Under the pieces are notes generated by a model that was not told where the DNA came from, ran no database searches, and saw only the letters and a list, made by a program, of their open reading frames with translations. A stretch of DNA of 64,000 nucleotides from Deltaproteobacteria bacterium (GTDB taxonomy: Bacteria; Desulfobacterota; Binatia; Binatales; Binataceae): assembly GCA_027317185.1 (NCBI GenBank), contig DAHVFB010000006.1, forward strand, positions 593-64,592, read 5' to 3'. Both the position numbers and the translations under genes were made by a program. How positions within the stretch are numbered: the stretch's first letter is position 1; the number at the start of each line of letters is the position of its first letter. Positions 1-64,000 of this stretch are shown here, piece by piece.

Positions 1-185
1 GCGCGTTCGCCCGCGCCGGTCAAAATCGCGACCCACATATCCTTGTCGGCGACAAAGTCGTTCCAGATTTGTTCGCCCTCGACGCTGGCCGGCGGATGCA
101 TCGCGTTCATAACTTCGGGACGATTCAACGTGATCCAGGCGATGTGATCGCGCTTCTCATATTTCAGGAACTTGAACTCGGCCAT
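1..185 (-). CDS. enoyl-CoA hydratase/isomerase (crotonase) family protein, N-terminal fragment; the gene runs off the left edge
   Basis: My own reverse-strand translation from the ATG at 185 gives MAEFKFLKYEKRDHIAWITLNRPEVMNAMHPPASVEGEQIWNDFVADKDMWVAILTGAGER. This is the classic crotonase N-terminus (ITLNRPE..NA ... ILTGAG). It is too short for the ORF track. Confidence 0.75.
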   Translation of the reverse strand, partial: MAEFKFLKYEKRDHIAWITLNRPEVMNAMHPPASVEGEQIWNDFVADKDMWVAILTGAGER

Positions 186-204
186 GGCAGTCAAACCTCC
201 ACGC

Positions 205-450
205 TTACTCCTCTTCGAACAATTCGAAGAAAGCGTCGATACTCTGGATCAGTTGCCGCCTGATCTGCAAATGCGAACCCTCGATGATGTGCATCGTGAC
301 CCGCGAAGTAGTGCCGTCGGCCAGCTTGACCTGTGCATCCTCGATCGACGCAATCTGCTGCGCGTCGATTAGGCGCATCCCATAGACCAGAGCCGCGCGC
401 GGCGCCGGTTGCGAGTCCCGGTCTTTAACCAGTCGTAATTTGCGCCGCAT
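205..450 (-). CDS. small hypothetical protein (about 81 aa) upstream of and co-oriented with the crotonase gene
   Basis: ORF 205..456. An ATG at 450 is preceded by GGAG (461..458) with 7 nt spacing. There is a 19 nt gap to the downstream crotonase start. I recognise no family. Confidence 0.4.
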   Translation of the reverse strand: MRRKLRLVKDRDSQPAPRAALVYGMRLIDAQQIASIEDAQVKLADGTTSRVTMHIIEGSHLQIRRQLIQSIDAFFELFEEE

Positions 451-603
451 CGACAATCTCCATTGCTGCGAAGTGTGTCCCAGGTGGCTTCCGGGGTTCT
501 AAGCTGATGAAATTGACCGAATTCGTTCTTATAGCATAGGGATTGAGGCGAATTTCCACACCCGCGTTGACAAGCCCCCTGGCGGACCGTGAAAATCTTT
601 TAG

Positions 604-1020
604 ATGCGATTTCTTCCCGTCATGGTCATAGCGGTGATCTTGGCCATAGCCGGATGTGGCGTGGCATACCAGGCCGGCACCCAGCTTCGCACTCAACATA
701 TGCGAGACTCGCTCAAAGCGGGCGAATCGATGCCCGAAGTTCATGCCCACTTCGGCGAACCCGACATCCGCACCGACGCGGGGAAAAATACCGAGATCTG
801 GAGCTACGCGACTCGGGCCAACAGCAACGATCTTGCGGCGACCCTGTTTTACACCTCCGCCAAAGAGGGTGATAAGGGTCACTTCATGGATCTCAAGTTC
901 GTGGATGGCAAGCTGGTCGCATGGAAAGAGGAGGCGCATACGATGCCGAGCAAACGATCGACCGGCATCAACTACGGCTTTACCGCCGGTCCGGGAGCCC
1001 AGAGCGTCACCCATTTCTGA
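604..1020 (+). CDS. outer-membrane lipoprotein, BamE/SmpA-OmlA-like
   Basis: Signal peptide with lipobox: MRFLPVMVIAVILAIAG|C. The mature part has the SmpA/OmlA-like pattern (MPEVHAHFGEPD...EIWSY...LKFVDGKLVAWKEE). Confidence 0.55.
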   Translation: MRFLPVMVIAVILAIAGCGVAYQAGTQLRTQHMRDSLKAGESMPEVHAHFGEPDIRTDAGKNTEIWSYATRANSNDLAATLFYTSAKEGDKGHFMDLKFVDGKLVAWKEEAHTMPSKRSTGINYGFTAGPGAQSVTHF

Positions 1021-1042
1021 CGATTCCTTTGATTTTCGATAT

Positions 1043-1071
1043 TTGTCAACGGCTGTGCTCACGTGGCTAAT
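1043..1071 (+). promoter_or_regulatory. candidate sigma70-type promoter for the gsp operon
   Basis: TTGTCA (1043..1048), 17 nt spacer, GCTAAT (1066..1071), about 60 nt upstream of the gspE ATG. Hexamer match only. Confidence 0.25.
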
Positions 1072-1132
1072 TAAATCCAAATGGGATAAGCTGCCGCCAG
1101 CGTCGAAGGCGCGAGGGCGGGCGATTTAGTTG

Positions 1133-2854
1133 ATGGCGACAGCGCTTAAGAGTTTTGAGGCGATTCTGCTTGACCGATCCTGGGTTTCTCAGCAGGATTT
1201 GGAAAAAGCGCGGCAGCGCAAAAAGCCGGGGCAGAATCTCGCCGAGGCGCTGGTCGAGATGGGGGCGCTCGAACCGCAGCGGCTGGCGCGCGCGCTGGCT
1301 CAGGAATATCGCCTCCCCTTCCAGGCTCATATCGATGAAAACGCCCTCGACAGCGCGGTGGTCTCGCGCGTGCCGATCAATTACGCCAAGAAAAATCGTC
1401 TGCTGCCGCTGGCGATTGATCACGATACGGTGACAGTGGCGGTGGCCGATCCGGCTAACTACGAACCGCTCGACGATCTTCACGTGCTGTTTGGGCTGGC
1501 CGTGCAACCGGTGGTCGCGCCGGGGGAAGTTATTACCGAAGCGATCAATCGCGCCTACGATCAGGCCACCACCAACGCGCAGGACCTGATGATCGATCTC
1601 GAGGAGGAACGCCTCGATCAGGTGGCGAGCGAACTGGCCCAGGAACCGGCCGATCTGCTCGAAGCCGACGACGCCGCGCCGATTATCAAGCTGGTCAATG
1701 GATTGCTGTCACAAGCGGTAAAGGACCGCGCCAGCGATATTCACATCGAGGCTTTCGAACGCGAACTGGTGGTCCGCTTCCGGGTGGACGGCATGATGTA
1801 TGACGTGTTGTCGCCACCCAAACGTTTTCAGCCCGCCATCACCTCGCGCATAAAGATCATGGCGGGCCTCAATATCGCCGAAAAGAGATTGCCGCAGGAT
1901 GGGCGAATACGGCTGCGCGTCGCCGGCCGCGATATCGACATCCGGGTCTCGAGTATTCCGACTGCCTTCGGCGAGCGGATCGTGCTGCGTCTGCTTGATC
2001 GGGCGCAGGCGCTGGTAGATTTGAATCTTGATCGGCTCGGATTCACCGGCGACAATGCCGCGCGGCTTGACCGGCTGATTCGTCAAAGCCACGGCATCAT
2101 CCTGGCTACCGGCCCCACCGGATCGGGCAAGACCACTACCCTTTATTCCTGCCTCGCGCGTATCAATTCGCCCGAGAAGAACATCATCACGATCGAAGAT
2201 CCGATCGAGTACCAGTTGCGCGGAATCGGCCAGATGCAGGTGAGTCCAAAGATCGAATTAACCTTCGCGAGCGGACTGCGATCGATTTTGCGCCAGGATC
2301 CCGACGTGATCATGGTCGGCGAAATCCGCGATTCGGAGACCGCCGAAATCGCCATCCAGGCAGCGCTTACCGGACATCTGGTGTTCTCGACCCTGCATAC
2401 CAACGATTCATTCGGCGCGCTGACGCGGCTGGTTGACATGGGAATCGAGCCATTTCTGGTCTCATCCTCGATTCTCGCGGTGCTGGCGCAGCGCCTGGTG
2501 CGCAAGGTATGCCCCGATTGCCGCGAACCCTATACGCCGGCCCCGGCTGAACTCGCGCGCATCGGGCTTAAAGCCGATGCGATGCGCGGCCAGACGATTT
2601 ATCGCCCGAGTGCCAATGGATGCCGCAATTGCCGCAGCACCGGCTATCGCGGTCGCTCGGCGATTCAGGAACTGATGATCATGGACGACGAGATTCGCGT
2701 GCTCGTGATGCAAAAAGCGGACGCCGCGATGATTCGGCGCGCCTGCACCGCCAAAGGCATGAAGCTGCTGCGTCAGGAGGGAGCCGAGCGAATTCTCGCG
2801 GGCGAAACCACGGTCGAGGAATTGTTGCGTGTCACGCAGGAAGATATCCTCTAG
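1133..2854 (+). CDS. gspE: type II secretion system ATPase GspE
   Basis: N-terminal T2SSE_N domain, Walker A GPTGSGKTT, Asp box, Walker B (VIMVGEIRD), His box, and a tetracysteine motif (CPDC...CRNC). It is followed by gspF. The ATG at 1133 sits one codon inside the TTG at 1130. Confidence 0.95.
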   Translation: MATALKSFEAILLDRSWVSQQDLEKARQRKKPGQNLAEALVEMGALEPQRLARALAQEYRLPFQAHIDENALDSAVVSRVPINYAKKNRLLPLAIDHDTVTVAVADPANYEPLDDLHVLFGLAVQPVVAPGEVITEAINRAYDQATTNAQDLMIDLEEERLDQVASELAQEPADLLEADDAAPIIKLVNGLLSQAVKDRASDIHIEAFERELVVRFRVDGMMYDVLSPPKRFQPAITSRIKIMAGLNIAEKRLPQDGRIRLRVAGRDIDIRVSSIPTAFGERIVLRLLDRAQALVDLNLDRLGFTGDNAARLDRLIRQSHGIILATGPTGSGKTTTLYSCLARINSPEKNIITIEDPIEYQLRGIGQMQVSPKIELTFASGLRSILRQDPDVIMVGEIRDSETAEIAIQAALTGHLVFSTLHTNDSFGALTRLVDMGIEPFLVSSSILAVLAQRLVRKVCPDCREPYTPAPAELARIGLKADAMRGQTIYRPSANGCRNCRSTGYRGRSAIQELMIMDDEIRVLVMQKADAAMIRRACTAKGMKLLRQEGAERILAGETTVEELLRVTQEDIL

Positions 2855-2892
2855 CCTCGACGCTCGCTAATCTTCCGCCTGGTTTTGCACAC

Positions 2893-4113
2893 ATGCCGGT
2901 TTTCGCCTATCGCGGTCTTTCCACTGACGGTCGCTCGGTCGCGGGCGTGGTCGATGCCGATAGCGCCCGCAATGCACGCGGCAAGTTGCGCTCGCTCGGG
3001 ATCTTTCCGATCGAGCTAAATGAAGAGATCGCAGCCCGCGCCCGATCTTTGCGGGACTGGATGCCATCCTTCAACCGGCGCGTGCCAGCCGCTGAGATTT
3101 CGCTGATGAGCCGCCAGTTGGCGACTTTGCTGGGAGCCGGCGTGCAGCTCGTCGAGGCACTCGGCACGCTTTCGGAACAGAGCGTGCGGCCGGCCCTGAA
3201 AAAGATTTTGTCGCAGGTTCGCGAGCAAGTGCGCGAGGGATTGTCGCTGGCCGACGCGCTCGCAATCCATCGCGGCATCTTTTCCGATCTGTACGTTGGG
3301 ATGGTGCGCGCGGGCGAGCAGGCCGGAGCGCTGGAAGTGGTGCTTAACCGCCTCGCCGACTATGGCGAGAAACAGGCCGAATTCGTCGCCAAGGTACGCG
3401 GAGCGCTAACCTATCCGATTATCATGATGTGCGTGGGTGCGGCGATCATGACCTTTCTCGTCACCTACGTCGTACCCCAGGTCGCCACGATTTTCGAACA
3501 AAGTCATCAAGCCCTGCCGCTTATGACGCGGATACTGATTGGCTTTTCGGATTTTCTGGTTGGTTATTGGATGCTGATCCTGTTGGCGTTGATCGGCACC
3601 GCCGCGGGCGTCATAACCGGCCTGTCCACTCCGCGAGGGCGGCGCTTTTACGACCGAACCATTCTGCGGCTCCCTTATATCGGGCCCACGATCATCAAAG
3701 TTGTGTGCGCCCGCTTCGCACGCACGCTCGCCACCTTGCTTTCGAGCGGCGTGCAACTGCTACCCGCGATGGAAGCGGTCAAACGGGTGCTTAACAATAT
3801 TTTGCTGGCCGAAGCGATCGAACAAAGCCGCATCAGCATCCGGGAGGGACACGGCATGGCGCAGACGCTCGGCCAGAGCGGATTGTTTCCTGCGCTGCTG
3901 GTCGAGATGATCCGGGTTGGCGAGCGATCGGGGGAGCTGGAACCGATGCTCGAACGGGTGGCGGACTCCTACGAACGCGAAGTCTCAAGCGCCCTGGGTC
4001 AGATGACGACCGTACTTGAGCCAATAATGACGATTGTCATGGCCGGTGGTATTTTATTCATGATGCTGGCGGTTCTGATGCCGATCTTCCAGCTTAATCA
4101 GTTGATGAGATGA
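2893..4113 (+). CDS. gspF: type II secretion system inner-membrane platform protein GspF
   Basis: N-terminus MPVFAYRGLSTDGRSVAGVVDA..., two T2SSF repeats and three TM segments. The start was moved to the ATG at 2893, because the upstream 91 codons of ORF 2620..4113 overlap gspE and are Arg/Gly-rich noise. Confidence 0.93.
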   Translation: MPVFAYRGLSTDGRSVAGVVDADSARNARGKLRSLGIFPIELNEEIAARARSLRDWMPSFNRRVPAAEISLMSRQLATLLGAGVQLVEALGTLSEQSVRPALKKILSQVREQVREGLSLADALAIHRGIFSDLYVGMVRAGEQAGALEVVLNRLADYGEKQAEFVAKVRGALTYPIIMMCVGAAIMTFLVTYVVPQVATIFEQSHQALPLMTRILIGFSDFLVGYWMLILLALIGTAAGVITGLSTPRGRRFYDRTILRLPYIGPTIIKVVCARFARTLATLLSSGVQLLPAMEAVKRVLNNILLAEAIEQSRISIREGHGMAQTLGQSGLFPALLVEMIRVGERSGELEPMLERVADSYEREVSSALGQMTTVLEPIMTIVMAGGILFMMLAVLMPIFQLNQLMR

Positions 4114-4116
4114 AGC

Positions 4117-4569
4117 ATGGTCATGGAGGCTAAGCCTATGCAACGACGGCGCGGATACCAGGAAGGCTTCACCCTGATTGAAATCATGGTGGTCATCCTG
4201 ATCCTCGGTCTACTTGCGACCATCGTGGTTCAGAGCCTCCGAGGCGCTACCGATAAAGCCAAGCGGACCAAAGCGCAAGCCGATATCGCAGAATTCAAAA
4301 CTGCACTGGATCGTTATTACCTCGACAACGGATCATATCCGACCTCCGACCAGGGACTGCAGGCGCTGGTCACTCCTCCTACCAGCGGCAACATCCCCAC
4401 CAACTACGAAGAGGGCGGCTATATCGAACGTATCCCCACCGATCCCTGGGGTCACGACTATTACTACCAGAGCGACGGCAACAGCTACGCCTTGAAGTCC
4501 TTCGGTGCCGATGGAGTCGAAGGCGGCGAAGGGAAGAACGCCGATATCGACGGGTCGTCGAGCGGGTAA
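4117..4569 (+). CDS. gspG: major pseudopilin GspG
   Basis: Prepilin motif G|FTLIEIMVVILILGLLA with Glu+5. The T2SS-G body follows (YPTSDQGLQALV...DPWGHDYYYQSDGNSYALKSFGADG). Confidence 0.9.
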   Translation: MVMEAKPMQRRRGYQEGFTLIEIMVVILILGLLATIVVQSLRGATDKAKRTKAQADIAEFKTALDRYYLDNGSYPTSDQGLQALVTPPTSGNIPTNYEEGGYIERIPTDPWGHDYYYQSDGNSYALKSFGADGVEGGEGKNADIDGSSSG

Positions 4570-4578
4570 GAGCTTACC

Positions 4579-5196
4579 ATGCCCGTACAGCGCCATTGCG
4601 CGCAGAGCCTTGGCTCTCCGTGCCGATCGCATTGGTATCGGCTTGGACGCCCGGTATCGTTAATCGTTTCAGCCGGTTCGGGATTCACACTGATCGAACT
4701 CGCGGTTGTGCTCTTCATCATGGGCCTCATCATGAGTATCGCGATGCCCTACTTCGGCGGCCTGACGTCGGCCCGCTTGCGCAGCGAGGCGCGCCGATTG
4801 GCTGGGCGGGCCAACTATTTGTATGACGAGGCGGCGGCGCAAAAAGTGGTCTTGCGGCTGAACTTCAATCTCGATACCAACACCTACTCGGTGTCCCGTC
4901 TCGATCCTTTTCAACCCCAGGCCATTTTCGTTCCCGAACGGGGCGCGATGCTGGGCCCGGTGATGCTGCCGTCGGGTGTGCGGATTCGTGACGTTACCGT
5001 CGGCAGTCTCGGCACCGTCACCCGTGGCATGGTGGGTTGCGCTTTTTATCCGACCGGATGGGCGGATTCGGCAGTGATTCATCTGGCCGATTCCGACGGT
5101 ATGGTTTTCACGCTCGGTATCGCCCCGCTCACCGGGCATGTTTCGCTACGCTCGGGCGACCTGACACCTAATCAACTGGCGGCCGGCGGCGGATGA
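4579..5196 (+). CDS. gspH: minor pseudopilin, GspH-like
   Basis: Prepilin motif G|FTLIELAVVLFIMGLIMS. Its position after gspG and its size (205 aa) fit GspH. The only in-frame start codon gives a 35-aa leader. Confidence 0.65.
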   Translation: MPVQRHCAQSLGSPCRSHWYRLGRPVSLIVSAGSGFTLIELAVVLFIMGLIMSIAMPYFGGLTSARLRSEARRLAGRANYLYDEAAAQKVVLRLNFNLDTNTYSVSRLDPFQPQAIFVPERGAMLGPVMLPSGVRIRDVTVGSLGTVTRGMVGCAFYPTGWADSAVIHLADSDGMVFTLGIAPLTGHVSLRSGDLTPNQLAAGGG

Positions 5197-5624
5197 TGCT
5201 CCACGGTATCTGCAGTTCGCGTGGTTTCACGCTGCTCGAAGTGATGATCGCGGTTGCAATTCTCGGTATCGCGATGATGGCTCTGCTGGCGCTCGACCAT
5301 CAGGATTTGGTCGGGGTGATCCGATCCCGCGAGCTGACGCAGGCGGCGATGCTCGCGCAGATGACGATGACTCAGGCCGAATTGTTGCGTTATCCGGACG
5401 ACGGTAATACGCACGGCAACTTCAACCAGAAATTACCCGGTCAGTTTACTAATTTTCGGTGGCAACAACAGGTTTCCGAATCGGGCATTTTTCCCGATTT
5501 GCGCAAGATCACGGTGACTGTCTTCTTCGGCCCCGGCTTCAGCCGCCGCTACACCCTGACCGAATATGTCCATAATCCAAACCCGATGCCGATACCGGGT
5601 GCGCCGTCGGGCGCGCAACCATGA
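5193..5624 (+). CDS. gspI: minor pseudopilin, GspI-like
   Basis: MMLHGICSSRG|FTLLEVMIAVAILGIAMMALL. The start overlaps the gspH stop in an ATGA arrangement. Size 143 aa. Confidence 0.65.
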   Translation: MMLHGICSSRGFTLLEVMIAVAILGIAMMALLALDHQDLVGVIRSRELTQAAMLAQMTMTQAELLRYPDDGNTHGNFNQKLPGQFTNFRWQQQVSESGIFPDLRKITVTVFFGPGFSRRYTLTEYVHNPNPMPIPGAPSGAQP

Positions 5625-6283
5625 CCCGGCGCCGAAACATTCGGTTTAGTCGCGGCTTCACGCTGATCGAATTGATGCTGGCGATAATGATCCTCGGCCT
5701 GGTGCTGGCGATGCTCGCAAGTTCGTTTAATGTTGTCGCGCACGGCAAGGTTCAGGCGGAGAACCGGCTTGATATGGATCACGAGGGCCGCAGTATCCTG
5801 TGGATGATCGGCAACGAAATTACCGGCGCGGTACAGACGCCGATAGTTGCCAGCCGGGTGCTGTTGATCGGCCAGGGACACATGAGCAATGGCAAACCGC
5901 TCGACAGTCTTACCATTTCGACGCTCGATCTGAGTCACAGCCCCAGCCTCGACGGGTTCGGCGCCGAGCGCCTGGTCAGCTACAGCACCGTGATCAATCC
6001 CCAGAACCGGCAATTCTCGATGCTGATGCGCGGCGAGCAAAGCGCGCTTTTAACCGCTCTCACCACGGGTAACCCCATCCCGATTGCAGGCAATCTGATT
6101 TCGCTCCACTTCCGTTATTTCGACGGCGCCAACTGGCAGGAGTCGTGGGATTCCTCCAGTCTGCCACCGGGCAGGCAGTTGCCCGGTGCGGTTTCGATCG
6201 ATTTAACGATCGCCGACGACCAGGGACGGCAACTGGGATTCTCGACCCAGGTCACCCTTCCGATGGCATATCTGCAATGGTGA
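5621..6283 (+). CDS. gspJ: minor pseudopilin, GspJ-like
   Basis: MTRRRNIRFSRG|FTLIELMLAIMILGLVLA. ATGA overlap with gspI. Size 220 aa. Confidence 0.65.
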   Translation: MTRRRNIRFSRGFTLIELMLAIMILGLVLAMLASSFNVVAHGKVQAENRLDMDHEGRSILWMIGNEITGAVQTPIVASRVLLIGQGHMSNGKPLDSLTISTLDLSHSPSLDGFGAERLVSYSTVINPQNRQFSMLMRGEQSALLTALTTGNPIPIAGNLISLHFRYFDGANWQESWDSSSLPPGRQLPGAVSIDLTIADDQGRQLGFSTQVTLPMAYLQW

Positions 6284-7233
6284 TCCGGATTAGAAAATCC
6301 GAGCCGGGGGTGGCGCTGCTCGCAACCCTGATGGCGATTGCGCTGATGACCATTCTGGTGGTCGATTTCACCAATTCGTCGGCGCTTGGCTATCGTTCGG
6401 CCGCCAATCAGGCCAACGAAATACGCGCCGAGTATCTGGCTCGATCGGGAGTTAACGTAGGACTTTCATTGCTCGCACAACAGGCGCGCATCAACGCCGC
6501 CACTCAGACGCCGTTCTACGCCCTCGTGCAGCCGTGGGCGATGCCCTATCCGCCGGTCGCAATCGACGGCGGCACCGCCGAAGTATACATTGTTGATGAA
6601 GCTCGTAAGTTCAACATCAATCAGTTGGTCAACCCACAAACCGGCGCGCCCAATCCGGACGCGGCAATGGTGGTCGGGCGGCTGTGCGAGATACTGGGCA
6701 TCGACCCGCGGATTATTCCGGCAATTATCGATTGGCTCGATCCCGACAGTGTCGACTCGCCAGGCGGTGGCGCGGAGGCCGACTATTATTTGCGATTGAA
6801 TCCGCCGTACGAGCCGCGTAATGGTCCTATGCCGACGATCGGGGACCTGCGAATGATCCGCGGCATCGATACCCCGACCTTCATGCAACTGCGGCAGTTT
6901 TTGACCGTCGCACCCGAGTTACGGGTCAATGCAAATACGGTGGCGCCGGAGCTACTTGCTGCGCTCGCGCCGCAAATGGCGAGTAATCCGAGACTGATCA
7001 AGGAGATTATGATTGCCCGGATGCGCCAGCCTTTTCAGAACGTCACCGATATAAGTAATTTACCGGGGGTTGGTGAAAATTCCGGCCAGTTAATGCGGCT
7101 ATTAAATACCACCAGCAATTACTTTACGATAAACGCGGTGGGAACTTATGCCGGCGCTCGCAAATTCATCTTCGCCACGTTCCGATGCAATCCCAATGGC
7201 ACCGCGGTATTGACTTCATGGAACGAACAATGA
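6277..7233 (+). CDS. gspK: minor pseudopilin GspK
   Basis: MVIRIRKSEPGVALLATLMAIALMTILVV, a pseudopilin-like N-terminus lacking Glu+5, as is typical of GspK. The T2SS-K body follows (ADYYLRLNPPYEPRNGPMPTIGDLRMIRGI). ATG 6277 overlaps the gspJ stop (ATGGTGA). Confidence 0.8.
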   Translation: MVIRIRKSEPGVALLATLMAIALMTILVVDFTNSSALGYRSAANQANEIRAEYLARSGVNVGLSLLAQQARINAATQTPFYALVQPWAMPYPPVAIDGGTAEVYIVDEARKFNINQLVNPQTGAPNPDAAMVVGRLCEILGIDPRIIPAIIDWLDPDSVDSPGGGAEADYYLRLNPPYEPRNGPMPTIGDLRMIRGIDTPTFMQLRQFLTVAPELRVNANTVAPELLAALAPQMASNPRLIKEIMIARMRQPFQNVTDISNLPGVGENSGQLMRLLNTTSNYFTINAVGTYAGARKFIFATFRCNPNGTAVLTSWNEQ

Positions 7234-7244
7234 GAGGCGAGTAG

Positions 7245-8711
7245 ATGGCCCAGCGCATTATGGCGCTCGAGATTGACGGCGATTCTGTACGTGCGGCCGT
7301 CGCCGAGCGCTCGTGGAACTCCTTTGCATTGATCGGGCTGTTCGAGAATCAACGCACCTCGGCTGAACCCGACAATGCCGGCGCACTCTCGCGCCTGGTG
7401 ACACAGACCGGCCATCCGGATGTCGTGTTGTCAGCTCTACCCGCCGAGTTCGTCGCGAAAAGGCTGCTCCAGCTTCCGTTCAGCGATCGGCGCAGACTTA
7501 ACCAGGTGGTCCCGTTTGCGCTCGAAGAGCACCTGCCATTCCCGGTGGATGATGCCGTGGTGGCGTTTTCGCGGCTTGGCCGTGATGGTGACACTACCCG
7601 GGTGGTGGCCGCCTATGCCCGGCGTTCCGATGTGAAAGACCATCTCGATCTACTCGGGCGCGCCGGCATCGATCCGAAAACGATCACCCTGAGCGCCCTC
7701 GCCCTTTCGTTCCTGGTTGCGCAGGGCCGCAACGGCCATCAAGGCGCGCACTTGATCGTCAATATTGATCAAAGCTCCGCCTCGATAATTCTGCTCGATA
7801 CCGATGGCGCTCCGCGCGCGATTCGAACCGTCGGCATCGCGACGCCGTCGCCCTCCCGCGGCGGCGCCAAGCAGCTTCCGATCGCGCCGGCGGCCGCGGT
7901 CCTGAACTCGCTGCGCCAGATGCTGCTGTCCCATCAGATCGAAACCGATGACGCTGAGCTGATTCTGACCGGATCGGCGGCCACCACCGCACGCATCAAA
8001 GCCCAGTTATCCGAAGCGTTGGCGCTGAACGTTCGTGCCGCCGAAGATTTCGATCTGGGGCGGCCATTCGGCGGCGTCCCCACCGACGCGGGCCGCTTTG
8101 GCGGCTGCCTTTCGATGCTGTTGGGTGAAATGCCGACTCGGCCGGCCGAGCTGCTCAACTTCCGCCAGGGTGAGTTTGCCTTTCGTGGACGCAGCGGAGA
8201 TTTGGCGCCGCTGCGCTTGTCGTTCGCGCTTGCGGCGGGCATCGCTTTTTTTGCCATCGTAAATTTCGCCCTGGGGGTATCGGTCGATATGGCCCGGGCC
8301 AATGCAATCGGCCGTCAGATCGCGATCGCCGCCGAGCCGGCGTTGGGCAGCGCCGCTAACGGTAATGCTCACGCGGTGCTGACTGCTGAAATCATGAAAA
8401 TGCGCAAGCAATTAAAATCGATGGGCAACAATACCGGGCAGAATTCGCCGCTCGATGCGTTAGCCGCGATGTCGCGCGCGCTGCCCCGCGGCATCCCGGT
8501 CGAGATGACCGACTTGACGATTAGCGATGGTGCAATCAAAGTGACCGGCAAAGCCGATAGCTACACCACGATCGATCAGGTCAAAGCCGCCTTTAATCGC
8601 AGCGGTTACTTCGCTCAGATCCAGGTGACCGATGCCAAAGCCTCCAGCGCCGAGTCCGGAAAAATTGACTTTCGCCTGAGCGCCACGATGGGCGAAGGGG
8701 GCGCGGAGTAA
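7245..8711 (+). CDS. gspL: GspL-like (PilM/actin-like cytoplasmic domain + TM + periplasmic domain) assembly protein
   Basis: N-terminal PilM/GspL-like domain (ALEIDGDSVRAAV..., LPFSDRRRLNQVVPFALEEHLPFPVDD), one TM (LSFALAAGIAFFAIVNFALGV) and a ferredoxin-like C-terminus. Its position after gspK fits. Confidence 0.6.
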   Translation: MAQRIMALEIDGDSVRAAVAERSWNSFALIGLFENQRTSAEPDNAGALSRLVTQTGHPDVVLSALPAEFVAKRLLQLPFSDRRRLNQVVPFALEEHLPFPVDDAVVAFSRLGRDGDTTRVVAAYARRSDVKDHLDLLGRAGIDPKTITLSALALSFLVAQGRNGHQGAHLIVNIDQSSASIILLDTDGAPRAIRTVGIATPSPSRGGAKQLPIAPAAAVLNSLRQMLLSHQIETDDAELILTGSAATTARIKAQLSEALALNVRAAEDFDLGRPFGGVPTDAGRFGGCLSMLLGEMPTRPAELLNFRQGEFAFRGRSGDLAPLRLSFALAAGIAFFAIVNFALGVSVDMARANAIGRQIAIAAEPALGSAANGNAHAVLTAEIMKMRKQLKSMGNNTGQNSPLDALAAMSRALPRGIPVEMTDLTISDGAIKVTGKADSYTTIDQVKAAFNRSGYFAQIQVTDAKASSAESGKIDFRLSATMGEGGAE

Positions 8712-8717
8712 GCAGCG

Positions 8718-9350
8718 ATGTTCGCAGGAATTCGCGAGAAGATCGGCGAGCTATGGAGCGCGCAGGTACGACGCCTGCGCGGCGCGATCGATCCCTATTC
8801 CAGTCAGGCGCGTGCGTACTACACCCGCCTCGAACCCCGCGAAAAAATGCTGGTGCGGATCGCCGCCGGCGCGATGGCCCTCTTCATCGCCTACAACTTC
8901 ATCTATTTACCGGTGGTCGATCTGCGCGGCGCGATCAGCGACAACGTCACGCGCCGCCAACGCGAACTCATTGAGGTGCGCGGGCTGACTCGTACTTATC
9001 TGCGGCTTAAGGACGAACTGGCGACGACCCACAAGCGAACCGTGCCCGCCGGCCGGGACTTCTCATTGTTTACCGTGGTCGAGACCGCGTTGACCGGCAG
9101 CGTTGGGCACGACAAGTTAGGATCGATCACGCCGGGAATTGATCGTAAGGTGTCGGATAATCTGGTGGAGTACCGGGTCGATCTTCAATTGAACGATCTG
9201 AGTCTGCCACAATTGATCGACGCGCTTTATCGCTTACAAAATCTTACGATTCCGATCACTGTTTCCTCGCTCCACGTCAAGCGGCGATTTCAGAATCCGC
9301 ATAGCTACGACGTCGAGCTGACCTGCAGCGCACTGGGCAAGAATGCTTGA
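8718..9350 (+). CDS. gspM: GspM-like bitopic membrane protein
   Basis: Single N-terminal TM (MLVRIAAGAMALFIAYNFIYLPV) followed by a small periplasmic domain. Called by size and position after gspL only. Confidence 0.5.
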   Translation: MFAGIREKIGELWSAQVRRLRGAIDPYSSQARAYYTRLEPREKMLVRIAAGAMALFIAYNFIYLPVVDLRGAISDNVTRRQRELIEVRGLTRTYLRLKDELATTHKRTVPAGRDFSLFTVVETALTGSVGHDKLGSITPGIDRKVSDNLVEYRVDLQLNDLSLPQLIDALYRLQNLTIPITVSSLHVKRRFQNPHSYDVELTCSALGKNA

Positions 9351-10206
9351 TATACGTGCTCCGTTCCGCGCCGATTACTGGCGTGACCATCTGCTGACGG
9401 TGGTTTACGTAGGCGCCGGCCTGCTGTTCTTTTTTATTTTTCTCGCCGCCGATTTCCCCTATGGCGAAGCGCTTTCGTCAATGGCGGCGCCATTCGGACT
9501 GTCGCTGACCTACAAAGATCGTCAGTCGAGCTTGCCGCTCGGCGCCGAACTTGACGGCGTGACGTTGACCAACCTGCTGGCGCCCGGTTCGCCACCGTTG
9601 CTGGAAAACACCACCCTGACACTCACCCCCGGCCTGGTTTCCCTGCTGTTCGCGCGGCCGAGTATCAACGCAAGGGCGGAGCTGTACGGCGGCTTCGTCA
9701 CGCTGGGATTGTCGCGCGCGCGCGGCGCTATCCGGGTCAGCATCGAAACCAGCAACCTGGACCTGGGCCGTTACAACGCGCTGCTGAAAATGGGCGTTAA
9801 CCTGCGCGGATTTGTTTCCGGTAACGGCGCGGGATCGATCCCGGAGGTCGATCCGACGCTCGGCAATGGCCAGCTTCATCTGACGGTTAAACATTGCACG
9901 CTGCGAGTGGCGCGCGGCTTTCCGATGCTCAAGCTGGGCGATCTTGACGGCGCGGCCCATATGGCTGGTGGGATGCTTCAGATCGATTCGCTCGCCGCTC
10001 ACGGAGGCGATTTCGAGGTGAACGCAACCGGCACTCTCAAGCTCGCGCCCGACCTGTCGGACAGTCTGCTCGATCTGCGTGTGAAGCTGGTTCCGACTGC
10101 GGCTGCGCGTACCCGGCTCGGGTTTCTGATCCAGATGCTGCCGCATCCACCGGGCCCGGAACCGTACCTCATTCGTGGCCCAATCACCGCTCCCGCGATA
10201 AGCTGA
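9343..10206 (+). CDS. gspN: GspN-like protein
   Basis: N-terminal TM (LLTVVYVGAGLLFFFIFLAADFPYG) followed by a beta-rich periplasmic body. There is an 8 nt overlap with gspM. It is the last gene of the gsp string. Confidence 0.45.
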   Translation: MLDIRAPFRADYWRDHLLTVVYVGAGLLFFFIFLAADFPYGEALSSMAAPFGLSLTYKDRQSSLPLGAELDGVTLTNLLAPGSPPLLENTTLTLTPGLVSLLFARPSINARAELYGGFVTLGLSRARGAIRVSIETSNLDLGRYNALLKMGVNLRGFVSGNGAGSIPEVDPTLGNGQLHLTVKHCTLRVARGFPMLKLGDLDGAAHMAGGMLQIDSLAAHGGDFEVNATGTLKLAPDLSDSLLDLRVKLVPTAAARTRLGFLIQMLPHPPGPEPYLIRGPITAPAIS

Positions 10207-10235
10207 CATAAACCGAATTTTTCTGGCGGATAATT

Positions 10236-11234
10236 ATGGCTGAGTCGAAACGAATCGGATTACATATGACGCCTGGCACTGGACAGCCGGGACGCTTCCC
10301 GAAGCTTGCGGCGCGCGCCGAAGAGCTTGGCTACGAATCGTTGTGGTTGGCTGAGGCCGGCAGCGCCGATGCGATCGTCTCGGCTACTGCTTTCGCCACG
10401 GCCACTTCGCGGGCTCGAGTCGCCACTGGCGTGCTTCCGATCCAGATCAGGACTCCGGTCACGATGGCCACCGCATTCCTGACCCTCAACGAAATCTCGG
10501 GCGGCCGGGCGATCGTGGGAATCGGCGTCTCCAGTCCGATTATAGTCGAGCGCTGGCATGGCGCTGCATACCGCAAGCCGATTACCGCGATGCGCGAGTG
10601 CGTCACGATCATGCGTCAGGTATTCACTGAGGGCCGCGCTAAATTCGAGGGTGAAATCTACCGATCGGATTATCGGTTGGGCTTTCGCCCGACGCATCCC
10701 GCTCCGCCGATCTACCTTGCGGCGTTGAACCCGCCGATGCTCCGGCTGGCCGGAGAAATCGCCGATGGCGTACTGCTGAATTATTCGCCGGCCGAGGCGA
10801 TCGCTCCAATGATCGCCGAAATTCGGACCGGGGCGGAGCGCGCCGGCCGGCGGCTCGAAGATCTCGATCTCGCGATCTATCTCCGCATGTGCGTGACGCC
10901 GGACGAACGAGTCGCGATCGACTCCTTCAAGCGCGAGCTGACCGGCTACAGTTTCGTCGACAGCTATGGTCAGATGTTTGCGCGCTACGGACTCAGCGCC
11001 GAATTCGCCGAGGTGCGCAGGCTGTGGAAAGCGGGCCGCCGCGATGAGGCTCCCGCGGCGATCAGCGACGCTTCGGCGCGCAAGCTCGCGGCTTTCGGAA
11101 CGCCGGAGAATGCGCGCGTGATGGTGGCGCAATTTCGCGCCGCCGGAATCACCCTGCCGATAGTGTTTCCCGTCGGCCCGCGCGAAACTTCCGAGCGCGA
11201 CTTCACCGCCACCATGGAGGCGGCGCGCGGCTGA
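10236..11234 (+). CDS. luciferase-like monooxygenase (LLM) class, probably F420-dependent oxidoreductase
   Basis: ELGYESLWLAEAGSADA...LTLNEISGGRAIVGIGVS...WHG is the typical LLM TIM-barrel signature. Confidence 0.8.
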   Translation: MAESKRIGLHMTPGTGQPGRFPKLAARAEELGYESLWLAEAGSADAIVSATAFATATSRARVATGVLPIQIRTPVTMATAFLTLNEISGGRAIVGIGVSSPIIVERWHGAAYRKPITAMRECVTIMRQVFTEGRAKFEGEIYRSDYRLGFRPTHPAPPIYLAALNPPMLRLAGEIADGVLLNYSPAEAIAPMIAEIRTGAERAGRRLEDLDLAIYLRMCVTPDERVAIDSFKRELTGYSFVDSYGQMFARYGLSAEFAEVRRLWKAGRRDEAPAAISDASARKLAAFGTPENARVMVAQFRAAGITLPIVFPVGPRETSERDFTATMEAARG

Positions 11235-11266
11235 ACCCGATTCCACTTGTTTGCGGAGGAAACAGT

Positions 11267-11776
11267 ATGCGGCGGCGGCTTTCCATCCTGTTCGCGATCG
11301 CGACAATAACGGTTACCACTTCAGCTTTCGCTCAAGTCGCGCTGCCGGCCAGCGTTTCTGTCAGCGCCACCGTGAACCGGCCCTACCATCAGGTGTTTGG
11401 CACTCTGAAAAATTACTTCGCCAGTCCCGACGCGATGACGCTGGTGAGCGCGGATGAAAAGACCGGGACCATCGTCGCTCACCGCAATAGCGTCGAGACC
11501 GCGACCTGGAATCGATGGGCCTATTGCAAAGTCGGTGCGATGGGACTGCTGGATAACTTACAATCGAGTTCGGCGGATCTGACGATCAAACTGACTCATG
11601 CCGGCGCCGGTTCGACTCTCGTCACCGTCACCGCGAACTATCACGCGGTCTATTCGTTCGCCTCGCAAACCGACAATGTCGCGTGCACCTCCACCGGCGC
11701 ACTCGAACGCGAAATCCTTACGGTCGCGGGAGCTAAGCTTCCGCCTGCGCCGACTCCCGCTCCATCGCTGTTTTGA
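11267..11776 (+). CDS. secreted hypothetical protein
   Basis: Strong RBS GGAGGA 6 nt upstream of the start. Sec signal peptide MRRRLSILFAIATITVTTSAFA|QV. No family recognised. Confidence 0.55.
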   Translation: MRRRLSILFAIATITVTTSAFAQVALPASVSVSATVNRPYHQVFGTLKNYFASPDAMTLVSADEKTGTIVAHRNSVETATWNRWAYCKVGAMGLLDNLQSSSADLTIKLTHAGAGSTLVTVTANYHAVYSFASQTDNVACTSTGALEREILTVAGAKLPPAPTPAPSLF

Positions 11777-11797
11777 GGCAGACCTCACCTTGTTGTT

Positions 11798-13087
11798 TCA
11801 GTCCGCAGGCATTTCCCATTGGAGCAAGTCGATATGGTCGTCGGGCACCGGCTTTGACGAAAGCAGCATCACTGCGCGCAGCCCGTCGGAGAAGTAAGGA
11901 TCGCCAGTCAGGTTAGCCGCCGGATGTTCCTGCGAGGCTTTTACCGCACCCTTCGCATAAGCCAGAGCATACAGATAATCGGAAGCGATCAGATCCTGAA
12001 CCAGGTAGCTGCGTTCGCTGTCCACATCGGGATCGATTTTATGCGTCACGAAGAATCGCGCATTGACCGTGAAATGGACTCCAATGTCGCGGCTGATTTG
12101 ACCGATCCAGACCGCTCTGCCGAGGTAGGTGTAGGGCACGCGCCACAGCCGCAGATGATTGCGCCGATGGATCGTCGAGCGCGCCTTTTGCATCGCGATG
12201 TCCTGTTGCCGGCCAAAAAAATAAAGCGAACTGACCGGGGAATGAAGGTAGGTGTCGCCGGATAGAAAGGCGCCGATCGTTCTCCATGCCGTGCCGATAG
12301 CCAGCACATGGGTTGGATCCCATCCCTGGCGAGTAAGCGCTCCCAGCACATCATCTTCGGATCCAATGATTACGAAATTCATTGGATCGCCGTGGTTCGA
12401 ACCCAGTTCGTCGGTAGTGCAACAGGGCAGCGTTTCGATGACATGACGCAGTTCGGCCAGCGTCAGATCGCGCACGCTTTCGGGCGTAAAGCTCGGTTTG
12501 GTCTTCTCGTAGTCGAAGCTGCCATTGGGCAATTGAAAGAAGAAGCCATCGCGGATCGCCCCCATGTCGTGAACCATTTCAATGTTGACGAACTTGGCGC
12601 CCTCACTGCGATTGGTGAAGAGAAAGCCGGTGTTGGTCGCATGCGCGGCCACGTTCAGATGAATCCGTGACTGCTGGAAGAACTCATCCATCTCCGTGTT
12701 CGTTTTCGAGGCAAAGAGACGATGATTCATGAAGGCGGTTTCGTAGGCCGAGTAATACTGCGGATCGGTGCTGCGCGGCACGATATACAGACCATAGCCG
12801 TTGAGATTTTCAACCTTTAGCCATATGGCCTGCACCCCTTCGGACTCCAGCGGCAGGGCAAAAAATCTTTCGCTTTCAGCGGCGCTCAAAACCGCCACCG
12901 TCACTCGAACGTTGCTTTTCTCGCTGGTTAAAGCATGCCGCTCAAACGAGAAATCCTGATTTTGCGGCGGAGCAAAGGTCGAGCAGCCGGCGCTGATAAA
13001 TAACAGTTGCGCTATGGTGGCGTAGATCGCAACGGTCCTGAAACTGATCGCTAGGGAATGCGGACTTCGCCGCCGCTCGCCAACCAC
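11798..13087 (-). CDS. lipoprotein with an LssY-like C-terminal domain
   Basis: Lipobox LLFISAG|C. The C-terminal half (GDPMNFVIIGSEDDVLGALTRQGWD...SSLYFFGRQQDIAMQK...RNHLRLWR) matches my memory of the LssY_C domain. GTG start. Confidence 0.55.
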   Translation of the reverse strand: MVGERRRSPHSLAISFRTVAIYATIAQLLFISAGCSTFAPPQNQDFSFERHALTSEKSNVRVTVAVLSAAESERFFALPLESEGVQAIWLKVENLNGYGLYIVPRSTDPQYYSAYETAFMNHRLFASKTNTEMDEFFQQSRIHLNVAAHATNTGFLFTNRSEGAKFVNIEMVHDMGAIRDGFFFQLPNGSFDYEKTKPSFTPESVRDLTLAELRHVIETLPCCTTDELGSNHGDPMNFVIIGSEDDVLGALTRQGWDPTHVLAIGTAWRTIGAFLSGDTYLHSPVSSLYFFGRQQDIAMQKARSTIHRRNHLRLWRVPYTYLGRAVWIGQISRDIGVHFTVNARFFVTHKIDPDVDSERSYLVQDLIASDYLYALAYAKGAVKASQEHPAANLTGDPYFSDGLRAVMLLSSKPVPDDHIDLLQWEMPAD

Positions 13088-13095
13088 CGTCCGCG

Positions 13096-15711
13096 TTATT
13101 CCTTGAGCGCGTTGCGCAACCGGATGCTCTCGCGATTGCGGAACGCAACCGCGACCGCCAGACGCTCCAGGTGCTGATCGATAAGCTTCCCGCCCAGCCG
13201 CACCCTATGCGTAGCGAAGAAGCTGCGCACCTCGGACTCGCGATCGAGCAGCGCGACCACGCCCTCGCACATCCGCGGCAGCGCCGAATCGGGGAATTTC
13301 TCCACCATCGTATCCCAGTTCCGGCGCATGAAGTCCCACGCTTCGTAGCGGCAGATCGGATTGAGCAGCAACGAATGCATCAGGTATGGCGCGTTTTGCG
13401 TCCGCACCTCGCCATTGAGCGTCATCGCCATCGTCTGGCGCAGCAGTTCGATCCGGCTGAAACCGGCCAGTGCGAACAGATAACGCTGCTCCTCTTGCGG
13501 AGTTCCGGCAGACTTAAAGTTTTGCTTGAATTCTTCGTAGCGCGCCTGATCGCCGGTATGCGCCAGGATCGCGATCAAGGCCGGCCTCACGTCGCGATCG
13601 ATCGCATTCGGATTGTTGCGCGATCGATCGTATAACTCCGCCGCCTGCGCCTGCACCGTCCGATCCTCGCCCAGCGTGCCGCTCAGATTCGCCAGCGTGC
13701 CGCGCAACTGCCGCGTCAATTCGTCTTCGCCAGCCTTCGACTCCCATCCCATTCGCTGGAAAGCCGGCGACGTAATCGCGCGGACGGTAGCAGCGAAAGC
13801 GGCCAATTCTCTGGTTTCGACGATCAAGTCGAGGTAATTGAAAGCGCCGGCCAGCGCGCGCCATACGTTGAGATCGGTTTCGTTGCCGAGATTGCGGGCA
13901 AGGGCGATAAATTCATCCACCGGTTTAAGTCCGGCAACAGTGATCGCCCAGGTGTCGCTCACCAGCCCAAAACGTTCCGTGGCCTCGAGCTGTCCGAAGT
14001 TTCCGCTCAGATCCGACAGCATTTCGGGCGCGTATCGCACGCGATAAAAGCCATGGCCGCCTTCGTTCACCAGCGCCCATTCGATCGGCTCGCCGATTTC
14101 GAGCTTGGCTTCAGCCTCGTCCATCAGCAGCTTGTGATTCGACGAACCGTTGGCGGTTTTGACCCGCACCATCACCGGCACGTGCCATAGCTGCGGCTTC
14201 GCATCGCTCTGGGGAAGATAAAAAAAACGGCGCTGGCTTAAGCGCAGGCCTTTGCCATCGGCGGTTTTGGCCACCTCGATGATCGGAAAGCCAGGCTGAA
14301 AAATCCACGAGTCCATCAGGCGGCGCACCGGCTGATGCGACGATTCCTGGAGTGCGTCCCACAGATCGCCGGTTTCGGTGTTGCCGAATTTGTGCTTGCT
14401 CAGGTACAGCGCGATGCCTTTGCGGAACTCCTGCGCGCCGAGATATTGCTCGAGCATCCGCAGCACCGCCGCGCCCTTTTCATAAGTGAGCACGTCGAAC
14501 ATCGCGCGGGCGTCTTCCGCCGTGCGCACCGGGTATTCGATCGAGCGGGTCGAGGTCAGGCCATCTACCGCCATCGCCGATCCGCGCGACAGCGCGAAAC
14601 TTTCCCATCGCCGCCAGTGCGGCTTCCAGGCGTCGACCGCCAGCATCTCCATGAAGGTGGCAAACGCTTCGTTGAGCCAGATGCCGTTCCACCAGCGCAT
14701 CGTAACCAGATCGCCGAACCACATATGGGCGTTCTCATGCGAAACCACGTCCGCCACCCGTTCGAGCTCGGATCGCGAGGCCTTGTGCTCGTCGATTAGC
14801 AGCGCGGTCTCGCGAAAAGTAATCGCACCCAGGTTTTCCATCGCACCGGAGGCGAAATCGGGAATCGCGATCAGGTCGAGCTTGTCGCCGGGATAGGGCA
14901 ATCCGTAATAGTCGGCGAAAAACTTGAGCGAGAATGCGCCAATCTGTCGCGCCCATCCGGTCAATCCGTGCTTGCCCGGCAGATGCACTACGCGCAGCGG
15001 CGTACCCGCGTCCTCCGGTGCCGTGGCCTCGAATTCGCCGACGATAAAGGCCACCAGGTAGGTCGACATCGAGATGGTTTCGCGAAAGCTCACCTCGACC
15101 CGGCCATCCGCAAGCTTGCGCTCGCTCTCGACCCCGGCGTTGGAAGTCGCCACCAGTCCAGGCGCGATCACCAGCGTCACCTTGTACGAGGCTTTGAATG
15201 CCGGCTCGTCCCAGCATGGAAAGGCCCGGCGCGCATCGGTCGCTTCAAACTGCGTGGTGGCGACCAGATGCTCTTTACCGGCCGCGTCGTGATATTGACT
15301 GCGATAGAAGCCGTGCAGTTTGTCGTTCAGGATGCCGCGGAATTTGAGGTGGAGTTTCCACTCGCCGGTCTCGACCGTTTGCTTGAAGCGCAAGCGCACC
15401 TGCTCCGAGGCGGGGATGAACTCGGCCTGCCCCTCGATGCGCCTGCCGTCGCGTTCCACCGCAGCCTCAGAGATCTCGAGCTCGAGCGCGTGCAACACGA
15501 TATCGCCGGTGGCGCGATCGACGGTTATCTCAACGGTCTCTTCACCCACGAAATTCGCGCCGGGCAGATTTGGTTCCAGCCGCAGTTCGTAGCGGCGCGG
15601 CCGGACGAAAGCCGGCAGGCGCGAATCGGCGCCAACCTCGACAGCGGTGGGATTATCCTGGTCGTGCATGCGAAACTGGCCTCTCACGCTAATGGTTGAT
15701 CGCACCGGCAT
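13096..15711 (-). CDS. pepN: M1-family zinc aminopeptidase (aminopeptidase N-like)
   Basis: GAMEN exopeptidase motif (FASGAMENLGAITF) and HEXXH-18-E (HENAHMWFGDLVTMRWWNGIWLNEAF). An ERAP1-like C-terminal domain follows. An alternative start is at 15669. Confidence 0.93.
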   Translation of the reverse strand: MPVRSTISVRGQFRMHDQDNPTAVEVGADSRLPAFVRPRRYELRLEPNLPGANFVGEETVEITVDRATGDIVLHALELEISEAAVERDGRRIEGQAEFIPASEQVRLRFKQTVETGEWKLHLKFRGILNDKLHGFYRSQYHDAAGKEHLVATTQFEATDARRAFPCWDEPAFKASYKVTLVIAPGLVATSNAGVESERKLADGRVEVSFRETISMSTYLVAFIVGEFEATAPEDAGTPLRVVHLPGKHGLTGWARQIGAFSLKFFADYYGLPYPGDKLDLIAIPDFASGAMENLGAITFRETALLIDEHKASRSELERVADVVSHENAHMWFGDLVTMRWWNGIWLNEAFATFMEMLAVDAWKPHWRRWESFALSRGSAMAVDGLTSTRSIEYPVRTAEDARAMFDVLTYEKGAAVLRMLEQYLGAQEFRKGIALYLSKHKFGNTETGDLWDALQESSHQPVRRLMDSWIFQPGFPIIEVAKTADGKGLRLSQRRFFYLPQSDAKPQLWHVPVMVRVKTANGSSNHKLLMDEAEAKLEIGEPIEWALVNEGGHGFYRVRYAPEMLSDLSGNFGQLEATERFGLVSDTWAITVAGLKPVDEFIALARNLGNETDLNVWRALAGAFNYLDLIVETRELAAFAATVRAITSPAFQRMGWESKAGEDELTRQLRGTLANLSGTLGEDRTVQAQAAELYDRSRNNPNAIDRDVRPALIAILAHTGDQARYEEFKQNFKSAGTPQEEQRYLFALAGFSRIELLRQTMAMTLNGEVRTQNAPYLMHSLLLNPICRYEAWDFMRRNWDTMVEKFPDSALPRMCEGVVALLDRESEVRSFFATHRVRLGGKLIDQHLERLAVAVAFRNRESIRLRNALKE

Positions 15712-15743
15712 GACTGAAGGCCGGCGCTGCGATAAAGATTACG

Positions 15744-16607
15744 TCAAGCACGCGCCATCTGCGAGCCATGCGCCAATTCGGCGAAATTAATCAGTTGCAC
15801 TCCGGCGCGATCGAAAGCATTCCGAATCGCGGCGCTGGTTAACAGTTCGGTTTCATGACGCCGATCGGGCGGCGCTGCCCCCCCACTGTCGTCCGCCGGA
15901 TGGAAATAAATTTCGCCGGTACCGGCGGGCAGGCGCGCGATAATATTCGTTAGATAGCGCTCGCTCATGAAACCCGTCTGATGCAATCCGAACAGCCAGT
16001 CGGTGGTGCGGATGCCGCGCGCCGCGACCATCCGGCGTGTACGCCGGGAGAGCGCGCGAAAAATAATCGACTCCACGATTTTACGCGAGGCGTGGTCGCG
16101 CGCGATCGATAACGTCGTCATAATCGGCTCTCGTGGAATGCGGATGCACGGCACCCGGTATTCGGCCGCGAGCTCGACCATGATATCGGCCAGCACCGGA
16201 TGTACGTGGAAATTCAGATGGCCGTCAATATGGTTCAGATATCCGACCAGTTTCAAATGGCGTTCGATCTGCGCGCGAATCTCGTCGCGCAGCGCGCCGC
16301 GTATCTTCCGGTCGAAAAAATAGCGCAGACCCGCGACCGCCGGATTCCTGGGAAACTCTCCCTGCGCGCCCACAATTCCAGCCAGCCGTTGATGGCCGAG
16401 CACGCTCCGGCCCAGGCATACCACCAGATGAAGTCCGACATCGAGGCCAGGCCAGGCGCGCGCCGCTTGCGCCGCAGCTTCGGCCCACGGCTCCGCCACC
16501 ATCAGGCTGGTGCCGCGCAGCACGCCCTCGCGATGCGCCCGCAAAATTCCCGCATTCACCTGCGGCGACACTCCGAAGTCGTCGCCACTGACGATTACGC
16601 GCGTCAT
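15744..16607 (-). CDS. hpnK: ChbG/YdjC-family deacetylase, HpnK-like
   Basis: MTRVIVSGDDFGVSPQVNAGILRAHREGVLRGTSLMV is the YdjC N-terminal signature (DDFG). It is divergent from hpnG and lies in a hopanoid locus. The start was moved to ATG 16607, since the longer ORF would overlap hpnG. Confidence 0.7.
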   Translation of the reverse strand: MTRVIVSGDDFGVSPQVNAGILRAHREGVLRGTSLMVAEPWAEAAAQAARAWPGLDVGLHLVVCLGRSVLGHQRLAGIVGAQGEFPRNPAVAGLRYFFDRKIRGALRDEIRAQIERHLKLVGYLNHIDGHLNFHVHPVLADIMVELAAEYRVPCIRIPREPIMTTLSIARDHASRKIVESIIFRALSRRTRRMVAARGIRTTDWLFGLHQTGFMSERYLTNIIARLPAGTGEIYFHPADDSGGAAPPDRRHETELLTSAAIRNAFDRAGVQLINFAELAHGSQMARA

Positions 16608-16687
16608 CCCGTTCATCTCCGTCGGCGCTTCCGTGCGCGCCCCGCATCTGGTGAGATGCTTATCCCGGCGATCCGGCGAACCATCAC

Positions 16688-17437
16688 ATGATCCTGCTCT
16701 TTTACGCATTCGGAATGGAACTGCGGCCATTCAAACGCCGCCTCGACCAGCGGCGGCGGCTGAATCTCGATGGTCTCAAAGGCTTTCGATCGCGATTCGG
16801 AAAACTCGAATTGGCGGCGATAGCGACCGGTATCGGTCCGCAACGCGCGGGCGAGGCTGCGCGGCGAACCTTTAAGGCTATCAGCAACCCCGAACTGGTT
16901 ATTATCGCGGGGGTGGCGGGCGCGCTCTCGCCGGGGCTCGCAATCGGCGACCTGGTGGTTGCGGATCGATTGATTACGGCGGATGCGGACGATGGTCTGG
17001 CGCATCATATCGTCGAGATCGATCGGGAGCGGGTCGAGGAATTGGGCGCGATTTTGATCGAAGCCGGGATGGCGATCTCGACCGGCGGCATCTTTACCTC
17101 GCCGCAAGTGCTTGCCAGCGGCGCCGACAAGCGCGCGGTGCGCGAGGCCAGCGGCGCAATCGCGGTGGATATGGAGAGCGCGGCAATCGCTCTCGAGGCC
17201 GCCAAACTCGGTTTCCCTATAGTATGCTTGCGATCGGTGATGGACGCGGCGGACGAGGATCTGGTGGCGGCCGGTTTCACTAGCGCGGACGGCCAGGTCA
17301 ACGCCCTCAAGACCATGCGCACGCTTACCAGCACTCCGGCGGCCGTCCTGCGGCTGCCGCGGATGATGTACAACCTTTCGATCGCATCGCGAGCGCTGGC
17401 CGATGCGCTTGAGGCCGTGCTTAGCGCTGCCTCTTAG
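16688..17437 (+). CDS. hpnG: hopanoid-associated nucleoside phosphorylase/nucleosidase HpnG
   Basis: PNP/UDP-1 fold motifs (IIAGVAGALSP, AVDMESAAIA) in a short 249-aa protein inside an hpn locus. Confidence 0.72.
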   Translation: MILLFYAFGMELRPFKRRLDQRRRLNLDGLKGFRSRFGKLELAAIATGIGPQRAGEAARRTFKAISNPELVIIAGVAGALSPGLAIGDLVVADRLITADADDGLAHHIVEIDRERVEELGAILIEAGMAISTGGIFTSPQVLASGADKRAVREASGAIAVDMESAAIALEAAKLGFPIVCLRSVMDAADEDLVAAGFTSADGQVNALKTMRTLTSTPAAVLRLPRMMYNLSIASRALADALEAVLSAAS

Positions 17438-18356
17438 CTGGCTCATTTACGCGCTCCTGAGTCATCGGCCGCCCTTGTGCCTCAAGTTTCGGCCAGACGG
17501 GAAGCTTCTTCTCGAATGGAAAATCGTTCAGATGGCGCTCGATCGTCGCCGCATCCCCGTAGCTGCGCCGGTCGGTCAAGATACTAAGCGTCAGCGCCGT
17601 GAAGGGCAGAAAAATGAACACGCTCGCCCAGCCGACCTCGTAGGAACGAATCCGAAACAGCATCGTGATCGTGAAGCATACGACGCCCACATATAGACCC
17701 GGACCAAGCAACGCGCGTGACGGAAACCCCGGTAGCGCACCCCACGGCTTACGCCCGCCGCGATTCAGCAAACGGTCGAGCCATTGAAAAATCGCGATCG
17801 TCACCGCCGCGACGAAAAACCATCCCAGATAGTTGCTAATCGGCACTCCAAAATAAGGTCCTGGCGGGTCATACCAGAACAGCCTTCCGAGGAACCAGCG
17901 GTTGCCCCGCACGCTCAGCGGATCGGCCACCATATCGATCATCACCATGAACAGCGCGCCGAGCAGCCAGACACGCACGGTTCCGCGCCGGCGCCAGTTA
18001 TCAAGCAGGCGCAAATCGACCCCGCGGCGATAAAGCGGCGTGCTCACCAGCATCGCCACCGTGTAACTGGCGAAGGCCAGGAAGGTGAACGAAATCGAAT
18101 CCATGAAGGGAACGCCCGCGACCCAAAGCTCTCGACCGCGAGTGGTGGCCAAATAATGGTACAGCCCGAAGGGAAAGCCGTCGTGTATCGACAACCATTC
18201 ACATCCAAACGAAACCAGATAACTCAGCCCCGTGAAGACCATCGTGGCCTCGAGCCCGTAGTTGACGATTCCGGCAAACAGAAAAGCGGCCAGGAAGATG
18301 AAGACATAGGGCCGCAGCGCGATAGTCAGCAACAGTAGATGCATCGCTTCACCCAT
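17421..18356 (-). CDS. polytopic membrane protein; possible DUF422/carotenoid-biosynthesis (CruF-like) family
   Basis: About 8 predicted TM helices. Motifs FPFGLYHY and GVPISNYLGWF resemble my memory of the DUF422 family. The start overlaps the hpnA stop (8 nt with ATG 18356; ATG 18344 is an alternative). Confidence 0.5.
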   Translation of the reverse strand: MGEAMHLLLLTIALRPYVFIFLAAFLFAGIVNYGLEATMVFTGLSYLVSFGCEWLSIHDGFPFGLYHYLATTRGRELWVAGVPFMDSISFTFLAFASYTVAMLVSTPLYRRGVDLRLLDNWRRRGTVRVWLLGALFMVMIDMVADPLSVRGNRWFLGRLFWYDPPGPYFGVPISNYLGWFFVAAVTIAIFQWLDRLLNRGGRKPWGALPGFPSRALLGPGLYVGVVCFTITMLFRIRSYEVGWASVFIFLPFTALTLSILTDRRSYGDAATIERHLNDFPFEKKLPVWPKLEAQGRPMTQERVNEPAKRQR

Positions 18357-19353
18357 TGTGGCGGGCCATACCGATTTCACGAAAGAACGCGATCGCGCGG
18401 GCCAGCGCGTCATCGACCAACCCGGGTTCATAGCCGAGCGCGGCGCGCGCTTTCGACGAATCGAAGAACATCCGCTTGCGCGCCATCCGAACCTCGGTGA
18501 GGCTGGCGCGCGGCGGCCGATGCGTCAGCGTGCGAGCGACCATCTCGGCACCGAGCGCGAAACCCCATGCGACCGCATAAGGAAGCCTGATTCGCGGCGC
18601 AGACAGGCTCGACAGCGTCCCGAGCTGCTGCAGCATCTGCGCCAGCGTCAAATTTTCGCCCCCAAGAATATATTTCTCGCCAATTGTGCCCCGCTCAGCC
18701 GCCAGCAGATGGCCTCGCGCGCAATCCCGAACGTCAACCAGGTTCAGCCCGGTATCGACATAGGCAGGTATCCGGCGATTGAGAAAATCGACAATGATTC
18801 TGCCGGTCGGAGTCGGCTTGTAATCCAGCGCACCGACGGGCGTCGAAGGATTGACGATTATCACCGGCACACCTTCGCGCGCGGCCTTGATCGCTTGCTG
18901 CTCAGCCATGAACTTCGATCGCTTGTAAGGTCCGATCATGTCCGTCAGCGCGACCGGAGAATCCTCGCGCCCAACGCCGCCCGACGGGATGCCCAGCGTG
19001 CCGACGGTACTGGTATGCACGATACGTTTGACACCGGCGCGATGCGCCGCCGCGAGAAGATTTAAGGTGCCATCGACGTTGGCCGCATACATCGGAGCGG
19101 GATCGGTAACCCAAAGCCGGTAATCCGCCGCGACGTGGTAGACCTCGTGACCGCCGCGTACGGCGCGATCGAGGGCTTCCCGATCGCGCAGGTCACCGCG
19201 CACCAGCGTGCATTCGACCCCCGCGAGCGCTCGCAGATCGGCCTTGTCGCGCACCATCGCCCGCACCGTAACCCCTTCACTGACAAGTGCCCGCACCACG
19301 TGCGATCCAAGAAAACCGTTGGCGCCGGTCACTAGTGCAATCCGATCGGGCAT
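18349..19353 (-). CDS. hpnA: hopanoid-associated NAD-dependent sugar epimerase/dehydratase HpnA
   Basis: MPDRIALVTGANGFLGSHVVRAL (Rossmann GxxGxxG) and an SDR-extended body. It lies immediately after hpnE. The start was moved to ATG 19353, 7 nt after the hpnE stop. Confidence 0.8.
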   Translation of the reverse strand: MPDRIALVTGANGFLGSHVVRALVSEGVTVRAMVRDKADLRALAGVECTLVRGDLRDREALDRAVRGGHEVYHVAADYRLWVTDPAPMYAANVDGTLNLLAAAHRAGVKRIVHTSTVGTLGIPSGGVGREDSPVALTDMIGPYKRSKFMAEQQAIKAAREGVPVIIVNPSTPVGALDYKPTPTGRIIVDFLNRRIPAYVDTGLNLVDVRDCARGHLLAAERGTIGEKYILGGENLTLAQMLQQLGTLSSLSAPRIRLPYAVAWGFALGAEMVARTLTHRPPRASLTEVRMARKRMFFDSSKARAALGYEPGLVDDALARAIAFFREIGMARHNG

Positions 19354-19360
19354 AGCTGCC

Positions 19361-20734
19361 TCACGCCGCCCGCGAAACTCCAGCCCGCGCGGCGACCGCC
19401 GAGGCCGCCGCATAGCCGGAAAGCACCGCGCTCTCGATCGTCGCCGGCAAGCCGGTCTGAATCCAATCGCCAGCCAGAAAAAGGTTGTGTATCGGAGTTG
19501 CGGTCGGCGGACGGAGCCGATGCGATTCAAGGTCGGGAGCCATCGTCGCCTGCTTCTCCTTGATCACCAGCGCCTTGACGATTTTCGCATTCGCCGCCGT
19601 CGGCATCATCGCGCGAAGATCTTTCATCGCGATCGCCAGCAATTCGTCATTCGGTAGATCGACCAGCGCGCGGGCACCGCTGATCACGAAACTCAGATAG
19701 CCGCCATGATGAGCGCCGTGCTGTACGAAGATGCGCCGCTTGTTGAATAGCCATTGCGTGGCGGTGCCGATGAAACCGGCAAAGGCCGCATCGGTCACCT
19801 CGCGGTCGAGCCACACATGGATGCAGATAATCGGCGAAACGCCGAGTCCCGCCAGCCGCGCGAAATAAGTCTCGCGCGACAACGCTTCAGGGAGCATGCG
19901 AAGCAGATGCGGCGCGGGTACGGCGACAATGTAGGCGTCGGCTTCAACTGCACTGCGATCGCGCATCCGCAGCCGCGCTACGGCCGCGCCGGTATCAAGT
20001 TCCAGCGTTTGAACCATCTGATGACAGCGCACCGAGCCGCCGCGTTTTTCAATGAATTCGACCGCCGCGCTGCAATAAAGATCGCTTAAACCCACTCGTG
20101 AGTAGACGAACGCAGAATCCCGGCGGCGGCCGAAAAAAGCCCGTTTGATCACTTCTGCCAGCAGTCCGGCGGAAGCAATCCCGGGATCGTCATTCAGCGT
20201 CGCCAGCGCAATCGGATACCAGAAGCATTGGCGTTCACGCTCGCCCTGCCCGAGCCGCTCCATCAGGTTGGCAACCGTCGTGACCTCGAGCATTCGCGGG
20301 TCGCGTCCGCGCATCCGCATCATACGCATGGCGCCCGCCACCACGCGCCAGCGTTCGCGCGGCGTGAGCAGTCTGTAACGCAGCAGCGCGGCGCTCATAT
20401 GGAACGGTCCGGGGATTGCGGCGGTGCGCAAAAAACCGCTTCTGCCACCGCGCTCGAGCATCTGAATCTCCAGATTGGGATGGACCCACAGCTTGTCTCG
20501 CGATCCGATGCGTCCCAGAAAATCGATCGTCTGCGTGTAGCAGCCCATCAGGACGTGCTGGCCATTGTCGATGAAGTCGCCGGTGTCCGTATCCTGAAAG
20601 GAATAGGCGCGGCCGCCGAGCGCGGGCTTGCGTTCCAGCACGGTGACGCGAAAGCCGCGATCGGCCAGCGCCACGCCAGCCGACAGTCCGGCGAAGCCGC
20701 CGCCGACGATCACCACCTCGCGCTTTTCGGACAT
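19361..20734 (-). CDS. hpnE: FAD-dependent hydroxysqualene dehydroxylase HpnE
   Basis: VVIVGGGFAGLSAGVALADRGFRVTVLERKPALGGRA is a dinucleotide-binding motif, followed by an amine-oxidase-like body. Gene order hpnC-hpnD-hpnE. Confidence 0.85.
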   Translation of the reverse strand: MSEKREVVIVGGGFAGLSAGVALADRGFRVTVLERKPALGGRAYSFQDTDTGDFIDNGQHVLMGCYTQTIDFLGRIGSRDKLWVHPNLEIQMLERGGRSGFLRTAAIPGPFHMSAALLRYRLLTPRERWRVVAGAMRMMRMRGRDPRMLEVTTVANLMERLGQGERERQCFWYPIALATLNDDPGIASAGLLAEVIKRAFFGRRRDSAFVYSRVGLSDLYCSAAVEFIEKRGGSVRCHQMVQTLELDTGAAVARLRMRDRSAVEADAYIVAVPAPHLLRMLPEALSRETYFARLAGLGVSPIICIHVWLDREVTDAAFAGFIGTATQWLFNKRRIFVQHGAHHGGYLSFVISGARALVDLPNDELLAIAMKDLRAMMPTAANAKIVKALVIKEKQATMAPDLESHRLRPPTATPIHNLFLAGDWIQTGLPATIESAVLSGYAAASAVAARAGVSRAA

Positions 20735-20740
20735 AACGGA

Positions 20741-21658
20741 TCAGATCGGAGCAAAGCCCAGATGGCTGCCGGCCCAAACGCGTCCAACCAGAAACAATTT
20801 GCGTGGAGCAGGCACGCGGTAGCGATGATTGAAGACGCGATAGTCGGCTTTGATTATTCGATTGAGCAAATCGCGATAAATCATCCGCATCGCCTCGGCG
20901 CTGAGCAATGACATGCGGTCTTCGCCGGGCAGGCTGTCCACCGCCGCCGAGTAAAAGGTTTGCGCACGGATCGCTTCGTAATCCATCAGCGCGCGAAATT
21001 CCGGCGAGTACCGGCCTTCGAGAATCTGCTGCTCGGTAACCCCGAACTTCCTTAAATCCTCGAGCGGGATATAAATCCGATCGCGGGCGGCGTCTTCACT
21101 GATATCGCGCAGGATATTGGTCAACTGGAAGGCGATGCCGAGATTCTCGGCATACACTGCACTGCGCGGATTGCGATAGCCGAAAAGCTCGATGCAAATC
21201 AGTCCGACCGCGGAAGCGACGCGATAACAATAAAGCCGCAAGTCGTCAAAGGTTTCATAGCGCTTGTGCGCCAGATCCATTTCGACCCCGGCGATAACTT
21301 CATCGAAGTAACGGCGATGGAGGTTGAAGCGGCGCACGCTATCGGCCAGCGCGCGCGCGATCGCGTGGGCTGGCGTTCCCGCGTAAACCGCATCGAGCTC
21401 GCGGCGCCAGCGATCCAGCATCGCGGCCGGTTCGCGGCTGCCCTCATCGTCGGCAATATTGTCGACGAAGCGGCAGAAGGCATACACGGCGTTGAGCGCG
21501 CGGCGCCGATCGGCCGGCAACAACATGAACGCGTAGTAGAAATTCGAGGAGGATCTCCGCGTGATCGCGGCGCAGCGCTCATAATCGCGCGCCAACTGAT
21601 TGTCGCCCCGCTCAGACTTCAAGGGTTCCTCGCCACGCCCGCCAGCCAAGTTTGACAT
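20741..21658 (-). CDS. hpnD: presqualene diphosphate synthase HpnD (squalene/phytoene synthase family)
   Basis: SSNFYYAFMLLPADRRRALNAVYAFCRFVDNIADD (first Asp-rich box) plus a second box region. ATG 21658 overlaps hpnC by 47 nt. A TTG at 21622 (11 nt overlap) is an alternative start. Confidence 0.85.
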   Translation of the reverse strand: MSNLAGGRGEEPLKSERGDNQLARDYERCAAITRRSSSNFYYAFMLLPADRRRALNAVYAFCRFVDNIADDEGSREPAAMLDRWRRELDAVYAGTPAHAIARALADSVRRFNLHRRYFDEVIAGVEMDLAHKRYETFDDLRLYCYRVASAVGLICIELFGYRNPRSAVYAENLGIAFQLTNILRDISEDAARDRIYIPLEDLRKFGVTEQQILEGRYSPEFRALMDYEAIRAQTFYSAAVDSLPGEDRMSLLSAEAMRMIYRDLLNRIIKADYRVFNHRYRVPAPRKLFLVGRVWAGSHLGFAPI

Positions 21659-22517
21659 AATCCCATTTTGATAGGCGGGGCCGGCGATGGAAGACGTCGT
21701 AATCCACCGCTTCGATCGCGCGCAGGATCGCAAGTCCGCCGCCCGCAAACATCAGCACGTCGCGCCCCAGCCGCCGATCGACCAGGCGGTGCAGCGCCGC
21801 ACCTTCGCATAGCAGCCGGCGCGCATGGGCGATCTCGTGGCGCATCAGTTCGATAAATTCCCCAGTTACCTGTTGGCGGCCGATAGCCTCTGCCCCCAAC
21901 TTGAAGCGGCGCATGTCGGCCCGCGGAAAATAGATCCGGCCTTTGTCGAAATCGATCGCCACGTCCTGCCAGAAATTCGCCAACTGAAGGCCGCTGCATA
22001 CCATGTCGGACAGCCTGCCGCGTTGCTCATCGCGATAGCCGAACAGGCACAGCACCAGCCGCCCGACCGGAACGGCCGAATCGCGCGCGTAGCCCATCAG
22101 GTCTTCGATCGTTTCGAAGCCTGCGAAGTTGACATCGGAACGAAACGCACGCAACAGATTCCGGAACGGCTCGTCAGGGATTTCATAGCGTTGGATGGTA
22201 TCCGCCAGAGCGATGAACACCGGATGCTGCGGACGGCCGGCGTATGCCAAATCGAGTTCGTGTTCCCACTCGTCGAGCTTCGCGAGGCTCTTCTCCTCAT
22301 CGGCGAAATCGTCAGCGTAACGCGCATAGGCATAGATTGCGTGCATATGCGGCCGCATCTGCCGAGGCATCAACCATGACGCGATAGTAAAGTTCTCGTA
22401 GTGACGATTCGCCAGGGCCGCGCAAAACGCATAGGCCTGATCGAGCGCCATCGGCGCGCCTGCTGCTCGCGCTTGCGAAAGCTCGAGCGAATCGGCTCCT
22501 GCCGCGGGAGCGTTCAT
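21612..22517 (-). CDS. hpnC: hydroxysqualene synthase HpnC (squalene/phytoene synthase family)
   Basis: YENFTIASWLMPRQMRPHMHAIYAYARYADDFADE. ATG 22517 forms an ATGA overlap with the dxr stop. Confidence 0.85.
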   Translation of the reverse strand: MNAPAAGADSLELSQARAAGAPMALDQAYAFCAALANRHYENFTIASWLMPRQMRPHMHAIYAYARYADDFADEEKSLAKLDEWEHELDLAYAGRPQHPVFIALADTIQRYEIPDEPFRNLLRAFRSDVNFAGFETIEDLMGYARDSAVPVGRLVLCLFGYRDEQRGRLSDMVCSGLQLANFWQDVAIDFDKGRIYFPRADMRRFKLGAEAIGRQQVTGEFIELMRHEIAHARRLLCEGAALHRLVDRRLGRDVLMFAGGGLAILRAIEAVDYDVFHRRPRLSKWDYVKLGWRAWRGTLEV

Positions 22518-23695
22518 ATCGATATTTCTGAAGTGGCCGGCCCGAGCCCGATCATTTCTCGCGCTGTGGCGCGCGCCCATCCATCAGTTTCAAGCAGATC
22601 TTCGAGGCTGGCGACCGGATGATTGTGGAAGCGATTCATCACCGCCTCGATTGATCGCGGAATGTCGATAAATTTTGCGTGACCGCTCAGGAAAGCGGCT
22701 ACCAGTTCTTCATTGGCCGCGTTAAGACAGGCGGACATCATCCCGCCCGCCTTCAGCGCCTCATAAGCGAGCCGCAAACACGGGAAGCGCTCAAGATCGG
22801 GTTCCTCGAAAGTTAATTTGCCGCGATCCACCAGCGAGAGCGGCTTGAGATGGTCCAGCGGCAAACGATCGGGAAACGCCAGCGCATAAGCGACCGGAAT
22901 CGCCATGTCCGGGATCGCCATTTCGGCGATCACCGAACCGTCGATCAGCTCGACCATCGAATGGATAACGCTCTGCGGATGGATCACCACCGAAATATCG
23001 CGCGCTTCGAGGCCGAACAGCCAGCGCGCCTCGATTACCTCAAGCCCTTTGTTCATCAGGGTGGCCGAATCGATCGTGATCTTGCTGCCCATCTGCCAGG
23101 TCGGATGGCGCAGCGCATCGGCAACCGTAACCGATCCGAGTTGCGCTGTGGGCAATTCGCGGAATGGTCCACCGGAGGCTGTCAATATGATCCGGCGCAG
23201 GGTCTTGCGATCGCGCTTTTCAAGGCACTGGAAAATCGCGTTGTGCTCGCTGTCGACCGGCAGCAGGTGAACGTTATGGTCGCGCGCCGCCCGGGTCACC
23301 AGCTCGCCCGCCACCACCAGCACCTCTTTGTTGGCGAAGGCGATATCTTTACCGGCCGAAATTGCAGCCAGCGTGGGCCGCAACCCCTTGGCTCCGACCA
23401 GCGCCGAAACCACGAGCTGGGCCGCCGGATGGGTCGCGACCGCAATCGCGCCTTCCATCCCATGGACGATCGTCACCCGATCGTTACCCAATCTCGCCGT
23501 CAATTCGGCCGCCAATGCGGCGTCGGCCACCGACACCAGCTCGGGCCGAAAGCGGCGGACCTGCTCGGCCAGCAATTCGACATTACGCCCGGCCGCCATC
23601 GCGATTACCTGAAAACGATCGGCAAACCGGCTCACGACATCGAGCGTGGTAACGCCGACCGATCCGGTCGAGCCGAGAATGGCGATCGGTTTCAT
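22514..23695 (-). CDS. dxr: 1-deoxy-D-xylulose 5-phosphate reductoisomerase
   Basis: MKPIAILGSTGSVGVTTLDVV..., LPVDSEHNAIFQCL, and a full-length Dxr body. Confidence 0.95.
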   Translation of the reverse strand: MKPIAILGSTGSVGVTTLDVVSRFADRFQVIAMAAGRNVELLAEQVRRFRPELVSVADAALAAELTARLGNDRVTIVHGMEGAIAVATHPAAQLVVSALVGAKGLRPTLAAISAGKDIAFANKEVLVVAGELVTRAARDHNVHLLPVDSEHNAIFQCLEKRDRKTLRRIILTASGGPFRELPTAQLGSVTVADALRHPTWQMGSKITIDSATLMNKGLEVIEARWLFGLEARDISVVIHPQSVIHSMVELIDGSVIAEMAIPDMAIPVAYALAFPDRLPLDHLKPLSLVDRGKLTFEEPDLERFPCLRLAYEALKAGGMMSACLNAANEELVAAFLSGHAKFIDIPRSIEAVMNRFHNHPVASLEDLLETDGWARATAREMIGLGPATSEISI

Positions 23696-23734
23696 CTCGC
23701 GTCCGTCAATTTTGTACCGTTGATTTCTGGTCCG

Positions 23735-25714
23735 TTAATTTGCGGCGCCAGGATGCATCCGCCGCCGCAATCGCCCGAGCGCCATCAGCGGAAAATAATG
23801 ACAGTACATGTGATAGCGCAAATAGAAATGGTTCGGAAAGCCGGTACCGGTATATTCGGTTTCATCCCAGGCGCCGGCTTCATTCTGACGCGTCACCAGC
23901 CATTGAGCCGCCGAACGCAGACTGTCGCTGACCACATCCTCGCCTGCGATCAAACCGATCATGCCCCATGCGGTCTGCGAGGCAGTGCTCACTCCACGCC
24001 CAATCCATTCGGGATCCCGGTCGGAAAGGCAACTTTCACCCCATCCGCCATCCGGGTTCTGTTTCGATTTGAGCCAATGGACGGCGCGCTGAATCCATGG
24101 CTGGTTAACATCGACACCAATATCGCGCAGACCCGAAAGGGCGAAGGCCGTCCCATAGATGTAATTGACGCCCCAGCGTCCCCACCACGAGCCATCGTTT
24201 TCCTGCTCGCGGCGCAGCCATTCGATCGTGCGCCTGGCTACCGGATGGTCGGCGCGATAGCCGACCGCCGCCATCATTTCGAGTACGCGCCCGGCAATGT
24301 CCGGGCAGGTCGGATCGGTCGCGGCTTCCGCATCGGCAAACGGCGCATGGTTCAGCCAGGTCTTGTTGTTGTCCACGTCAAACGCGGCAAAGCCGCCATC
24401 GCTTGACTGCATCCCCATCACCCAGTTCGCACCTATGCGGATGGCGCGATCCTTCGCCGCGGGATCCTCACAGCCTGATCCGGCAAGGACCGTCAGGATC
24501 GCCGCCGAGTCATCTACGTCGGGATACCAGTCATTATAAAACTGGAAAGCCCATCCGCCGGGTTCGAGCGTGGGACGTTTGACCGACCAGTCGCCGGGTT
24601 TGAAAATCTGATGATCGATCAACCAGCGCGAGGTCCGCTTCAATATTTCGTCTTCCCGATCCAGGCCGGAATCCAGCAGCGCTTTCGCCGCCAGCGCGGT
24701 ATCCCAGGTGGGCGAAACACAGGGTTGATAGAGCACCCGATCGGGATAATGCCAGGTCAATTCGCGGCTGGCCTCGAGCGCCTTGCTGATCACCGGATGG
24801 TCGTTGGTGTAACCCAGCCCCTTGAGCGCCATCGCGCTCAGCAAATAACAGGGTTGGATGCCGCACCAGGAGCCGTTTTTATCCTGATGATCGAGAATCC
24901 ATCGTTCGACGTAGCGAATCGCGCGATTGCGCAGTGCGGTCAGATGATAACGATCCCAGGTCCGCATCATCGGATTGGCATAGTTCAGGAAATTGCGTAG
25001 CGAGAGCGTTTTCGCGCCCCGGCCCAATTTAAATTTGGTGAAATGAGGCGGCAGGATATAGAGCTCGAGCACGCTATCGCGGTAATCGACGTTCACCACC
25101 GGGCGGGTCGCCTGTAACAGCATCAGCGCCATCAAAGTGCCGCGCGCCCAGGAGGACAGCTCGTAGATATTGAGTGGCGAATGCTTCGGCAGCAAGGCCA
25201 GTTCGATCGGCAACGATGGTGTCGCATCCCACGGCACCTGATCCATCGCAGCCAGATAAAAGCGCGCCAGGGTGCCGGCTTTGGCGATTCCGCCATGGGC
25301 CAGAATCCATCGGCGCGCCTGCAGCATCGGCTCATCGCCCGCGCGCAGGCCAGCCAGCTTCAAAGCGAAATAGGCCTCGATACTGGTCGAGAGATCGCCC
25401 TCGCCGCCGGGAAACAGGCCCCAACTGCCGTCGGGTTGCTGGATCTCGAGGAGATATTTGCGCAGCTTCGGTTCCAGATCGTGATCGGTCACGCCCATAA
25501 AGCGGCTGTAGATGATGAACTCGGCGTTCATCTCGCCATTCGCCTCGAGTGGCGCCTGCCAGTAACCCTCGCTATGTTGCATTGCAAGCAGCGAGCTTTG
25601 CGCCCGTTCAACCGCCGTATTGAGCCGCGCGAAAAAATCCTGATTCGCTGCGAGTTCAACCGGCTGATGACCGTTCAGCGGCACAGCCGCTTGCGTCATA
25701 GAGTCCAAAACCAT
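23735..25714 (-). CDS. shc: squalene-hopene cyclase
   Basis: DxDD catalytic motif (YPDVDDSAAI) and repeated QW motifs (e.g. QNPDGGWGE, QNEAGAWDE). Size 659 aa. Confidence 0.95.
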   Translation of the reverse strand: MVLDSMTQAAVPLNGHQPVELAANQDFFARLNTAVERAQSSLLAMQHSEGYWQAPLEANGEMNAEFIIYSRFMGVTDHDLEPKLRKYLLEIQQPDGSWGLFPGGEGDLSTSIEAYFALKLAGLRAGDEPMLQARRWILAHGGIAKAGTLARFYLAAMDQVPWDATPSLPIELALLPKHSPLNIYELSSWARGTLMALMLLQATRPVVNVDYRDSVLELYILPPHFTKFKLGRGAKTLSLRNFLNYANPMMRTWDRYHLTALRNRAIRYVERWILDHQDKNGSWCGIQPCYLLSAMALKGLGYTNDHPVISKALEASRELTWHYPDRVLYQPCVSPTWDTALAAKALLDSGLDREDEILKRTSRWLIDHQIFKPGDWSVKRPTLEPGGWAFQFYNDWYPDVDDSAAILTVLAGSGCEDPAAKDRAIRIGANWVMGMQSSDGGFAAFDVDNNKTWLNHAPFADAEAATDPTCPDIAGRVLEMMAAVGYRADHPVARRTIEWLRREQENDGSWWGRWGVNYIYGTAFALSGLRDIGVDVNQPWIQRAVHWLKSKQNPDGGWGESCLSDRDPEWIGRGVSTASQTAWGMIGLIAGEDVVSDSLRSAAQWLVTRQNEAGAWDETEYTGTGFPNHFYLRYHMYCHYFPLMALGRLRRRMHPGAAN

Positions 25715-25785
25715 TTCCCCCTAAAGCCCGGCGCGAAATACGCCGCAACAAAATTCCAGGCCAACCATTCCTGCCGCCGCAATGC

Positions 25786-26862
25786 TCACGGAATGATTGC
25801 GCACTTCAACACCTCACCATGGTCAAGCATCGCGAATACCTCACCAAGGTCGGCCAGGCGGCGCCGTCCATTGACGATTCGGCCAGCTCCCAGGCGGCGG
25901 CTGGCCAATAGCTCGAAGGCGCGCTTGACATCACGCGGACGATAGTGGAAGGGAGCGAGCAGATTCAGGTTATCGTAATGCATCCGGCGGGTATCGACAT
26001 TCAGCACTGTATTCGCCGGGCATCCGCCAAACAGCACTACTCGGCCGCCGCGCCGCACGCGCGCGAGCGCATCGTGCCAGCCGTCGAGTTGCCCGGTCGC
26101 TTCAATCACCAGATCGGGACCGATTCCCCCGTTGAGCCTTGCCACTTCGGCGGCGGCTTCATCGCGGGCGGCGTCGATTACGCGATCTGCGCCCAGCTCG
26201 CCGGCCCACGCCAGCCGTTGGGCGCCGCGCCCCACCACCGTCACTTCATGGATGCCGGCGGCCTTTAGCACCAGCAGATGCAGTAGTCCGAAAGGACCCG
26301 CGCCGACAATCAATACACTTTCGCACGGCTCCGGCTTCGCCATCTCATGCGCATGAACCACACAGGCGAGTGGTTCAAGCAGTGCTGCTTCCTCGAACGG
26401 CAGCCCGGCCGGTTTGCGGAATGCGTTGCGGGCGACGATGTAGGCTGGCAGCAGGATAAAGTCGGCATACGCGCCCATCAGCATTCTTCCGACCGCGTCG
26501 GCGCAAAGATTCTCCTGCCCGCGATCGCAAAAGAAACAGCGTCCGCACGGTGCGGTCGGCGCCGCCATCAGGCCATCGCCTACCTGGAAACGCTCAATAC
26601 CCTCGCCCACCGCCGCCACCGTCCCGGAGAACTCATGACCAAACGGAGTCGGCAGCCGGAACATCGGATGGCCCCGACGCCAGGTTTTGAGGTCAGTGCC
26701 GCAACTCAAGGCGCAGCGCACTTCGAGCAGCACTTCGCCCGGACCAGGCGCGGGCGGGGTGAACGGCTGAATCTCCAGTACACCGGGAGCTTTGAGCACC
26801 GCGCGCCGCGCCGGAGCGAGCGCGCCGTTGCCATTAGCTTTGATCATCCGCGCGCTATTCAC
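25786..26862 (-). CDS. zinc-dependent medium-chain alcohol dehydrogenase family protein
   Basis: GHEFSGTV catalytic-Zn motif, structural-Zn cysteines (CGRCFFCDRGQENLC) and Rossmann motif VGAGPFGLL. Confidence 0.85.
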   Translation of the reverse strand: MNSARMIKANGNGALAPARRAVLKAPGVLEIQPFTPPAPGPGEVLLEVRCALSCGTDLKTWRRGHPMFRLPTPFGHEFSGTVAAVGEGIERFQVGDGLMAAPTAPCGRCFFCDRGQENLCADAVGRMLMGAYADFILLPAYIVARNAFRKPAGLPFEEAALLEPLACVVHAHEMAKPEPCESVLIVGAGPFGLLHLLVLKAAGIHEVTVVGRGAQRLAWAGELGADRVIDAARDEAAAEVARLNGGIGPDLVIEATGQLDGWHDALARVRRGGRVVLFGGCPANTVLNVDTRRMHYDNLNLLAPFHYRPRDVKRAFELLASRRLGAGRIVNGRRRLADLGEVFAMLDHGEVLKCAIIP

Positions 26863-27872
26863 GAGTTGCGCTCCACCGCAAAGTTCGCCAGCCTGCGCAG
26901 CGGCTCGGCATGATAGTCGAACTCCGACAGCGCTTCGCCGGCCTTGAGCCGCAGAGCCTCCGCAAATTCCCTCGAGGCCTCGACGCCGAGCAACGACGGA
27001 TAGGTTACCTTGCCGCGCTGATGGTCTTTCTGTGTGCGTTTGCCCATCTGCTCGGTCGAACCTTCCACATCGAGCAAATCGTCGATCACCTGAAAAGCCA
27101 GCCCAATCGCGCGTGCGTACGCGCCAAGCGCCGCCAGTTGGGCAGCATTGCCACCGCCCAGCCTGCCGCCGCCCATTACCGCAGCCACGAACAGGGCGCC
27201 AGTTTTCCGGCTATGCAGGTATTCCAAATCTTCGATCGAGACCGAGCGGCCCTCGTCCATCAGATCGATCGTCTGGCCACCGACCATGCCGGCCGATCCG
27301 GCCGCCGACGACAATTCAGCGATGGTCTCGACCAGCGCGATACGTGAAACTCCGGCGGGGGTGTTACGAGCCACGATTCCGAACGCGTCGGTCAATAGAG
27401 CGTCGCCGGCCAGGGTCGCGATCGCCTCGCCATAAACCTTGTGATTGGTCGGTTTGCCGCGGCGCAGGTCGTCGTTATCCATGCACGGCAAATCGTCATG
27501 AATCATCGAATAGGTGTGAATCATCTCGATTGCGCACGCGAGACCCATCGCGTTCTCGATTCGGCCGCCGACCGCCTCACACGCGCCCAGCGCCAATATC
27601 GGACGCAACCGTTTGCCGCCCGACAGCAGGCTGTAGCGCATCGCTTCGCTGAGCCGTTCGCCAGGCCCGCCCGTCTGAATTGCGCATGGTTCGAGCGCCT
27701 GTTCGATCAGCCGTACGCGGCTTTTCAAATAAGCATCGAATTCGAACGATGAAGCTGGTTGCAAGTCCGAAGGATCAAGTTCGTTCGAAGAATTTTCGAG
27801 CCTAAAAGTCCCGGCTCGCGCCGATTTCAAATTTTGCATCGGTTGACGCTTCGCCGAAATGGAGTCTTCCAT
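26859..27872 (-). CDS. polyprenyl (farnesyl/geranylgeranyl) diphosphate synthase
   Basis: First Asp-rich motif MIHDDLPCMDNDDLRRGKPTNH, second FQVIDDLLD. There is a 4 nt overlap with the downstream ADH. The N-terminus is about 40 aa longer than usual, so the start is uncertain. Confidence 0.9.
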   Translation of the reverse strand: MEDSISAKRQPMQNLKSARAGTFRLENSSNELDPSDLQPASSFEFDAYLKSRVRLIEQALEPCAIQTGGPGERLSEAMRYSLLSGGKRLRPILALGACEAVGGRIENAMGLACAIEMIHTYSMIHDDLPCMDNDDLRRGKPTNHKVYGEAIATLAGDALLTDAFGIVARNTPAGVSRIALVETIAELSSAAGSAGMVGGQTIDLMDEGRSVSIEDLEYLHSRKTGALFVAAVMGGGRLGGGNAAQLAALGAYARAIGLAFQVIDDLLDVEGSTEQMGKRTQKDHQRGKVTYPSLLGVEASREFAEALRLKAGEALSEFDYHAEPLRRLANFAVERNS

Positions 27873-27949
27873 CCGGCACAGCGGTCTCCTTTCCCACTGC
27901 CACCCCGCCTCTTAGCCGGTGTGCCCGGGCGACGACGCCCGCCCCATAC

Positions 27950-28954
27950 TCAGGATACGTAATGGCGAACCATACGCCATGAATCCTTCAGATTTTTGCC
28001 GAAATCGAGCGCCACCGTACCCTCGAAGCCTGAATGCAGCTTACAATCGCGGCATCGAATGTCCTGCTTGGTGCGGTAGTACTCCCAATCGGTTGCTTCG
28101 TGCAGTTCCTGAAAGGTTTTGTAATGACCGTTGGTAATCAGATAGCAGGGTCCCTTCCATCCGCGCGGATTACGCGTGACAGTGGTCCATGGACTGCACA
28201 ACAGGTCGCGGTCGCCGGCCAGATAGTCCAGGTAAATCGGCGTATTGATTATTTTGTAATCGTCAGCCAACTTGCGGACCTTTCTGAACTTAAACGGCAT
28301 CTCTTCCTTTTTCATGTAGAGATCGTCGTTGTTGAGCACCTGGTAATGATAACCGGGCGTCAACAGCATTCCATCGACCCCGAGGCCGTTCAAAAAGGCG
28401 ATCAACTCTTCCAGTTCTTCCCCGCTGGTTTCGCGGAAGACCGTGGTGTTGGTCTGCACCCGATAGCCCTTTTCCTTGAGCATCTTGATCATTTTGACTG
28501 CGATATCGAAATGACCCTGGCGATCGGTGACGCGATCGTTGGTCTCGCGCATCCCATCGATATGGATGTTGAAACTCAGATGCTTGTCGGGCCCGACCTG
28601 CTTGACGAAGCGATCCAGCAGGATTGCGTTGGTGCAAATCTGAACGTGACGATGCTGCTCGTCGATTAGGCGCCGGGTCAGCGGCACGATATGCTTGTAC
28701 ATCAGCGGTTCGCCGCCGCAGATCGAGACGATTGGCGCGCCGGCTTCATTGGCGGCGGTCACCGCATCCTCCAGCGGCATCATGTCGCGGATGGTGTCCT
28801 TATATTCAACGATTCGCCCGCATCCGACGCAGGCCAGGTTGCAAGCGTGCAGCGGTTCGAGCATCAGCACCAGCGGAAAATATTTTTCACCCTTACGTTT
28901 CATCCGGCCCATGTAACGGCCGAGATCAATCATCAATTTGAGCGGCATTCGCAT
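27950..28954 (-). CDS. hpnH: adenosylhopane synthase, radical SAM protein HpnH
   Basis: CxxxCxxC cluster (HACNLACVGCGRI). Size and C-terminal extension are typical of HpnH. It lies in an hpn locus. Confidence 0.88.
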   Translation of the reverse strand: MRMPLKLMIDLGRYMGRMKRKGEKYFPLVLMLEPLHACNLACVGCGRIVEYKDTIRDMMPLEDAVTAANEAGAPIVSICGGEPLMYKHIVPLTRRLIDEQHRHVQICTNAILLDRFVKQVGPDKHLSFNIHIDGMRETNDRVTDRQGHFDIAVKMIKMLKEKGYRVQTNTTVFRETSGEELEELIAFLNGLGVDGMLLTPGYHYQVLNNDDLYMKKEEMPFKFRKVRKLADDYKIINTPIYLDYLAGDRDLLCSPWTTVTRNPRGWKGPCYLITNGHYKTFQELHEATDWEYYRTKQDIRCRDCKLHSGFEGTVALDFGKNLKDSWRMVRHYVS

Positions 28955-28985
28955 CGATCAGTTCTCTCCCTCGGCCAATAAGCGT

Positions 28986-29621
28986 TCAGGCGACCGCCTG
29001 ACCGTCGGCGCGGCTACCCTGTCCGGACTCGCCGAACAACCATTCCCGGACCATCGTGAGGGCGTTCTCGGGATTCAGCGCCGAGTCACGCATAAACAAA
29101 AAGTCGATCAGAAAGCCATTGAGGGCGGAGAGCAGAAACGCGGCGGCACTCTCGGCCGTGTAACCGTGGGCGCACGATCCTTTTTGCTGAGCCTGAGCCA
29201 GCAGACTGGTCAGCAGATTGCGATATCCCGTATAAAGCTGCAGCACCTGCGATCCCAGGTTTTCACCCCGATGCTCATCGTGCAGCAGTTGCGCCAAAAA
29301 GAATCGCACTGAGTTGGCATGGTCGCGGACGAACAGCAGATACATTTCAACCAGCTTCAGGATCTGCGCTCGCTCATCCAGCTCAGTCTCTTCTCCGAAA
29401 TCGATAAAATAGGGCTCCAGGAGGCGGTTGAGCACCGCCATGAACAGATCTTCCTTGGTCTTGAAATGCCAGAAAATGAGCGCCTTGCTGACCCGCGCCT
29501 CGCGCGCAACTTCGGACATCGAGGTCTCATGGAACCCGCGATCGGCAAACAGGCGCATCGCCGCCCGCATGATTTCATCACGCGAACCTTGTGCCTGTTC
29601 CTGGGGATCGACGGCGGCCAT
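28986..29621 (-). CDS. TetR/AcrR-family transcriptional regulator
   Basis: N-terminal HTH: IMRAAMRLFADRGFHETSMSEVAREARVSKALIFWHFKTKEDLF. It ends 31 nt upstream of hpnH on the same strand. Confidence 0.9.
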   Translation of the reverse strand: MAAVDPQEQAQGSRDEIMRAAMRLFADRGFHETSMSEVAREARVSKALIFWHFKTKEDLFMAVLNRLLEPYFIDFGEETELDERAQILKLVEMYLLFVRDHANSVRFFLAQLLHDEHRGENLGSQVLQLYTGYRNLLTSLLAQAQQKGSCAHGYTAESAAAFLLSALNGFLIDFLFMRDSALNPENALTMVREWLFGESGQGSRADGQAVA

Positions 29622-29723
29622 CTCATCCGACCGTGGGCCACGAGCAATCGGTGTTCAAACTGCCAAAAACCGGCATAATGCTCATATCAGGCAGCTTCAA
29701 ACTCCGCGTAAATCTCGTGCTAA

Positions 29724-29773
29724 CCACTCGGTCAATAGGTTGAGATTATCCGCTCGGTCAGCAAAGTCAATAG
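29724..29773. promoter_or_regulatory. repeat-rich region upstream of tetR; candidate operator sites
   Basis: C(A/G)CTCGGTCA occurs twice (29725..29734 and 29751..29760). GTCAATAG occurs twice (29731..29738 and 29766..29773). Read on the tetR strand, TTGACT-16 nt-TAATCT is a possible promoter with TGACCGAGCGG inside the spacer. Confidence 0.3.
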
Positions 29774-29823
29774 TATTTGGCGAAACGCGAAACCTTCGAT
29801 GAACAGCGACACGCGGATCGCGC

Positions 29824-30876
29824 TCAGGAGCGTGCGGCCACGCGAGCCTGTGAAATGATCGCTAGCGTACTCCGCGCTTCGGACTGGTTGGTCATCATGA
29901 TGGAACCGCCGCCGGCCTCGACTGCCGCCTGAAACTCTCGCGCCACCGCCGAGAACCATGCGGCATGGTACGAATCGTCAGGCGCATCGCTGATCGGCAA
30001 ATCATGCCGAGCACCATGGTTTTCGATCAGGCGAACCGCGTCGCCCTCGATCTCAAGAATCGCACGCTCGCCGCGAATCGAGGCCGCGGTCCGGCGCGTC
30101 GCCGCGCGCCACGACAGATGGATACTCGCTCGCCGTCCCTCGGCGCAGGTCAATTCGAGATCCGCGATCTCCTCGGCCCCGTTGCCATCCTCGCCGGCCA
30201 GTCGCGCCGCGACCAGGCGGGGCGCTGCACCGCCCGTCAGCCATTGCGCGAGGTAGCACGCGTGCCATCCGTGATCGATCAGAATTCCGCCGCCGAGCGC
30301 CGGATCGCGACGCCATCGCCCGCCAGTTCCTTGATCGCCAGCCGGCGCGGTCCGCAATCTTTCGAGTTTGATTTCTTGTAGCTTTCCCAATCTGCCGGAC
30401 TCGATTATTTCGAACGCCTTCCGGTACGCGGGAGCATGCTTCCAGTTATGTACGCACATCAGCACCCGTGAACGGCTCCGTGCCAGTTCGATCAAACTCT
30501 CCAGCTCATCAAGTGAAAGGCACAGGGGCTTTTCAACCAGCACGTGGGCATCGGCTTCGAGCGCCGCGCGCGCCGCCGCGGCGTGGAAGGCAGGCGGACT
30601 GGCGATATCGACAAAATCGGGCCGCTCGCCATCGAGCATCAGATCCAGGTTGTCATATATGCGTACGCCCTTGAGGATACGGAAAGCATGATGACGCCGC
30701 TCGGCGGCCGGATCGCAGATGGCCGCAATTTGAACCTCCGGTTGCGCCAGCCATCCCGGCAAATGGCCCAGCACCGCCATTGCGCCGAACCCCGCTATCG
30801 CGCCACGCCGCTTCACTGATGGAGACACCCCCTTCCATTCCTTCCCCCGCAAAACAGCGGGGAAAGGGTCAGACAC
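29824..30876 (-). CDS. Gfo/Idh/MocA-family NAD(P)-dependent oxidoreductase
   Basis: N-terminal Rossmann domain (IAGFGAMAVLGHLP...), EKP motif (VLVEKPLCLSLDE) and a C-terminal alpha/beta domain. The start codon is uncertain. Confidence 0.8.
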   Translation of the reverse strand: MSDPFPAVLRGKEWKGVSPSVKRRGAIAGFGAMAVLGHLPGWLAQPEVQIAAICDPAAERRHHAFRILKGVRIYDNLDLMLDGERPDFVDIASPPAFHAAAARAALEADAHVLVEKPLCLSLDELESLIELARSRSRVLMCVHNWKHAPAYRKAFEIIESGRLGKLQEIKLERLRTAPAGDQGTGGRWRRDPALGGGILIDHGWHACYLAQWLTGGAAPRLVAARLAGEDGNGAEEIADLELTCAEGRRASIHLSWRAATRRTAASIRGERAILEIEGDAVRLIENHGARHDLPISDAPDDSYHAAWFSAVAREFQAAVEAGGGSIMMTNQSEARSTLAIISQARVAARS

Positions 30877-30891
30877 TATGGCGAAAGGCCG

Positions 30892-31746
30892 TCAGGCAAT
30901 CCATGCGCGCGCCATCGCCTCCAGTTCACGATCGGCGTTATCGCGCGACAACGGCGACGAATTCAGGATCAGGCGATGAGCGCCGGCCTCCCGATATCGT
31001 TCGATCAGATCGCGCGAATTCGGCTTGATCGCATCCATAAATGTCACCGAAATATCGAGCTCCTCGAAGCGGCGCCCGGCTTCTCCGCACATGGTCCTGA
31101 GCTTGCCCAGTTGCGCCTTGAGCGAATCCGGCGGCTGTTCGATCGGCATCCATCCGTCGCCGATCGCGACCACATTCTTGAGCGCGCGATCGCCCGCCGC
31201 GCCGACCAGAATCGGGGGATGCGGTTTCTGGAACGGTTTGGGGTTACATCGAATCGGCGGAAATTTGATGAACTCGCCGCCGAAACTGGCATCCTCTTTG
31301 GTCCACAGCTCTTTCATCGCCCGCACATATTCGCGAACCAATGGCCAGCGCCGCCGGAAGTCGACGCCAAACACCTCGAGTTCGTCAACCATCCAGCCGC
31401 CCCCAATGCCCATCACGAAGCGCCCGTTGCAGTAGTGATCCAAGGTCGCCACCGCCTTCGCCACGTTGATCGGATTATGCTCTGGAACCAGCAGGATTCC
31501 GGTGCCGACTCGCAGTTTGGTGGTAGCGGCCGCGGCCATCGCGACCGTCACAAAGGGATCCGGACAATTTAGATAAAACTCGGGAATACGACCATCGCCG
31601 CGCGGAAACGGGGTGCGGGGCTTGGACGGAATCACCGGATGCTCCGGAAATACCAGCAGATCGAAGCCCAGCGCCTCGCACTTGCGCGCCAGCTCGCTGG
31701 GATGGATCGCGTCGACGGTCATGAACGCCATGATTCCGATTTTCAT
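30892..31746 (-). CDS. LLM-class (probably F420-dependent) oxidoreductase
   Basis: MKIGIMAFMTVDAIHPSELARKCEALGFDLLVFPEHPVIP...MGIGGGW is the short LLM/F420 family pattern. Confidence 0.8.
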   Translation of the reverse strand: MKIGIMAFMTVDAIHPSELARKCEALGFDLLVFPEHPVIPSKPRTPFPRGDGRIPEFYLNCPDPFVTVAMAAAATTKLRVGTGILLVPEHNPINVAKAVATLDHYCNGRFVMGIGGGWMVDELEVFGVDFRRRWPLVREYVRAMKELWTKEDASFGGEFIKFPPIRCNPKPFQKPHPPILVGAAGDRALKNVVAIGDGWMPIEQPPDSLKAQLGKLRTMCGEAGRRFEELDISVTFMDAIKPNSRDLIERYREAGAHRLILNSSPLSRDNADRELEAMARAWIA

Positions 31747-31786
31747 GATTGAGTCCTCGCAGAAGTTTGCAAATCAAAGCTTGGAA

Positions 31787-32194
31787 CTAGCGGTCGAGCA
31801 TTGAGCTTAACTCAGCATTGATCTCTTTCAGTTGTTGATCGAACCGTTCGAGGCCTGCCAGGGTGCGCTCGATCCGAATTGCGCGCGACTCCACCTCGAC
31901 CTCTGTTTCGGGCTGAGTTTGCGCTCCATGATGAGCGGCGGTGATGCCGCGAAAGATTTCCGCGATTTCGTGCATTCGCGCTTGCTGATCGGAACTCAAT
32001 CCGCGCCGACCGAGTGACTTGATATGCGTAAAGAACTCCGTCACCCGGGTGCCGAAAATTTCCTGCGCCTGCAGCAGCAGTACGTCAAGCTTGCGCTGCA
32101 GCTCCGCGTCAGTCGCCACGCTTTGCGCTCCAGTCGAAAAAATCGCCGGCTTGAACAAAGCGTCCCACTCCGGCCGCGGCGGCCGCCGCCGCAT
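31787..32194 (-). CDS. hypothetical, predicted helical/coiled-coil protein
   Basis: ORF only. The long form overlaps the upstream HAD gene by 86 nt. A GTG at 32119 (11 nt overlap, about 110 aa) is more plausible. No family recognised. Confidence 0.35.
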   Translation of the reverse strand: MRRRPPRPEWDALFKPAIFSTGAQSVATDAELQRKLDVLLLQAQEIFGTRVTEFFTHIKSLGRRGLSSDQQARMHEIAEIFRGITAAHHGAQTQPETEVEVESRAIRIERTLAGLERFDQQLKEINAELSSMLDR

Positions 32195-32597
32195 CGATCT
32201 CCTGGTCGCCGACCATGGTCGATATCGCCAAATCGACGCCGTACATCTGCGCCAGCTCGGTGATCATGCCGCCCTTGGGCTTGCGGCATTCGCAGCGGTC
32301 GGCGTCGTCATGCGGACAGATTTGCCAGCCGGTCAAAATCTCGCCAAGCATGCCATCCAGCTCGCCCATCGCATCCTCGACCGCGCTCATCGTGAGTCGC
32401 CCCCGGTTGATGCCGGCCTGATTCGAGACCACGAAGATCAGATGGTCCCGGATCGGAGCAAGCTTTTCGATCACGCCGGGCATAAGCCGGATCGCAATCT
32501 TCCCATCGACCAGCGGGAGCTGACGAGTTTCATCCATCGCGACCAGCGTGCCGACCAGATCCAGGAACAATCCGCGATTGCCAGCATCGTCCGCCAT
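32109..32597 (-). CDS. HAD-IIIA phosphatase, GmhB/histidinol-phosphatase-like
   Basis: VVSNQAGINRG, CPHDDADRCECRKPKGGM and MVGDQEIDAAAA match GmhB-type motifs II-IV and the Zn-loop cysteines. ATG 32597 lies 2 nt after the aminotransferase stop and has the RBS GGGGGAG. Motif I reads FLDLVGTL, not DxDGT. Confidence 0.8.
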   Translation of the reverse strand: MADDAGNRGLFLDLVGTLVAMDETRQLPLVDGKIAIRLMPGVIEKLAPIRDHLIFVVSNQAGINRGRLTMSAVEDAMGELDGMLGEILTGWQICPHDDADRCECRKPKGGMITELAQMYGVDLAISTMVGDQEIDAAAAAAAGVGRFVQAGDFFDWSAKRGD

Positions 32598-32599
32598 AA

Positions 32600-33991
32600 T
32601 CACTCCCCCGCGCGCCAATCCAGATGGTCCCGCACGTGGGCGAAGACCTCGTCGAGAATAGCCACTCCAGCCTCGGCCTGATCCGCGTTGATCACCAATG
32701 GCGGATTGATCCGCACCCGCGGGAAGTAGCCCATCAGGAGCAGCCCCCGCCGCAGAGACTCCTTGAAGATGGCCTCCGTAACCGGCTTGGACAAAGGTTC
32801 TTTGGTTCGCCGATCGCGCACCAAATCCATCCCGAGCAATAATCCACGCCCGCGCACATCACCGACAAATTCGTACTTCTCTTTCAGTCCCATCAAGCGG
32901 TTCAGCAGCAGCTCTCCGATGCGCCGCGAATTCTCGACCAGTCCCTCCTGTTCGATCGTGCGGATGGTGACCCCCACCGCCACCGCCGCCAGCGGATTTC
33001 CGCCGTAACTCGAAGAAGACGCGCTCGGCTTGCCGAACGGTTCGGCCCGTCCTAATTCATCGCTCAACAAAACGCCCGAGACCGGGAAGCCGGAACCCAT
33101 GCCCTTGCCGATCGTAACGATGTCCGGCTCGGTTGCACTATGCTCGACGCCCCACCATTTCCCGGTGCGGCCGAAGCCGGTGATCATCTCATCCGCGATC
33201 AGCAATGCGCCGTTGTCGCGCGCCATCTGCTTGACCGCCGGCATGAAGTCATCGGGCGGAATTACGTTTCCCGCCGTCCCCTGCATCGGCTCCGCGATCA
33301 CCGCCGCGATCGCGCCCGCCGAACTACGCTTAACCTGTTCGCTTGCGAATTCGACACAGAACATGCCGCATTCGGGATAAGTCATTTTGAACGGGCACCG
33401 ATAGCAATCGGCATAGGGCGCTTGATAGCGGCCCGCCATCAGCGGTCCATAGCCCTGCTTCGATTCATCGCCGATCAAACCAAGAACGCCGGCGGTCTTG
33501 CCATGAAACCCGCCCCAGAAACTCACCACTTCGTGCTTTTTGGTCACCGAGCGCGCCAGCCGTAGCGCGGCTTCGACCGCTTCCGCGCCGCCGCTGTAAA
33601 GGTGATGGCGTTTCAGCTTGCCTGGAGCAACCCGGCTCAGCCGCTCAAAGTTTTCCGCGCGCTCGGGGGTGGCGAAGGTTCCCACGATCAGCCGATTCGC
33701 CTGATCGGCCAGCGCTTGCGCCAGGGCCGGATGAGCATGCCCAAGACTGGCGACCGCGACCCCGGCGAAAAAATCCACGTAGGTATTGCCGTCGACATCA
33801 GTGAGCGTGGCGCCCGATCCGCGCTCGAAAGCCAGGCCGGCCAATTGCGAGATACGTTGCCGGCCGGGCGCGAGATAGCGCTCTTCCGCCTCGAATATCT
33901 GTTTCGATTTGGGGCCGGGAATCTCGGTTCGCATCCGCGGAAGGACCGCCTGATGCTCAGTGCTTTGGTTTTTCATCGATCCGCTTTTCAT
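32600..33991 (-). CDS. class-III PLP-dependent aminotransferase (ArgD/GabT-like; HpnO-type function possible)
   Basis: GGFHGKT, ADEMITGFGRTGKWWG and TIGKGMGSGFP (PLP lysine). Size 463 aa. Confidence 0.9.
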   Translation of the reverse strand: MKSGSMKNQSTEHQAVLPRMRTEIPGPKSKQIFEAEERYLAPGRQRISQLAGLAFERGSGATLTDVDGNTYVDFFAGVAVASLGHAHPALAQALADQANRLIVGTFATPERAENFERLSRVAPGKLKRHHLYSGGAEAVEAALRLARSVTKKHEVVSFWGGFHGKTAGVLGLIGDESKQGYGPLMAGRYQAPYADCYRCPFKMTYPECGMFCVEFASEQVKRSSAGAIAAVIAEPMQGTAGNVIPPDDFMPAVKQMARDNGALLIADEMITGFGRTGKWWGVEHSATEPDIVTIGKGMGSGFPVSGVLLSDELGRAEPFGKPSASSSSYGGNPLAAVAVGVTIRTIEQEGLVENSRRIGELLLNRLMGLKEKYEFVGDVRGRGLLLGMDLVRDRRTKEPLSKPVTEAIFKESLRRGLLLMGYFPRVRINPPLVINADQAEAGVAILDEVFAHVRDHLDWRAGE

Positions 33992-34041
33992 AAAGTGCGG
34001 TTATATTATCGAATTCAACGCGGCACTGAATATGAGCGGCC

Positions 34042-34083
34042 TATCGGTAGCGATAAATTTGGGCGATAAATCAGCCCGATAAT
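34042..34083. promoter_or_regulatory. periodic CGATAA repeat array in the 118-nt gap upstream of the aminotransferase gene
   Basis: CGATAA occurs at 34051, 34064 and 34077, an exact 13 nt period. Two copies are the 9-mer GCGATAAAT. There is also the palindrome TATCG-GTAG-CGATA (34042..34055). Confidence 0.3.
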
Positions 34084-34109
34084 TCGGCAACAACGAATGT
34101 TCGCAGCCG

Positions 34110-34925
34110 TCAGCTCTGATCGCGCCTGCGCAGCAATAACATGCATCGCCGGGCGATCGCGCGCGCAGCCTCGACGCGAACCCGGCTGAAACTTGGCCAG
34201 TCATTAAAATCGACTAGCATGATTGAGTTGTCCTGCACGATGGCGTCGCCGCCCCACACCTCGAGACCCAGCGCGGCGGCCGCACGTTCGGCGGCCTGCC
34301 TGAGGCTTTGTTCGGCTTGAAAGGACAGTTGTCCGGTTTCCGGCAGCGCCGCGAAATATTCGCCACCGCTCACCCCGTAAAACTTTACCAATAGACCGGA
34401 CACCGCCTCCTGAACGTATGCCTTGCGGATGCCTCTTTGGACGAACGCGGCAAGTACTGCGTAAATATCCGCCAGCCGATCGACGCGCTGCACATCTTCG
34501 GGACCGAGCGCGTGAAGATCGCCTCGTTTGACGTAGAGCTCATGGGTCGCATCGATCCCCTCGAGACGAGGCTCGGGCCGCGATAAATCGAGCAGTACGC
34601 CGCGCGGCGCCGGTATCCCGGCGCGGGTCAACCCGGCGCCCATCAGATCCCGATAGCAGTTACGAATTGCAAGAGCGGAATTTATCACCAGCGCGCCGGT
34701 TTTCTCGAGGTGGGCCAGCCGTTCCAGCGCATGTTCGCCCTGGCACATCGCCAGCACCAAATTGGCTTTCGCATCGAAATGGGAATCGATCCGCTCGGCC
34801 ATCACAGTGGACGATTCCAATTTTTTTTCGCGTAGCGCCGCGAGGACCGCATCGAGGATCGCCGCGTCGGCGTCGACTTTTCCAGGCGAGAATTGACTCT
34901 CGCGATAGATTCCGAGCACTCGCAT
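34110..34925 (-). CDS. ATP-grasp-fold protein, inositol-phosphate-kinase (ITPK1)-like or RimK-like
   Basis: The C-terminal GLEVWGGDAIVQDNSIMLVDFNDWPSF resembles the ATP-grasp/ITPK1 'G.D.I.....VIDIN.FP.' element. YVKRGD and LVKFYGV strands are also present. ATG 34925 is preceded by AAGG. Confidence 0.5.
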   Translation of the reverse strand: MRVLGIYRESQFSPGKVDADAAILDAVLAALREKKLESSTVMAERIDSHFDAKANLVLAMCQGEHALERLAHLEKTGALVINSALAIRNCYRDLMGAGLTRAGIPAPRGVLLDLSRPEPRLEGIDATHELYVKRGDLHALGPEDVQRVDRLADIYAVLAAFVQRGIRKAYVQEAVSGLLVKFYGVSGGEYFAALPETGQLSFQAEQSLRQAAERAAAALGLEVWGGDAIVQDNSIMLVDFNDWPSFSRVRVEAARAIARRCMLLLRRRDQS

Positions 34926-34935
34926 CGCAAGCCTT

Positions 34936-35697
34936 TCAGCTTCCCTTCTGATCGTCGGAGGCTGGCGCCGGATGGACCGCCTCGCGATCGAAAAGTGCGC
35001 GCGCGGCCTCAAGATCCGCACCTTCGTCGATGTCGATCGCGCCGTCGATCTCGAATGCGCCGAAACGAACTTGCTCCTTGATCAAGAGGGCCAGCAAGCG
35101 GCGCAGCGCATCGAGACGCGCGCCTGCTGCCTGATTTTTGAACTCGAAAATTCGGCGCGGCAGGAAATAGAACCCGGCGGTGACCAGCGTGCTCGCCTCG
35201 CCACCGAGCGCCACAATCGATCCGTTTTTATTCACCGTGGCGAACAACGGACGCCGATCGCCACGCCAGCGCACTACCGCCAGCACCCCGTCGTAAGGTT
35301 TAACCTGCCCTGAGGCGGTTAGCTCCACGGCGGCGTGCGAAAATCGGTCGAGTTCCGATTGCCGCACCATCGAGTCCACCGTCGCCAGTAAAAAACGATC
35401 GCTCTTTATTTGCTCGCCCAGCGCGAACAGCGATTCCATCGAATTTGCCGTATCGCGCACCATGAGGTTCAGAAAATCCGGCAGTCCGATGCCGCGTTCG
35501 TCCAGCATACGCGCGGTTTCCGAATTGACGATCGCCAACACCGATCGCGCCCCGGCCTTTTTCAAAGCCCACGCCTGCCGCACCAGCAACGGCATCTGAT
35601 TGAGCGGCACCAGCGGCTTCGGCAAATTCTCCACCGCAGGACGCAGGCGCTCGCCGAGGCCGGCCGCCAGTATCGCCCCGTCGAACGGCGTTACCAT
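34936..35697 (-). CDS. sugar/alcohol-phosphate nucleotidyltransferase (NTP_transferase family)
   Basis: Canonical N-terminal signature AILAAGLGERLRP....LPKPLVPL. There is a 7 nt overlap with the upstream HAD gene. Confidence 0.8.
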   Translation of the reverse strand: MVTPFDGAILAAGLGERLRPAVENLPKPLVPLNQMPLLVRQAWALKKAGARSVLAIVNSETARMLDERGIGLPDFLNLMVRDTANSMESLFALGEQIKSDRFLLATVDSMVRQSELDRFSHAAVELTASGQVKPYDGVLAVVRWRGDRRPLFATVNKNGSIVALGGEASTLVTAGFYFLPRRIFEFKNQAAGARLDALRRLLALLIKEQVRFGAFEIDGAIDIDEGADLEAARALFDREAVHPAPASDDQKGS

Positions 35698-36452
35698 CGC
35701 AAATCACGTAAATCGGTGATTGAACGAATTAAATAGTCGGCGGCCAGCTCACGATCCTCGATGCCGTCACGGTCTCCAGGAAGCGAATGGCGCAGCCATA
35801 CCGTTCGCAGGCCAAGCCTCCGTGCAGGGGCTAGATCCTTGCCTAACGAATCCCCCACCATCGCGGTGTCGACCGGACCGATCCCCAATTCGCGCATCGC
35901 GATCAGGAACAACGCCGGGTCGGGTTTGAAAATTCCGACCGCGGAAGAATCGACGGCCGCATCGATGAAATCCATGAATCCACATTCATCCAGGATCACC
36001 CGTAAATTGCCATAAAAATTCGACACCACCGCGATTCGATAGCGATCATGTAAATCGCGCAACAGCTCTCGGGTCGAACCCGTGGCCTCGCGCGATTCAT
36101 CGACAAAGCCATCGCAAATCGACCGCTCAAGCATGACTCTGGATGACGGACTTAGACTCGCGAATTCCAGATTATGCTGTGTTGGATTTCGTTGGAGCCA
36201 ATCGAACTGATGATGCACCAGAAAACCGACGATTTCGTCCAAGGCGGCCTGCCGCAGTTCAGCGGAACTGGCGTAACCAAGTTGAGTTGCGTGTGAAAAA
36301 GCACAATCCAGGCGAGCCCGATCGATCGCGACGCCGGCTGCCCGGTAGTGATTGAGAAACCGATCCAGCCAGTGACGCGGCACATCGAGCGTACCACCAA
36401 AATCGATCAGCAAGGCGCGCGGAGGATTCACGAAAATCAGTTTACCAGCCAC
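35691..36452 (-). CDS. HAD-superfamily hydrolase (subfamily IA-like)
   Basis: Motif I LLIDFGGTLD, motif II VVSNF, and motifs III/IV K...MVGDSLGKDL. GTG start. Confidence 0.75.
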   Translation of the reverse strand: MAGKLIFVNPPRALLIDFGGTLDVPRHWLDRFLNHYRAAGVAIDRARLDCAFSHATQLGYASSAELRQAALDEIVGFLVHHQFDWLQRNPTQHNLEFASLSPSSRVMLERSICDGFVDESREATGSTRELLRDLHDRYRIAVVSNFYGNLRVILDECGFMDFIDAAVDSSAVGIFKPDPALFLIAMRELGIGPVDTAMVGDSLGKDLAPARRLGLRTVWLRHSLPGDRDGIEDRELAADYLIRSITDLRDLRW

Positions 36453-36610
36453 ACTGGACGTATAAATAGGCAGTGATTAATTAGCGATTATGCAGTTTTA
36501 ACCGGCCTCAAGCCAAAGATACAGGGATTTCTTTCGCTTTTTGCCTGAATTTCCATGTCTATTTTAAAAACCTGGTTGACAAAACCTCAGCACTCTCATT
36601 GACTAGGACG

Positions 36611-36624
36611 GACCGCTCGGTCAG
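36611..36624. promoter_or_regulatory. candidate TetR-type operator in a divergent promoter (12-mer shared with the tetR upstream region)
   Basis: CCGCTCGGTCAG (36613..36624) is identical to 29750..29761. It is embedded in the near-palindrome GACCG-CT-CGGTC (36611..36622). ATTGACT (36598..36604) also recurs near tetR on the opposite strand. Confidence 0.3.
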
Positions 36625-36688
36625 AAGAGAGCTAACGATGCGATTCTTCAATACGTTCGCTTCAGAAAAATTGTTTTAGCCTACTTCG

Positions 36689-37885
36689 ATGGAGACTGTA
36701 CTTGTAAACAGCACATCCGGTCTTGGCGCCACCGAGGTATATGGCCGACCGTTACTCGAACGGATATTGATTCAATGTGAGCGCGTCGGCATCACCCGTT
36801 TCTTGGTTGAGATCGGCCCCGCCGGTCGCGGCGCCACTATCGAGGCGATGGGTAGTTTTGAGAATCGAGACGGAATTTCCCTGGTGGAGTCTTTCCAGTC
36901 CTTATTGGATGGTTCAGGTGTGATCGCTTCTGAACCGTGTCTGATGATCTCCGATAACGTCGTTTTCAGCCGGGCGCAACTGGATGCATTGTTGAAGTTG
37001 CACGCGACCAATCCCTCGGGGGTGACTCGGTTGCGCAGCCAAGACGATCACGCCGAGGGGATTTTCGCGACTGGCCCGCTAACCCACCTGTTGACGGATT
37101 TAGAATCACATTCCGCGCTCGAATTCAAAAACTCTTATCTCCCGGTCGCCCTTAGGAACTCACCGTCCAATCTGGGAGAAGCGCAACGGAGGCTGGCTCT
37201 TGCGCTGCGTAATGAAACCGCCGACAGCGACGGTATCCTTGCCCGCGCCTTCGATCGAAGACTTTCGTGGCGGCTGAGTTCCCGGCTGGCGAATACGCGA
37301 ATCACCCCCAATCAGGTGACCCTGGCGAACACTGCGATCGGCCTCGCGGCCGCCGCCATGTTTGCCGCGCCAGGCTACTGGTGGCGATTGTGGGCTTCGC
37401 TTTTGTTTCTCGTATCGGTGACGATCGACGGTGTCGACGGCGAGGTGGCGCGGCTGAAAATGGCCGAGACCCCGTTCGGCGGAATGCTCGATAAGATCAC
37501 CGATAACATCGTCAATGTCGCGATTTTTATCGGCCTGACGCTTGGATGCTATCGAATTAGCGGCAGCAAATCCTATTTTTATCTGCTTGGAATTCTTCTG
37601 ATTGGATTTGGCTTCTGTGCTATTTCCGTCGCTCGCGCTTTCAGCGTGAGCGGCCCTCGCGCCGAACAATTTATCGGCAAGGTCGATCGGGTAACGGGCC
37701 GGGATTTCGCCTATATATTGGTAGTGTTGGCACTTGTGAATCGGCTGCCTATATTTGCCTGGGGGGCAGCATTTGGTACTTACGTATTTGCATTTGTGCT
37801 GTGGATACTTACAGACAGATATTCTTCTTACGATGGGAGCCGTTCACGATCGCATGAAACCCCTGCGGTCGCGGAGGAAGTATGA
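36689..37885 (+). CDS. fusion protein: degenerate nucleotidyltransferase-like N-domain + CDP-alcohol phosphatidyltransferase (IPCT/DIPPS-like architecture)
   Basis: The C-terminal half carries the CDP-alcohol motif DGVDGEVARL(x8)GGMLDKITD and about 6 TM segments. The N-terminal 170 aa keeps the NTP-transferase fold pattern (GLG...YGRPLLERILIQCERVGITRFLV) but lacks the GxGxRL...K signature. Confidence 0.85.
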   Translation: METVLVNSTSGLGATEVYGRPLLERILIQCERVGITRFLVEIGPAGRGATIEAMGSFENRDGISLVESFQSLLDGSGVIASEPCLMISDNVVFSRAQLDALLKLHATNPSGVTRLRSQDDHAEGIFATGPLTHLLTDLESHSALEFKNSYLPVALRNSPSNLGEAQRRLALALRNETADSDGILARAFDRRLSWRLSSRLANTRITPNQVTLANTAIGLAAAAMFAAPGYWWRLWASLLFLVSVTIDGVDGEVARLKMAETPFGGMLDKITDNIVNVAIFIGLTLGCYRISGSKSYFYLLGILLIGFGFCAISVARAFSVSGPRAEQFIGKVDRVTGRDFAYILVVLALVNRLPIFAWGAAFGTYVFAFVLWILTDRYSSYDGSRSRSHETPAVAEEV

Positions 37886-39207
37886 AAAAGCCGCGTATCC
37901 TATTGATTCAGCCAACTACCGTTCATCTGGACGGCACTCCGCATAAAACCCGTTGGCGCTTGATCATGGGGCTGATGATCCCCCTGATGGCCGGGCTGAC
38001 GCCACCCGAATACGACGTCACGCTGTGCGACGAGCGCCTGGAAGATCTCGATTTCGACGCCAAATGGGACCTGGTGGGGATGACAACCACTATCGGCGCC
38101 TCACTGCGCGCGTATCAACTCGGCGATGAGTACCGCAAGCGCGGCATCCCGGTTGTCATGGGAGGATTCCACGCCACCCTCCAGCCCGAAGAGGCGCTAA
38201 AGCATGCCGACGCGGTGGTGCAGGGAGAAGCCGACCTGGTTTGGGCGGGACTATTGCAGGATTGGCAAGACGGAAAGCTCAAGCGGATTTATAAGGCCGA
38301 TAAGCTGCACGATTTGAAGAATCTGCCGCGTCCGCGCCATGAACTGCTGAAGCTGAACCGTTATCTGTTCAAATGCGCACCGATTCAGGCCAGCCGCGGA
38401 TGTCCCTATCGCTGCTCGTTCTGCGAAATTCCAGTCTTTTACAATGGCAGCTACCGCACGCGGCCGATCGAAGACATCGTCGAGGAAATGAAACAGGTGA
38501 TGCAGGTTACCGGCATCCGCCGCTTCCAGTTCATCGACGACCAGATCACCGGCAAACATAAGTTCGCCAAGGAGTTGTTCAAGGCGCTAATACCCCTGAA
38601 CATCCGCTTTTCCTGTCTATGGACGGTCAACTCCAACCATGACGAGGATTTGTTGGAACTGGCGGCGAAAGCCGGCGTGTTCCACGTCAATATCGGGGTC
38701 GAATCGATCAGCCAGGAAAGCCTGCTGTCGATGAATAAAATTCAGAACCACGTCGATCAGTACAAGAAACTGCTGGCGCGGCTCGAGAAGCACGGCATCT
38801 ATTATTCGCTGAATTTCCTGTTTGGCCTCGAAGAGGACCATCCGGGCATTTTCGACGACACGCTCAAATTCCTGCATGAGGTTAAGGCGCCCGAGGCCTT
38901 TTTCAATACGGTCACGCCCCGGCGCGGCACCCCGATGCGCACCATGCTCGAGAACGAAGGCCGCGTCATCATCCCGGATGCCGACATGTACACCAATAAC
39001 TTTCGCTGCATGTTCGTGCCGAAGAAAATGTCTCCGCAGCAGGTCGAAGAGGGCGTTTGGCGCTGCACCAAGGAATTCTATTCGCTCAAATCGATGTTTA
39101 AGCGGCTGCTGATGCCGCCCGGTAAGTTCACCTGGCAGGGACTTACGGAGAATATGTTGTTCTACTATGGCGCCAAGCGGCAGGTCGATCCGGTGGATTA
39201 TTATTAG
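37882..39207 (+). CDS. B12-binding-domain radical SAM protein (class B)
   Basis: N-terminal cobalamin-binding-like domain (DLVGMTTTIGASLRAYQLGDEYRKRGIPVVMGGFHAT) and rSAM cluster ASRGCPYRCSFCEI. ATGA overlap with the upstream gene. Confidence 0.9.
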   Translation: MKKPRILLIQPTTVHLDGTPHKTRWRLIMGLMIPLMAGLTPPEYDVTLCDERLEDLDFDAKWDLVGMTTTIGASLRAYQLGDEYRKRGIPVVMGGFHATLQPEEALKHADAVVQGEADLVWAGLLQDWQDGKLKRIYKADKLHDLKNLPRPRHELLKLNRYLFKCAPIQASRGCPYRCSFCEIPVFYNGSYRTRPIEDIVEEMKQVMQVTGIRRFQFIDDQITGKHKFAKELFKALIPLNIRFSCLWTVNSNHDEDLLELAAKAGVFHVNIGVESISQESLLSMNKIQNHVDQYKKLLARLEKHGIYYSLNFLFGLEEDHPGIFDDTLKFLHEVKAPEAFFNTVTPRRGTPMRTMLENEGRVIIPDADMYTNNFRCMFVPKKMSPQQVEEGVWRCTKEFYSLKSMFKRLLMPPGKFTWQGLTENMLFYYGAKRQVDPVDYY

Positions 39208-39241
39208 ACGCCACGCTGACGCACTTTCCTAATTAACCCGC

Positions 39242-39284
39242 GGGAGCGGAAAGCGATGCAGGCTTTCCGCTCCCGTTTTTGTTT
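39242..39284 (+). terminator. Rho-independent terminator of the CDP-alcohol transferase/rSAM unit
   Basis: Perfect 13-bp stem GGGAGCGGAAAGC / GCTTTCCGCTCCC with a 7-nt loop, followed by TTTTTGTTT. It starts 35 nt after the stop codon. Confidence 0.85.
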
Positions 39285-39288
39285 GCGG

Positions 39289-39312
39289 CAAAAACCTTCC
39301 CAAAAACCTTCC
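39289..39312. repeat. perfect tandem duplication of a 12-mer (CAAAAACCTTCC x2)
   Basis: Read directly from the sequence: 39289..39300 equals 39301..39312. Confidence 0.9.
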
Positions 39313-39460
39313 GTAGATACTCCATCCATCAGGGCGTATCCGCCACTCGATATCCACTCGCGTAACTTGGCCCGTCAATTGCGTTCTCGAACGATCAAAA
39401 CTCGGGACGAGAATTCGATGGCACATCATTCCCCATCGAAAGGGGGATCAAGGAGATCAG

Positions 39461-39781
39461 ATGGATACGCAACCCTTCAAAGAAGCAGTTGATGAGACCC
39501 GCGAGTATTTGCAAAACGGCGATGTTGGGGAAAGATTCACGCGTATCGGCCGCGACGCCTTCAACTATATGAGTTCGACCTCCCGGATGCGTGAAAACCC
39601 ATTCCCGGCGATCGGGCTCGCCTTCGGAGCCGGCTACTTTTTGGCCAAAATTTTGCGCGGCTGGACATTTCCAATTCTGGTCGGATTCGGGATTGGCGCG
39701 CTCGCGCGGCAGACCTCGGAGGGATCGATATCGAAGCGCGCAGGCTCGATGATCGATACTTCCGCCGCTTCGAAATTTTGA
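39461..39781 (+). CDS. DUF883/ElaB-YqjD-like membrane-anchored small protein
   Basis: RBS AAGGAG 6 nt upstream. Helical N-terminal part, then ENPFPAIGLAFGAGYFLAKIL, which resembles the ElaB/YqjD C-terminal anchor. Confidence 0.5.
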   Translation: MDTQPFKEAVDETREYLQNGDVGERFTRIGRDAFNYMSSTSRMRENPFPAIGLAFGAGYFLAKILRGWTFPILVGFGIGALARQTSEGSISKRAGSMIDTSAASKF

Positions 39782-39895
39782 TCGCCGGGGAAGCAGGCTA
39801 GATGCGCGCACGGACCGCTAGGGAATTTGGGAAAGTTATCTTAATGGCAGGGTCGCTGAATTGTTGTGGTGCCTTATGCCTGAAAAGTCGCGCGA

Positions 39896-42307
39896 TCAAA
39901 CCTTTCGTCTTTTGTCTGTGAGCGCTACCGCATAGTCGCGGCCTTCCCAGCGCGATTCTTCCGGCCAGTAGAAGGTGAAGCGCAGCGGCGAGCGATCGCC
40001 GGGCGCGGTTTCGAGATCGACGTAATCGATTCCGATCGCAGTGCCGCTGGAATGCGTGTCGTGAACCGGATTCCACTCACCCTGGCCCCAGTGTAGCGTG
40101 AAGGGTTTGGCCGCGATGATTTTGAGTCGGGTGCCGGCCACAATCAATTTGACCTGCCGGTTGGCTTTCCACACTTCGATCTTCTTCCGTTCGCCATTGT
40201 CCTGAAAGTGACGAACCACTTCCGGAATCAGATCGAACACCTGGCCGTCGCCGACCGAGCGCACCAGCTTGATATACTCGGCATGCGCCCACATCAGCGG
40301 CATCGCACTGCCGGTCGGACCGCCATAGGCAAGCAGCGCCTCGGGGTTGTCGGGTAAATCCCAAATCTGCTCGGGCAGCAGCCGAGTCGCAGTGGCGAAA
40401 CGTTCCAGAGCGCTGACGTATGGACGCGCATCGCGCCCCGCCGCCAGTTCATAATGGCCGCGCTCGCCGCATAGCAACGGCCACGGCCGTCCCACGCCCC
40501 AAACGTCGAATCCGCCGCCATCATCGCGCTGTCCATAGCCATCATGGGTATAGCGCAGCCAGCACGGACCGGCCGGGAAATCTTTTTTCAAAACCGCATC
40601 GACCACCCGCAGCGAATCTTCGATCAGCGGGTCGCCGGCTTTGCGGATTCCATAGCGCACCAGCTCGAGAAATCCCGCATCCACGATTTCCGCCGCCGGG
40701 AACAGCACGCGTTCTCCCGACTGGCGATTATGCACCAGTACCTGGCCGTGATCGGGATCTTCGTCGGGCTGATTATCGCCCGCGGCGATCGGATTGATGC
40801 GCACGAAGTGGCGGCTGATCCCGGGGACCAGGAAGCCCTGCCGAGTGACCGTCCAGGGTTCGATATGCCGATCGAGGAAATCGGCGTAGTCCTCGAGAAA
40901 TCCGGCGGTGGCTTCATCGCCGCGATCGCGGGCGAAGGCGGCGGCGCAGATCAGGGCGGCAATATTGCTCGCCAGGGTCGAGGGCGAAAATCCGCTGTTC
41001 TCTTCCCATCGATCCTGCGGCGTAACCGGCCCCTGTTCGATCAGGTATCGCGCCCCCGCGCGTACCATTGGATAGGGATCGAAGTCCGCCAGTCCGCCCC
41101 CGCGCGACAGACGCCACGCGAGCATAATCGGGAACGCCACTTCGTCGAGTTGGATTCCACGCCAGTATGGAATGCCATTGGTCCAGAAATTCTGCGGAAA
41201 CCCGCCATCGGCCTGCTGTGAGCAGGCAAGATAGATCAGCGCGCGCAGCGGTGTGACCAGATCGCCGGCCGCCAGCAGCCCGGTGGCGCTGTTCACCATG
41301 TCTCGCGTCCAGACCAGATGATAGCCGCCGAGGTCATCATCGCTCTTGATCTCGCCCCATGGGATGCTGAGCGAGGCGATCAACGCCCCCGGATAAACTT
41401 TATCCTCATGGGCCAGCAGCAACTCGATACTCTTGTGAAACAGCGCGCCGCCGTCGTTGGTGAACTGGGCCATCGGAATGAAATCGCGGCAGGCGCGATG
41501 CCATTGCTCCTGAAAGCGCTGCTTGTGCTGCGCATATGGAATACCCAGCGACTGAAAAAGCGTGGTCACGGATCGATGGAGGCTGTGTCCAAATGAAAGT
41601 CCGATGGTGAATTCACGCTGTTGCCGCAGATCGATCTCGCCGGTAAGCGCGATGTTACCGTCGGAGGCGGACGCGAATAGGTGGTTGAGTTTGAAATCGC
41701 CCGCCAGATCGTCCCATCCGTCACTGGTTCCGACGTAACCGCACGATCGCGCCACGAACGGCACGGTGGCCGCCAACGACAACCAGGTCTCGCCTTTATG
41801 CGCGATCAGGAAATCACGCCCGGCAATCGAGGCGCAATTGCCGTTGTTGTGCCATCCCCCAACTTCCAGATGCGGGGCCAGCAGCACGTAAAGGTGCAGC
41901 TTTGGCAGCAAATCGTCATCGGCTTCGAGCCGCGAATGGATTAACAAGCAGGGTTGATGCGGGTCGGCGATGGCCTCGCTGATGATTCGATAACGGCCCT
42001 CGCGATCGGCGTTGACAATGCGCACGCCCAGTCCGCATGAATCGAAATATTCGGTGCGCGACTCCATATGACGATGGACATCATGGAAAAAAGTTTTGCC
42101 GTCAGTGACCAGAAACTGCAGGTCGCGGACCTGCGGGCGGTCGATTGTCGGATAGTAAATTTCGCTTACCACCCCACCCGAAACGGTGAACCAGAGGCGG
42201 CTCGAAGTCGAATACGCGGTACTGACTACATCCTTCGCGCTATGAGTCCAACGCGGCGCGATGCCGGGTCCGCCAAAGGCTTGCGGTGAATTCTGGATGA
42301 TTGCCAC
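39896..42307 (-). CDS. glycoside hydrolase family 15 glucoamylase/glucodextranase-like enzyme
   Basis: Bacterial glucoamylase N-domain (GGPGIAPRWTHSAKD...YYPTIDRPQVRDLQFLV) and an (alpha/alpha)6 catalytic domain with LVWTRDMV and RWEENSGFSPSTLA. Size 803 aa. Confidence 0.9.
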   Translation of the reverse strand: MAIIQNSPQAFGGPGIAPRWTHSAKDVVSTAYSTSSRLWFTVSGGVVSEIYYPTIDRPQVRDLQFLVTDGKTFFHDVHRHMESRTEYFDSCGLGVRIVNADREGRYRIISEAIADPHQPCLLIHSRLEADDDLLPKLHLYVLLAPHLEVGGWHNNGNCASIAGRDFLIAHKGETWLSLAATVPFVARSCGYVGTSDGWDDLAGDFKLNHLFASASDGNIALTGEIDLRQQREFTIGLSFGHSLHRSVTTLFQSLGIPYAQHKQRFQEQWHRACRDFIPMAQFTNDGGALFHKSIELLLAHEDKVYPGALIASLSIPWGEIKSDDDLGGYHLVWTRDMVNSATGLLAAGDLVTPLRALIYLACSQQADGGFPQNFWTNGIPYWRGIQLDEVAFPIMLAWRLSRGGGLADFDPYPMVRAGARYLIEQGPVTPQDRWEENSGFSPSTLASNIAALICAAAFARDRGDEATAGFLEDYADFLDRHIEPWTVTRQGFLVPGISRHFVRINPIAAGDNQPDEDPDHGQVLVHNRQSGERVLFPAAEIVDAGFLELVRYGIRKAGDPLIEDSLRVVDAVLKKDFPAGPCWLRYTHDGYGQRDDGGGFDVWGVGRPWPLLCGERGHYELAAGRDARPYVSALERFATATRLLPEQIWDLPDNPEALLAYGGPTGSAMPLMWAHAEYIKLVRSVGDGQVFDLIPEVVRHFQDNGERKKIEVWKANRQVKLIVAGTRLKIIAAKPFTLHWGQGEWNPVHDTHSSGTAIGIDYVDLETAPGDRSPLRFTFYWPEESRWEGRDYAVALTDKRRKV

Positions 42308-42353
42308 GGGCAGTCCCTCCCCGCTGGACTATAAGAGACGCTGGCGGACGAGG

Positions 42354-43142
42354 CTAGGATTGCGCCACGGCCGGAGCTTCGGCGGGAAGCACGCGGAAAA
42401 AGTAAGCTACCAGGATACTGAGGCCGTAAAGCGCGAGCAGCGGAATCGCCAGCAGGAACTGCGAGATCATGTCAGGCGGTGTGAGCGCCGCAGCGACAAT
42501 GAAAATGATCAGAACGGCATAACGAACGTGGTGGATCATCATGCGATGGTCAACAATCCCCAAGCGGGTCAGAAACAGCGCGAGGATCGGCATCTCGAAG
42601 GTCAGTCCGAATGCCAGCAGCAGCTTCGATGCAAACGCCAGATACTCGCTGATACGGATGGTCGGCGTCACTCCGATACTCGCGTACTGATTGATAAAAA
42701 ACGCGAAGCCTACCTTGAACACCACCGCCCAGCAGAAGTAACCGCCGGTGACGAAGAACAAGGTCGAGAAGATCACGAAGGGGCGCGCCAATTTGCGCTC
42801 GCTGTCGTAGAGGCCGGGGGCGACGAACTTCCAGATCTCGTAAAACACCGCCGGGCTGGCGATAAATAATCCCGCGATCAATGCCACTTTGATTTTGGTG
42901 AAAAAAGCCTCGCCCACGCCGGTGCCGATCAGCAGCAGTTTGCCGCGCGCCACTTCGCGCAATGGCAGAGTGAGGAACGCGAAGAGCTGGTCGCAAATCG
43001 CGTATGCAATGATAAATCCCACCGCGAGCGCGATGACCACACGGATCAGGCGGGTGCGCAATTCCTTCAGATGCGCAATCAGGGGCATCCGGCCTTCGTC
43101 GGCGATCGAATCGATCGGTTGGCTCGGAAGATTGTTGGCCAT
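42354..43142 (-). CDS. tatC: twin-arginine translocase subunit TatC
   Basis: MPLIAHLKELRTRLIRVVIALAVGF... with six TM segments. It is adjacent to a tatA/B gene. Confidence 0.93.
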   Translation of the reverse strand: MANNLPSQPIDSIADEGRMPLIAHLKELRTRLIRVVIALAVGFIIAYAICDQLFAFLTLPLREVARGKLLLIGTGVGEAFFTKIKVALIAGLFIASPAVFYEIWKFVAPGLYDSERKLARPFVIFSTLFFVTGGYFCWAVVFKVGFAFFINQYASIGVTPTIRISEYLAFASKLLLAFGLTFEMPILALFLTRLGIVDHRMMIHHVRYAVLIIFIVAAALTPPDMISQFLLAIPLLALYGLSILVAYFFRVLPAEAPAVAQS

Positions 43143-43155
43143 CGGAATACGGCTG

Positions 43156-43446
43156 CTAGACCGCCGGCGAAGGCGGCTTTGGCTCGTCCGCGTTGGTTGC
43201 CTCGGCGGGCTTGGAACTTTCGACTGGTTGAGGCGGCGGCTTCAGCTCCGGACTCGGTGCGCGGTATGGCTTAAGGACGTCGGGCATATCGTCGACGGTG
43301 CTGGTCAATTCCCGCATCACGGTGTTGCTCGCCAGGCGCAACTCGCGCATCAAACGCCCCACCGTGACCAGCACCTCGGGCAGCTTTTCGGGCCCGATCA
43401 CGATTAGCGCGACGACCAATACGATGCCAATTTCGACTATGCTCAA
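43156..43446 (-). CDS. tatA: twin-arginine translocase TatA/TatB-family protein
   Basis: IVEIGIVLVVALIVIGPEKLPEVLVTVGRLMRELR: TM, hinge Gly-Pro and amphipathic helix, followed by a Pro-rich tail. TTG start. Confidence 0.85.
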   Translation of the reverse strand: MSIVEIGIVLVVALIVIGPEKLPEVLVTVGRLMRELRLASNTVMRELTSTVDDMPDVLKPYRAPSPELKPPPQPVESSKPAEATNADEPKPPSPAV

Positions 43447-43545
43447 AGCTGAAAACCGTGATTCAAGATTTAACGCACTGGCGTGGCCATCGCCAGCCGC
43501 ACGAGATCTATTTAATGATCGTGATCGTCTGACGAGGTGTCAACG

Positions 43546-44568
43546 ATGCTTAAAACCGCACTGATAACCGACCGCCGTTATACCGCGCATCGTCCAGGCA
43601 GCGCCCATCCGGAACGACCGGAGCGGGTCGAGGCCATGATCGAAATGGCCGACGGGCTCAGGCGCGATGAACTTAAGTTTATTGCGCCGCGCGAGGCTGA
43701 GCTCGACGAACTTGAACTGTGCCACGAGCGCGATTATATCGCGTCGGTGGCGCGCACGGCCGGACTTGATCACTATGCCTTCGATCCGGATACGCGGACT
43801 TCGCCCGAATCCTTTCGTATCGCGCTGCTGGCGGCTGGCGGCGTGCTGACGGCGGTCGAGGCGGTACTCGAAGGCGTGGTAGACAACGCCTTCGCGATCG
43901 TGCGTCCTCCGGGTCATCATGCGCTCCCCGCGCGGGCGATGGGATTCTGTCTGTTCAACAACGTCGCGATCGCCGCCGCCTGGCTGCTCCAGCGGCGCGG
44001 TCTCAAGCGTGTCGCGATCGTCGATTGGGACGTGCATCATGGCAACGGCACGCAGGAGATCTTCTACTACTCGCCGGACGTGCTCTACGTTTCGACCCAT
44101 CAGTTCCCGCAATATCCCGGCACCGGCGCGGTCGATGAGATCGGCGAGGGTGCCGGCGCGGGCTACACGGTAAACATCCCGCTGCCGGCGCAGTTCGGTG
44201 ACGCCGAATATCTGCGTGCTTTCGACGAATTGATCGTCCCGGCGTGCCGCGAGTTCAAGCCTGAATTCATACTGGTGTCGGCGGGTTTCGATTGCCATTT
44301 CCGCGATCCCCTGGGCGCGATGCGCGTCACGGAGGCTGGCTTCGCAGGGATGATTCGGCGCCTGAAGCAAATCGCCGCCGAATGCTGCCGCGGCCGGATC
44401 GTAGCGGCGCTCGAAGGGGGCTACGATCTGAAGGCGCTGGCCGATTCCGGGCAGGCGGTCATCGAGGAACTGGGCCGCGAAACTGATGAGCCGATCGTGG
44501 CGGCTGCCGGGGGCGAAGCGGTGATGCCTGTCATCGAGCGTGCGCGGCGCGCCCACGCCCGAATTTGA
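43546..44568 (+). CDS. histone deacetylase-family (acetoin-utilisation/acetylpolyamine amidohydrolase-like) deacetylase
   Basis: RPPGHHA, DWDVHHGNGTQ and the GGY motif (LEGGYD). ATG 43546 has GAGG 8 nt upstream. Confidence 0.9.
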   Translation: MLKTALITDRRYTAHRPGSAHPERPERVEAMIEMADGLRRDELKFIAPREAELDELELCHERDYIASVARTAGLDHYAFDPDTRTSPESFRIALLAAGGVLTAVEAVLEGVVDNAFAIVRPPGHHALPARAMGFCLFNNVAIAAAWLLQRRGLKRVAIVDWDVHHGNGTQEIFYYSPDVLYVSTHQFPQYPGTGAVDEIGEGAGAGYTVNIPLPAQFGDAEYLRAFDELIVPACREFKPEFILVSAGFDCHFRDPLGAMRVTEAGFAGMIRRLKQIAAECCRGRIVAALEGGYDLKALADSGQAVIEELGRETDEPIVAAAGGEAVMPVIERARRAHARI

Positions 44569-44646
44569 ACTCTGACATGGAGAAGATTGCGCGCAATGCC
44601 AGCACCCTTTTTCCGCTGGATTACCACTTGGTCCATAGTACGGTAT

Positions 44647-44679
44647 TTGGTATTCCCAATTTCCAATATATAATGGGAA
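44647..44679 (+). promoter_or_regulatory. candidate vapBC promoter with an operator-like inverted repeat
   Basis: TTGGTA (44647..44652), 16 nt spacer, perfect TATAAT (44669..44674). The inverted repeat TTCCCA (44653..44658) / TGGGAA (44674..44679) brackets the -10. The -10 ends 5 nt before the first ATG. Confidence 0.35.
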
Positions 44680-44958
44680 ATGATGACCGCACAGTTGAAG
44701 TTGGATAAGGTGGGCCGAATCGTGCTTCCGAAGCAGGTGCGGGAAAAGCTGCAACTTGCCCCAGGCGATCAACTGGAATTGGAAAGCCAGGACGATTGCA
44801 TCACATTGCGCCCCTTGCGCGGTAATGCGCCGCTCAAAAAAAAGCATGGCGTTTGGGTCTTTCATACCGGTGAGCCGCTCTCAGCCGCGACGGTCGAGGA
44901 AACCCTCGAACAGGTTCGGCGTGAACGCGACAATTCAAATGCGGGACCACGCCGTTGA
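44680..44958 (+). CDS. vapB: AbrB/MazE/SpoVT-family antitoxin (VapB-type)
   Basis: LDKVGRIVLPKQVREKLQLAPGDQLELESQDDCITLRP is a swapped-hairpin SpoVT/AbrB motif. It overlaps the PIN toxin gene. Confidence 0.8.
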   Translation: MMTAQLKLDKVGRIVLPKQVREKLQLAPGDQLELESQDDCITLRPLRGNAPLKKKHGVWVFHTGEPLSAATVEETLEQVRRERDNSNAGPRR

Positions 44959-45380
44959 CGACGTTCTTCGATACCTCGGTATTGATCCCGGCATTTATCG
45001 AGGATCATGAGCATCACGAGCGAAGTTTGCGCGCCTTTGTCGAGGCCGGTAAAAAGAGTGGTTGCTGCGCCGCGCACAGTCTAGCCGAAGTATATTCGAC
45101 GATGACGCGCCTGCCCGGACGGAATCGGCTAAGCGGCGAGCAGGTGATGCTCCTTCTCGAAAATATTCGTGAGCGCCTGACGCTGGTCGCGCTCTCGGGC
45201 GACGAGTACCACAAGGCGATCAACGAGGCGGCACAGGCGGGAGTGGTCGGCGGTACGATCTATGACGCCTTGATTGCCCGTTGCGCGCTGAAGGCGAAAG
45301 CCGATGTTATCTATACTTGGAACTTCAGGCACTTCGAGCAGTTCGGCCCCGAGGTCGTCAAGCGCCTGAAGAGGCTGTGA
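44955..45380 (+). CDS. vapC: PIN-domain ribonuclease toxin VapC
   Basis: FFDTSVLI (first acidic residue) and the later conserved D/E positions. 141 aa. TTG start overlapping the vapB stop (TTGA). Confidence 0.85.
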   Translation: MTTFFDTSVLIPAFIEDHEHHERSLRAFVEAGKKSGCCAAHSLAEVYSTMTRLPGRNRLSGEQVMLLLENIRERLTLVALSGDEYHKAINEAAQAGVVGGTIYDALIARCALKAKADVIYTWNFRHFEQFGPEVVKRLKRL

Positions 45381-45506
45381 AGCGATAAGCCGGTGAGCGC
45401 CTGTCCGGACGTGGTTTTCGGCAGTTCATGAAATAATCCCGTTCGCGCCTTAACGACACTTCTCCGGATGCGCCGGTCGTGATATTCCGAGACCAGCGAG
45501 GCAGCC

Positions 45507-46778
45507 ATGAAAATATCGATGTTCCATCTGATGCCGTATCGGGACCTGCCCGATGACTTCGAACGCCGGCACCATTCGGTATGGGTCGATCCACCCTATT
45601 GGGAACTCGCCGATTCGGAAAAGATCGGCCAGTACTACAATTGGACCCTCGATGAACTTATTCATGCGGCAAAGTGCGGCATGGACGGTATCTGCGTCAA
45701 CGAACATCACCAGAATGCTTACGGGATGATGCCCAGCCCGGACCTAATGGGATCGGTATTGGCGCGCGCCACCAACGGAATGAATACAGCGGTGGTGCAG
45801 ATGGGCGCCACGCTGCCGACCACCATCCCGCCCATCCGAGTGGCTGAAGAATACGGGATGATCGACTGCATCAGCGGCGGGCGCCTGGTGGCCGGGATGC
45901 CGCTGGGCACGCCGATGGACGTGAATCTCTGCTACGGCATCTCACCCGCGGAGCATCGCGAGCGCTATTACGAGGCGCACGATCTGATCCTTAAGGCCTG
46001 GAGCGCCAAAGAGGTCTTCGCCTGGAATGGGAAGTATTTCAAGCTGCCGATGGTGAATCCGTGGCCGCGGCCAATTCAGCAGCCGCGTCCGCCGATCTGG
46101 ATTCCCGGTAGCGGCAGCCTTAGCACTTGGGACTTCGCCACCAAGCACGATCACTGTTATTGCCATCTCTCCTTTTACGGCCATCGGTCAGGCAAACAAG
46201 TGCTTGACGGTTACTGGGAGTTTGTTGCGAAAAGAGGACTGGATCCAAATCCCTACCGGGTGGGCTTTCTACAACTGATCGCGGTTTCGGAAAGCGATGC
46301 GCAGGCCGAGCGCGATTACTACAAACACATCCGCTATTTCTACGACAAATGCCTGCACGTACCCAACGAGTACATCTCATCGTCGGGCAATCAGGATTAT
46401 CCGAGCCTGGTCAACTCAGCCAAAAACATCAATCCCGAAATCGGACGCATGATCGGGGAGATGAAGAACTGGAAATTTGGCGACTTCGTCGATCGCGGTT
46501 TCGTAATTGCCGGATCGCCCGCCACCGTTCGCGACCGCTTGATGGAAGCCGTCAAAAGCCTACGCGTCGGCAATCTGATGGTGTTGCTGCATATAGGTTC
46601 AATGCCGCACGATCTTACGATCAGAAATATTGAGTTGTTCTCGCGCGAGGTGATGCCCCACTTCCGTACGGTATGGGACGGCGAGTGGGAGAATCGCTGG
46701 TGGCCGAAGAAGCTGATGGATCAAAGCCCGGCCACTCGAATCGCTGATGCTAACGGCGAGGCTCGCGCCTCCAAGTAA
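45507..46778 (+). CDS. LLM-class flavin-dependent oxidoreductase
   Basis: MKISMFHLMPYRDLPDDF...GMDGICVNEHHQNAYGMMPSP is a long-type luciferase-like monooxygenase. Confidence 0.85.
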   Translation: MKISMFHLMPYRDLPDDFERRHHSVWVDPPYWELADSEKIGQYYNWTLDELIHAAKCGMDGICVNEHHQNAYGMMPSPDLMGSVLARATNGMNTAVVQMGATLPTTIPPIRVAEEYGMIDCISGGRLVAGMPLGTPMDVNLCYGISPAEHRERYYEAHDLILKAWSAKEVFAWNGKYFKLPMVNPWPRPIQQPRPPIWIPGSGSLSTWDFATKHDHCYCHLSFYGHRSGKQVLDGYWEFVAKRGLDPNPYRVGFLQLIAVSESDAQAERDYYKHIRYFYDKCLHVPNEYISSSGNQDYPSLVNSAKNINPEIGRMIGEMKNWKFGDFVDRGFVIAGSPATVRDRLMEAVKSLRVGNLMVLLHIGSMPHDLTIRNIELFSREVMPHFRTVWDGEWENRWWPKKLMDQSPATRIADANGEARASK

Positions 46779-46796
46779 TTATCGGGACGGAATTTC

Positions 46797-47576
46797 ATGC
46801 CTCAGGAAAGAACACTCGATCTATGGCACGGCCAGATTAAGCCAACCGTCAGGATTGCGGGCAGCGGCGCGCCGCTGGTTTTCCTGCATAGCTGGTTCGG
46901 ACCGGTGTGGGAGCCGTTTCTAGATCTGCTCGCCCGCGATTTCACCGTCTACGCGCCCTCTTTGCCCGGTACCGGACCCGGCGATGTCGACGGTATCAAG
47001 GCGCTCGACGATCTCTGGGATCTGGTCCTTTATCACTACGAATTATTTGATGCGCTCGGACTGAAATCGCCCGCGGTGGTTGGGCATTCTTTCGGCGGCA
47101 TGATCGCGGCGGAGGTTGCGGCGACCGATCCGACACGCGTCGGCAAGCTCGGCTTGTTAAGCCCGTTCGGACTGTGGCGCGATGATACGCCGATACCGCT
47201 GGTTTCCGCGATGCCGCCTCAGGAAATCGTCCGGCGTGTCTTTAACTCGGTGGACCATCCGGCAACCCGCTTGATGTTCCCAAATCGTAGCGACGTTGAT
47301 GCCGTCATTCGCGTCACCTGGGCGCAGAACTGCTCGAACAAGTTTATCTGGCCGATCCCGGATAAAGGCCTCAAGAAACGGATTCACCGCATCACGGCGC
47401 CCACGCTGGTGGTATGGGGTAAAAGCGACAATCTGATTCCGCCGGTGTACGCCGAAGAATTCAAAAGCCGTATCGGCAACGCACGCATCGAACTGGTCAA
47501 TCAGGCCTCGCATATGGCGCCGTTCGAGCGCCCCCAGGCAGTGGCGGACATCCTGGTAAAGTTTCTCAAGGGCTGA
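46797..47576 (+). CDS. alpha/beta-fold hydrolase
   Basis: Nucleophile elbow VGHSFGGMIA and HG oxyanion region (LVFLHSW). The C-terminal His region is ASHMAPFE. Confidence 0.85.
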   Translation: MPQERTLDLWHGQIKPTVRIAGSGAPLVFLHSWFGPVWEPFLDLLARDFTVYAPSLPGTGPGDVDGIKALDDLWDLVLYHYELFDALGLKSPAVVGHSFGGMIAAEVAATDPTRVGKLGLLSPFGLWRDDTPIPLVSAMPPQEIVRRVFNSVDHPATRLMFPNRSDVDAVIRVTWAQNCSNKFIWPIPDKGLKKRIHRITAPTLVVWGKSDNLIPPVYAEEFKSRIGNARIELVNQASHMAPFERPQAVADILVKFLKG

Positions 47577-47610
47577 AGCCAGCCGCGCGGCACCTTGCTC
47601 GGCGACTATT

Positions 47611-50600
47611 TCATACCGGTGCCGGATGCTGTCCCGGATTTTGCTCGGGATTTTCTTTTTGATTCTGTTCAGAATGTCCGTCGTCTTTCCTTCGCGAATA
47701 GAAAAATTCATATACCGAGGGAACTACGAACAGTGTCATGAAGGTCGAGGCGGTAAGCCCACCGATTACCGCGCGCGCTAACGGCGCCGAGGCTTTCGAT
47801 CCACTCTCAAGCGCCAGTGCTACCGGCAACAAGCCCACCACTGTAGCAAGGGCGGTCATCAGGATTGGCCTCATCCTGATTCGCGCGGCCTCGACCACCG
47901 CTTTGCGCAAAGGCTCGCCGCTGTGCCGCCGCTGATTGGCGAAATCGATAAGCAAAATCGCATTCGAGATGACTATCCCGATCATCACGATAATGCCCAT
48001 CATCGATTCGATGTTCAGCGTGGTACCCGTCAACCAAAGAATCCAAACTACACCAATCAGTCCAAGCGGCACCGAGAACAGAAAGATCAAAGGATCGAGC
48101 CACGAACGCGATTGGGCAACGCCCACAAGGTAAACCACGACCAGCGCCAATAGGAAGCCGAATTTGAAGCTGCCGAAGGCCTTTTCCATCTTTTCGACTT
48201 CGCCACGATAATAAATGTGGATGTTCTTGGGCTGTTTGATCTTGTTCAATTTGGTCTTGATAGCTTCCAGCGTGCCCCCCAAATCCTCACCTTTGGGTTG
48301 AACCAAAATATCGACCACCCGTTGAATGTTGTAATGGTCCACCTCTGACGGAAGCTCCTGGTAGTCGATATGCGAGACATCGCGCAACAGCACCGATTGC
48401 CGATGCCCCGACCCGTCGATATCCATGGATGATTCGCTTGCTCGCGACAAATAGCTCGGAGCGGCATCGCGCATTCCGACCGGAATGTTCTCGAGTGTGT
48501 CGATCGACTTGATTTTCCTTTCGAGATACTGCGCGCTTAAATAGTAATCATCGCCAGTGACCGGATCGATCCAGATTGATGGCGATATCATCTCGTTGTT
48601 CACGATCGCGGTAATCAGGTTTTTCACAATCTCTTTCTCTGTAATCCCGAGACGCGCGGCTCGCTCACGGTCGACCGATATGTTCAGCGTCGGATACTTC
48701 GAAATCTGCTTGATCATGGTCTGACGCACCTGCGGCAGGTGATTGAGGTCATTTTCGACCTGCCGCGCAAAGGAAAACATCTGCGGGAAAGGTTCGCTCA
48801 GCGGCGAACTTATCTGTACATCGATCGGCGCAATCTGACCGAAATTAAGCATCGCATCGATAATGCTTCCCGAACTGAAAAATGCCCGAACTCCCGGCAT
48901 GTCAGTATTGAAAGCGGTGGCGATGCGGTCTTCATAGTATCTGGTGGGGTGATCGCGACTGGCGCCCAGCTCCACCATCATCTCGGCGGTATCCTCGCCG
49001 GAATTCTGGGTATAAATCGCTGGTATCTGCGGGATCACGCCGATGTTCGAAACGATAGTTTTCATCGCGCGCTTCGGCACCACCTGATGGACGATGTCGT
49101 TAAGCTTCTGAACCATTTTGGTGGTCAGCTCGATACGCGTGCCCTCGGGAGTCTGGACATGAATAATGAATTTGCCGCCTTCGGTGCGGGGGAACATGCG
49201 TGTACCGATGACGTCGAACAACAGCATCGAGAGTATAAAAAGCAGGCTGACTCCCCCCAGCACGAGGAGCTTGTGATCGAGCGTAACGGTGAGAGCCTGC
49301 GCAAAACGATCGGAAACCCGCTTGTACCAGCGGTTAAAGCCAGACAATAACTTTCCGAGCCATCCCTTTTGGCGACCCTCCTCCACTTCGCGCACCCGTT
49401 CCACCGAAAGAAAACGCGCGCAGTAAATAGGGATCACCGACATCGAGACCACGTATGACGCCGCCATCGCGAAGGTCACCGCCAGCGCGAGCGCGGTGAA
49501 CATGTACTTAGTCACTCCATAAAGGAAGACCACCGGCAGAAACACCACGATCGTACTGATGGTCGAAGCGAGTACCGCATAAGTCACCTCTTCGGCCCCT
49601 TCGCGCGCCGCATCCTTGGGCGCCTGACCCTCCGCCAGATGACGATTGATGTTTTCGAGCACCACCGTCGAATCGTCCACCAGCCGTCCAATCGCGAGCG
49701 TGAATCCGCCGAGGGTCATAATATTGATGGTTTCGCCAGAAACCCGCAGACCAATAATCCCGGCCATTATCGAAAGCGGAATCGATAGAAAGATAGCGAA
49801 GGTGGATCTCAAATCGCCTAGAAAAATCAGAATCATCAACGAGGCCAGAATCGCGCCCGAACCGGCTTCATGCTCAAGCGCGGCGATCGCGTTGCGCACA
49901 GTATCTTCCTGGCTGAAGATGGTGCTCACCTTGAGGCCGTGAGGCAGACCGGTAATGCCCGGAATCGCCTTTTTAACCCCATCGATGACGCTCAGCGTGT
50001 TCGCCCCGGTCTGTTTGAAAATGGGCACGTAAACCGATGGCTTATTGTCGATCAGCACCTCGTTGTATTGGATTTGCGATGCCTTTTCGGCATGCCCGAC
50101 ATCGTGCAAAAACACTGGCGCCTGACCTTTCCCGATTCGGATTGGAACATTGTCGAGGTTTTCGGGCTTGGGAATCATCGAATTGGTATAGACGTAGTAA
50201 TCGTAAGGTCCGATCTTGGCATCGCCGCCGGGCAAAATCTGATTGGTGCTATCGATCGATTTCACTACGTCGAGCAACGTGAGCCCCCGAGCCTGCAGCG
50301 CATCGCGGTCAACGTAGGCCATGATCTGCCGGATTTTGCCGCCGAAGGGATACGGCACTGACGCACCCTTAACCGTCGCCATAAAGTTACGAACGTTGTA
50401 ACGTGCCTGATTTTGCAACTCGGTCTGCCCGTATTTTCCGGAGACCGTGACCAGAATCAGAGGGACCGACGACGAAGCGTTATACTTTAGAACTAATGGC
50501 GGCAAAGTACCGGGCGGCATCAGTCCCAGATCGCCCATCGCGAGTGTCGCCAGATCGGCTGCGGAGGCGTCTAAATTCGCATTCTCATGAAAATATACGG

Positions 50601-50868
50601 TGACGAGACTCACCCCTGGAAGTGAACGGGATTCGATATGCTCAATGCCGCTGCCGAGCGTAAAAAATCGCTCGTATCGGCTGGTGATGTCCTGCTCCAT
50701 GCCGGTCGGCGGAAATCCCGGATAGAACGTGGCTACGACCGCGGCCTTGATGTACAGGCGCGGGAACACATCGACCGGCATCTGCGTGAAAGCGACGCCG
50801 CCCATTATCGCGACCAGCAGCGCAGCAACAATTACAGTGTGAGGGTTGCGCAGGGAAAAACTTGGCAT
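47611..50868 (-). CDS. RND-family efflux transporter permease (AcrB/HAE-like)
   Basis: 1085 aa with 12-TM RND architecture and two large periplasmic loops. N-terminus: RNPHTVIVAALLVAIMGGVAFTQMPVDVFP. Confidence 0.93.
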   Translation of the reverse strand: MPSFSLRNPHTVIVAALLVAIMGGVAFTQMPVDVFPRLYIKAAVVATFYPGFPPTGMEQDITSRYERFFTLGSGIEHIESRSLPGVSLVTVYFHENANLDASAADLATLAMGDLGLMPPGTLPPLVLKYNASSSVPLILVTVSGKYGQTELQNQARYNVRNFMATVKGASVPYPFGGKIRQIMAYVDRDALQARGLTLLDVVKSIDSTNQILPGGDAKIGPYDYYVYTNSMIPKPENLDNVPIRIGKGQAPVFLHDVGHAEKASQIQYNEVLIDNKPSVYVPIFKQTGANTLSVIDGVKKAIPGITGLPHGLKVSTIFSQEDTVRNAIAALEHEAGSGAILASLMILIFLGDLRSTFAIFLSIPLSIMAGIIGLRVSGETINIMTLGGFTLAIGRLVDDSTVVLENINRHLAEGQAPKDAAREGAEEVTYAVLASTISTIVVFLPVVFLYGVTKYMFTALALAVTFAMAASYVVSMSVIPIYCARFLSVERVREVEEGRQKGWLGKLLSGFNRWYKRVSDRFAQALTVTLDHKLLVLGGVSLLFILSMLLFDVIGTRMFPRTEGGKFIIHVQTPEGTRIELTTKMVQKLNDIVHQVVPKRAMKTIVSNIGVIPQIPAIYTQNSGEDTAEMMVELGASRDHPTRYYEDRIATAFNTDMPGVRAFFSSGSIIDAMLNFGQIAPIDVQISSPLSEPFPQMFSFARQVENDLNHLPQVRQTMIKQISKYPTLNISVDRERAARLGITEKEIVKNLITAIVNNEMISPSIWIDPVTGDDYYLSAQYLERKIKSIDTLENIPVGMRDAAPSYLSRASESSMDIDGSGHRQSVLLRDVSHIDYQELPSEVDHYNIQRVVDILVQPKGEDLGGTLEAIKTKLNKIKQPKNIHIYYRGEVEKMEKAFGSFKFGFLLALVVVYLVGVAQSRSWLDPLIFLFSVPLGLIGVVWILWLTGTTLNIESMMGIIVMIGIVISNAILLIDFANQRRHSGEPLRKAVVEAARIRMRPILMTALATVVGLLPVALALESGSKASAPLARAVIGGLTASTFMTLFVVPSVYEFFYSRRKDDGHSEQNQKENPEQNPGQHPAPV

Positions 50869-50930
50869 AGGCAGTACTGGCCGCGGGTTTTGTTGCTCCT
50901 ATCTGCTGCGGTTCATAAGAGACATAAGGA

Positions 50931-50963
50931 GTTCTATCTCGGTTCTATCTCGGTTCCATCTCG
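50931..50963. repeat. three tandem copies of an 11-mer (GTTCTATCTCG x2, GTTCCATCTCG) in the divergent intergenic region
   Basis: Read directly: 50931..50941, 50942..50952 and 50953..50963. The array lies 63-95 nt upstream of the RND start codon. Confidence 0.9.
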
Positions 50964-51268
50964 GATCATCCGCTGATGTGGCGTCATTTTTCGATCCAAT
51001 AAAAGGCCCGCAATATACGTTCCAACTTCCGCTCTTCCCGAAGGTTCCCCCAAAGCGGTATTGGTTATGCCGAAGCTGCTTCAATCGTGAGTGGCCTTGG
51101 GAAGACTGCGATAAAGTGCTTACGGATCGGATGTGCTATGCCGATAGAACGAGCACTGATTCAGAGCGGCGGCCGCATGGACTGCGTTGACACGCCTCAA
51201 TGAAAAAAGGCCACTCGGGGGGCGCGGCGCACCGGGCGACCTCCATAGCTAATCGGAGGACATTTTTT

Positions 51269-52837
51269 TTGAGCACAGCCAGCAGCGAGACGAAAAACGG
51301 CGTCCGCCCGTTTACCGGCGAACAATATCTGGAAAGCCTGCGCGACGGCCGCGAGGTCTGGATTTACGGTGAGCGGGTTAAGGACGTGACCACCCATCCA
51401 GCGTTTCGCAACGCGGCCCGAATGATCGCGCGCCTGTACGATGCGCTGCACGACCCGCAACAGCAGTCGGCTTTGACCATCGCGACCGATACCGGCAACG
51501 GCGGCTTCACGCACCGTTTTTTCCGAGTGGACCGCAACCCAGAGGAACTGCTCAAGACCCGCGATGCGATCGCGGAGTGGGCGCGCATCACCTATGGATG
51601 GATGGGCCGGTCGCCGGATTACAAGGCGAGTTTTCTCGGCACCCTCGGCGCGAACTCAGCCTATTACAAACCATTTGAGAGTAACGCGATTGAATGGTAC
51701 CGCCGCGCCCAGGAGCAATGCCTGTTCATGAACCATGCGATCGTCAATCCGCCGATCGATCGTTCCCGCCCGCCGGACGAAGTGGCCGACGTTTACGTCC
51801 GGGTTGAAAGGGAAACCGACGCCGGCCTGATCGCGAGCGGCGCCAAGGTGGTCGCCACCGGATCGGCGCTGACGAACTACAATTTCATCGGTTACAACGG
51901 CGTGACCCCGCTCGGCCGGCCCGATATGGCGCTGTTCGCGATGATCCCGATGGACAGCCCGGGGGTGAAGCTTATCTGCCGCACATCATATGAGATGACC
52001 GCGGAGACCATGGGCAGCCCGTTCGATTACCCGCTTTCGAGCCGCTTCGATGAAAACGACGCCATATTCATTCTGGATAAGGTGCTGATCCCGTGGGAGA
52101 ACGTATTCGTCTATCGCGACCTTGAACGCGCAAACCATTTCTTTCCGAAATCGGGCTTTGTTGCGCGCTTCGCGATACAGGGATGCACGCGTCTGGCGGT
52201 CAAACTCGACTTCATAATGGGCGTGCTGCTGAAGGCGGCCGAGGCCACCGGTCAGGATACGGTCAAATCGTCGCAGGTCTCGCTCGGCGAGATCATGGCC
52301 TGGCGATCGATGTTCTGGGCGCTGAGCGACGCCATGGCGCGGGCGTGCGAACCCTGGGTCGGCGACACGGTCTTGCCTAACACAATGTACGCAAGCTGCT
52401 ACCGGGTATTGGGCGCGGTCGCATATCCGCGTATCCGCCAATTGATCGAGCAGACCTATTCGAGCGCACTCATCTACTTGAACTCGCACGCGGCCGATTT
52501 CAAAAATCCCGAGCTGCGGCCATTGCTGGATCGTTATATCCGCGGATCGGCAGGTTACGATTCGGTGGAGCGGGTGAAGATACTGAAACTGCTGTGGGAT
52601 TCGATTGGCACCGAATTCGGCTCGCGGCATGAGCTGTATGAAATGAACTACGCCGGCAATCACGATACCACGCGGTTCGAGAATCTGATGCTGTCGATCG
52701 AACTTGGCAAGGCCGCCGAAGTGAAGGGACTGGTGGAGCGCTGCCTCGCCGAATATGACCTTGATGGCTGGCGCGCGAAAGACCTGATCAACGCCACCGA
52801 CATTAATCGCATCATGACCGAGGCGAAGCGCAAGTAG
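51269..52837 (+). CDS. HpaB-family (4-hydroxyphenylacetate/phenol) flavin-dependent aromatic hydroxylase, oxygenase component
   Basis: [44 protein letters not shown] is the HpaB N-terminal signature, with a full-length body. I prefer the TTG at 51269 (GGAGGA 9 nt upstream) over the ATG at 51200. Confidence 0.88.
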
Positions 52838-52883
52838 CGGCTACGATAACATTGATACGGAGTCAAACAACGGAGCGACGCAC

Positions 52884-53786
52884 ATGATTACCGCCGTCAA
52901 GCAGCTTGGATATATCGGGCTCGGGGCCAGCAATTTGGAGGCATGGGAGCGCTATGCGGCCGAGATCCTGGGTCTTCAATTATGCGAACGCGGCTCCGAT
53001 GGAACCCTGTACTTCCGCATGGATGAGTTTCACCATCGAATTTCGGTCCATCCCGATCCCGCCGACGACTTGAAACTGCTCGGCTGGGAGGTGGCGGATC
53101 AAAGCGCGCTCGACCAGCTCGCTGCGCAGATCAAGGATTGGGGTACTGAGGTCCAGCATGGCACGCCCGCGGAGGCTGCGGAGCGCGCTGTCTATCGCCT
53201 GATCAAGTTCACGGACCCCAGCGGCATCGCATCCGAAGCGTACTATGGAGCCTTGAAGTACAACACCCCATTCAGATCGCCGCGGCCGATTTCAGGCTTC
53301 CTGACCGGAGAAGACTTCGGCATGGGTCACGTCGTGATCGCCGTCGACGACTTCGATCGAAGCGCCAGCTTTTACCAGGAAGCGCTCGGAATGAGGGTTA
53401 CCGATATCGCCACGCCCTCCGGCCAGCGCGCCGAGCGAATCGGGATCAGTTCGCACATGATCTTTTTGCATTGCAACCTGCGCCACCATTCAATTGCCTT
53501 CGGCTCGGGTAGCTATTCCAAGCGGCTTAATCACTTCCTGCTGCAGGTGCGTGACATCGACGATGTTGGCGCGACTTTCGATCTGTGCCTCGATCGCGAG
53601 GTGCCGCTGGTCTCATCGATCGGCAAGCATGCCAACGACCTGATGATCTCGTTCTACATGAAAACCCCATCGGGCTTCGGCTGCGAGTTTGGCTATGGCG
53701 GGCGCGAAGTGGACGATCGGACCTGGAAGGTGGTGATGAACCGGGTCACCAGCCTTTGGGGCCATCGAACGATCAACGCTCTGTAA
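52884..53786 (+). CDS. type I extradiol ring-cleavage dioxygenase (BphC/catechol 2,3-dioxygenase-like, two VOC modules)
   Basis: LGYIGLGASNLEAWERYAAEILGLQ; second module GMGHVVIAVDDFDRSASFYQEALGM. Size 300 aa. Confidence 0.85.
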   Translation: MITAVKQLGYIGLGASNLEAWERYAAEILGLQLCERGSDGTLYFRMDEFHHRISVHPDPADDLKLLGWEVADQSALDQLAAQIKDWGTEVQHGTPAEAAERAVYRLIKFTDPSGIASEAYYGALKYNTPFRSPRPISGFLTGEDFGMGHVVIAVDDFDRSASFYQEALGMRVTDIATPSGQRAERIGISSHMIFLHCNLRHHSIAFGSGSYSKRLNHFLLQVRDIDDVGATFDLCLDREVPLVSSIGKHANDLMISFYMKTPSGFGCEFGYGGREVDDRTWKVVMNRVTSLWGHRTINAL

Positions 53787-53851
53787 GTGCAGCGGCGCCA
53801 GATCCGATCAATCGCGCCGCGCTTGTAGGTGCGGGTTACCTGAGCGCGTAC

Positions 53852-54091
53852 CTACGCCATGGGCGGCAGCACGATCGGGTAACGCTTAACCTCTTCCGGA
53901 TTCACGTTGAAGAACGGATCGCGTTTCGCCGGCGAAATCGATTCGGGCGGCTCGCTGTCGCGCCATGAGAACGAACACTGCTGGCAATGCAGCACGCTCC
54001 AGATCACCTGGCCCGCTTCCTTGCCCTGATATTGAGTTTCGGTCCGCTCGCCGCGGCATCGCGGACACGAGTTTGAAGTTGACGTGCTCAT
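53852..54091 (-). CDS. small subunit of a non-oxidative hydroxyarylic acid decarboxylase (VdcD/BsdD-like)
   Basis: CPRC...W.V.HCQQCSFSWRDSEPPESI...P.F pattern in 79 aa. ATGA overlap with the upstream UbiD-family gene. Confidence 0.72.
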   Translation of the reverse strand: MSTSTSNSCPRCRGERTETQYQGKEAGQVIWSVLHCQQCSFSWRDSEPPESISPAKRDPFFNVNPEEVKRYPIVLPPMA

Positions 54092-55722
54092 TGCGCCCCA
54101 TTCTCCTGCATCTTGCGGATTTGCCGCATCAGACGTTCGATATGCTCACCTGTTGGCCGGTTCACCATCTTCATATCGGGACCAACCGGGTCGGGCGCCA
54201 TAAAGCTGGTCGCATCGATGATTAGATGATGGCCTTTGCCGGGCACCTCGGCCGCCGGATCGATCGGCACCATCGGCATGTTCGGCATCACCATTATGTC
54301 GCTCGCGCGGGTACGTACCGAGATTGCCCACATCACCTGGTTCAAATCGAACGGGTCGACGTCGTCATCGACCATGATCAGGTTCTTCAGATACATCATG
54401 CCGTGCGGCGTGCTGAGCGCGCGCAACGCGACCGATTTCGCAAATCCGCCGTAGCGATTCTTGAGCGAGATGATTCCGGTTAGTCCATGATGATACAGAG
54501 CGTTGACCGCCTGAATTTCGGGAAACTGATCCTTCAAGACCGAATAGATTGGAACCGAGGTTGACAGTCCGATCAACGTATCGTGTTCGGTCCATCCCTT
54601 GCCGATGTAGATACTTTCGAAGATCGGGTCGCGCCGATGCGACACCGCTGTCACCTTAAACACCGGCGCGCGCCGCACCCCGCTATAGCTGCCGGGAAAC
54701 TCTCCGAACGGACCTTCGAGGATGCGCTCGCCGGTCATCAACTCCGCTTCGATCACGATTTCGGTGCCGGCCAGGATATCCAGCCCGTTGCCGGACTGGG
54801 TCAAGGTGATCGGTTGGCCCATCATCGCGGACGCATAGGCAAACTCACTTTCGTCGTACGCGAGCGGGGTCGCCGCGAACATCGCGATCGCGGGGTGATT
54901 ACCCAGCATCACGGAGATGCGGAACGGACGATTCTCCTTCTCCGCGATTAATATCTGGCGTCCGATGTCATGCGCCGGGATGGTCATCAGCGAAAACGTG
55001 TCGGGCGCATGAATCTGCAGGCGATAGATACCGACGTTCTGCTTGTTGAAATCCTCGGGGTCGCGTGGGTCGCGGCTTACCACCGCCGCCTTGCCGAGGT
55101 AGAAACCGCCGTCGAACTCGTTGATTCGGGTCAGCGGAATAAGGTCGTAGAGGTTGATCGCTTTCTCAATGCGGACCTCGTTAACCGGGGCGTCCTCCGG
55201 TTTGATCCAGTTGAGCTCCGGCTTGGCGCCCTTCGCACCCCAGCGCCGGGTCATCTCGAAAAACAGCTCTTTAATCGTGGCGGTCTTTGGATAGCCGAGC
55301 AGGAGCGCGATATTGGCCCACGTCGCATGCACGCCGATTATCAGCTTACGGCCCGGGTACCCGCGGATATTATCGAATAGGACGGCGGGACCGCCCCGCA
55401 CGTCGTTGCTGGCCGCCACCGCGATATGGCGAATATCCGGTTCCGGCATGACCGGTTCGGTCCACCTGATGCACTGCTGGTTGTCAGTCAGCAGTTGGAT
55501 GAAATCGCGCAACGAGCCGATTTGCCGGGCTTTTTTGGCCGGCACTGCGATCGAACTGCGCTGAACCCCATTGGGTATTTTTTCCGCGCTGCCGCGGGCG
55601 GGAATTTCCTCCACCGAACAATCCTCCCAGAAACGGTCCGGCGCCTGGCCGGGCTGGTTTGGCGTCAAATCTAACCTGCTATGCGCATTGATGTCGAGCA
55701 ACGCCTGCGATCTTCCGCGCAT
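54088..55722 (-). CDS. UbiD-family (prenyl-FMN-dependent) aromatic acid decarboxylase, VdcC-like
   Basis: LRDFIQLL...GGPAVLFDNIRGYPGRKLIIGVHATW and a full UbiD body. The ORF N-terminus is about 60 aa longer than usual. A GTG at 55545 (485 aa) is a plausible true start. Confidence 0.9.
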   Translation of the reverse strand: MRGRSQALLDINAHSRLDLTPNQPGQAPDRFWEDCSVEEIPARGSAEKIPNGVQRSSIAVPAKKARQIGSLRDFIQLLTDNQQCIRWTEPVMPEPDIRHIAVAASNDVRGGPAVLFDNIRGYPGRKLIIGVHATWANIALLLGYPKTATIKELFFEMTRRWGAKGAKPELNWIKPEDAPVNEVRIEKAINLYDLIPLTRINEFDGGFYLGKAAVVSRDPRDPEDFNKQNVGIYRLQIHAPDTFSLMTIPAHDIGRQILIAEKENRPFRISVMLGNHPAIAMFAATPLAYDESEFAYASAMMGQPITLTQSGNGLDILAGTEIVIEAELMTGERILEGPFGEFPGSYSGVRRAPVFKVTAVSHRRDPIFESIYIGKGWTEHDTLIGLSTSVPIYSVLKDQFPEIQAVNALYHHGLTGIISLKNRYGGFAKSVALRALSTPHGMMYLKNLIMVDDDVDPFDLNQVMWAISVRTRASDIMVMPNMPMVPIDPAAEVPGKGHHLIIDATSFMAPDPVGPDMKMVNRPTGEHIERLMRQIRKMQENGAQ

Positions 55723-55811
55723 GGACTAATTCAGCCAGTATTAACTTTGGAATTGCCTTGACACTGCTATATTCGTCTGGTCAATTCGGATTCAAATTGC
55801 GAGGAAAGTTT

Positions 55812-57077
55812 ATGAATGAAAACCTGACCAGAATGGGCGATTATTACGCGGCGGCGCTCGACGACGTCGAACTCACGCCCAAGACTCGCGCAATTCTGGC
55901 CGGGCTTGATCCGTCGGCGCAGGATCATAAGCAGGCCATCTCGTTGCCGCCCCAATGTTACACCTCGGAAGACTGGTTCGAGTTTGAAAAGCGCGCTGTC
56001 TTCGATCGCGATTGGGTCTGCGTCGGTCATTCGGGGTTGATTCCCAAGCCCGGCGATTTCCAGACCATCAACATGAACCATGACCCGTTGATCGTTTTGC
56101 GCGATCAGGCGGGTGTGGTGAAAGTGATGGCGGGCGTATGCGCCCATCGCGGACGCTTGGTCTGCGAGGGCGCCGGCAACACCGACAAGTTTGTCTGCCC
56201 GCTTCATCACTGGACTTATGATCTGAATGGACAACTTTTGGGCGCGCCGGAGATGAACTCGGTTCTGCCGCTGGCCGAGTTGCAGAAGCAGGCTTTCCTG
56301 CCGGTGCTACGCAGCGAGGTCTGGAATGGCTTCATCTTCGTCAATATGGACGGGCGGGCCATGCCGCTCGCGCCGCGGCTCAAGCGGCTGACCAAGGAGA
56401 TTGAAAACCATCACATCGGTGAGATGCTCGGCACGCCCACCTTCGATTTTCCTGATTACAACTGGAACTGGAAGTACATGCAGGAGAATGCGATCGAGCC
56501 GTATCACACCCATTATCTCCATCGTGGCATCCACGACCACGCGCCCTCGCGGCTGGCCTCGTTCGTCGAGTGGGACCCCGACGACGATGGCGCCGTGTTC
56601 CATCCGACCGGGTTCGTCGAACTCGACGGAAACTTCAATATGAGCTTTAAGTGCCTCTTCCCGGTGATTAAGACCTTGACCGAGAAGGAGCGCCAGCGCG
56701 TGATGTTCATCACGGTGCTGCCGAATCTGTTTATCGGGACGGTGCCGGATGGCGTGTTCTACTACATCATCCAGCCCCAGAGCGCGAACAAGATCGTTCT
56801 GCGGGTGGGCTTCCTATACCCCGAGGCCACGCTCGCGGACAAAAACTTCGATTACATCTTTAAGATGACGGTCGATGGACTGTGCACCTACAACGATCAG
56901 GACGTCGCGTCAAATGCCGGGGTCCACGTGGGACTTAAATCCCGTTTCGCCCCGCGCACCCGTTATGCGCCTAAAGAAAAAACCCTGTCGCAAATGAACC
57001 GATGGCTGGTGAAGCGCTACAAAGCCTACGCCACCGAGCTTGAGTCGCGCGATCGGGCTGCGGCAGCCGGCCGTTGA
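55812..57077 (+). CDS. Rieske [2Fe-2S] aromatic ring-hydroxylating/demethylating oxygenase, alpha subunit
   Basis: Rieske motif CAHRGRLVC...CPLHHW. Mononuclear iron region NAIEPYHTHYLH. ATG 55812 is preceded by GAGGAAAG. Confidence 0.88.
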   Translation: MNENLTRMGDYYAAALDDVELTPKTRAILAGLDPSAQDHKQAISLPPQCYTSEDWFEFEKRAVFDRDWVCVGHSGLIPKPGDFQTINMNHDPLIVLRDQAGVVKVMAGVCAHRGRLVCEGAGNTDKFVCPLHHWTYDLNGQLLGAPEMNSVLPLAELQKQAFLPVLRSEVWNGFIFVNMDGRAMPLAPRLKRLTKEIENHHIGEMLGTPTFDFPDYNWNWKYMQENAIEPYHTHYLHRGIHDHAPSRLASFVEWDPDDDGAVFHPTGFVELDGNFNMSFKCLFPVIKTLTEKERQRVMFITVLPNLFIGTVPDGVFYYIIQPQSANKIVLRVGFLYPEATLADKNFDYIFKMTVDGLCTYNDQDVASNAGVHVGLKSRFAPRTRYAPKEKTLSQMNRWLVKRYKAYATELESRDRAAAAGR

Positions 57078-57121
57078 TTGGAACCGATTGCTTGGTTGAG
57101 GGAGATGGATTGAGAAAATAG

Positions 57122-57877
57122 ATGAGTTCAGAAATTCAGGAATTGAAGGAACTACTGCTCGACCTCCGGCGCGATATTGGCCGCTTGCAGGATCTCGAAT
57201 CGATCAAGTATCTCATTACCTCCTATGCGCGGGGCTGCGACCGCGGCAACGATCCGGTGATGATCGCGCCGCTGTTCGCCGAAGATGGAATTTGGGAGAG
57301 CGCCGGCTTTGGCGCCTACCATGGCCGTCGGAACGTCGCCGCGGCGCTCAAGGGGATTGCGGGCGAAAAAATCTGGTGGTCGCTCCATTACATGATCTCG
57401 CCGCAGATCGAGCTTGATCCGTCGGGCCTTGGCGGCAAGGCTTTCTGGTATTTGTGGGAATCGGCCACCATACCCGATTCAGACACCAACAAGGCCGAGT
57501 CACATTGGATCGGCGGCACCTATGATGCCGAAGTGGTAAAGCGGGACGGCAAATGGCTGTTCAGCAAGATGGTCCTCAATCTCAACCTTGCCAGTCCGTA
57601 CAATGAGGGATGGGTCAATCAACGTTTTCCCAGGGGCAATGACCATCAGCCCTATTTCCGCGAACTGGAACCGGACAGCTATTTCTGGTGCGCTTGTGGC
57701 CGCTCGAAGAATCAACCATTCTGCGACGGATCGCACAAAGGCACCAATCATCGCCCGGTCGAATTGACGATCGAGAAACGCCAGATGGTCGTGCTGTGCG
57801 GATGCAAGCGAACTGGCACCGGCCCATTTTGCGACGGCACCCATCTCAACCTGAAACTCGACAATAAAGCTGATTAA
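57122..57877 (+). CDS. fusion protein: NTF2/SnoaL-like domain + two CDGSH-type iron-sulfur domains
   Basis: The N-terminal 170 aa has a SnoaL_4-like pattern (LQDLESIKYLITSYARGCDRGN...). The C-terminus has two motifs, CACGRSKNQPFCDGSH and CGCKRTGTGPFCDGTH. Confidence 0.85.
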   Translation: MSSEIQELKELLLDLRRDIGRLQDLESIKYLITSYARGCDRGNDPVMIAPLFAEDGIWESAGFGAYHGRRNVAAALKGIAGEKIWWSLHYMISPQIELDPSGLGGKAFWYLWESATIPDSDTNKAESHWIGGTYDAEVVKRDGKWLFSKMVLNLNLASPYNEGWVNQRFPRGNDHQPYFRELEPDSYFWCACGRSKNQPFCDGSHKGTNHRPVELTIEKRQMVVLCGCKRTGTGPFCDGTHLNLKLDNKAD

Positions 57878-57916
57878 ATCAAGTATAAGCGGTCTGCCAT
57901 TTCGGAGGGCTTAAGG

Positions 57917-58519
57917 ATGATTCACAGACGGCAATTACTGGCGGCCGGCGCGGGACTGGTGGTCATGACGCCACTGAAAATCCCGCTGACGTTTATTACC
58001 GGCGCGATCGGCTCGGCGGCTGCCAGCCCAGACGTATTGGCGGAAAGCGGGCTGGCTGGCTCGCTCGAATTGATCTCGGCGGCCCGGGAAAACGCCCGCG
58101 CCGCGCGCGTGAGCGACATCGACAGCACGATTCTTATCGGCCAATTATCCAAAGCATGGGCCAGGCATCCCCGCCCGTTGTTCGGGATGACGCGCAGCGA
58201 TGTCGCGGTGCTGGTCGAGGCGCTGGCGCGCGACCATGGAATGGCAGTGGTCTACCGCGGATGGCACGACCATCGCGCAGACGGCTCGGTCCATCACGTG
58301 CTGCATGGCGATGCGAAAGCCGTCGCGATGCTGAAACGGCAATTTAATTCCACCGGCAGTTTCGGAAAAATTCTGGGCGAGCAAATAACCGTTTTGACCG
58401 CATCCGGCGGCCGTCCGGAATCGGTTAATTTCGAGGTTGCCACCGGCCGCCAGCCATCGGGCAGAGCCCGTTTCGTTTCATGGGCGGTCGCCCCTGTCGA
58501 AACGGCCACGGCCATCTGA
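57917..58519 (+). CDS. hypothetical protein with a twin-arginine (Tat) signal peptide
   Basis: MIHRRQLLAAGAGLVVMTPL... has a Tat-type RRxLL motif and an h-region. No family recognised for the mature part. Confidence 0.55.
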   Translation: MIHRRQLLAAGAGLVVMTPLKIPLTFITGAIGSAAASPDVLAESGLAGSLELISAARENARAARVSDIDSTILIGQLSKAWARHPRPLFGMTRSDVAVLVEALARDHGMAVVYRGWHDHRADGSVHHVLHGDAKAVAMLKRQFNSTGSFGKILGEQITVLTASGGRPESVNFEVATGRQPSGRARFVSWAVAPVETATAI

Positions 58520-58561
58520 AATCACGGGCCCCGTGTATCGCACGATCGGAGAACCATCTAG

Positions 58562-60136
58562 ATGAATGCCAAACTTCCCAGGGGTGTATCCAAGGAGCAG
58601 TTCGCATCGGCGATGAACGCGATGCGAAAGGTGGTCGGCAACCAATGGGTAATCGTCGACGATAACCCGTTGATCGCCGGTTACATGGATACGTATTCAG
58701 CCGCTCCCGTCAGCTCCACCGCCGCCTCCGCCGCCGTCTGCCCCGCCAGCGTCGAGGAGGTGCAACAGATCGTCAAAATCGCGCATAGCCATCGGATTCC
58801 GATCTGGTCGATTGCGACCGGAAGAAACTTCGCCTATGGCGGCCCTGCGCCGCGCAGCGCCGGCCAGGTGGTGCTCGATTTGCGCCGGATGAACCGCGTA
58901 CTCGAAGTCAACACCGAGCTCGGCTACGCGATCGTCGAGCCGGGCGTCGGCTACGTTGATTTCTACAACTACATGCAAAAACACAAGCTGCCCTACTGGA
59001 TCGATTGCGCGGCCAATGGAATGGGCGGCGTGATGGGCAATACGCTTGATCATGGCGTCGGCTACACCGCCTACGGCGACCATCTGTTGATGCAATGCGG
59101 GATGGAAGTGGTGATGTCGGATGGCTCGCTGATGCGCACGGGGATGGGCGCGCTGCCCAACAGCACCTGCTTTCCGCTCTACAAGTATGGCTATGGCCCG
59201 TACATCGACGGCCTTTTTACCCAATCGAACTTCGGCGTGGTGACGAAAATCGGCTTGTGGCTGATGCCCGAGCCGCCCGCCTTCAAACCCTTCAAGGTGC
59301 AGTTCGAAAGCGAGGACGACCTTTACCAGGCGACCGAGCTGATGCTGCCGCTCAAGATCAATATGATCATTCCGAACGCGGCCATCACCACTCATCTGCT
59401 GTGGGAAGCGAGCCTCTTCACCACCAAGCACGAATGGAGCAGCGGCCCCGGCGCGTTGCCGCAAAGCACGCTGCGCCGCATCGCGGAAAAGTTCGACATC
59501 GGAATGTGGAATTTCTATGCCGCGCTTTACGGGATGCCTGAAGTGGTCGAGGAAAACTGGAAGCTGGTCGAGGCGACCTTCCAGAAGATCAAAGGCGCGA
59601 AAATCATTCTTGGCGAAGATCGCAAAGGCGATCCGAGCTTCGATTACCGCGCCCGGCTGATGCGCGGTGAGCCGAACCTGACCGAGTTCTCGCTGTTGAA
59701 CTGGGTCGGCGGCGGTGGCCATATCAACTTCTCGCCGATTTCTCCGGCCAGCGGCGACGACGCGATGAAGCAGTTCCACATGATTCGCCAGGTCTGCGAG
59801 AAATATGGCTTCGACTATATCGGCGAATTCGTGATCGGATGGCGCGAGCAGCATCACATCCTGATGCTGATGTTCAATCGCTACGACGCCGACGAAAGTA
59901 AGCGAGCTCATGATTGTTTCGCGCAGTTGATCGACGATGCGGCCGCGCAGGGCTACGGCGAGTACCGCACCAATCTGCATTTCATGGACGCGATCGCCGA
60001 GACCTACAATGCCAACGACGGCGCACTGCTGAAGATGCATCGGCGGGTAAAACGCGCGCTCGATCCGGCCGGGATTCTGGCGCCGGGCAAGAACGGCATC
60101 TGGCCCATTGGCGAAACCCCGGAGACCGAATCATGA
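58562..60136 (+). CDS. VAO/PCMH-family FAD flavoprotein, p-cresol methylhydroxylase (PchF)-like subunit
   Basis: FAD_binding_4 domain with the IATGRNFAYGGPAPR loop, plus a VAO-type cap domain. It is followed by a c-type cytochrome with an ATGA overlap. Confidence 0.88.
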   Translation: MNAKLPRGVSKEQFASAMNAMRKVVGNQWVIVDDNPLIAGYMDTYSAAPVSSTAASAAVCPASVEEVQQIVKIAHSHRIPIWSIATGRNFAYGGPAPRSAGQVVLDLRRMNRVLEVNTELGYAIVEPGVGYVDFYNYMQKHKLPYWIDCAANGMGGVMGNTLDHGVGYTAYGDHLLMQCGMEVVMSDGSLMRTGMGALPNSTCFPLYKYGYGPYIDGLFTQSNFGVVTKIGLWLMPEPPAFKPFKVQFESEDDLYQATELMLPLKINMIIPNAAITTHLLWEASLFTTKHEWSSGPGALPQSTLRRIAEKFDIGMWNFYAALYGMPEVVEENWKLVEATFQKIKGAKIILGEDRKGDPSFDYRARLMRGEPNLTEFSLLNWVGGGGHINFSPISPASGDDAMKQFHMIRQVCEKYGFDYIGEFVIGWREQHHILMLMFNRYDADESKRAHDCFAQLIDDAAAQGYGEYRTNLHFMDAIAETYNANDGALLKMHRRVKRALDPAGILAPGKNGIWPIGETPETES

Positions 60137-60495
60137 TCGTTCGTCGAACTCTTACCGCTGCGGCGCTGATCGCGATGATGATCGTGGGAACCGCGCATGC
60201 GGGTGATATGAAAAATTCGGTCAGCCATGGCGAGCAGATCTTTAATACGCAATGCATATTTTGCCACGGCCAGGGATTGGGTCATCCGGCCTGGCAGATG
60301 CTCGCGCTGAAGAAGGGCAAGGCCAAGGCGTATATCGTCGGCCGCACGGACCTCACCCCGCTCTATATCAAACACGTGGTGCGTAACGGGCTGATTGAGA
60401 TGCCACCGTTCAGGGTCAGCCAGATTTCGAATCCGGACCTCGACGCCCTGGCGCAGTACATAACCCATCCAGACGGCGCGCAAAGCGCAAAGTGA
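60133..60495 (+). CDS. monohaem c-type cytochrome (PchC-like subunit)
   Basis: Sec signal MIVRRTLTAAALIAMMIVGTAHA|GD. Haem motif CIFCH. Distal Met candidate in IEMPPF. Size 120 aa. Confidence 0.85.
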   Translation: MIVRRTLTAAALIAMMIVGTAHAGDMKNSVSHGEQIFNTQCIFCHGQGLGHPAWQMLALKKGKAKAYIVGRTDLTPLYIKHVVRNGLIEMPPFRVSQISNPDLDALAQYITHPDGAQSAK

Positions 60496-60508
60496 TCAGG
60501 AGATAACC

Positions 60509-62047
60509 GTGGCGACTGCTTTAGCTGCAAACTCCGACTCTCGGGCTATCACGCCGGCGCTTGATCAGATACGTGCGGCGCTTGGCGATAATTCGGTCAT
60601 CGCCGATCGTGCGAGCCTGGCGAAATACGTCGATTCGGGTTCGCTCGCCGGTCCCGATGCGCCGCTTCCGGGCGCAGCCGTGATGCCCACCAGCGTGGAG
60701 CATGTCCGCGCTTTGTTGGCGATCGCGACTCAGCATCGAATCGGGCTGTGGCCGTTGGTCGGATCCGGACCATTTGCCGCTTCCGCCGATCGCGCCGGAC
60801 AGCTCGTGGTGGTCGATCCGCAGCGCATGAACCGGATCCTTGAGGTCAACGAAAAATACGCGTACGCACTGGTGGAGCCTGGCGTCACTTACGCGCAGCT
60901 CCACGATCGACTGCGCGACGGCAATCCACCGCTATGGCTCGACTGCGCCTCGCAACCGTCCAGTTCGCCAGCCAGCGATTTTGTGAATCGCTCGTTCGGC
61001 TACACGCCGTACAACGATCACGTGATCATGCAATGCGGGCTTGAGGCGGTGCTGCCCGACGGATCCCTGGTGCGCACCGGAATGGGCGCGATGCCGAAAA
61101 GCTCGTCGTGGCAACTTTTCAAGTACGGCTACGGGCCATATACCGACGGCAGCTTCACTCAATCGAGCCTCGGGATCATGACCAAAATCGGCATCTGGCT
61201 GATGCCCGCCCCGCCCGCCTGCCAGCCTTTCATGATCACCATTCCGCGCGAGGAGGACCTTCACGCCGCGATCGACATTCTGAAGCCGCTCAAGATCACG
61301 ATGCTGATTCCGAATACCGTTGTGGTGTCGCACCTGCTCGACGACGCCGCCCTGAGCGCGCCGCGGAGTAAGTACGATTCCGGCAGTGGTCCGATTTCGG
61401 CCAGTGCAGCGGCAAAGATAGCCTCCGATACCAATCGCGGAATGTGGAACATTTATGGCGCTCTGTACGGGGTGCCACCGGGTATCGCGGTGGGCTGGAA
61501 AGTTATCCAGGATGCCTTCAGTAAAATCCCGAAGGCTGGCTTTTACACCAATGAGAATCGAAAAGACGATCCGGTTTTTGCCTATCGATCGCAACTGATG
61601 TGTGGCGTACCCGCGGCGCCGCCTTCGACAACTCGGCAATGGAACGCCGGTGGGCACGCCGAAATCTCCCAGGTGATACCGTTGACCGGCGCGCATGCAG
61701 CACGCGCATTTGACCTCGCGAAAGGGATCGCGCGAGAGCATAAGTTCGATTATCCATGCTCCTTTCAGGCCACCTGGCGCAGCGCGTTTCTGGCGGGCAC
61801 TATTCCGTTCGATCCGAACTCGGCCGATGATCGCAAGCGTGCGCAGGCTTGCGCCAAATCGATCGTCGAGCGGATGGCGAAATCCGGCTATGGAACGGTC
61901 GCGGCGCCGGCGGAGATTGCGGCAGAGGCGGCCTCAACCTATAGCGCGCATAACGGCGCATTTTGGAACATGCATCGCAAGCTGAAGGCGGAGTTCGATC
62001 CCCGCGATGTGCTCGCCTCTCCGTTTCCGCTCAGCAAACAGACCTGA
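60509..62047 (+). CDS. second VAO/PCMH-family flavoprotein paralog with a divergent FAD-loop
   Basis: Collinear with 58562..60136 (RMNRILEVN, ALVEPGVTY, IGIWLMPAPP, KITMLIPN). The GRNxxYGG loop is replaced by VGSGPFAAS. GTG start. Confidence 0.8.
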   Translation: MATALAANSDSRAITPALDQIRAALGDNSVIADRASLAKYVDSGSLAGPDAPLPGAAVMPTSVEHVRALLAIATQHRIGLWPLVGSGPFAASADRAGQLVVVDPQRMNRILEVNEKYAYALVEPGVTYAQLHDRLRDGNPPLWLDCASQPSSSPASDFVNRSFGYTPYNDHVIMQCGLEAVLPDGSLVRTGMGAMPKSSSWQLFKYGYGPYTDGSFTQSSLGIMTKIGIWLMPAPPACQPFMITIPREEDLHAAIDILKPLKITMLIPNTVVVSHLLDDAALSAPRSKYDSGSGPISASAAAKIASDTNRGMWNIYGALYGVPPGIAVGWKVIQDAFSKIPKAGFYTNENRKDDPVFAYRSQLMCGVPAAPPSTTRQWNAGGHAEISQVIPLTGAHAARAFDLAKGIAREHKFDYPCSFQATWRSAFLAGTIPFDPNSADDRKRAQACAKSIVERMAKSGYGTVAAPAEIAAEAASTYSAHNGAFWNMHRKLKAEFDPRDVLASPFPLSKQT

Positions 62048-62137
62048 AGAAGGGTGGTAGCGTAAGTCGATCGGAAACACCCAAACCGGAGCTGAGCGGC
62101 CGCCCGCGATAACCACAACCCATTCAATGGAGTATCG

Positions 62138-62266
62138 ATGAACACCGAAGCCCCCAACCTCAAAACCGTAGTCGGAATGATCGTGGTCACCGTCATCCTC
62201 GCTGGAGCGTTATCCTTCTTTCTGATCGGCCATTTCGCGCCTCCCACTTACATGATCTACGGTTGA
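62138..62266 (+). CDS. candidate 42-aa single-TM mini-protein
   Basis: My own translation: MNTEAPNLKTVVGMIVVTVILAGALSFFLIGHFAPPTYMIYG. GGAG lies 5 nt upstream of the ATG. It is below the ORF-track length cutoff. Confidence 0.45.
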   Translation: MNTEAPNLKTVVGMIVVTVILAGALSFFLIGHFAPPTYMIYG

Positions 62267-62356
62267 TCGTCGGTCGAGCCTGACCTCGACCACGCTTTCG
62301 CGATCTTCAAACACTGGCTGCCGGGCGGGCCGCCGTTCCTTGCGCGATTCGAGGGA

Positions 62357-63052
62357 TTAGTCCCGTTCAGATCCGCGCAGCCGGTCGATCACGCCCAGCA
62401 GATCACCCATCGATTGGATTACAAAGTCGGGCCGGAACTGATCGTTCTGCATGAGCCGGCTATAGGTGGCCGGTCCGGTTGTGACCGAAACAGCAGCGCC
62501 AAAACCGGCCTTTAACGCGGCGACCGTGTCGCGCGGCTCATCGCCCACATACATACAATCATCGGGCGCGACCGCGGCGCGCGCCGCAGCCTCACGCAGA
62601 CTCTCAGTTTTATCCAGCGCGGCCAGCGAAAAGTTGGTTTGCGTGATTACAAAGTCAAGATGCTCCGCCAGGCCGACCATCGCGAGCTTACGCAACAGCA
62701 GATCAGAATCGCCGGGACGGCTGGTCACGACGCCGGTGACATACGAGCGCCGCTTGATCTCGGCCAAGGTCTCAGTGACATGTGGCAGGATTTCCAGCCG
62801 CTCGGTGCCATCGATCTCGGTCAAAAAATAGGCGAAGGCGAGCTGCATATACTCGCGGCGCTGATGTCCGAGAACGCCAGGCCATAGGTCATCGCGACTC
62901 AGCGATTCGTGATAGCCCTCGCGAGAAAGGGGCGGCCCTCCCAGCGAATCGAGCGCGCGGCATAACGCGCTGTACAACGGTCCGTGAATATCGACCAGGG
63001 TTCCATCAAGATCGAAAAAAATTGCTTGTAATTTACGAACTCGCGAAATCAT
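62357..63052 (-). CDS. HAD-superfamily hydrolase (phosphoglycolate phosphatase-like, subfamily IA)
   Basis: Canonical motif I IFFDLDGTLVD, motif II VVTSR, and motifs III/IV K...YVGDEPRD. Confidence 0.85.
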   Translation of the reverse strand: MISRVRKLQAIFFDLDGTLVDIHGPLYSALCRALDSLGGPPLSREGYHESLSRDDLWPGVLGHQRREYMQLAFAYFLTEIDGTERLEILPHVTETLAEIKRRSYVTGVVTSRPGDSDLLLRKLAMVGLAEHLDFVITQTNFSLAALDKTESLREAAARAAVAPDDCMYVGDEPRDTVAALKAGFGAAVSVTTGPATYSRLMQNDQFRPDFVIQSMGDLLGVIDRLRGSERD

Positions 63053-63332
63053 CAGTTGCGGATAGTCCCCATTTCATTGCGGTGTCCGAACAATAGCTTG
63101 AAGTATTCATGGTTCCTTCGCGTCACGAACTGATTCTCAGGTGAACTTTCATATTGTTGAAGCTTTCTAATTTCCATGTAATTGAAGGCATCGGCTCCAT
63201 AACCCGTCCTGCAAGAGTATCGCGCTCCTGTAAAGAAGTGTGATTGCCTGCAATTTTGCCCTTGGCATCCCGCTTGCTGACTCCTTAAGACAACGCACTG
63301 TGGTTGGAGCGAATTGAATTGGAGGTGTCGAG

Positions 63333-63488
63333 ATGCTGGGCTTACTCGTTCTGATTGTCCTTGTGGTCGCGGTAGCGGGCGCCGTTCCCGCTTATCCATA
63401 CAGCGCTAACTGGGGCTATGCCCCTACGGGTTTGCTTGGAACAATCCTGCTGATTTGGATCCTCCTGCTGATCCTGGGACGTGTCTGA
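63333..63488 (+). CDS. DUF3309-family small membrane protein (51 aa)
   Basis: My own translation: MLGLLVLIVLVVAVAGAVPAYPYSANWGYAPTGLLGTILLIWILLLILGRV. This is the two-TM pattern with the central P.YPYS..WGY..(S/T)G typical of DUF3309. GGAGG lies 7 nt upstream. Confidence 0.65.
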   Translation: MLGLLVLIVLVVAVAGAVPAYPYSANWGYAPTGLLGTILLIWILLLILGRV

Positions 63489-63555
63489 AGCGATTCCGCT
63501 CTCAAGCTAACGATTTTTGGATAATTCGGGGTAAACCCCATTTTGTGAAGAGAAA

Positions 63556-63906
63556 GTGAGAACTAACAATATGCCGAAATCGCTAATTGGCCTGTCATTC
63601 GGAATTGCCATGTCGATGGCTCTAATCGGATGTAATGTCAATCACAAACTGACGACCACTGGGAATGAACATTCCGTACCGATGTACACCGATGAACAGA
63701 CCTTCCTGCATGTCTCGCATATGAAGCAGGAAGGTGGCCTCCATGGAATGGTCGGAGAGGTCGAGAAAGGTACGTCGGCGAAACAGATAGACGATCAGAC
63801 GCCGGTGCGGATCGTGTCCAGTGACGATAACGGCGCGGTGGTCGAAATCACAAATGGACCGATGAAAGGTCAATCCGGGTTCGTGCCAAAACAAAACATC
63901 GACTAG
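63556..63906 (+). CDS. hypothetical lipoprotein
   Basis: Lipobox MSMALIG|C. The C-terminal part is small and beta-rich (PVRIVSSDDNGAVVEITNGPMKGQSGFVP). ATG 63571 is an alternative start to GTG 63556. Confidence 0.6.
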   Translation: MRTNNMPKSLIGLSFGIAMSMALIGCNVNHKLTTTGNEHSVPMYTDEQTFLHVSHMKQEGGLHGMVGEVEKGTSAKQIDDQTPVRIVSSDDNGAVVEITNGPMKGQSGFVPKQNID

Positions 63907-64000
63907 ATAATTCCACGCCGGGCGGGCGGCCGCTTTCCTCCTTGAGTGGCCGCTCGTCCTTCATCATAAAGTAGCCAGCCACTGCGCAAGCATTGCACAT

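Follow-up and report, generated by a model that had tools for sequence, protein, structure and literature searches.

In this uncultured soil bacterium of the Binataceae, the genes that adjoin the hopanoid locus were found to form a conserved cluster, which we read with moderate confidence as a Kennedy-type (CDP-alcohol) route to a phosphodiester-linked membrane-lipid head group, derived from inositol and most likely amino-substituted (an inosamine). We infer the chemical steps of this route from direct observations, namely domain identities, the gene set, gene fusions, linkage to myo-inositol-phosphate synthase (MIPS) and lipid-transport genes in other phyla, and an operator-like motif. The window (the whole stretch of DNA that was analysed) spans 64 kb. 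Domain calls were made with Pfam and NCBIfam profiles, and the nine domain calls of the original prediction were all correct. The relevant features are as follows:

27950..28954, minus strand: hpnH, adenosylhopane synthase (TIGR03470, 370 bits against a cut-off of 225)
28986..29621, minus strand: TetR-family regulator between hpnH and the cluster (operator-like site at 29750-29761)
29824..30876, minus strand: Gfo/Idh/MocA NAD-dependent oxidoreductase (PF01408 and PF22725)
30892..31746, minus strand: F420-dependent LLM-class oxidoreductase, TIGR03619 family (250 bits against a cut-off of 167)
31787..32194, minus strand: small open reading frame, 135 amino acids (no Pfam or NCBIfam family match)
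32109..32618, minus strand: HAD-IIIA phosphatase, GmhB/histidinol-phosphatase-like (TIGR01662, 66.7 bits against a cut-off of 44.6)
32600..33991, minus strand: class-III (omega-type) PLP aminotransferase, Aminotran_3 (PF00202, E = 4e-96)
34110..34925, minus strand: ATP-grasp protein (AlphaFold2 model and Foldseek; no match in a Pfam profile search)
34936..35697, minus strand: nucleotidyltransferase NTP_transf_3, LicC/IPCT-like MobA-type fold (PF12804 and PF00483)
35691..36452, minus strand: HAD-IA hydrolase (PF00702 and PF13419)
36453..36688, no strand: divergent promoter region (operator-like site CCGCTCGGTCAG at 36613-36624)
36689..37885, plus strand: membrane CDP-alcohol phosphotransferase, CDP-OH_P_transf (PF01066)
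37882..39207, plus strand: B12-binding and Radical_SAM enzyme (PF04055 and PF02310)

The likely start of the HAD-IIIA gene is 32597. The nucleotidyltransferase and HAD-IA genes share a stop/start overlap, and the predicted ATGA stop/start overlap joins the transferase gene to that of the B12-binding radical SAM enzyme, so that the two are translationally coupled. A small helical protein had also been proposed, but the open reading frame at 31787-32194 is unsupported as a gene: 86 nt of it lie within the HAD-IIIA gene, it had no homologue in about 240 related loci, and it is probably not real. The LLM gene holds the same position in locus L001, and the LLM matches in the remaining loci, at just ~42% identity, may be paralogues. 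Since the LLM gene is a variable accessory and the small reading frame is doubtful, neither was placed in the core.

Conservation of the cluster and its link to inositol

The core consists of the HAD-IIIA, class-III aminotransferase, ATP-grasp, nucleotidyltransferase, HAD-IA, CDP-alcohol phosphotransferase and B12-type radical SAM genes. All seven were present in 49 of 53 Binataceae loci with full flanks, each from one species and all different. Co-localisation of these genes is far beyond chance, and the conservation in other genomes on which the original prediction hinged was indeed found. The HAD-IIIA gene, present in 49 of the 53 loci, belongs to the core in Binataceae only. The Gfo/Idh/MocA gene is accessory in this family (25 of 53 loci) and in other phyla is a regular partner of the aminotransferase, with the two genes adjacent. 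HAD-IA accompanies the nucleotidyltransferase and ATP-grasp genes at almost every locus and is a member of the module in all phyla.

At least seven further bacterial phyla have related clusters. The Bacteroidota form of the module adjoins MIPS, and in a Parabacteroides locus (L144) the gene order is MIPS, NTP-transferase, ATP-grasp, CDP-alcohol transferase, HAD. A form with the aminotransferase and Gfo/Idh/MocA dehydrogenase was seen in Gemmatimonadota, Verrucomicrobiota, Ignavibacteriota, Bdellovibrionota, Myxococcota and Desulfobacterota, where its frequent neighbours are a flippase-like membrane protein, Mla/outer-membrane genes or an HpnJ-type radical SAM gene. MIPS stands beside this form too, in a Bdellovibrionales locus (L085), in locus L097 and in seven Ignavibacteriota loci, and of the 80 loci from outside Binataceae, 44 have MIPS no more than 10 kb from the ATP-grasp gene. 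The cyclitol-phosphate logic that had been proposed for the window thus gains independent support from homologous modules that adjoin MIPS in other phyla.

The 64-kb window contains no MIPS gene, nor do 83 of the 84 Binataceae-type loci (L001-L084), and the inositol substrate is therefore deduced from the other phyla. At least 120 MIPS clusters showed 80% or greater identity to the query, all of whose named members are Binataceae or 'Deltaproteobacteria', a database label also put on Binataceae genomes; in one genome MIPS and the cluster share a 3.27-Mb contig. These sequences predict that Binataceae are able to make the inositol precursor by way of a stand-alone MIPS.

The claim of an undescribed pathway had to be narrowed. 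Its NTP-transferase/CDP-alcohol-transferase/HAD part corresponds to a putative cluster of Bacteroides vulgatus and Prevotella, the 'alternative inositol lipid cluster', which comprises MIPS, NTP transferase BVU_RS13095, CDP-alcohol phosphatidyltransferase BVU_RS13105 and HAD BVU_RS13115 and is itself a proposal (Heaver et al. 2022, PMC9246714). Bacteroidota equipped with this module alone produce phosphoinositol-dihydroceramide (Heaver et al. 2022, PMC9246714). The ATP-grasp gene, which receives no mention in that paper (Heaver et al. 2022, PMC9246714), is flanked by the NTP-transferase and transferase genes in loci of Bacteroides, Parabacteroides and Prevotella. If it is counted, both systems hold a nucleotidyltransferase, an ATP-grasp protein, a CDP-alcohol transferase and a HAD enzyme; they also share a proposed Kennedy-like CDP-inositol logic, and an LPG_synthase_TM neighbour is often present there. 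The window differs by the addition of an aminotransferase, a dehydrogenase, a second HAD enzyme and a B12-type radical SAM enzyme, by the extra N-terminal domain on its transferase and by the lack of an adjoining MIPS gene, and its proteins share only 23-35% identity with those of Bacteroidota.

The proposed route and the ATP-grasp protein

In the proposed route, a stand-alone MIPS elsewhere in the genome would supply inositol 3-phosphate, from which a HAD enzyme would remove or reposition the phosphate; we propose that the HAD-IA hydrolase acts as a phosphatase or phosphomutase. The Gfo/Idh/MocA dehydrogenase, a candidate for the inositol-to-inosose step, would oxidise one ring carbon, and the class-III aminotransferase is the candidate for conversion of the inosose to inosamine. 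The cyclitol would be re-phosphorylated by the ATP-grasp protein, a candidate kinase yielding the phospho-alcohol for cytidylylation, and the nucleotidyltransferase, a candidate CTP:phospho-alcohol cytidylyltransferase, would produce the CDP-cyclitol. The AF2299/DIPPS-like membrane transferase would then pass the phospho-cyclitol to a lipid alcohol (diacylglycerol, possibly bacteriohopanepolyol), and the radical SAM protein, a candidate tailoring enzyme, might act on the head group by C-methylation, ring contraction or deoxygenation. We found no lipid of this type reported in the literature.

Phosphatase, Gfo/Idh/MocA dehydrogenase, aminotransferase and kinase would act in the same order as in hygromycin A and streptidine biosynthesis. 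Streptidine formation proceeds through a dehydrogenase, an aminotransferase and an inosamine kinase step. Known inosose aminotransferases such as StsC belong to the DegT family, unlike the class-III enzyme of the window, a comparison that does not cover Hyg8 of the hygromycin A pathway. In the latter, neo-inosamine is made by Hyg18 (MIPS), Hyg25 (phosphatase), Hyg17 (PF01408 dehydrogenase) and Hyg8 (aminotransferase) (PMC10949010). The window product would be CDP-activated and handed to a membrane transferase, not incorporated into an antibiotic. Two points count against the inosamine route: the aminotransferase is of class III and not DegT, and the dehydrogenase is missing nearby in about half of Binataceae loci. 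PF01408 is paired with a class-III aminotransferase ~12 times more rarely than with a DegT-type enzyme. The dehydrogenase scored 60.8 bits with the NCBIfam iolG model, well under the cut-off of 355. The aminotransferase reached no NCBIfam equivalog cut-off and is 47-57% identical to cluster-linked homologues of six other phyla.

The ATP-grasp protein belongs to a hitherto uncharacterised family of 1,236 representative clusters with the signature [IV]DxNDWPSF. Its AlphaFold2 model (pLDDT 85) was matched by Foldseek to D-Ala-D-Ala ligases at a TM score of ~0.7, and also to DcsG. This closest structural likeness of the model is a point against a kinase and would suit another reading, in which the protein is an amide ligase joining the aminotransferase-made amine to a carboxylate and the head group is an amino-alcohol phosphate that bears an acyl or peptidyl group and need not derive from inositol. 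Such an arrangement would resemble serinol/ethanolamine phosphate amidation in the Campylobacter capsule, which uses an aminotransferase, an ATP-grasp amidoligase and a HAD enzyme. Weak NCBIfam matches to RimK, MptN and LysX, an apparent fusion of the ATP-grasp protein with an aminotransferase in locus L092, and a Binataceae neighbourhood that is free of MIPS also fit a ligase. However, we judge this reading improbable. The Bacteroidota form, which has no aminotransferase and therefore no amine for ligation, conserves the ATP-grasp gene just as well. Furthermore, the alignment places D-x-N at the metal site, as in ITPK1, an ATP-grasp inositol-phosphate kinase, whereas E-x-N is typical of ATP-grasp ligases. 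The match to ITPK1 itself was not significant (E ~0.3-0.5). A RimK/glutathione-synthetase-type ligase, an identity that would have spoken against the original prediction, was rejected (27.9 bits against a cut-off of 143).

Gene fusions also favour a candidate kinase. The commonest fusion partner of the ATP-grasp protein is the nucleotidyltransferase (six NTP_transf_3-ATP-grasp clusters), which parallels the kinase-cytidylyltransferase fusion LicCA; HAD, NTP_transf_3 and ATP-grasp form one protein in P0345, and ATP-grasp is fused to CDP-OH_P_transf in P0363. These fusions link four proteins to one route. The nucleotidyltransferase has an intact GxGxR motif, and LicC (1jyk) is its best match by sequence among solved structures. 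In the bacterial and eukaryotic Kennedy pathways, too, a kinase (LicA) precedes a cytidylyltransferase (LicC) and then a CDP-alcohol phosphotransferase (for choline or ethanolamine); the window would differ from these in that its putative kinase has an ATP-grasp and not a choline-kinase fold, and the alcohol is probably a cyclitol.

Membrane lipid or compatible solute

The catalytic motif of the CDP-alcohol transferase, DGxxAR...G...D...D, was intact in the alignment. As predicted, a degenerate nucleotidyltransferase domain is fused to its N-terminus: the fold is present and GxGxR is absent. Nor is it an ordinary PgsA or PssA ortholog, which would have undercut the prediction (26.6 bits against a cut-off of 109 and 25.4 against 107, respectively). 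Its nearest relatives are AF2299, IPCT-DIPPS and AIP/PIP synthases. AF2299 (PDB 4O6M) matched at E = 3e-20, and Foldseek matched the whole protein to AF2299, 4MND and PIP synthases, and its N-terminal domain to IspD/TarI. The nearest characterised relatives take inositol phosphate as acceptor, a point against CDP-inositol as donor.

This architecture, in which a cytidylyltransferase fold precedes a six-helix CDP-alcohol transferase with the same catalytic motif, is shared with IPCT/DIPPS of Archaeoglobus fulgidus (AF0263, PDB 4MND) and AF2299, the best sequence and structure matches. It raises the prospect of a soluble compatible solute akin to di-myo-inositol phosphate, perhaps with an amino substituent, for which CDP-inositol would be transferred to inositol phosphate and the product dephosphorylated by a HAD enzyme. 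The two phosphatases of the cluster would serve dephosphorylation of such a DIP-phosphate intermediate, and stand-alone MIPS genes in Binataceae would provide the precursor. We nevertheless consider a solute doubtful. IPCT/DIPPS is the best NCBIfam model for the transferase, yet it scored 75 bits against a cut-off of 580, and unlike IPCT/DIPPS the window has its active nucleotidyltransferase as a separate protein. Di-myo-inositol phosphate is typical of hyperthermophiles, not soil mesophiles. Bacteroidota whose sole module is this one make inositol lipids, and LPG_synthase_TM, Mla and OEP genes lie in homologous clusters.

These neighbours, LPG_synthase_TM and the MlaC, MlaD, MlaE and OEP genes that adjoin homologous clusters, favour a membrane lipid. 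The flippase-like LPG_synthase_TM was present at ~29 of 80 non-Binataceae loci and at most Gemmatimonadota loci; its absence from Binataceae clusters counts against this reading. The original prediction had offered either a lipid, possibly a hopanoid, or a compatible solute; a lipid is the better supported, with a hopanoid acceptor as one of several possibilities.

The hopanoid neighbourhood

The cluster abuts tetR-hpnH of the hopanoid locus, as had been claimed; the locus holds hpnK, hpnA, hpnE, hpnD, hpnC, dxr, shc, Zn-ADH, FPP synthase, hpnH and tetR. The predicted shared 12-mer CCGCTCGGTCAG was confirmed at 29750, upstream of tetR, and at 36613, in the divergent promoter. Of 71 homologous intergenic regions, 30 carry the motif C[CT]GNNCGGTCA, whose density is 1.09 per kb (background 0.029 per kb). 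It also lies upstream of tetR at 22 of 28 loci, and it shows conservation, with an enrichment of 37- to 85-fold. The adjacent TetR is a candidate regulator of the cluster and probably acts on its divergent promoter.

The same chemistry could be directed at an extended hopanoid (bacteriohopanetetrol, ribosylhopane or aminotriol), giving a phosphodiester-linked aminocyclitol-hopanoid co-regulated with hpnH by TetR. Besides the shared motif, 20 of the 53 Binataceae loci have tetR and hpnH directly beside the cluster, a Desulfobacterales cluster (L092) directly follows HpnJ, HpnA and HpnH genes, each above its equivalog cut-off, and L116, L238, L239 and L241 have an HpnJ-type radical SAM gene that adjoins the cluster. 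Hopanoid producers are already known to place an aminocyclitol on bacteriohopanetetrol through HpnI, HpnK and HpnJ. Still, a hopanoid acceptor appears rather unlikely. In the other 33 of these Binataceae loci hpnH is not nearby, and adjacency inside one family may stem from shared ancestry. No hpn genes were found within 8-10 kb of the aminotransferase/dehydrogenase form in ~40 Gemmatimonadota species, Ignavibacteriota, Verrucomicrobiota and Bdellovibrionota, and Bacteroidota, which are without hopanoids, make inositol sphingolipids or glycerolipids with the same module. Moreover, we know of no phosphodiester-linked hopanoid. The hopanoid link is suggestive but unproven, and hpnH is treated as context.

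The cyclitol ether pathway of bacteriohopanetetrol (HpnI glycosyltransferase, HpnK deacetylase, HpnJ) resembles the favoured membrane-lipid route in its aminocyclitol head group and B12-domain radical SAM enzyme; true HpnJ genes neighbour homologous clusters of several other lineages, and hpnK and hpnH lie in the window. It differs in that a CDP-alcohol transferase would form the window linkage as a phosphodiester, in place of a glycoside-derived ether, and the cluster has no glycosyltransferase. The radical SAM enzyme of the window is not HpnJ (82 bits against a cut-off of 577), and NCBIfam scores likewise exclude HpnR and BchE. Its CxxxCxxC motif reads CPYRCSFC, and its median identity among Binataceae is 88.6%, against 49% for the transferase.

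Gene content and conservation of the cluster

Profile searches confirmed each of the domains named in the original prediction and gave the following gene map.

Genes of the cluster, with position, strand, product and basis of assignment
29824-30876, minus strand: Gfo/Idh/MocA oxidoreductase, the proposed cyclitol dehydrogenase (profile search)
30892-31746, minus strand: F420-type oxidoreductase, LLM (profile search)
32109-32618, minus strand: HAD-IIIA phosphatase (profile search)
32600-33991, minus strand: class-III aminotransferase (profile search)
34110-34925, minus strand: ATP-grasp protein (271-aa form, the one common to homologues)
34936-35697, minus strand: canonical nucleotidyltransferase (profile search)
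35691-36452, minus strand: HAD-IA hydrolase (profile search)
36689-37885, plus strand: CDP-alcohol phosphotransferase, hereafter the transferase (profile search)
37882-39207, plus strand: B12-domain radical SAM enzyme (ATGA overlap with the transferase gene)

The hopanoid locus directly beside the cluster comprises hpnK, hpnA, hpnE, hpnD, hpnC, dxr, shc, Zn-ADH, FPP synthase, hpnH and tetR. A "small helical protein" (31787-32194, 135 aa) that had been counted among the cluster genes was rejected because the ORF has no homologue anywhere and overlaps the adjoining gene. The earlier interpretation, in which cyclitol amination is combined with CDP-alcohol transfer, was largely borne out but needed corrections, the loss of this gene among them. 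The plus-strand unit and its promoter (36001-40000) have a G+C content of 0.53-0.55, compared with about 0.60-0.62 for flanking genes. Additional LLM-class oxidoreductases and an RND efflux permease in the window (10236-11234, 45507-46778 and 47611-50868) are unlinked to the cluster in related loci.

Conservation was assessed with one locus per species, using the best-matching 80 of 471 related loci, almost all labelled Binataceae or 'delta proteobacterium'; both flanks are complete in 53. Of these 53, 49 carry the whole seven-gene core of HAD-IIIA, aminotransferase, ATP-grasp, nucleotidyltransferase, HAD-IA, transferase and radical SAM enzyme. The dehydrogenase was found in 25 of the 53 and tetR together with hpnH in 20, while an LLM was found in 30 at identities that were often low, which suggests paralogues. 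Two loci carry the transferase-radical SAM pair alone. Across Binataceae the radical SAM enzyme is strikingly conserved, with a median identity of 88.6%, where the transferase reaches 49% and the other operon partners compared (HAD, nucleotidyltransferase and ATP-grasp) 44-54%. The window itself derives from a relative of Candidatus Binataceae (Binatota): relative to locus L001, whose proteins are from a MAG labelled Ca. Binataceae, its hpnH product is 89% and its radical SAM enzyme 94% identical. A Sulfotransfer_3 gene is present in each of the two Binataceae-like clusters that diverge most (L078, 3139-4446; L083, 8479-9822), and L078 also has an O-methyltransferase, a hint of sulfated or methylated head-group variants.

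Related clusters in other phyla and the supply of inositol

The system elaborates, in a lineage-specific way, on a cluster of putative function that occurs in several phyla and whose simplest form was earlier proposed as a CDP-inositol lipid pathway. Loci carrying the ATP-grasp family fall into two types. Type A is found in Bacteroidota (Bacteroides, Prevotella, Parabacteroides, Dysgonomonas, Muribaculaceae, Sphingobacterium, Dyadobacter and Runella) and has the order myo-inositol-phosphate synthase (MIPS), nucleotidyltransferase, ATP-grasp, CDP-alcohol transferase, an optional LPG_synthase_TM gene and HAD. In type B the genes run HAD, nucleotidyltransferase, ATP-grasp, class-III aminotransferase and Gfo/Idh/MocA dehydrogenase, along with a CDP-alcohol transferase and usually LPG_synthase_TM. 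Its hosts are about 40 Gemmatimonadota species, Verrucomicrobiota, Ignavibacteriota, Bdellovibrionota, Myxococcota, Elusimicrobiota, Desulfobacterota-type MAGs and the cultured Desulfoferrobacter suflitae DRH4. Of the first 80 non-Binataceae loci, 44 have MIPS no more than 10 kb away, and MIPS also stands beside type B in Bdellovibrionales, in L097 and in seven Ignavibacteriota loci. The Binataceae cluster is type B with a second HAD and a radical SAM enzyme of its own, arranged as two divergent units. In Gemmatimonadota type B loci, the HAD gene is directly preceded by a conserved ORF of 360-430 aa outside all Pfam and NCBIfam families (L161, 7484-8572; L152, 5279-6568; L156, about 7640-8600; L140, about 4030-4935), which is a possible added component.

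Type A corresponds to the 'putative alternative inositol lipid cluster' by MIPS in B. vulgatus and Prevotella, which consists of an NTP transferase (BVU_RS13095), a phosphatidyltransferase (BVU_RS13105) and a HAD protein (BVU_RS13115) with an LPG-synthase-like neighbour (Heaver et al. 2022, PMC9246714). Those authors suggested, in what they described as an unconfirmed proposal, that CDP-inositol is formed and then transferred to diacylglycerol (PMC9246714). The ATP-grasp gene is nowhere mentioned in that paper (PMC9246714); by position, it lies between the NTP-transferase and transferase genes of type A. All three genes that define the Bacteroidota cluster apart from MIPS are present in the window, and the two systems are linked through the common ATP-grasp family and a common gene order, whereas the window cluster has no MIPS in its immediate vicinity. 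Our search of the literature on this gene combination, inosamine lipids, CDP-inositol follow-ups and HpnJ with inositol found no description of the aminotransferase-containing type B cluster, nor any functional follow-up of type A after Heaver et al.

There is no MIPS gene in the 64-kb window, and among the 84 Binataceae-type loci (L001-L084) L077 alone has MIPS near the cluster. Elsewhere in Binataceae, at least 120 MIPS clusters (built at 90% identity) share 80-99% identity with the L077 protein, and every one that carries an organism name is assigned to Ca. Binataceae or to 'Deltaproteobacteria', a label that databases also put on these genomes. In these genomes MIPS stands alone with no PIP-synthase-type gene adjoining, and in one genome MIPS and the cluster share a 3.27-Mb contig. 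Since MIPS is widespread in the family, we infer that Binataceae make inositol phosphate, for which this cluster would be the obvious consumer.

Enzyme assignments and a candidate route to a lipid head group

The transferase belongs to the CDP-alcohol phosphotransferase superfamily (PF01066, 58 bits against a cut-off of 22), and its motif D-G-x2-A-R-x7-8-G-x3-D-x3-D, which reads DGVDGEVARLKMAETPFGGMLDKITD, is invariant in 25 homologues. It did not prove to be an ordinary PgsA or PssA, scoring 26.6 bits against 109.1 for TIGR00560 and 25.4 against 107 for TIGR00473. The closest characterised relatives are DIPPS, archaetidylinositol-phosphate synthase and PIP synthase, all at scores far under the cut-offs; the match to the bifunctional IPCT/DIPPS equivalog (NF041135, 75.5 bits against 580) covers the transferase region only. 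A structural model (pLDDT 84) superposes on AF2299, DIPPS and PIP synthase, with AF2299 and IPCT-DIPPS matched over the full length; for the N-terminal domain the matches are IspD, TarI and CobY, all cytidylyltransferases. The N-terminus reads VLVNSTSGLGATEVYGRPLLERIL, and the G-x-G-[TS]-R signature is missing in 25 of 25 aligned homologues while the fold is kept. The N-terminal domain is therefore called degenerate, as had been predicted, and unlike bifunctional IPCT/DIPPS the window transferase has no competent-type N-terminal cytidylyltransferase signature.

The ATP-grasp protein has no Pfam family (no Pfam match at E <= 0.01), and a single-sequence search of PDB sequences returned nothing at E <= 10. 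Its AlphaFold2 model (pLDDT 85.4) matched D-Ala-D-Ala ligases in Foldseek (E = 1.7e-13), and because the two superpose at a TM of about 0.7 we consider the three-domain ATP-grasp fold to be real. It is not of the RimK/glutathione-synthetase type, as TIGR00768 gave 27.9 bits against 143.4 over residues 61-144 only. An exhaustive profile search, with representatives clustered at 50% identity, placed 1,236 representative clusters in the family, which has the signature [IV]DxNDWPSF. Fusions to the nucleotidyltransferase occur in six clusters, including Planctomycetota and Thermoanaerobaculia; an 802-aa HAD-nucleotidyltransferase-ATP-grasp fusion occurs in Elusimicrobiota, and a 700-aa protein joins ATP-grasp to a CDP-alcohol transferase. 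These gene fusions argue that the four proteins act in one pathway. In the Desulfobacterales MAG locus L092, ATP-grasp and class-III aminotransferase form a single 718-aa ORF (9989-12145), either a fusion or an assembly frameshift; in the related L093 the two genes are separate and overlap. Two candidate pathways for which 15-28 bit matches of the ATP-grasp protein were the only grounds, LysW/RimK-type amino-carrier biosynthesis and F420 or methanopterin glutamylation, were rejected, as the fusions to the nucleotidyltransferase and to the CDP-alcohol transferase contradict both.

On balance we lean towards the ATP-grasp protein being a putative kinase rather than a ligase. This assignment draws on the nucleotidyltransferase fusion, which parallels the LicCA kinase-cytidylyltransferase fusion, on the apparent aminotransferase fusion in L092, on the presence of the family in type A, which offers no amine to ligate, and on the D-x-N metal-site motif, which we take to resemble that of ITPK1. 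Against a kinase role, the nearest folds are ligases and the resemblance to ITPK1 falls short of statistical significance: a 28-homologue profile matched ITPK1/ITPK4 chains over the C-terminal 47 residues only (E = 0.3-0.5), a D-Ala-D-Ala ligase matched the same stretch at E = 0.1, and ITPK1 was missing from the top 50 Foldseek hits of the model. More speculatively, a HAD enzyme and a kinase together would be pointless in type A unless the ring position of the phosphate changes, possibly in a manner akin to the kinase-then-phosphatase sequence of heptose activation. A heptose nucleotide-sugar pathway, prompted by the GmhB-like HAD, was discarded, there being no isomerase or sugar kinase and that HAD being Binataceae-specific.

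The Gfo/Idh/MocA protein could be placed to superfamily only, by PF01408 and PF22725, and is not at the IolG equivalog level (TIGR04380, 60.8 bits against 355). Searches of PDB sequences with the dehydrogenase, the aminotransferase and the radical SAM enzyme yielded generic relatives only. A precedent for the proposed phosphatase/dehydrogenase/aminotransferase logic is amination in hygromycin A biosynthesis, where Hyg18 (MIPS), Hyg25 (phosphatase), Hyg17 (a PF01408 dehydrogenase verified as myo-inositol dehydrogenase) and Hyg8 (aminotransferase) lead to neo-inosamine; pairing of PF01408 with class-III aminotransferases is about 12 times rarer than with the DegT type (PMC10949010). Assignment of the aminotransferase as HpnO, for aminobacteriohopanetriol, is disfavoured because, in phyla that have no hpn genes nearby, the gene is likewise found together with those for ATP-grasp, NTP transferase and HAD.

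In the route that we propose, whose eight chemical steps are all inferred, inositol phosphate would be made by MIPS and its phosphate removed or repositioned by a HAD enzyme. The dehydrogenase would then form an inosose and the aminotransferase an inosamine, which the ATP-grasp protein, acting as a kinase, may convert to inosamine phosphate. The nucleotidyltransferase would form CDP-inosamine, from which the membrane transferase would move phospho-inosamine onto a lipid alcohol, and the radical SAM enzyme may tailor the head group. A lipid product is favoured by the flippase-like LPG_synthase_TM gene that comes after the transferase in many loci of both types, by the MlaC, MlaD, MlaE/F and outer-membrane efflux genes that adjoin the cluster in several loci, and by the fact that Bacteroidota in which type A is the sole such cluster make phosphoinositol-dihydroceramide (Heaver et al. 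2022, PMC9246714). Given this genomic context, we assign a low likelihood to the alternative that the product is a compatible solute.

Inositol lipids are regarded as rare in bacteria, and we know of no amino-inositol lipids. If correct, the inosamine lipid route would represent an unseen class of zwitterionic cyclitol phospholipids in several abundant, mostly uncultured soil and sediment lineages (Binataceae, Gemmatimonadota, Verrucomicrobiota, Ignavibacteriota, Myxococcota and Desulfobacterota), with a bearing on membrane biology, on interpretation of environmental lipidomes and possibly on hopanoid biomarker work. The Pfam-less ATP-grasp protein is also a new candidate component of the putative 'alternative' inositol lipid pathway of gut Bacteroidota, and cultured carriers can be named for both the type A version (Phocaeicola vulgatus, Parabacteroides and Sphingobacterium) and the type B version (Desulfoferrobacter suflitae DRH4).

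Hopanoid genes, regulation and the radical SAM enzyme

The 12-mer said to be common to the tetR upstream region and the cluster is real, with sites at 29750 and 36613. It forms part of a conserved motif resembling an operator, C[CT]GNNCGGTCA, which in many cases is an imperfect palindrome. This motif was found upstream of tetR in 22 of 28 loci (2.46 per kb) and in the divergent region between the HAD and transferase genes in 30 of 71 (1.09 per kb), compared with only 0.029 per kb elsewhere. From this enrichment at both sites, the TetR encoded beside hpnH is predicted probably to regulate the cluster. Further copies in the window lie at 22680, 25668, 17568, 24580, 40846 and 44684, bringing the total to eight over 64 kb, about fourfold the background density of related loci. 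One of the extra copies precedes the start of hpnC by about 100 nt and another falls inside the first 50 nt of shc, so that TetR may also control hopanoid genes.

The main rival reading is that the acceptor is a hopanoid. In the Desulfobacterales MAG locus L092, HpnJ, HpnA and HpnH, all three above their equivalog cut-offs, directly precede the type B operon; in L116 the operon has a true HpnJ as its immediate upstream neighbour, and HpnJ-like genes (at least 40% identity) also sit right beside the cluster in HR30, Desulfoferrobacter and a Myxococcales MAG. The Desulfoferrobacter suflitae DRH4 locus, L239, has the order HpnJ-like, HAD, NTP-transferase, ATP-grasp, aminotransferase, dehydrogenase, LPG_synthase_TM, OEP, MlaC. 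Most type B and all type A loci nevertheless lack nearby hpn genes, and the type A hosts are Bacteroidota, which to our knowledge make no hopanoids. We consider a hopanoid acceptor unlikely. An explicit version, in which a CDP-activated aminocyclitol phosphate would be put on the side chain of an extended hopanoid, with TetR co-regulation with hpnH and a radical SAM role analogous to HpnJ, appears similarly improbable; if true, it would provide the first phosphodiester-linked, phospholipid-like hopanoid head group and unrecognised biomarkers of abundant soil Binataceae. The window does contain hpnK, the deacetylase of the cyclitol-ether route. In this region (15744-16730 and 16613-18431), neither hpnI nor hpnJ was found among the unassigned ORFs adjoining hpnK, and one ORF near hpnK weakly resembles the carotenoid hydratase CruF (52 bits against a cut-off of 400).

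By its domains the radical SAM enzyme is of class B type, a putative cobalamin user (PF02310, 35.5 bits against 32.1; PF04055, 69.8 bits; CxxxCxxC motif CPYRCSFC). It falls under the cut-offs of the named families HpnJ (82 against 578 bits), HpnR (56 against 650), BchE (112 against 481) and PhpK (92 against 600), and its best solved relative is the diol dehydratase AprD4, which works without cobalamin. HpnJ itself catalyses a rearrangement that forms a carbocycle. A phosphonate pathway was rejected, since the matches of the radical SAM enzyme and nucleotidyltransferase to PhpK and Sden_1164/1168 were far below cut-offs and no such genes recur in related loci. Returning to the inosamine lipid route, the recurrence of B12-type radical SAM genes near the clusters, HpnJ-type in some lineages and Binataceae-type in others (L083 has a 42%-identical homologue of the latter), points to a tailoring of the cyclitol that is common but optional. 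Near type B in Desulfobacterota-type genomes there recurs another radical SAM gene, smaller at about 325 aa, which reaches no family cut-off (L083, 7448-8419; L093, 7978-8970; L239, 14676-15644; L092, about 19949).

Follow-up and report, generated by a model that had tools for sequence, protein, structure and literature searches.

A Flavocytochrome and Decarboxylase Gene Cluster of an Uncultured Binataceae Bacterium That Probably Removes the Methyl Group of Cresol-Like Phenols

Introduction

Why should a flavocytochrome of the p-cresol methylhydroxylase (PCMH) type, a UbiD-family decarboxylase, a flavin hydroxylase, an extradiol dioxygenase and a Rieske oxygenase be encoded side by side? The question was raised by positions 51269-62266 of a 64,000-nucleotide stretch of DNA (the window) from an uncultured bacterium of the Ca. 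[quoted passage not shown] Every gene that it had named was found intact, and the functions that it had listed as missing (aldehyde dehydrogenase, flavin reductase, ferredoxin or reductase, lower meta-pathway genes and a regulator) are indeed absent from 51269-62266. The cluster contains a gene module that is known, though few studies have dealt with it, and that, judged from its sequences, probably removes the methyl group of cresol-like phenols, first by oxidation and then by its loss as CO2.

The Cluster and Its Genomic Setting

The cluster forms three transcription units (forward, reverse, forward), the first of which, hpaB-bphC, converges on vdcCD. Its GC content (0.57-0.60, against 0.596 for the genome) and GC3 are genome-like, there is no tRNA at the cluster, and the gene order is the same in 4/4 congeneric Ca. 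Binataceae genomes, among which the large enzymes are 81-86% identical; it is therefore neither a recent nor a compositional island. A 42-codon single-helix membrane ORF (62138..62266, forward) has conserved counterparts close to the cluster in congeners, with tblastn E values of 3e-7 (G001) and 0.008 (G004). The genome is also rich in similar genes, with three close HpaB paralogues, six BphC-like proteins, about a dozen UbiD proteins and some forty Rieske alpha subunits, so neighbours in the cluster need not share a pathway. Together with the three transcription units, and with the second UbiD, PhyH and 2OG dioxygenase inserted in the congeners' version, this is consistent with a mosaic of two or three independent modules and no single shared pathway: hpaB-bphC acting on an alkylphenol in the manner of the Rhodococcus Aph route, pch-vdc, and a Rieske-SnoaL/CDGSH pair.

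The Flavocytochrome

The flavocytochrome genes begin with a twin-arginine signal protein (57917..58519, forward) in a PchX-like position, homologous to the product of the gene preceding pchF on Novosphingobium plasmid pNL1. An HMM from 39 non-Binatia upstream proteins had it as the sole match in the genome (E 7e-15), a twin-Arg motif is present in 57 of 63 ORFs upstream of pchF, and we infer that it is the export partner of the flavoprotein. PchF1 (58562..60136, forward), the candidate catalytic 4-phenol-oxidising flavoprotein of the VAO/PCMH type, retains Y92, E375, E422, H432, Y468 and R469 when compared against Table 1 of PMC7617285; it has H387 at the histidyl-FAD site, L379 where PCMH has Tyr384, and A151/N152, of dehydrogenase type, at the N5 sites. 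A PchC-like monohaem cytochrome c with a Sec-type leader (60133..60495, forward) weakly matches the PCMH cytochrome 1DII_C. The degenerate paralogue PchF2 (60509..62047, forward), conserved at 64-67% among congeners, is without the phenolate-binding Tyr/Tyr/Arg and the catalytic Glu/His; by these alignments the catalytic residues are kept by PchF1 only, and PchF2 is probably a non-catalytic subunit. One intact and one degenerate copy occur in 73 of 101 loci.

The best PDB match of PchF1 is the Marinicaulis enzyme VAD (8S7x), followed by PCMH (1WVE). VAD, its closest relative of solved structure, is inactive on p-cresol (PMC7617285). That VAD acts preferentially on vanillyl alcohol and eugenol favours a guaiacyl substrate: creosol or vanillyl alcohol would pass through vanillin and vanillate to guaiacol, and then to 3-methoxycatechol by the HpaB-type enzyme or to catechol by Rieske O-demethylation. 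Vanillate is also decarboxylated by VdcBCD systems (PMC13527026), BphC-type enzymes accept 3-substituted catechols, and the SnoaL domain of the cluster resembles the lignin-dimer lyase LdpA. However, PchF1 keeps both PCMH-type glutamates (E375, E422) and lacks the Asp of VAD, the Rieske protein had no close match to any known O-demethylase in profile and PDB searches, and the resemblance to LdpA is remote (E about 1e-10), all of which make a guaiacyl route very unlikely.

The Decarboxylase and the Distribution of the Module

On the reverse strand lie VdcD (53852..54091), a NadD-like small activator subunit with CxxC motifs at 9 and 36, and VdcC (54088..55614), a prFMN-dependent hydroxyarylic acid decarboxylase of the UbiD family, which scores 656.6 bits against NF041204 (cut-off 650). 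The longest ORF for vdcC extends to 55722. VdcC is 69% identical to pNL1 NadC, with which it shares a clade of support 100, and 42-46% identical to BsdC/VdcC of Bacillus, Streptomyces and enterobacteria. VdcBCD systems convert 4-hydroxybenzoate to phenol (PMC13527026), but NadCD, the only assayed orthologue, was tested on protocatechuate only, and its sole demonstrated activity is the formation of catechol from it (PMC10807440).

The core of the module (Tat protein, PchF, cytochrome c, degenerate second PchF and VdcCD) matches that on pNL1. Among 78 proteobacterial loci fetched with PchF1, vdcC was present in 53, an aldehyde dehydrogenase in 55 and ubiX in 52, and conversely a PchF was encoded in 15 of the 18 long non-Binatia loci retrieved through VdcC, although both counts include related loci, which are not independent of one another. 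The gene order flavoprotein-ALDH-nadC-nadD, found on pNL1 and pBN2, reads as a chemistry of side-chain oxidation and decarboxylation. The pairing of flavocytochrome and decarboxylase, which had been thought unusual, is thus widespread and present on a well-known plasmid, for whose cluster a published study was found for NadBCD only (nadB, nadC and nadD being Saro_3873, 3877 and 3878, tags assigned from gene order). What sets the Binataceae cluster apart is the lack of an in-cluster UbiX and aldehyde dehydrogenase, the inserted Rieske and SnoaL-CDGSH genes, and the attachment of hpaB-bphC, which was seen in none of the 78 loci (hpaB 0/78).

The Attached Oxygenases

The HpaB-family oxygenase component (51269..52837, forward; Pfam HpaB_N/HpaB), a putative group D, FADH2-dependent phenol ortho-hydroxylase of 522 aa counted from a TTG start, retains the catalytic Arg/Tyr/His motifs, scores 732 bits against TIGR02310 (under the cut-off of 885), and falls in its own Binatia-rich clade, with 55% identity to Klebsiella HpaB and 57-58% to Rhodococcus PheA-type proteins. 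Next to it is a type I extradiol dioxygenase (52884..53786, forward) with its Fe ligands H149, H217 and E268 and catalytic H202, H249 and Y258 all present. Its scores (TIGR03213, 325 bits, cut-off 366; XylE TIGR03211, 91 bits) and PDB matches (2WL3, BphC 1HAN, HsaC 2ZI8) assign it by sequence to the BphC/HsaC branch and not to the XylE type.

The flavocytochrome unit is headed by a Rieske oxygenase alpha subunit of an uncharacterised clade (55812..57077, forward), with intact Rieske and mononuclear Fe motifs and a best PDB match (E about 1e-27) mainly across the Rieske domain; no beta subunit, ferredoxin or reductase lies beside it. The next gene (57122..57877, forward) encodes a fusion protein, in which two CDGSH iron-sulfur motifs are joined to a SnoaL/NTF2 domain of the same type as the lyases LdpA, BaiE and LinA; it has over 100 full-length homologues and invariant Y35, D40 and H89. 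This gene is the usual neighbour of the Rieske clade, adjoining a Rieske gene in 5/6 distant contexts.

These unrelated contexts of the Rieske pair, the absence of hpaB from other module loci and a second hpaB-bphC pair on contig C205 without pch or vdc all agree with a mosaic. On the other side, a more distant relative (L118) keeps vdcCD next to bphC-hpaB despite other flanks and no adjacent pch block, the Rieske pair occurs inside the pch-vdc operon of an unrelated organism (L123; the SnoaL part also in L135), and it adjoins a PchF in L079 and L111. A cluster without a shared pathway is accordingly judged decidedly unlikely.

Partner Functions and the Proposed Pathway

Most of the missing functions were found in trans. 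The genome encodes a single UbiX and three flavin reductases, contig C66 bears a XylE operon (XylE over cut-off, with neighbours like HMS dehydrogenase, tautomerase and 4-oxalocrotonate decarboxylase), and hydratase, aldolase and acetaldehyde dehydrogenase genes are present as well. PobA was not found over cut-off in 5/5 congeneric genomes (positive controls run) or in 19/25 proteobacterial module carriers, nor were PcaGH-type enzymes and LigA in the five genomes of the genus (positive control run), so that hydroxybenzoate is left without a textbook exit there. No diiron phenol hydroxylase was found in the four congeners, leaving flavin enzymes for phenols.

From gene content, families, catalytic residues kept or lost, synteny and partner genes, all observed, we infer every reaction, localisation and the order of an aerobic route that would take in phenols with a 4-methyl or 4-hydroxymethyl group and remove the para carbon before ring cleavage. 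In the periplasm, a flavocytochrome exported with the aid of the Tat protein would oxidise the para side chain to the corresponding 4-hydroxybenzaldehyde; PchF1 would be its catalytic subunit, the cytochrome c its electron acceptor and PchF2 a partner without catalytic role. An aldehyde dehydrogenase or a Mo oxidoreductase from another locus would take the aldehyde to the 4-hydroxybenzoate. VdcCD, with prFMN supplied through UbiX, would release the corresponding phenol, the HpaB-type enzyme, with a flavin reductase in trans, would ortho-hydroxylate it, and the BphC-type enzyme or the C66 operon would perform meta-cleavage. We favour this sequence, whatever the ring substituents, tentatively and at slightly short of an even chance. 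The substrate may have one more methyl on its ring (xylenol to o-cresol to 3-methylcatechol), as would suit a dioxygenase of the BphC type; the simplest case of the scheme, in which unsubstituted p-cresol gives phenol and then catechol, is rather doubtful. In favour of the scheme as a whole are the linkage of flavocytochrome and NadC-clade decarboxylase across proteobacteria, seen from both sides, the linkage kept in L118, and the partner genes in the genome. Against it stand the substrates of NadCD and VAD (VAD, though, has Asp where PchF1 has a PCMH-like Ala), the Rieske-SnoaL pair, which has no place in the scheme, and the many HpaB, BphC-like, UbiD and Rieske paralogues. The module aldehyde dehydrogenase also counts against it: no orthologue was found in five genomes, where the best matches reach 38-41% identity, compared with 54-83% among other carriers.

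In another order, 4-hydroxybenzoate, or p-cresol by way of 4-methylcatechol, would become protocatechuate, which VdcCD would convert to catechol with no free phenol. This matches the one demonstrated activity of NadCD, and, with no protocatechuate ring-cleavage enzyme found in the genus, decarboxylation would be the sole exit of protocatechuate. In most sphingomonad module carriers no diiron monooxygenase and no HpaB-like enzyme was found, so that nothing there points plainly to phenol as the product of the module. The pocket of the HpaB-type enzyme, with its YN loop and with Met in place of Arg in the YERNY motif, is unlike that of PheA/AphA. But the YN loop also sets the enzyme apart from 4-HPA hydroxylases, AroY acts faster on protocatechuate than NadCD does (PMC10807440), NadCD belongs to the VdcC/BsdC family, not with AroY, and a periplasmic flavocytochrome would presumably meet an alkylphenol ahead of a cytoplasmic hydroxylase; this order is considered unlikely.

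A further reading, which the earlier note had set against its own, is that the UbiD enzyme carboxylates its substrate as part of an anaerobic route leading from phenol or cresol to 4-hydroxybenzoyl-CoA; this is extremely unlikely. PCMH-type chemistry needs no O2, the UbiD family is reversible and Geobacter has a two-flavoprotein PCMH, yet no phenylphosphate carboxylase beta or 4-hydroxybenzoyl-CoA reductase was over cut-off in five genomes, the neighbouring enzymes are O2-dependent, and the product would duplicate that of the flavocytochrome branch. The logic of the original proposal, oxidation, decarboxylation, hydroxylation and meta-cleavage without protocatechuate ring cleavage, thus fits the absences in the five genomes, but its substrates and step order are not established, given the His rather than Tyr flavin link, the VAD and NadCD substrates, the dioxygenase type and the aldehyde dehydrogenase; its Rieske gene is present, but as part of a pair that travels in other contexts too.

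Comparison with Known Systems

The closest system is that of pNL1 in Novosphingobium aromaticivorans DSM 12444 (SARO_RS17170-17205), with a homologous upstream protein, a His-linked catalytic flavoprotein (SARO_RS17180, 54% identical to PchF1), a degenerate second flavoprotein (38%), cytochrome c (34%), NadC and NadD (44%). The Binataceae cluster differs in having vdcCD inverted as its own unit and, at an N5 site of PchF1, Asn for Pro; the VAD variant with the same change, P151N, remains a dehydrogenase (PMC7617285). VAD of Marinicaulis flavus (PDB 8S7N series; PMC7617285) is likewise a histidyl-FAD dehydrogenase, but its Asp150 is Ala in PchF1, side-chain pocket residues differ, and it does not act on p-cresol. 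VdcBCD/BsdBCD of Streptomyces, Bacillus and enterobacteria, and of Sedimentibacter (7AE4), share the C and D subunits, the EGPFGEF catalytic motif and NF041204 scores over cut-off, whereas here the pocket motifs (TIPAHD, WTEHDTL, YHHG) are other and the B subunit is encoded in trans. The Rhodococcus Aph alkylphenol pathway (AphAB, AphC; PMC6710988) and PheA1A2 likewise join a group D flavin hydroxylase to an extradiol dioxygenase, but the cluster has no adjacent reductase gene, the HY loop of PheA/AphA is YN, and AphC shares only some 15% identity with BphC, the type to which the dioxygenase here belongs.

PchACXF of Pseudomonas putida NCIMB 9866/9869 also combines flavoprotein, cytochrome c and a small upstream protein, and resembles PchF1 in its phenolate pocket, both glutamates and the small residue at the N5 acid site; the cluster, however, has Leu and His387 in place of the Tyr384 flavin link, an extra degenerate flavoprotein, and a decarboxylase to follow, where P. 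putida continues to protocatechuate. Two flavoprotein paralogues and a cytochrome are shared with the PCMH of Geobacter metallireducens (PcmI, PcmJ), reportedly (Johannes et al. 2008) an asymmetric complex with one FAD, in which PcmI is the essential paralogue and has the Tyr that links the flavin, but that system is anaerobic, Tyr-linked and bound up with a membrane complex.

Layout and age of the cluster

Every gene that the earlier note had named was present in the window with an open reading frame, and together they form three units. The first, on the plus strand, comprises an hpaB-like gene (51269-52837) and an extradiol dioxygenase gene (52884-53786); converging on it from the minus strand are vdcC (54088-55614) and vdcD (53852-54091); and the third, again on the plus strand, runs from a Rieske alpha gene (55812-57077) through a SnoaL-CDGSH fusion (57122-57877), a Tat-signal protein (57917-58519) and flavoprotein 1, or PchF1 (58562-60136), to a cytochrome c (60133-60495) and flavoprotein 2 (60509-62047). 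A promoter and terminator scan of the sequence returned sites no more numerous than in shuffles. The host genome, a 4.1 Mb MAG, is 93% complete.

The description of this locus as an island was not sustained. Its GC and GC3 are genome-like, no tRNA was found at it, its gene order is kept in four of four congeneric genomes (complete in G001 and G004; G002 and G003 show it in contig pieces) with the large enzymes 81-86% identical across them, and a search of about 200 members of the class Binatia turned up the vdcC clade in no other genus. For these reasons the cluster is a genus-level one; typical composition, the lack of a tRNA and presence in close kin rule out a recent genomic island, and the confinement of the vdcC clade fits a cluster that was perhaps acquired long ago. 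In the congeners a second UbiD gene precedes the Tat gene, and flavoprotein 2 is followed by additional PhyH, EthD-like and 2OG-dioxygenase genes.

Upstream, an AcrB-family RND gene (47611-50868, minus strand) lies between a hydrolase gene and hpaB. It is missing at the matching site in G004, where a luciferase-like gene, the hydrolase and hpaB are adjacent, G001 holds other inserts there, and the GC3 of the RND gene ranks among the genome's lowest 10%; the gene was probably inserted later. The luciferase-like monooxygenase and alpha/beta hydrolase pair (45507-47576, plus strand) is conserved in the congeners, and the pairing is repeated at several loci of the genome. The hydrolase (46797-47576) was rejected as a meta-cleavage hydrolase, being absent from BphD-like matches at E 1e-15 and paired with a luciferase-like gene as at those other loci. 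Genes that resemble tatC and tatA/B (42354-43446, minus strand; translations inspected) precede the Tat-signal gene by about 14 kb and are syntenic in G004.

The flavocytochrome

The label of PCMH-type flavocytochrome was only partly apt for PchF1, whose nearest relative is the Marinicaulis vanillyl alcohol dehydrogenase (VAD). The phenolate pocket (Y92, Y468 and R469), both glutamates (E375 and E422) and H432 are retained, the pocket and glutamate sites being placed by PCMH residue numbering, and a cytochrome c is adjacent. In PCMH, however, FAD is held by an 8-alpha-O-tyrosyl link at Tyr384; PchF1 has Leu (L379) there and His387 at the histidyl-FAD site of VAO and VAD, and strictly speaking it is therefore no PCMH. 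It also departs from the 4-phenol oxidases (VAO, EUGO and EPO), which have Asp/Glu and Leu at flavin N5 where PchF1 has A151/N152. A small residue at the first N5 site is dehydrogenase-like (PMC7617285, Table 1 and mutants), and the VAD variant P151N stays a dehydrogenase (PMC7617285); the Ala/Asn pair of PchF1 would likewise be dehydrogenase-like, which fits the neighbouring cytochrome. VAD is inactive on p-cresol (PMC7617285) but has Asp where PchF1 has the Ala of PCMH, so that PchF1 may differ from it in this respect. From signal motifs, we infer that the flavocytochrome is periplasmic.

In flavoprotein 2 neither the pocket nor the catalytic residues (the phenolate Tyr/Tyr/Arg and the two glutamates) survive, yet the protein is conserved, and one intact and one degenerate copy occur together in 73 of 101 loci; it is read as a putative non-catalytic subunit. 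The PCMH of Geobacter also has two flavoproteins, a parallel for the window's pair, and according to Johannes et al. in 2008 its complex is reportedly asymmetric. A third VAO/PCMH-family paralogue (contig C181, 1289-2800), which has neither the phenolate Tyr-Arg nor either of the flavin-linking residues, is about 85% conserved in the genus, adjoins a GST-like gene, and lies within 5 kb of pchF2 in G001 and G004.

The decarboxylase, hydroxylase and dioxygenase

VdcC scored over the NF041204 cut-off, with its catalytic motif and D subunit present, and it falls within the fully supported NadC clade (support 100), apart from the BsdC/VdcC proteins of Bacillus, Streptomyces and enterobacteria, from which the clade also differs in pocket motifs. 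Classical VdcBCD-type systems produce phenol and guaiacol (PMC13527026); that the Binataceae cluster serves guaiacyl substrates we consider quite improbable. NadCD, the orthologue, uses prFMN to convert protocatechuate to catechol and is slower at this than AroY, and protocatechuate is the only substrate reported in the portion of that paper drawn on here (PMC10807440). The possibility raised earlier, that the UbiD enzyme is a carboxylase in an anaerobic route, found little to sustain it: VdcC reached 126 bits against a cut-off of 469 for phenylphosphate carboxylase (TIGR02723/TIGR02724), and neither phenylphosphate carboxylase beta nor 4-hydroxybenzoyl-CoA reductase was found over cut-off in profile searches of the five genomes (the host and its four congeners, 88-96% complete). 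We regard anaerobic carboxylation as exceedingly improbable.

The hpaB-like product, put forward as a phenol/4-HPA hydroxylase, has the group D catalytic Arg, Tyr and His (GRSPDY and NHA motifs) but falls under the TIGR02310 cut-off (732 against 885). Its substrate is not readable from sequence, because its YN loop matches neither the HY of PheA, NphA and AphA nor the 4-HPA loop of HpaB 4-hydroxyphenylacetate 3-monooxygenase. It sits in a Binatia-rich clade at 55-59% to both HpaB and PheA types, and in a tree whose deep branches are weak, and whose sequences did not include AphA, it did not group with two Rhodococcus plasmid PheA-type proteins. The dioxygenase is probably of the BphC/HsaC type, with the full 2-His-1-carboxylate iron triad and catalytic residues; its best profile, TIGR03213, gave 325 bits, which is below the cut-off of 366, against 91 for the XylE profile TIGR03211 (cut-off 320). 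It matches PDB 2WL3, Rhodococcus AkbC. Since BphC prefers 3-substituted catechol (PMC9062432), the enzyme type hints that the ring keeps a substituent at cleavage. A second bphC-hpaB pair elsewhere in the genome (contig C205, 70125-72712) is 35% and 66% identical to the window's genes, and a third close hpaB, on C184, adjoins an FAD monooxygenase gene.

A more distant relative, L118, also has vdcCD facing bphC-hpaB, but urease genes stand where the pch block would be. This arrangement is the strongest indication that the decarboxylase and the hydroxylase work together, and it weighs against the view that the cluster is a mosaic of modules with no one shared pathway, which we think decidedly unlikely.

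Partner enzymes and the order of steps

Of the functions that the earlier note had listed as missing from the window, some were found elsewhere in the genome. The genes found in trans comprise a single UbiX on C167, outside the cluster; three flavin reductases; a XylE over cut-off on C66, whose operon also holds dehydrogenase-, tautomerase- and decarboxylase-like genes; and hydratase, aldolase and acetaldehyde dehydrogenase genes on C1. No orthologue of the aldehyde dehydrogenase carried by related clusters was found in the five genomes (best 38-41%), but general aldehyde dehydrogenases at 36-41%, and many Mo oxidoreductases, could oxidise the aldehyde. The five genomes gave no PobA and no LigA over cut-off, the positive control for the latter having worked. 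The sole intradiol enzyme falls short of the catechol 1,2-dioxygenase cut-offs and does not make up a PcaG/H pair; BoxB and LigB-fold genes are present. A soluble diiron monooxygenase operon (contig C172, 465-4360) occurs in the host genome alone among the five. The genome's aromatic repertoire is broad, with about 40 Rieske alpha, about 12 UbiD, six BphC-like and more than 20 luciferase-like genes to one UbiX, and by inspection it includes a hydroquinone ring-cleavage-like set (contig C66, 8655-12810) of two dioxygenase subunits, a semialdehyde dehydrogenase and a maleylacetate reductase-like gene.

The proposed route from cresol to meta-cleavage survived in its general form, namely para-carbon oxidation, decarboxylation, ortho-hydroxylation and meta-cleavage, which is the best single reading, to be held tentatively and at a little short of an even chance. 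The plain version, p-cresol to phenol to catechol, is doubtful. Among 25 proteobacterial carriers of the module, PobA was found in just six, which favours decarboxylation as its exit; diiron monooxygenases were found in six, each of them a gammaproteobacterium or similar, and three carriers had HpaB-like genes. So few phenol hydroxylase-type genes make phenol a less obvious intermediate in sphingomonads and keep alive the opposite order, in which hydroxylation comes first and the route passes through protocatechuate; the reaction of NadCD (PMC10807440) also favours that order, which we nevertheless judge unlikely.

The Rieske and SnoaL-CDGSH pair

The SnoaL-CDGSH fusion belongs to a small family, and its gene adjoins a Rieske gene in five of six distant contexts whose other neighbours vary (Mo oxidoreductase and PhyH; TauD and amidase; nucleoside genes; PchF). 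In two loci, L109 and L110, the pair lies behind DUF1302/DUF1329/MMPL uptake genes, and next to come are genes for a fused Fe-S/Mo oxidoreductase, for an FAD subunit and for PhyH. The SnoaL part retains Tyr, Asp and His, is assigned to Pfam SnoaL_4, and matches LdpA, BaiE and LinA by PDB profile; no match to ring-hydroxylating beta subunits was found among Pfam and PDB profiles. A role as Rieske beta subunit was rejected, its sequence relatives being cofactor-free lyases. Complex prediction for the Rieske protein with SnoaL-CDGSH scored 0.00, which is evidence neither way.

Outside Binatia, the SnoaL-CDGSH gene leads a pchF-pchC-vdcC-vdcD-pchF2 operon in L123 (5882-13158), there with the Rieske gene, and in L135, and both operons lack an aldehyde dehydrogenase gene, as does the Binataceae cluster. 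Hence the idea that the pair replaces the aldehyde dehydrogenase step, which is only a lead because clusters lacking both that gene and the pair also occur (L138 and L139).

Comparison with the pNL1-type module

The enzyme combination had been thought unusual, but the pairing of flavocytochrome and decarboxylase proved widespread. The 78 non-Binatia loci fetched with flavoprotein 1, mostly from sphingomonads and gammaproteobacteria, held vdcC in 53, aldehyde dehydrogenase in 55, ubiX in 52, cytochrome c in 70, two flavoproteins in 61 and hpaB in none, and of the 18 long metagenome loci from outside Binatia that VdcC retrieved, 15 had a PchF-type gene; many rows in both sets are close kin, and hence not independent. 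The best plasmid match was pNL1 of Novosphingobium aromaticivorans, described as mediating p-cresol catabolism (PMC3946609). Our literature search found no paper on the pNL1 neighbours Saro_3875, Saro_3876 and Saro_3879, the flavocytochrome side of NadCD, and none combining p-cresol, hydroxybenzoate decarboxylase, phenol hydroxylase and meta-cleavage.

A more ambitious joint reading, on balance improbable, is that the pNL1-type module would be an aerobic route, hitherto undescribed, for the para-demethylation of methylphenols, completed by the Binataceae locus. A His-linked flavocytochrome dehydrogenase, for which a pseudo-enzyme subunit would be obligatory, would be followed by prFMN decarboxylation, a flavin hydroxylase and extradiol dioxygenase would finish the route within one Binataceae locus, and the Rieske and SnoaL-CDGSH pair would perform the step given to aldehyde dehydrogenase in other carriers. 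Sources of cresols, xylenols and creosol include lignin, coal and manure. If the route does remove the para carbon and reach catechol without PobA or protocatechuate cleavage, genomes lacking those markers would read differently, and it would be of interest to lignin-funnelling work; NadCD is already in use for muconate production. The locus stands among many aromatic clusters of the genus and all its enzyme families are known, but the core claim is testable at once, since N. aromaticivorans DSM 12444, cultured and genetically tractable, carries the orthologous module.

On pNL1 the order is ubiX, a hypothetical gene, an FAD protein, aldehyde dehydrogenase, nadC, nadD, a second FAD protein and cytochrome c, and it is similar on pBN2 of Paraburkholderia, where the module (19797-25446) adjoins a RuBisCO/cbb operon. 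Identities between window and pNL1 are 54% for flavoprotein 1, 69% for the C and 44% for the D subunit, 38% for flavoprotein 2 and 34% for the cytochrome. Both have a catalytic His-linked PchF with cytochrome c and an upstream Tat protein (the window's is tied to the module by profile, E 7e-15), a NadC-clade decarboxylase and D subunit within a few kb, and a degenerate second flavoprotein. The core of the window's cluster is thus a known module, and the local variation is the attached hpaB-bphC, the Rieske pair, and the loss from the cluster of the cognate aldehyde dehydrogenase and UbiX that the pNL1-type module retains.

Follow-up and report, generated by a model that had tools for sequence, protein, structure and literature searches.

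Background

Rieske oxygenases are classified and engineered according to their electron-transfer partners, and in every system described to our knowledge the ferredoxin domains are of the plant type or the Rieske type. CntA, GbcA and Stc2 belong to the 'group V' Rieske monooxygenases, which are alpha3 enzymes without a beta subunit and are recognized by a Tyr or Phe (group Va) or an Asn (group Vb) at the second position ahead of the bridging Glu (PMC7948474). CDGSH proteins, a different group of iron-sulfur proteins, are widespread in Bacteria, and the surveys that we consulted give no physiological partner for them. Type 6 of these proteins is defined by the motif C-x-C-x2-(S/T)-x3-P-x-C-D-G-(S/A/T)-H occurring twice, about 20 residues apart (PMC3174974), and the published fusion partners of CDGSH domains are Glu_synthase, DUF1271, Fer4_19, Ferritin-like and Rieske_2, with SnoaL/NTF2 not among them.

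Here we describe a gene pair in which a Rieske oxygenase alpha subunit is followed by an NTF2-like protein fused to a tandem CDGSH module, and we propose that the second gene probably encodes a previously undescribed built-in electron carrier or helper for Rieske oxygenases. The first-pass annotation of this DNA knew of no description of the arrangement for these enzymes, and in the literature on CDGSH domains with Rieske proteins or oxygenases, with SnoaL or with NTF2, and on Rieske oxygenases with SnoaL or beta subunits, we likewise found no paper describing it; the single SnoaL match concerns an unrelated tautomerase.

Results and Discussion

The gene pair and its neighbourhood

The window, by which we mean the whole 64-kb stretch of DNA analysed, encodes on its forward strand a Rieske non-heme iron oxygenase alpha subunit of 421 amino acids, assigned by Pfam, residue conservation and an AF2 model. 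The gene (55812..57077) runs from an ATG at 55812 to a stop at 57077, and its start is identical in an independent gene call of its own contig (L071). It is separated by a 44-nt spacer (57078..57121, +), with the purine-rich stretch GAGGGAGATGG ahead of the next ATG, from a same-strand fusion gene (57122-57877). Residues 1-170 of the fusion protein (57122..57631, +) form an NTF2-like SnoaL_4 domain, as judged from Pfam, PDB profile alignments and Foldseek, and residues 173-243 (57638..57850, +) form a tandem CDGSH module according to Pfam, profile matches and Foldseek. The first-pass annotation had reported the same two genes, 44 nt apart, with two complete CDGSH motifs; its open reading frames, coordinates, domains and motifs were all confirmed, both motif strings being found exactly.

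The pair heads a same-strand string that includes two flavoproteins of the p-cresol-methylhydroxylase type and a cytochrome c. Directly after the fusion gene comes a 200-aa open reading frame (57917..58519, +) that has a twin-arginine-like N-terminus, matches no family and shows conservation limited to three loci of Binataceae, L001, L003 and L004. It is followed by genes recognized by Pfam as a PCMH/VAO-type flavoprotein (58562-60136, +), a c-type cytochrome (60133-60495, +) and a second PCMH-like flavoprotein (60509-62047, +), a set that also lies 3' of the pair in about 25 loci of Binatia and Gammaproteobacteria. The short gaps and overlaps are what points to an operon; counts from a promoter and terminator scan of 55400-62600 were at the level of shuffled sequence and uninformative.

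Upstream, Pfam and NCBIfam recognize the oxygenase component of an HpaB-type phenol/4-hydroxyphenylacetate 3-hydroxylase (51200-52837, +) and a BphC-type extradiol dioxygenase (52884-53786, +). Two divergent genes then encode VdcD (53852-54091, -; NCBIfam 71.8 bits, cut-off 30) and the hydroxyarylic acid decarboxylase VdcC/UbiD (54088-55722, -; NCBIfam VdcC 656.6 bits, cut-off 650), and these are linked to the pair in both Binatia and Gammaproteobacteria. Because the pair occurs together with the flavoproteins and the cytochrome c and adjoins VdcCD, HpaB and the extradiol dioxygenase, its gene context places it in a route for para-substituted phenolic compounds in the window. The catabolic cluster that holds the pair, in a Binataceae-like bacterium, is phenolic or lignin-related, and Binatia are a soil lineage without cultured members.

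The alpha subunit

The first protein has the layout of a Rieske oxygenase, with a Rieske domain at residues 67-150 (Pfam E = 7e-18) and a catalytic domain at residues 215-404 (Ring_hydroxyl_A, E = 2e-26). Among 26 homologues, the cysteines and histidines of the Rieske motif C-x-H ... C-x2-H (C110, H112, C129, H132) are invariant, as are E229, H232, H237 and D364. The segment E229-x2-H232-x4-H237 aligns with E205/H208/H213 of CntA, which makes E229 the bridging glutamate, and D364 is probably the third iron ligand beside H232 and H237. Since its redox and iron ligands are all invariant, the protein appears to be a catalytically complete oxygenase.

The AF2 model (pLDDT 88.5) places the subunit nearest to the beta-less alpha3 oxygenases CntA and Stc2: its top 18 Foldseek matches comprise 14 CntA chains and 4 Stc2 entries, together with the uncharacterised 3N0Q. 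The best NCBIfam match is GbcA, at 114.7 bits far below the cut-off of 670. Two positions before the bridging Glu the protein has Ala (N-A-I-E-P-Y-H) rather than the Tyr, Phe or Asn of group V. Homologues of 45-53% identity occur in contexts that have no NTF2-CDGSH gene.

Linkage of the two genes across genomes

Among the 90%-identity clusters listed, 111 of 120 have the SnoaL_4 plus CDGSH architecture, and they form one compact family. In a sample drawn from Binatia, Gammaproteobacteria, Alphaproteobacteria, Actinobacteria and others, 50 of the 52 genome loci that could be assessed have the fusion gene directly after a Rieske alpha gene on the same strand, which rules out chance adjacency. 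The distance between the two genes in the 50 linked loci ranges from -4 to +408 nt, with an overlap of stop and start in at least nine of them. The pairwise distances among alpha subunits correlate strongly with those among the fusion proteins (r = 0.93, Mantel p about 0.001, mirror-tree over 45 loci). The neighbourhood first noted in one genome is therefore conserved, and the two genes represent a co-inherited pair.

In three loci (L010, L026 and L039) the adjoining alpha subunit belongs to a different lineage, with 24-25% identity, and the fusion therefore appears to be tied to Rieske alpha subunits as such. The pair occurs in very different surroundings, including an aromatic cluster, a TauD/amidase cluster and a VanA/LigB cluster; these contexts differ between lineages and none fixes the substrate of the oxygenase.

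The NTF2-like domain

The first-pass annotation had suggested that the fusion could be a beta-subunit-like partner, a likeness that for the N-terminal domain ends at the NTF2 superfold. SnoaL_4 matches residues 21-150 with E = 2e-18 and 66.9-68.4 bits, well above the cut-off of 24. Ring_hydroxyl_B (PF00866) gives no match to the domain even at E <= 10, with HcaF as a control at 1e-50; aligning the family profile with HcaF in hhalign yields a probability of 0.4%, and beta subunits are absent among the top 50 Foldseek PDB matches of the fusion model, which are led by LdpA, LinA and BaiE. Membership in Ring_hydroxyl_B is ruled out by these three approaches. By sequence profile as well as structure, the closest relatives of the domain, which has a long N-terminal helix, are the catalytic proteins LdpA, BaiE and LinA and a putative scytalone dehydratase.

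LdpA, BaiE and LinA are described as homotrimers, and mutation of any one of Tyr35, Asp40, His97 and Tyr147 in NaLdpA inactivates it. In PDB profile alignments these residues correspond to Y35, D40, H89 and Y134 of the fusion protein, and the His-Asp dyad and a tyrosine also align with H83, D35 and Y30 of BaiE (our numbering, taken from the aligned residues). The dyad and both oxyanion-hole tyrosines are kept in all 98 family members, unfused ones included, within a set of invariant positions that comprises Y35, D40, N43, W86, H89, Y110, W112, Y134 and W145. Glu143, the second catalytic motif of LdpA, is not conserved, its place being taken by Ile or Val in the family. Single-chain relatives with a triple SnoaL_4 exist, which hints that the domain may be a trimer. 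The gene context of one of them (P0269), a 2.4-kb contig, was uninformative.

Two explanations other than electron transfer start from this domain. It could be a divergent structural beta subunit of an alpha3beta3 hexamer, with the CDGSH tail as an accessory of little consequence. The superfold common to Ring_hydroxyl_B, the position next to an alpha gene with no canonical beta present, the homotrimers described for the nearest solved relatives and the triple-domain chains would all fit. We nevertheless find this improbable, since similarity to Ring_hydroxyl_B is nil at any threshold, the nearest relatives of the alpha subunit are alpha3 enzymes without a beta subunit and it has homologues that do without a partner, and the CDGSH ligands are under purifying selection, as discussed below.

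Alternatively, the domain may chiefly serve the pathway as a dehydratase, lyase or isomerase that converts the product or substrate of the oxygenase; restoring the aromatic ring of a dihydrodiol or handling a phenol prone to form a quinone methide would be examples. Electrons for the oxygenase would then come from an unlinked ferredoxin and reductase, and the CDGSH clusters would serve the NTF2 enzyme in redox control, sensing or stability rather than the Rieske centre. The identity of its relatives and the universal retention of the residues essential in LdpA argue for this explanation, as do the existence of partner-less alpha homologues and the fact that the window neighbours all act on para-substituted phenols, the substrate class of LdpA-type chemistry. 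However, the near-obligate and often translationally coupled place after a Rieske alpha gene, in diverse pathways, suits a subunit better, the Glu143 motif is not conserved, and we know of no NTF2 enzyme of the LdpA, BaiE and LinA group that needs a metal cluster. We regard a role chiefly as a pathway enzyme as rather unlikely, even when the Rieske ferredoxins encoded beside the pair in 14 loci, which also favour it, are taken into account.

The tandem CDGSH module

The two zf-CDGSH stretches (Pfam E = 2e-19) contain motif 1, CACGRSKNQPFCDGSH (residues 190-205, nt 57689-57736), and motif 2, CGCKRTGTGPFCDGTH (residues 226-241, nt 57797-57844), each with three Cys and one His. Together they conform to the type 6 definition. 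Profile matches to 3TBN (E = 1e-23) and to human CISD3/MiNT 6AVJ (E = 7e-18), and 51% identity to Magnetospirillum MmCISD 3TBN in Foldseek, identify the region by sequence as a tandem module of the MiNT or type 6 kind. Given the complete ligand sets and the identity to 3TBN, a solved holo-protein, each module would bind two redox-active [2Fe-2S] clusters. In the monomer model, the fusion is predicted with confidence as one rigid body (pLDDT 94.4, pTM 0.88).

Apart from one sphingomonad clade, each of the 46 complete fused loci keeps all CDGSH ligands (mean identity 59%), and both motifs retain their three Cys and one His in 38 of 38 loci that yielded no ferredoxin gene. Decay of motif 1 is confined to the sphingomonad clade, where each assessable locus also encodes a Rieske ferredoxin. 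This pattern of conservation clearly points to purifying selection on the ligands. In P0248, P0257 and P0259, close relatives of the CDGSH module are joined to a reductase module of the FAD/NAD(P)H type. Two contexts were retrieved in a search for such CDGSH-FAD-NAD fusions beside Rieske genes; both are gene-poor, eukaryote-like contigs that are uninformative on oxygenases.

NEET proteins are described as labile-cluster proteins that take part in cluster transfer. The module might by analogy be a donor or repair factor that matures or mends the oxygen-sensitive Rieske centre of the alpha subunit, with the NTF2 domain as a docking scaffold. The [2Fe-2S] transfer described for NEET-type proteins, the tight linkage of the module to one particular Rieske protein and the coexistence of a normal ferredoxin in some lineages are consistent with such a role. 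On the other hand, the transfer is known for eukaryotic class I NEET proteins and not for the tandem modules of bacteria, a maturation factor would not usually be a stoichiometric partner coupled in translation, and the invariant catalytic-type pocket residues of the NTF2 domain are left unexplained. We accordingly give cluster repair little credence.

Ferredoxin, reductase and beta-subunit genes

No ferredoxin or reductase gene had been seen near the pair, and this holds for the 64-kb window: the E. coli proteins HcaC, HcaD and HcaF and a Fer2-FAD-NAD reductase, used as tblastn queries, gave nothing at E <= 1e-3, and Pfam found no ferredoxin or reductase among the open reading frames from about 10 to 64 kb, the first 10 kb or so being screened by tblastn only. 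Neither an HcaF-like beta subunit nor a reductase of the FNR or GR type is encoded within 10 kb in 53 of 53 fused loci, nor in the window, and no ferredoxin gene lies beside the pair in 38 loci from Binatia, Gammaproteobacteria and other MAGs. In 14 fused loci of Alphaproteobacteria and Actinobacteria, a dedicated HcaC-like Rieske ferredoxin adjoins the pair, and the CDGSH module is therefore not needed as the only carrier there.

The unfused relatives bear on how these absences are to be read. A Rieske ferredoxin gene lies directly 3' of the NTF2 gene in 7 of 17 and takes the place held by the CDGSH module in the fusion; in five of these seven (L059-L062 and L069) a Fer2-FAD-NAD reductase comes after it. 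The remaining 10 of 17 have no ferredoxin or reductase nearby, so that the lack of these genes is common and counts as weak evidence. In NCBIfam searches of the unfused triad and of the Novosphingobium neighbours, no curated family scored above its cut-off.

A proposed role for the pair

We consider that there is an even chance that the pair is a dedicated two-gene oxygenase module whose second protein, a trimeric NTF2-CDGSH partner, hands electrons on to the Rieske centre and perhaps also has a catalytic role in an acid-base step. The alpha subunit would be a CntA-like, beta-less alpha3 oxygenase with a bridging glutamate, onto which the partner, a predicted NTF2 trimer with a MiNT-type tandem CDGSH module and two [2Fe-2S] clusters in each chain, would dock. 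The CDGSH clusters might then act as a ferredoxin-like relay, passing single electrons to the Rieske centre. Their source would be encoded elsewhere and could be a shared reductase, reduced flavin or, in loci that have one, a Rieske ferredoxin. Since the His-Asp dyad and two tyrosines are kept, it is probable that the NTF2 pocket accommodates a phenolate or enolate and catalyses an acid-base step on the substrate or product of the oxygenase.

At neutral pH the midpoint potential of NEET-type clusters usually lies near 0 mV, above the values of about -100 to -150 mV reported for oxygenase Rieske centres. Transfer from CDGSH to Rieske could thus be uphill unless the clusters are tuned. The alpha homologues that have no such partner also count against the proposed module. 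A stronger claim is that the fusion is a new type of component, a trimer replacing both beta subunit and ferredoxin: its NEET-type clusters would supply the Rieske centre with electrons, and a coupled acid-base step on the product would take place in its His-Asp/Tyr-Tyr pocket. We put this claim forward tentatively and hold it to be doubtful. If it were true, bacterial CDGSH proteins would have their first defined enzymatic partner, and a class would be added to the electron-transfer systems of Rieske oxygenases. The pair is a candidate both for an oxygenase with a NEET-type electron donor and for one with physical coupling to a further catalytic domain. Strains of Novosphingobium in culture have the pair, which is known from Rr 2-17, Leaf2 and AP12, and genetics and biochemistry are therefore feasible.

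Comparison with known systems

CntA, GbcA and Stc2 resemble the oxygenase of the window in the E-x2-H-x4-H motif with a bridging glutamate and in having no canonical beta subunit, and CntA and Stc2 supply the best structural matches to the alpha model. However, CntA and GbcA use a separate FMN/[2Fe-2S] reductase (CntB and GbcB) and have no NTF2 or CDGSH partner, and the window alpha subunit departs from group V in the Ala before its Glu, its GbcA score below the cut-off and an aromatic rather than quaternary-amine context. The classical three-component alpha3beta3 ring-hydroxylating dioxygenases (HcaEFCD, naphthalene, biphenyl) share the order of an alpha gene followed by a gene of the NTF2 superfold, and an HcaC-like Rieske ferredoxin adjoins pairs of the window type in some lineages. 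Unlike in these dioxygenases, the second protein is not a member of Ring_hydroxyl_B and has two CDGSH motifs, no reductase gene is clustered with the pair, and the bridge in the alpha subunit is Glu and not Asp.

The N-terminal domain keeps the dyad and two tyrosines of the diarylpropane lyase LdpA (8ABT/8ABU/8ABV), of the bile-acid 7-alpha-dehydratase BaiE and of the dehydrochlorinase LinA, and has the long N-terminal helix and C-terminal 'GW' segment in common with LdpA. Its identity to the three enzymes is only 21-24%, the Glu143 motif of LdpA is missing from it, and those enzymes have neither an iron-sulfur domain nor a link to Rieske oxygenases. The tandem CDGSH proteins of type 6 or class II (MmCISD 3TBN, CISD3/MiNT 6AVJ; PMC3174974, PMC5859297) are stand-alone proteins of about 80-130 aa without an assigned enzymatic partner, whereas the module of the window is part of a fusion; both have two motifs about 20 residues apart with all of their ligands.

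The Rieske alpha gene, its fused partner and their neighbourhood

The ORF map places a Rieske oxygenase alpha gene (421 aa; Pfam Rieske and Ring_hydroxyl_A) at 55812-57077 of the window and, on the same strand after a 44-nt spacer, a gene at 57122-57877 encoding a 251-aa NTF2-CDGSH fusion (Pfam SnoaL_4 at residues 21-150 and two zf-CDGSH stretches). Both genes have identical boundaries in the gene call made independently for the contig of the window (L071). The open reading frames, coordinates, gap and domains described in the first-pass annotation were thus all borne out, and the two CDGSH motifs that it quoted match the sequence exactly. The nearest genome loci belong to Candidatus Binataceae MAGs (81-83% amino-acid identity).

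By Pfam and NCBIfam, the neighbouring genes encode HpaB (51200-52837), a BphC-type extradiol dioxygenase (52884-53786) and, on the opposite (-) strand, VdcD and the VdcC decarboxylase (53852-55722), VdcC scoring 656.6 bits and hence barely over the NCBIfam cut-off of 650. No UbiX/VdcB prenyl-FMN synthase gene is present in the window, although VdcC and VdcD are; in two Binataceae loci (L003, L004) an extra UbiD paralogue (30% identity) lies immediately 3' of the fusion gene. A 200-aa ORF with a Tat-like signal (twin-arginine-like N-terminus MIHRRQLLAAGAG) at 57917-58519 (+) has no family in Pfam or NCBIfam and is restricted to Binataceae among the loci compared; the same position in gammaproteobacterial loci holds another, different ORF of 186 aa, also without a family. 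At 58562-62047 (+), Pfam and NCBIfam recognize two PCMH/VAO-type flavoproteins, paralogues of about 40% identity, on either side of a c-type cytochrome, whose gene overlaps that of the first flavoprotein by 4 nt; FAD-oxidase_C is not matched by Pfam in the second paralogue, and about 25 loci have the trio alongside the Rieske pair. Para-substituted phenols are the substrates of all recognizable enzymes adjoining the pair in the window.

This aromatic cluster is bordered by an RND (ACR_tran) transporter; upstream of the transporter lie a luciferase-like monooxygenase and an alpha/beta hydrolase that may act on meta-cleavage products, the group occupying 45507-47576 and 47611-50868. Elsewhere in the window, a hopanoid/isoprenoid cluster (19361-28954, - strand) comprises an HpnE-like amine oxidase, two squalene/phytoene synthase paralogues, DXP reductoisomerase, squalene-hopene cyclase, a polyprenyl synthetase and a radical-SAM protein carrying DUF3463 (HpnH-like).

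Conserved linkage across genomes

The same two-domain architecture is found in 111 of the 120 best 90%-identity clusters related to the fusion, at 45-95% identity, and the whole fused family collapses to a single representative in a 50%-identity library; it is therefore one compact family. When one genome per species was scanned, the fusion turned up at 53 loci and NTF2-only relatives at 17. How often such fusions neighbour Rieske alpha genes, a question raised in the first-pass annotation, has a clear answer: the linkage is strong and conserved, with a same-strand alpha gene ending -4 to +408 nt before the fusion start in 50 of the 53 fused loci and stop and start codons overlapping in at least nine. 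One fused locus (L009) ends at a contig edge and stands outside the adjacency count (52 assessable of 53), and the two that lack an adjacent alpha (L011 and L040) both come from one MAG. The hosts are Binatia, Gamma- and Alphaproteobacteria, including cultured Novosphingobium, together with one actinobacterium and one planctomycete MAG.

The adjacent alpha is orthologous to that of the window in 47 loci (50-83% identity). Three loci (L010, L026 and L039) carry instead an alpha of another lineage, only 24-25% identical to that of the window, which ties the fusion to Rieske alphas in general. The distance matrix of alpha follows that of the fusion closely (r = 0.93, Mantel p ~0.001, n = 45 loci, without correction for species phylogeny), which shows that the two genes are co-inherited. 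Only the pair is constant across lineages and the wider context varies: a PCMH/cytochrome c/UbiD set surrounds it in Binatia and Gammaproteobacteria, TauD and a PfkB-family kinase in Novosphingobium (with an amidase too in Rr 2-17), and VanA-type Rieske genes with LigB in other lineages.

Some gammaproteobacterial loci have two different Rieske alpha genes flanking one NTF2-CDGSH gene (L026:6756-10744; L039:8436-13551). At L074:4463-8457, from a widespread metagenomic lineage (P0020) found on 44 contigs, the pair adjoins three more Rieske genes (two of VanA_C type, one of Aromatic_hydrox type) and a LigB-type dioxygenase.

Electron-transfer partners and the tandem CDGSH module

Residues 173-243 of the fusion match the Magnetospirillum type-6 CISD 3TBN (E 1e-23, 51% identity) as well as human MiNT/CISD3. 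The solved type-6 CISD is monomeric, shows pseudo-dyad symmetry and holds a [2Fe-2S] cluster in each motif (PMC3174974). The domains reported as fused to CDGSH in published surveys (including PMC3174974) are Glu_synthase, DUF1271, Fer4_19, Ferritin-like and Rieske_2, with SnoaL/NTF2 absent. Related CDGSH modules (43-47% identity) are fused to FAD_binding_6 and NAD_binding_1 reductase modules, to Fer2 and to Rieske domains, and these fusions fit a general electron-transfer role. A role of the partner in cluster repair is unlikely. Multi-CDGSH proteins with FAD_binding_6 and NAD_binding_1 or with Rieske domains (P0247, P0248, P0257, P0259; L084, L085) include one that combines four CDGSH motifs with Fer2, guanylate cyclase and Rieske domains; the two contexts retrieved for such proteins are gene-poor, eukaryote-like contigs.

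With HcaF, HcaC, HcaD and a Fer2-FAD-NAD reductase as tblastn queries, neither beta subunit nor reductase was found in the 64-kb window or, at any of the 53 fused loci, within 10 kb, in agreement with the earlier remark that no reductase lies near the pair. No ferredoxin or reductase was found in the 38 Binatia, gammaproteobacterial and other MAG loci, and both CDGSH motifs are intact in all 38. The 14 alphaproteobacterial and actinobacterial fused loci have a divergent HcaC-like Rieske ferredoxin immediately upstream of alpha. Six sphingomonad loci have a degenerate motif 1; the ferredoxin is present in five, and the sixth (L047) ends at a contig edge. Motif 2 is always kept. Among the unfused relatives, which have no CDGSH, 7 of 17 show a Rieske ferredoxin directly 3' of the NTF2 gene, followed in five loci by a Fer2-FAD-NAD reductase, and 10 of 17 have neither nearby. 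This lineage gradient fits a ferredoxin-like role of the CDGSH module that is partly dispensable where a dedicated ferredoxin is present, but the support is circumstantial, because motif 1 was probably lost just once and Rieske clusters often lack partner genes.

Reduced flavins can donate electrons to NEET-type clusters, and HpaB-type enzymes require a flavin reductase; with an HpaB-type enzyme in the gene cluster, reduced flavin might be the reductant of the CDGSH clusters, a suggestion that we offer as a lead only. The usual potentials speak against a simple downhill transfer to the Rieske centre, since those of NEET-type clusters generally lie above those of the Rieske centres of oxygenases.

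A recurrent, uncharacterized unfused triad (L054-L069, L076, L077; e.g. L059:6890-11901) consists of a distant Rieske alpha, a family-less protein of 115-125 aa and a SnoaL_4 protein from the same NTF2 family as the fusion; in some loci a Rieske ferredoxin and a Fer2-FAD-NAD reductase come next. The small family-less protein also occurs, with an EthD-domain protein, in the fused locus L026. Formamidase/amidase, FMO-like and permease genes often accompany the triad, which hints at an N-compound as substrate.

The NTF2 domain and the role of the partner

The first-pass annotation had suggested that the fusion could be a beta-subunit-like partner, a kinship that our searches with its N-domain do not uphold: Ring_hydroxyl_B gave no match even at E<=10 (E. 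coli HcaF, in the same run, 1e-50), the fusion family profile reached 0.4% probability against HcaF, and none of the first 50 structural matches of the fusion model (pLDDT 94.4, pTM 0.88) is a beta subunit. Those matches are led by the catalytic NTF2 enzymes LdpA, BaiE and LinA, also recovered with the N-domain in a PDB profile search (E 7e-12, 3e-11 and 5e-9, respectively). Tyr35, Asp40, His97 and Tyr147 of NaLdpA align by HMM with Y35, D40, H89 and Y134 of the fusion, whereas Glu143 of the second LdpA motif is replaced by Ile/Val in the NTF2-CDGSH family. Mutation of these four LdpA residues, the His-Asp acid-base dyad and the two tyrosines of the oxyanion hole, inactivates the enzyme, and the dyad is a catalytic theme common to NTF2 dehydratases (PMC9942872). 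Because the four equivalent residues are kept in 98 of 98 family members, unfused relatives included, the N-domain resembles a functional acid-base pocket that would accept a phenolate or enolate, and not an inert beta subunit.

The partner could thus be mainly an enzyme, a reading to which we give appreciably less weight than to that of a dedicated iron-sulfur-bearing component of the Rieske oxygenase, our best reading, with about an even chance of being right. The mechanism first proposed is in this way partly supported: a probable iron-sulfur-bearing partner is kept, and its kinship is to catalytic NTF2 enzymes and not to beta subunits; the partner may be bifunctional. No description of the arrangement, of which the first-pass annotation knew none, turned up in the papers searched or among the curated Pfam and NCBIfam models, and source annotations of the fusion are generic ("CDGSH-type Zn-finger protein", "nuclear transport factor 2 family protein") or, once, wrong ("glutamate synthase"). 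The pair is relevant to specialists in oxygenases and NEET proteins, and cultured Novosphingobium strains make the readings directly testable.

Comparison with known Rieske and NTF2 enzymes

The Rieske ligands C110, H112, C129 and H132 of alpha are unchanged in all 26 homologues, as are E229-x2-H232-x4-H237 and D364. The former motif aligns with E205/H208/H213 of CntA, in which the bridging Glu is an experimentally supported inter-subunit electron bridge (PMC7948474). The top 18 Foldseek matches of the alpha AF2 model (pLDDT 88.5, pTM 0.91) are CntA (14 chains), Stc2 (4 entries) and the uncharacterized 3N0Q; alpha3beta3 dioxygenases rank next, with E-values at least 100-fold worse. As modelled, the best structural matches of alpha are beta-less alpha3 enzymes. 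True membership of the quaternary-amine group was rejected (GbcA model 114.7 bits against a cut-off of 670; specificity residue Ala). Cohnella and Porticoccaceae have alpha homologues (45-53% identity) without an NTF2-CDGSH neighbour, so alphas of this lineage do not all need the partner for structural reasons. That the partner is purely structural is improbable, to the same degree as cluster repair.

Some relatives contain three SnoaL_4 domains in one chain; these proteins (P0269, P0288, P0296 and P0362; L083), of 666-709 aa with tandem domains related to the family, are possibly covalent trimers, the sole context retrieved for them being a 2.4-kb contig. BaiE and LinA are homotrimers. LdpA, too, is described as one (PMC9942872). 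It is plausible that NTF2-CDGSH would form a trimer able to sit on an alpha3 ring.
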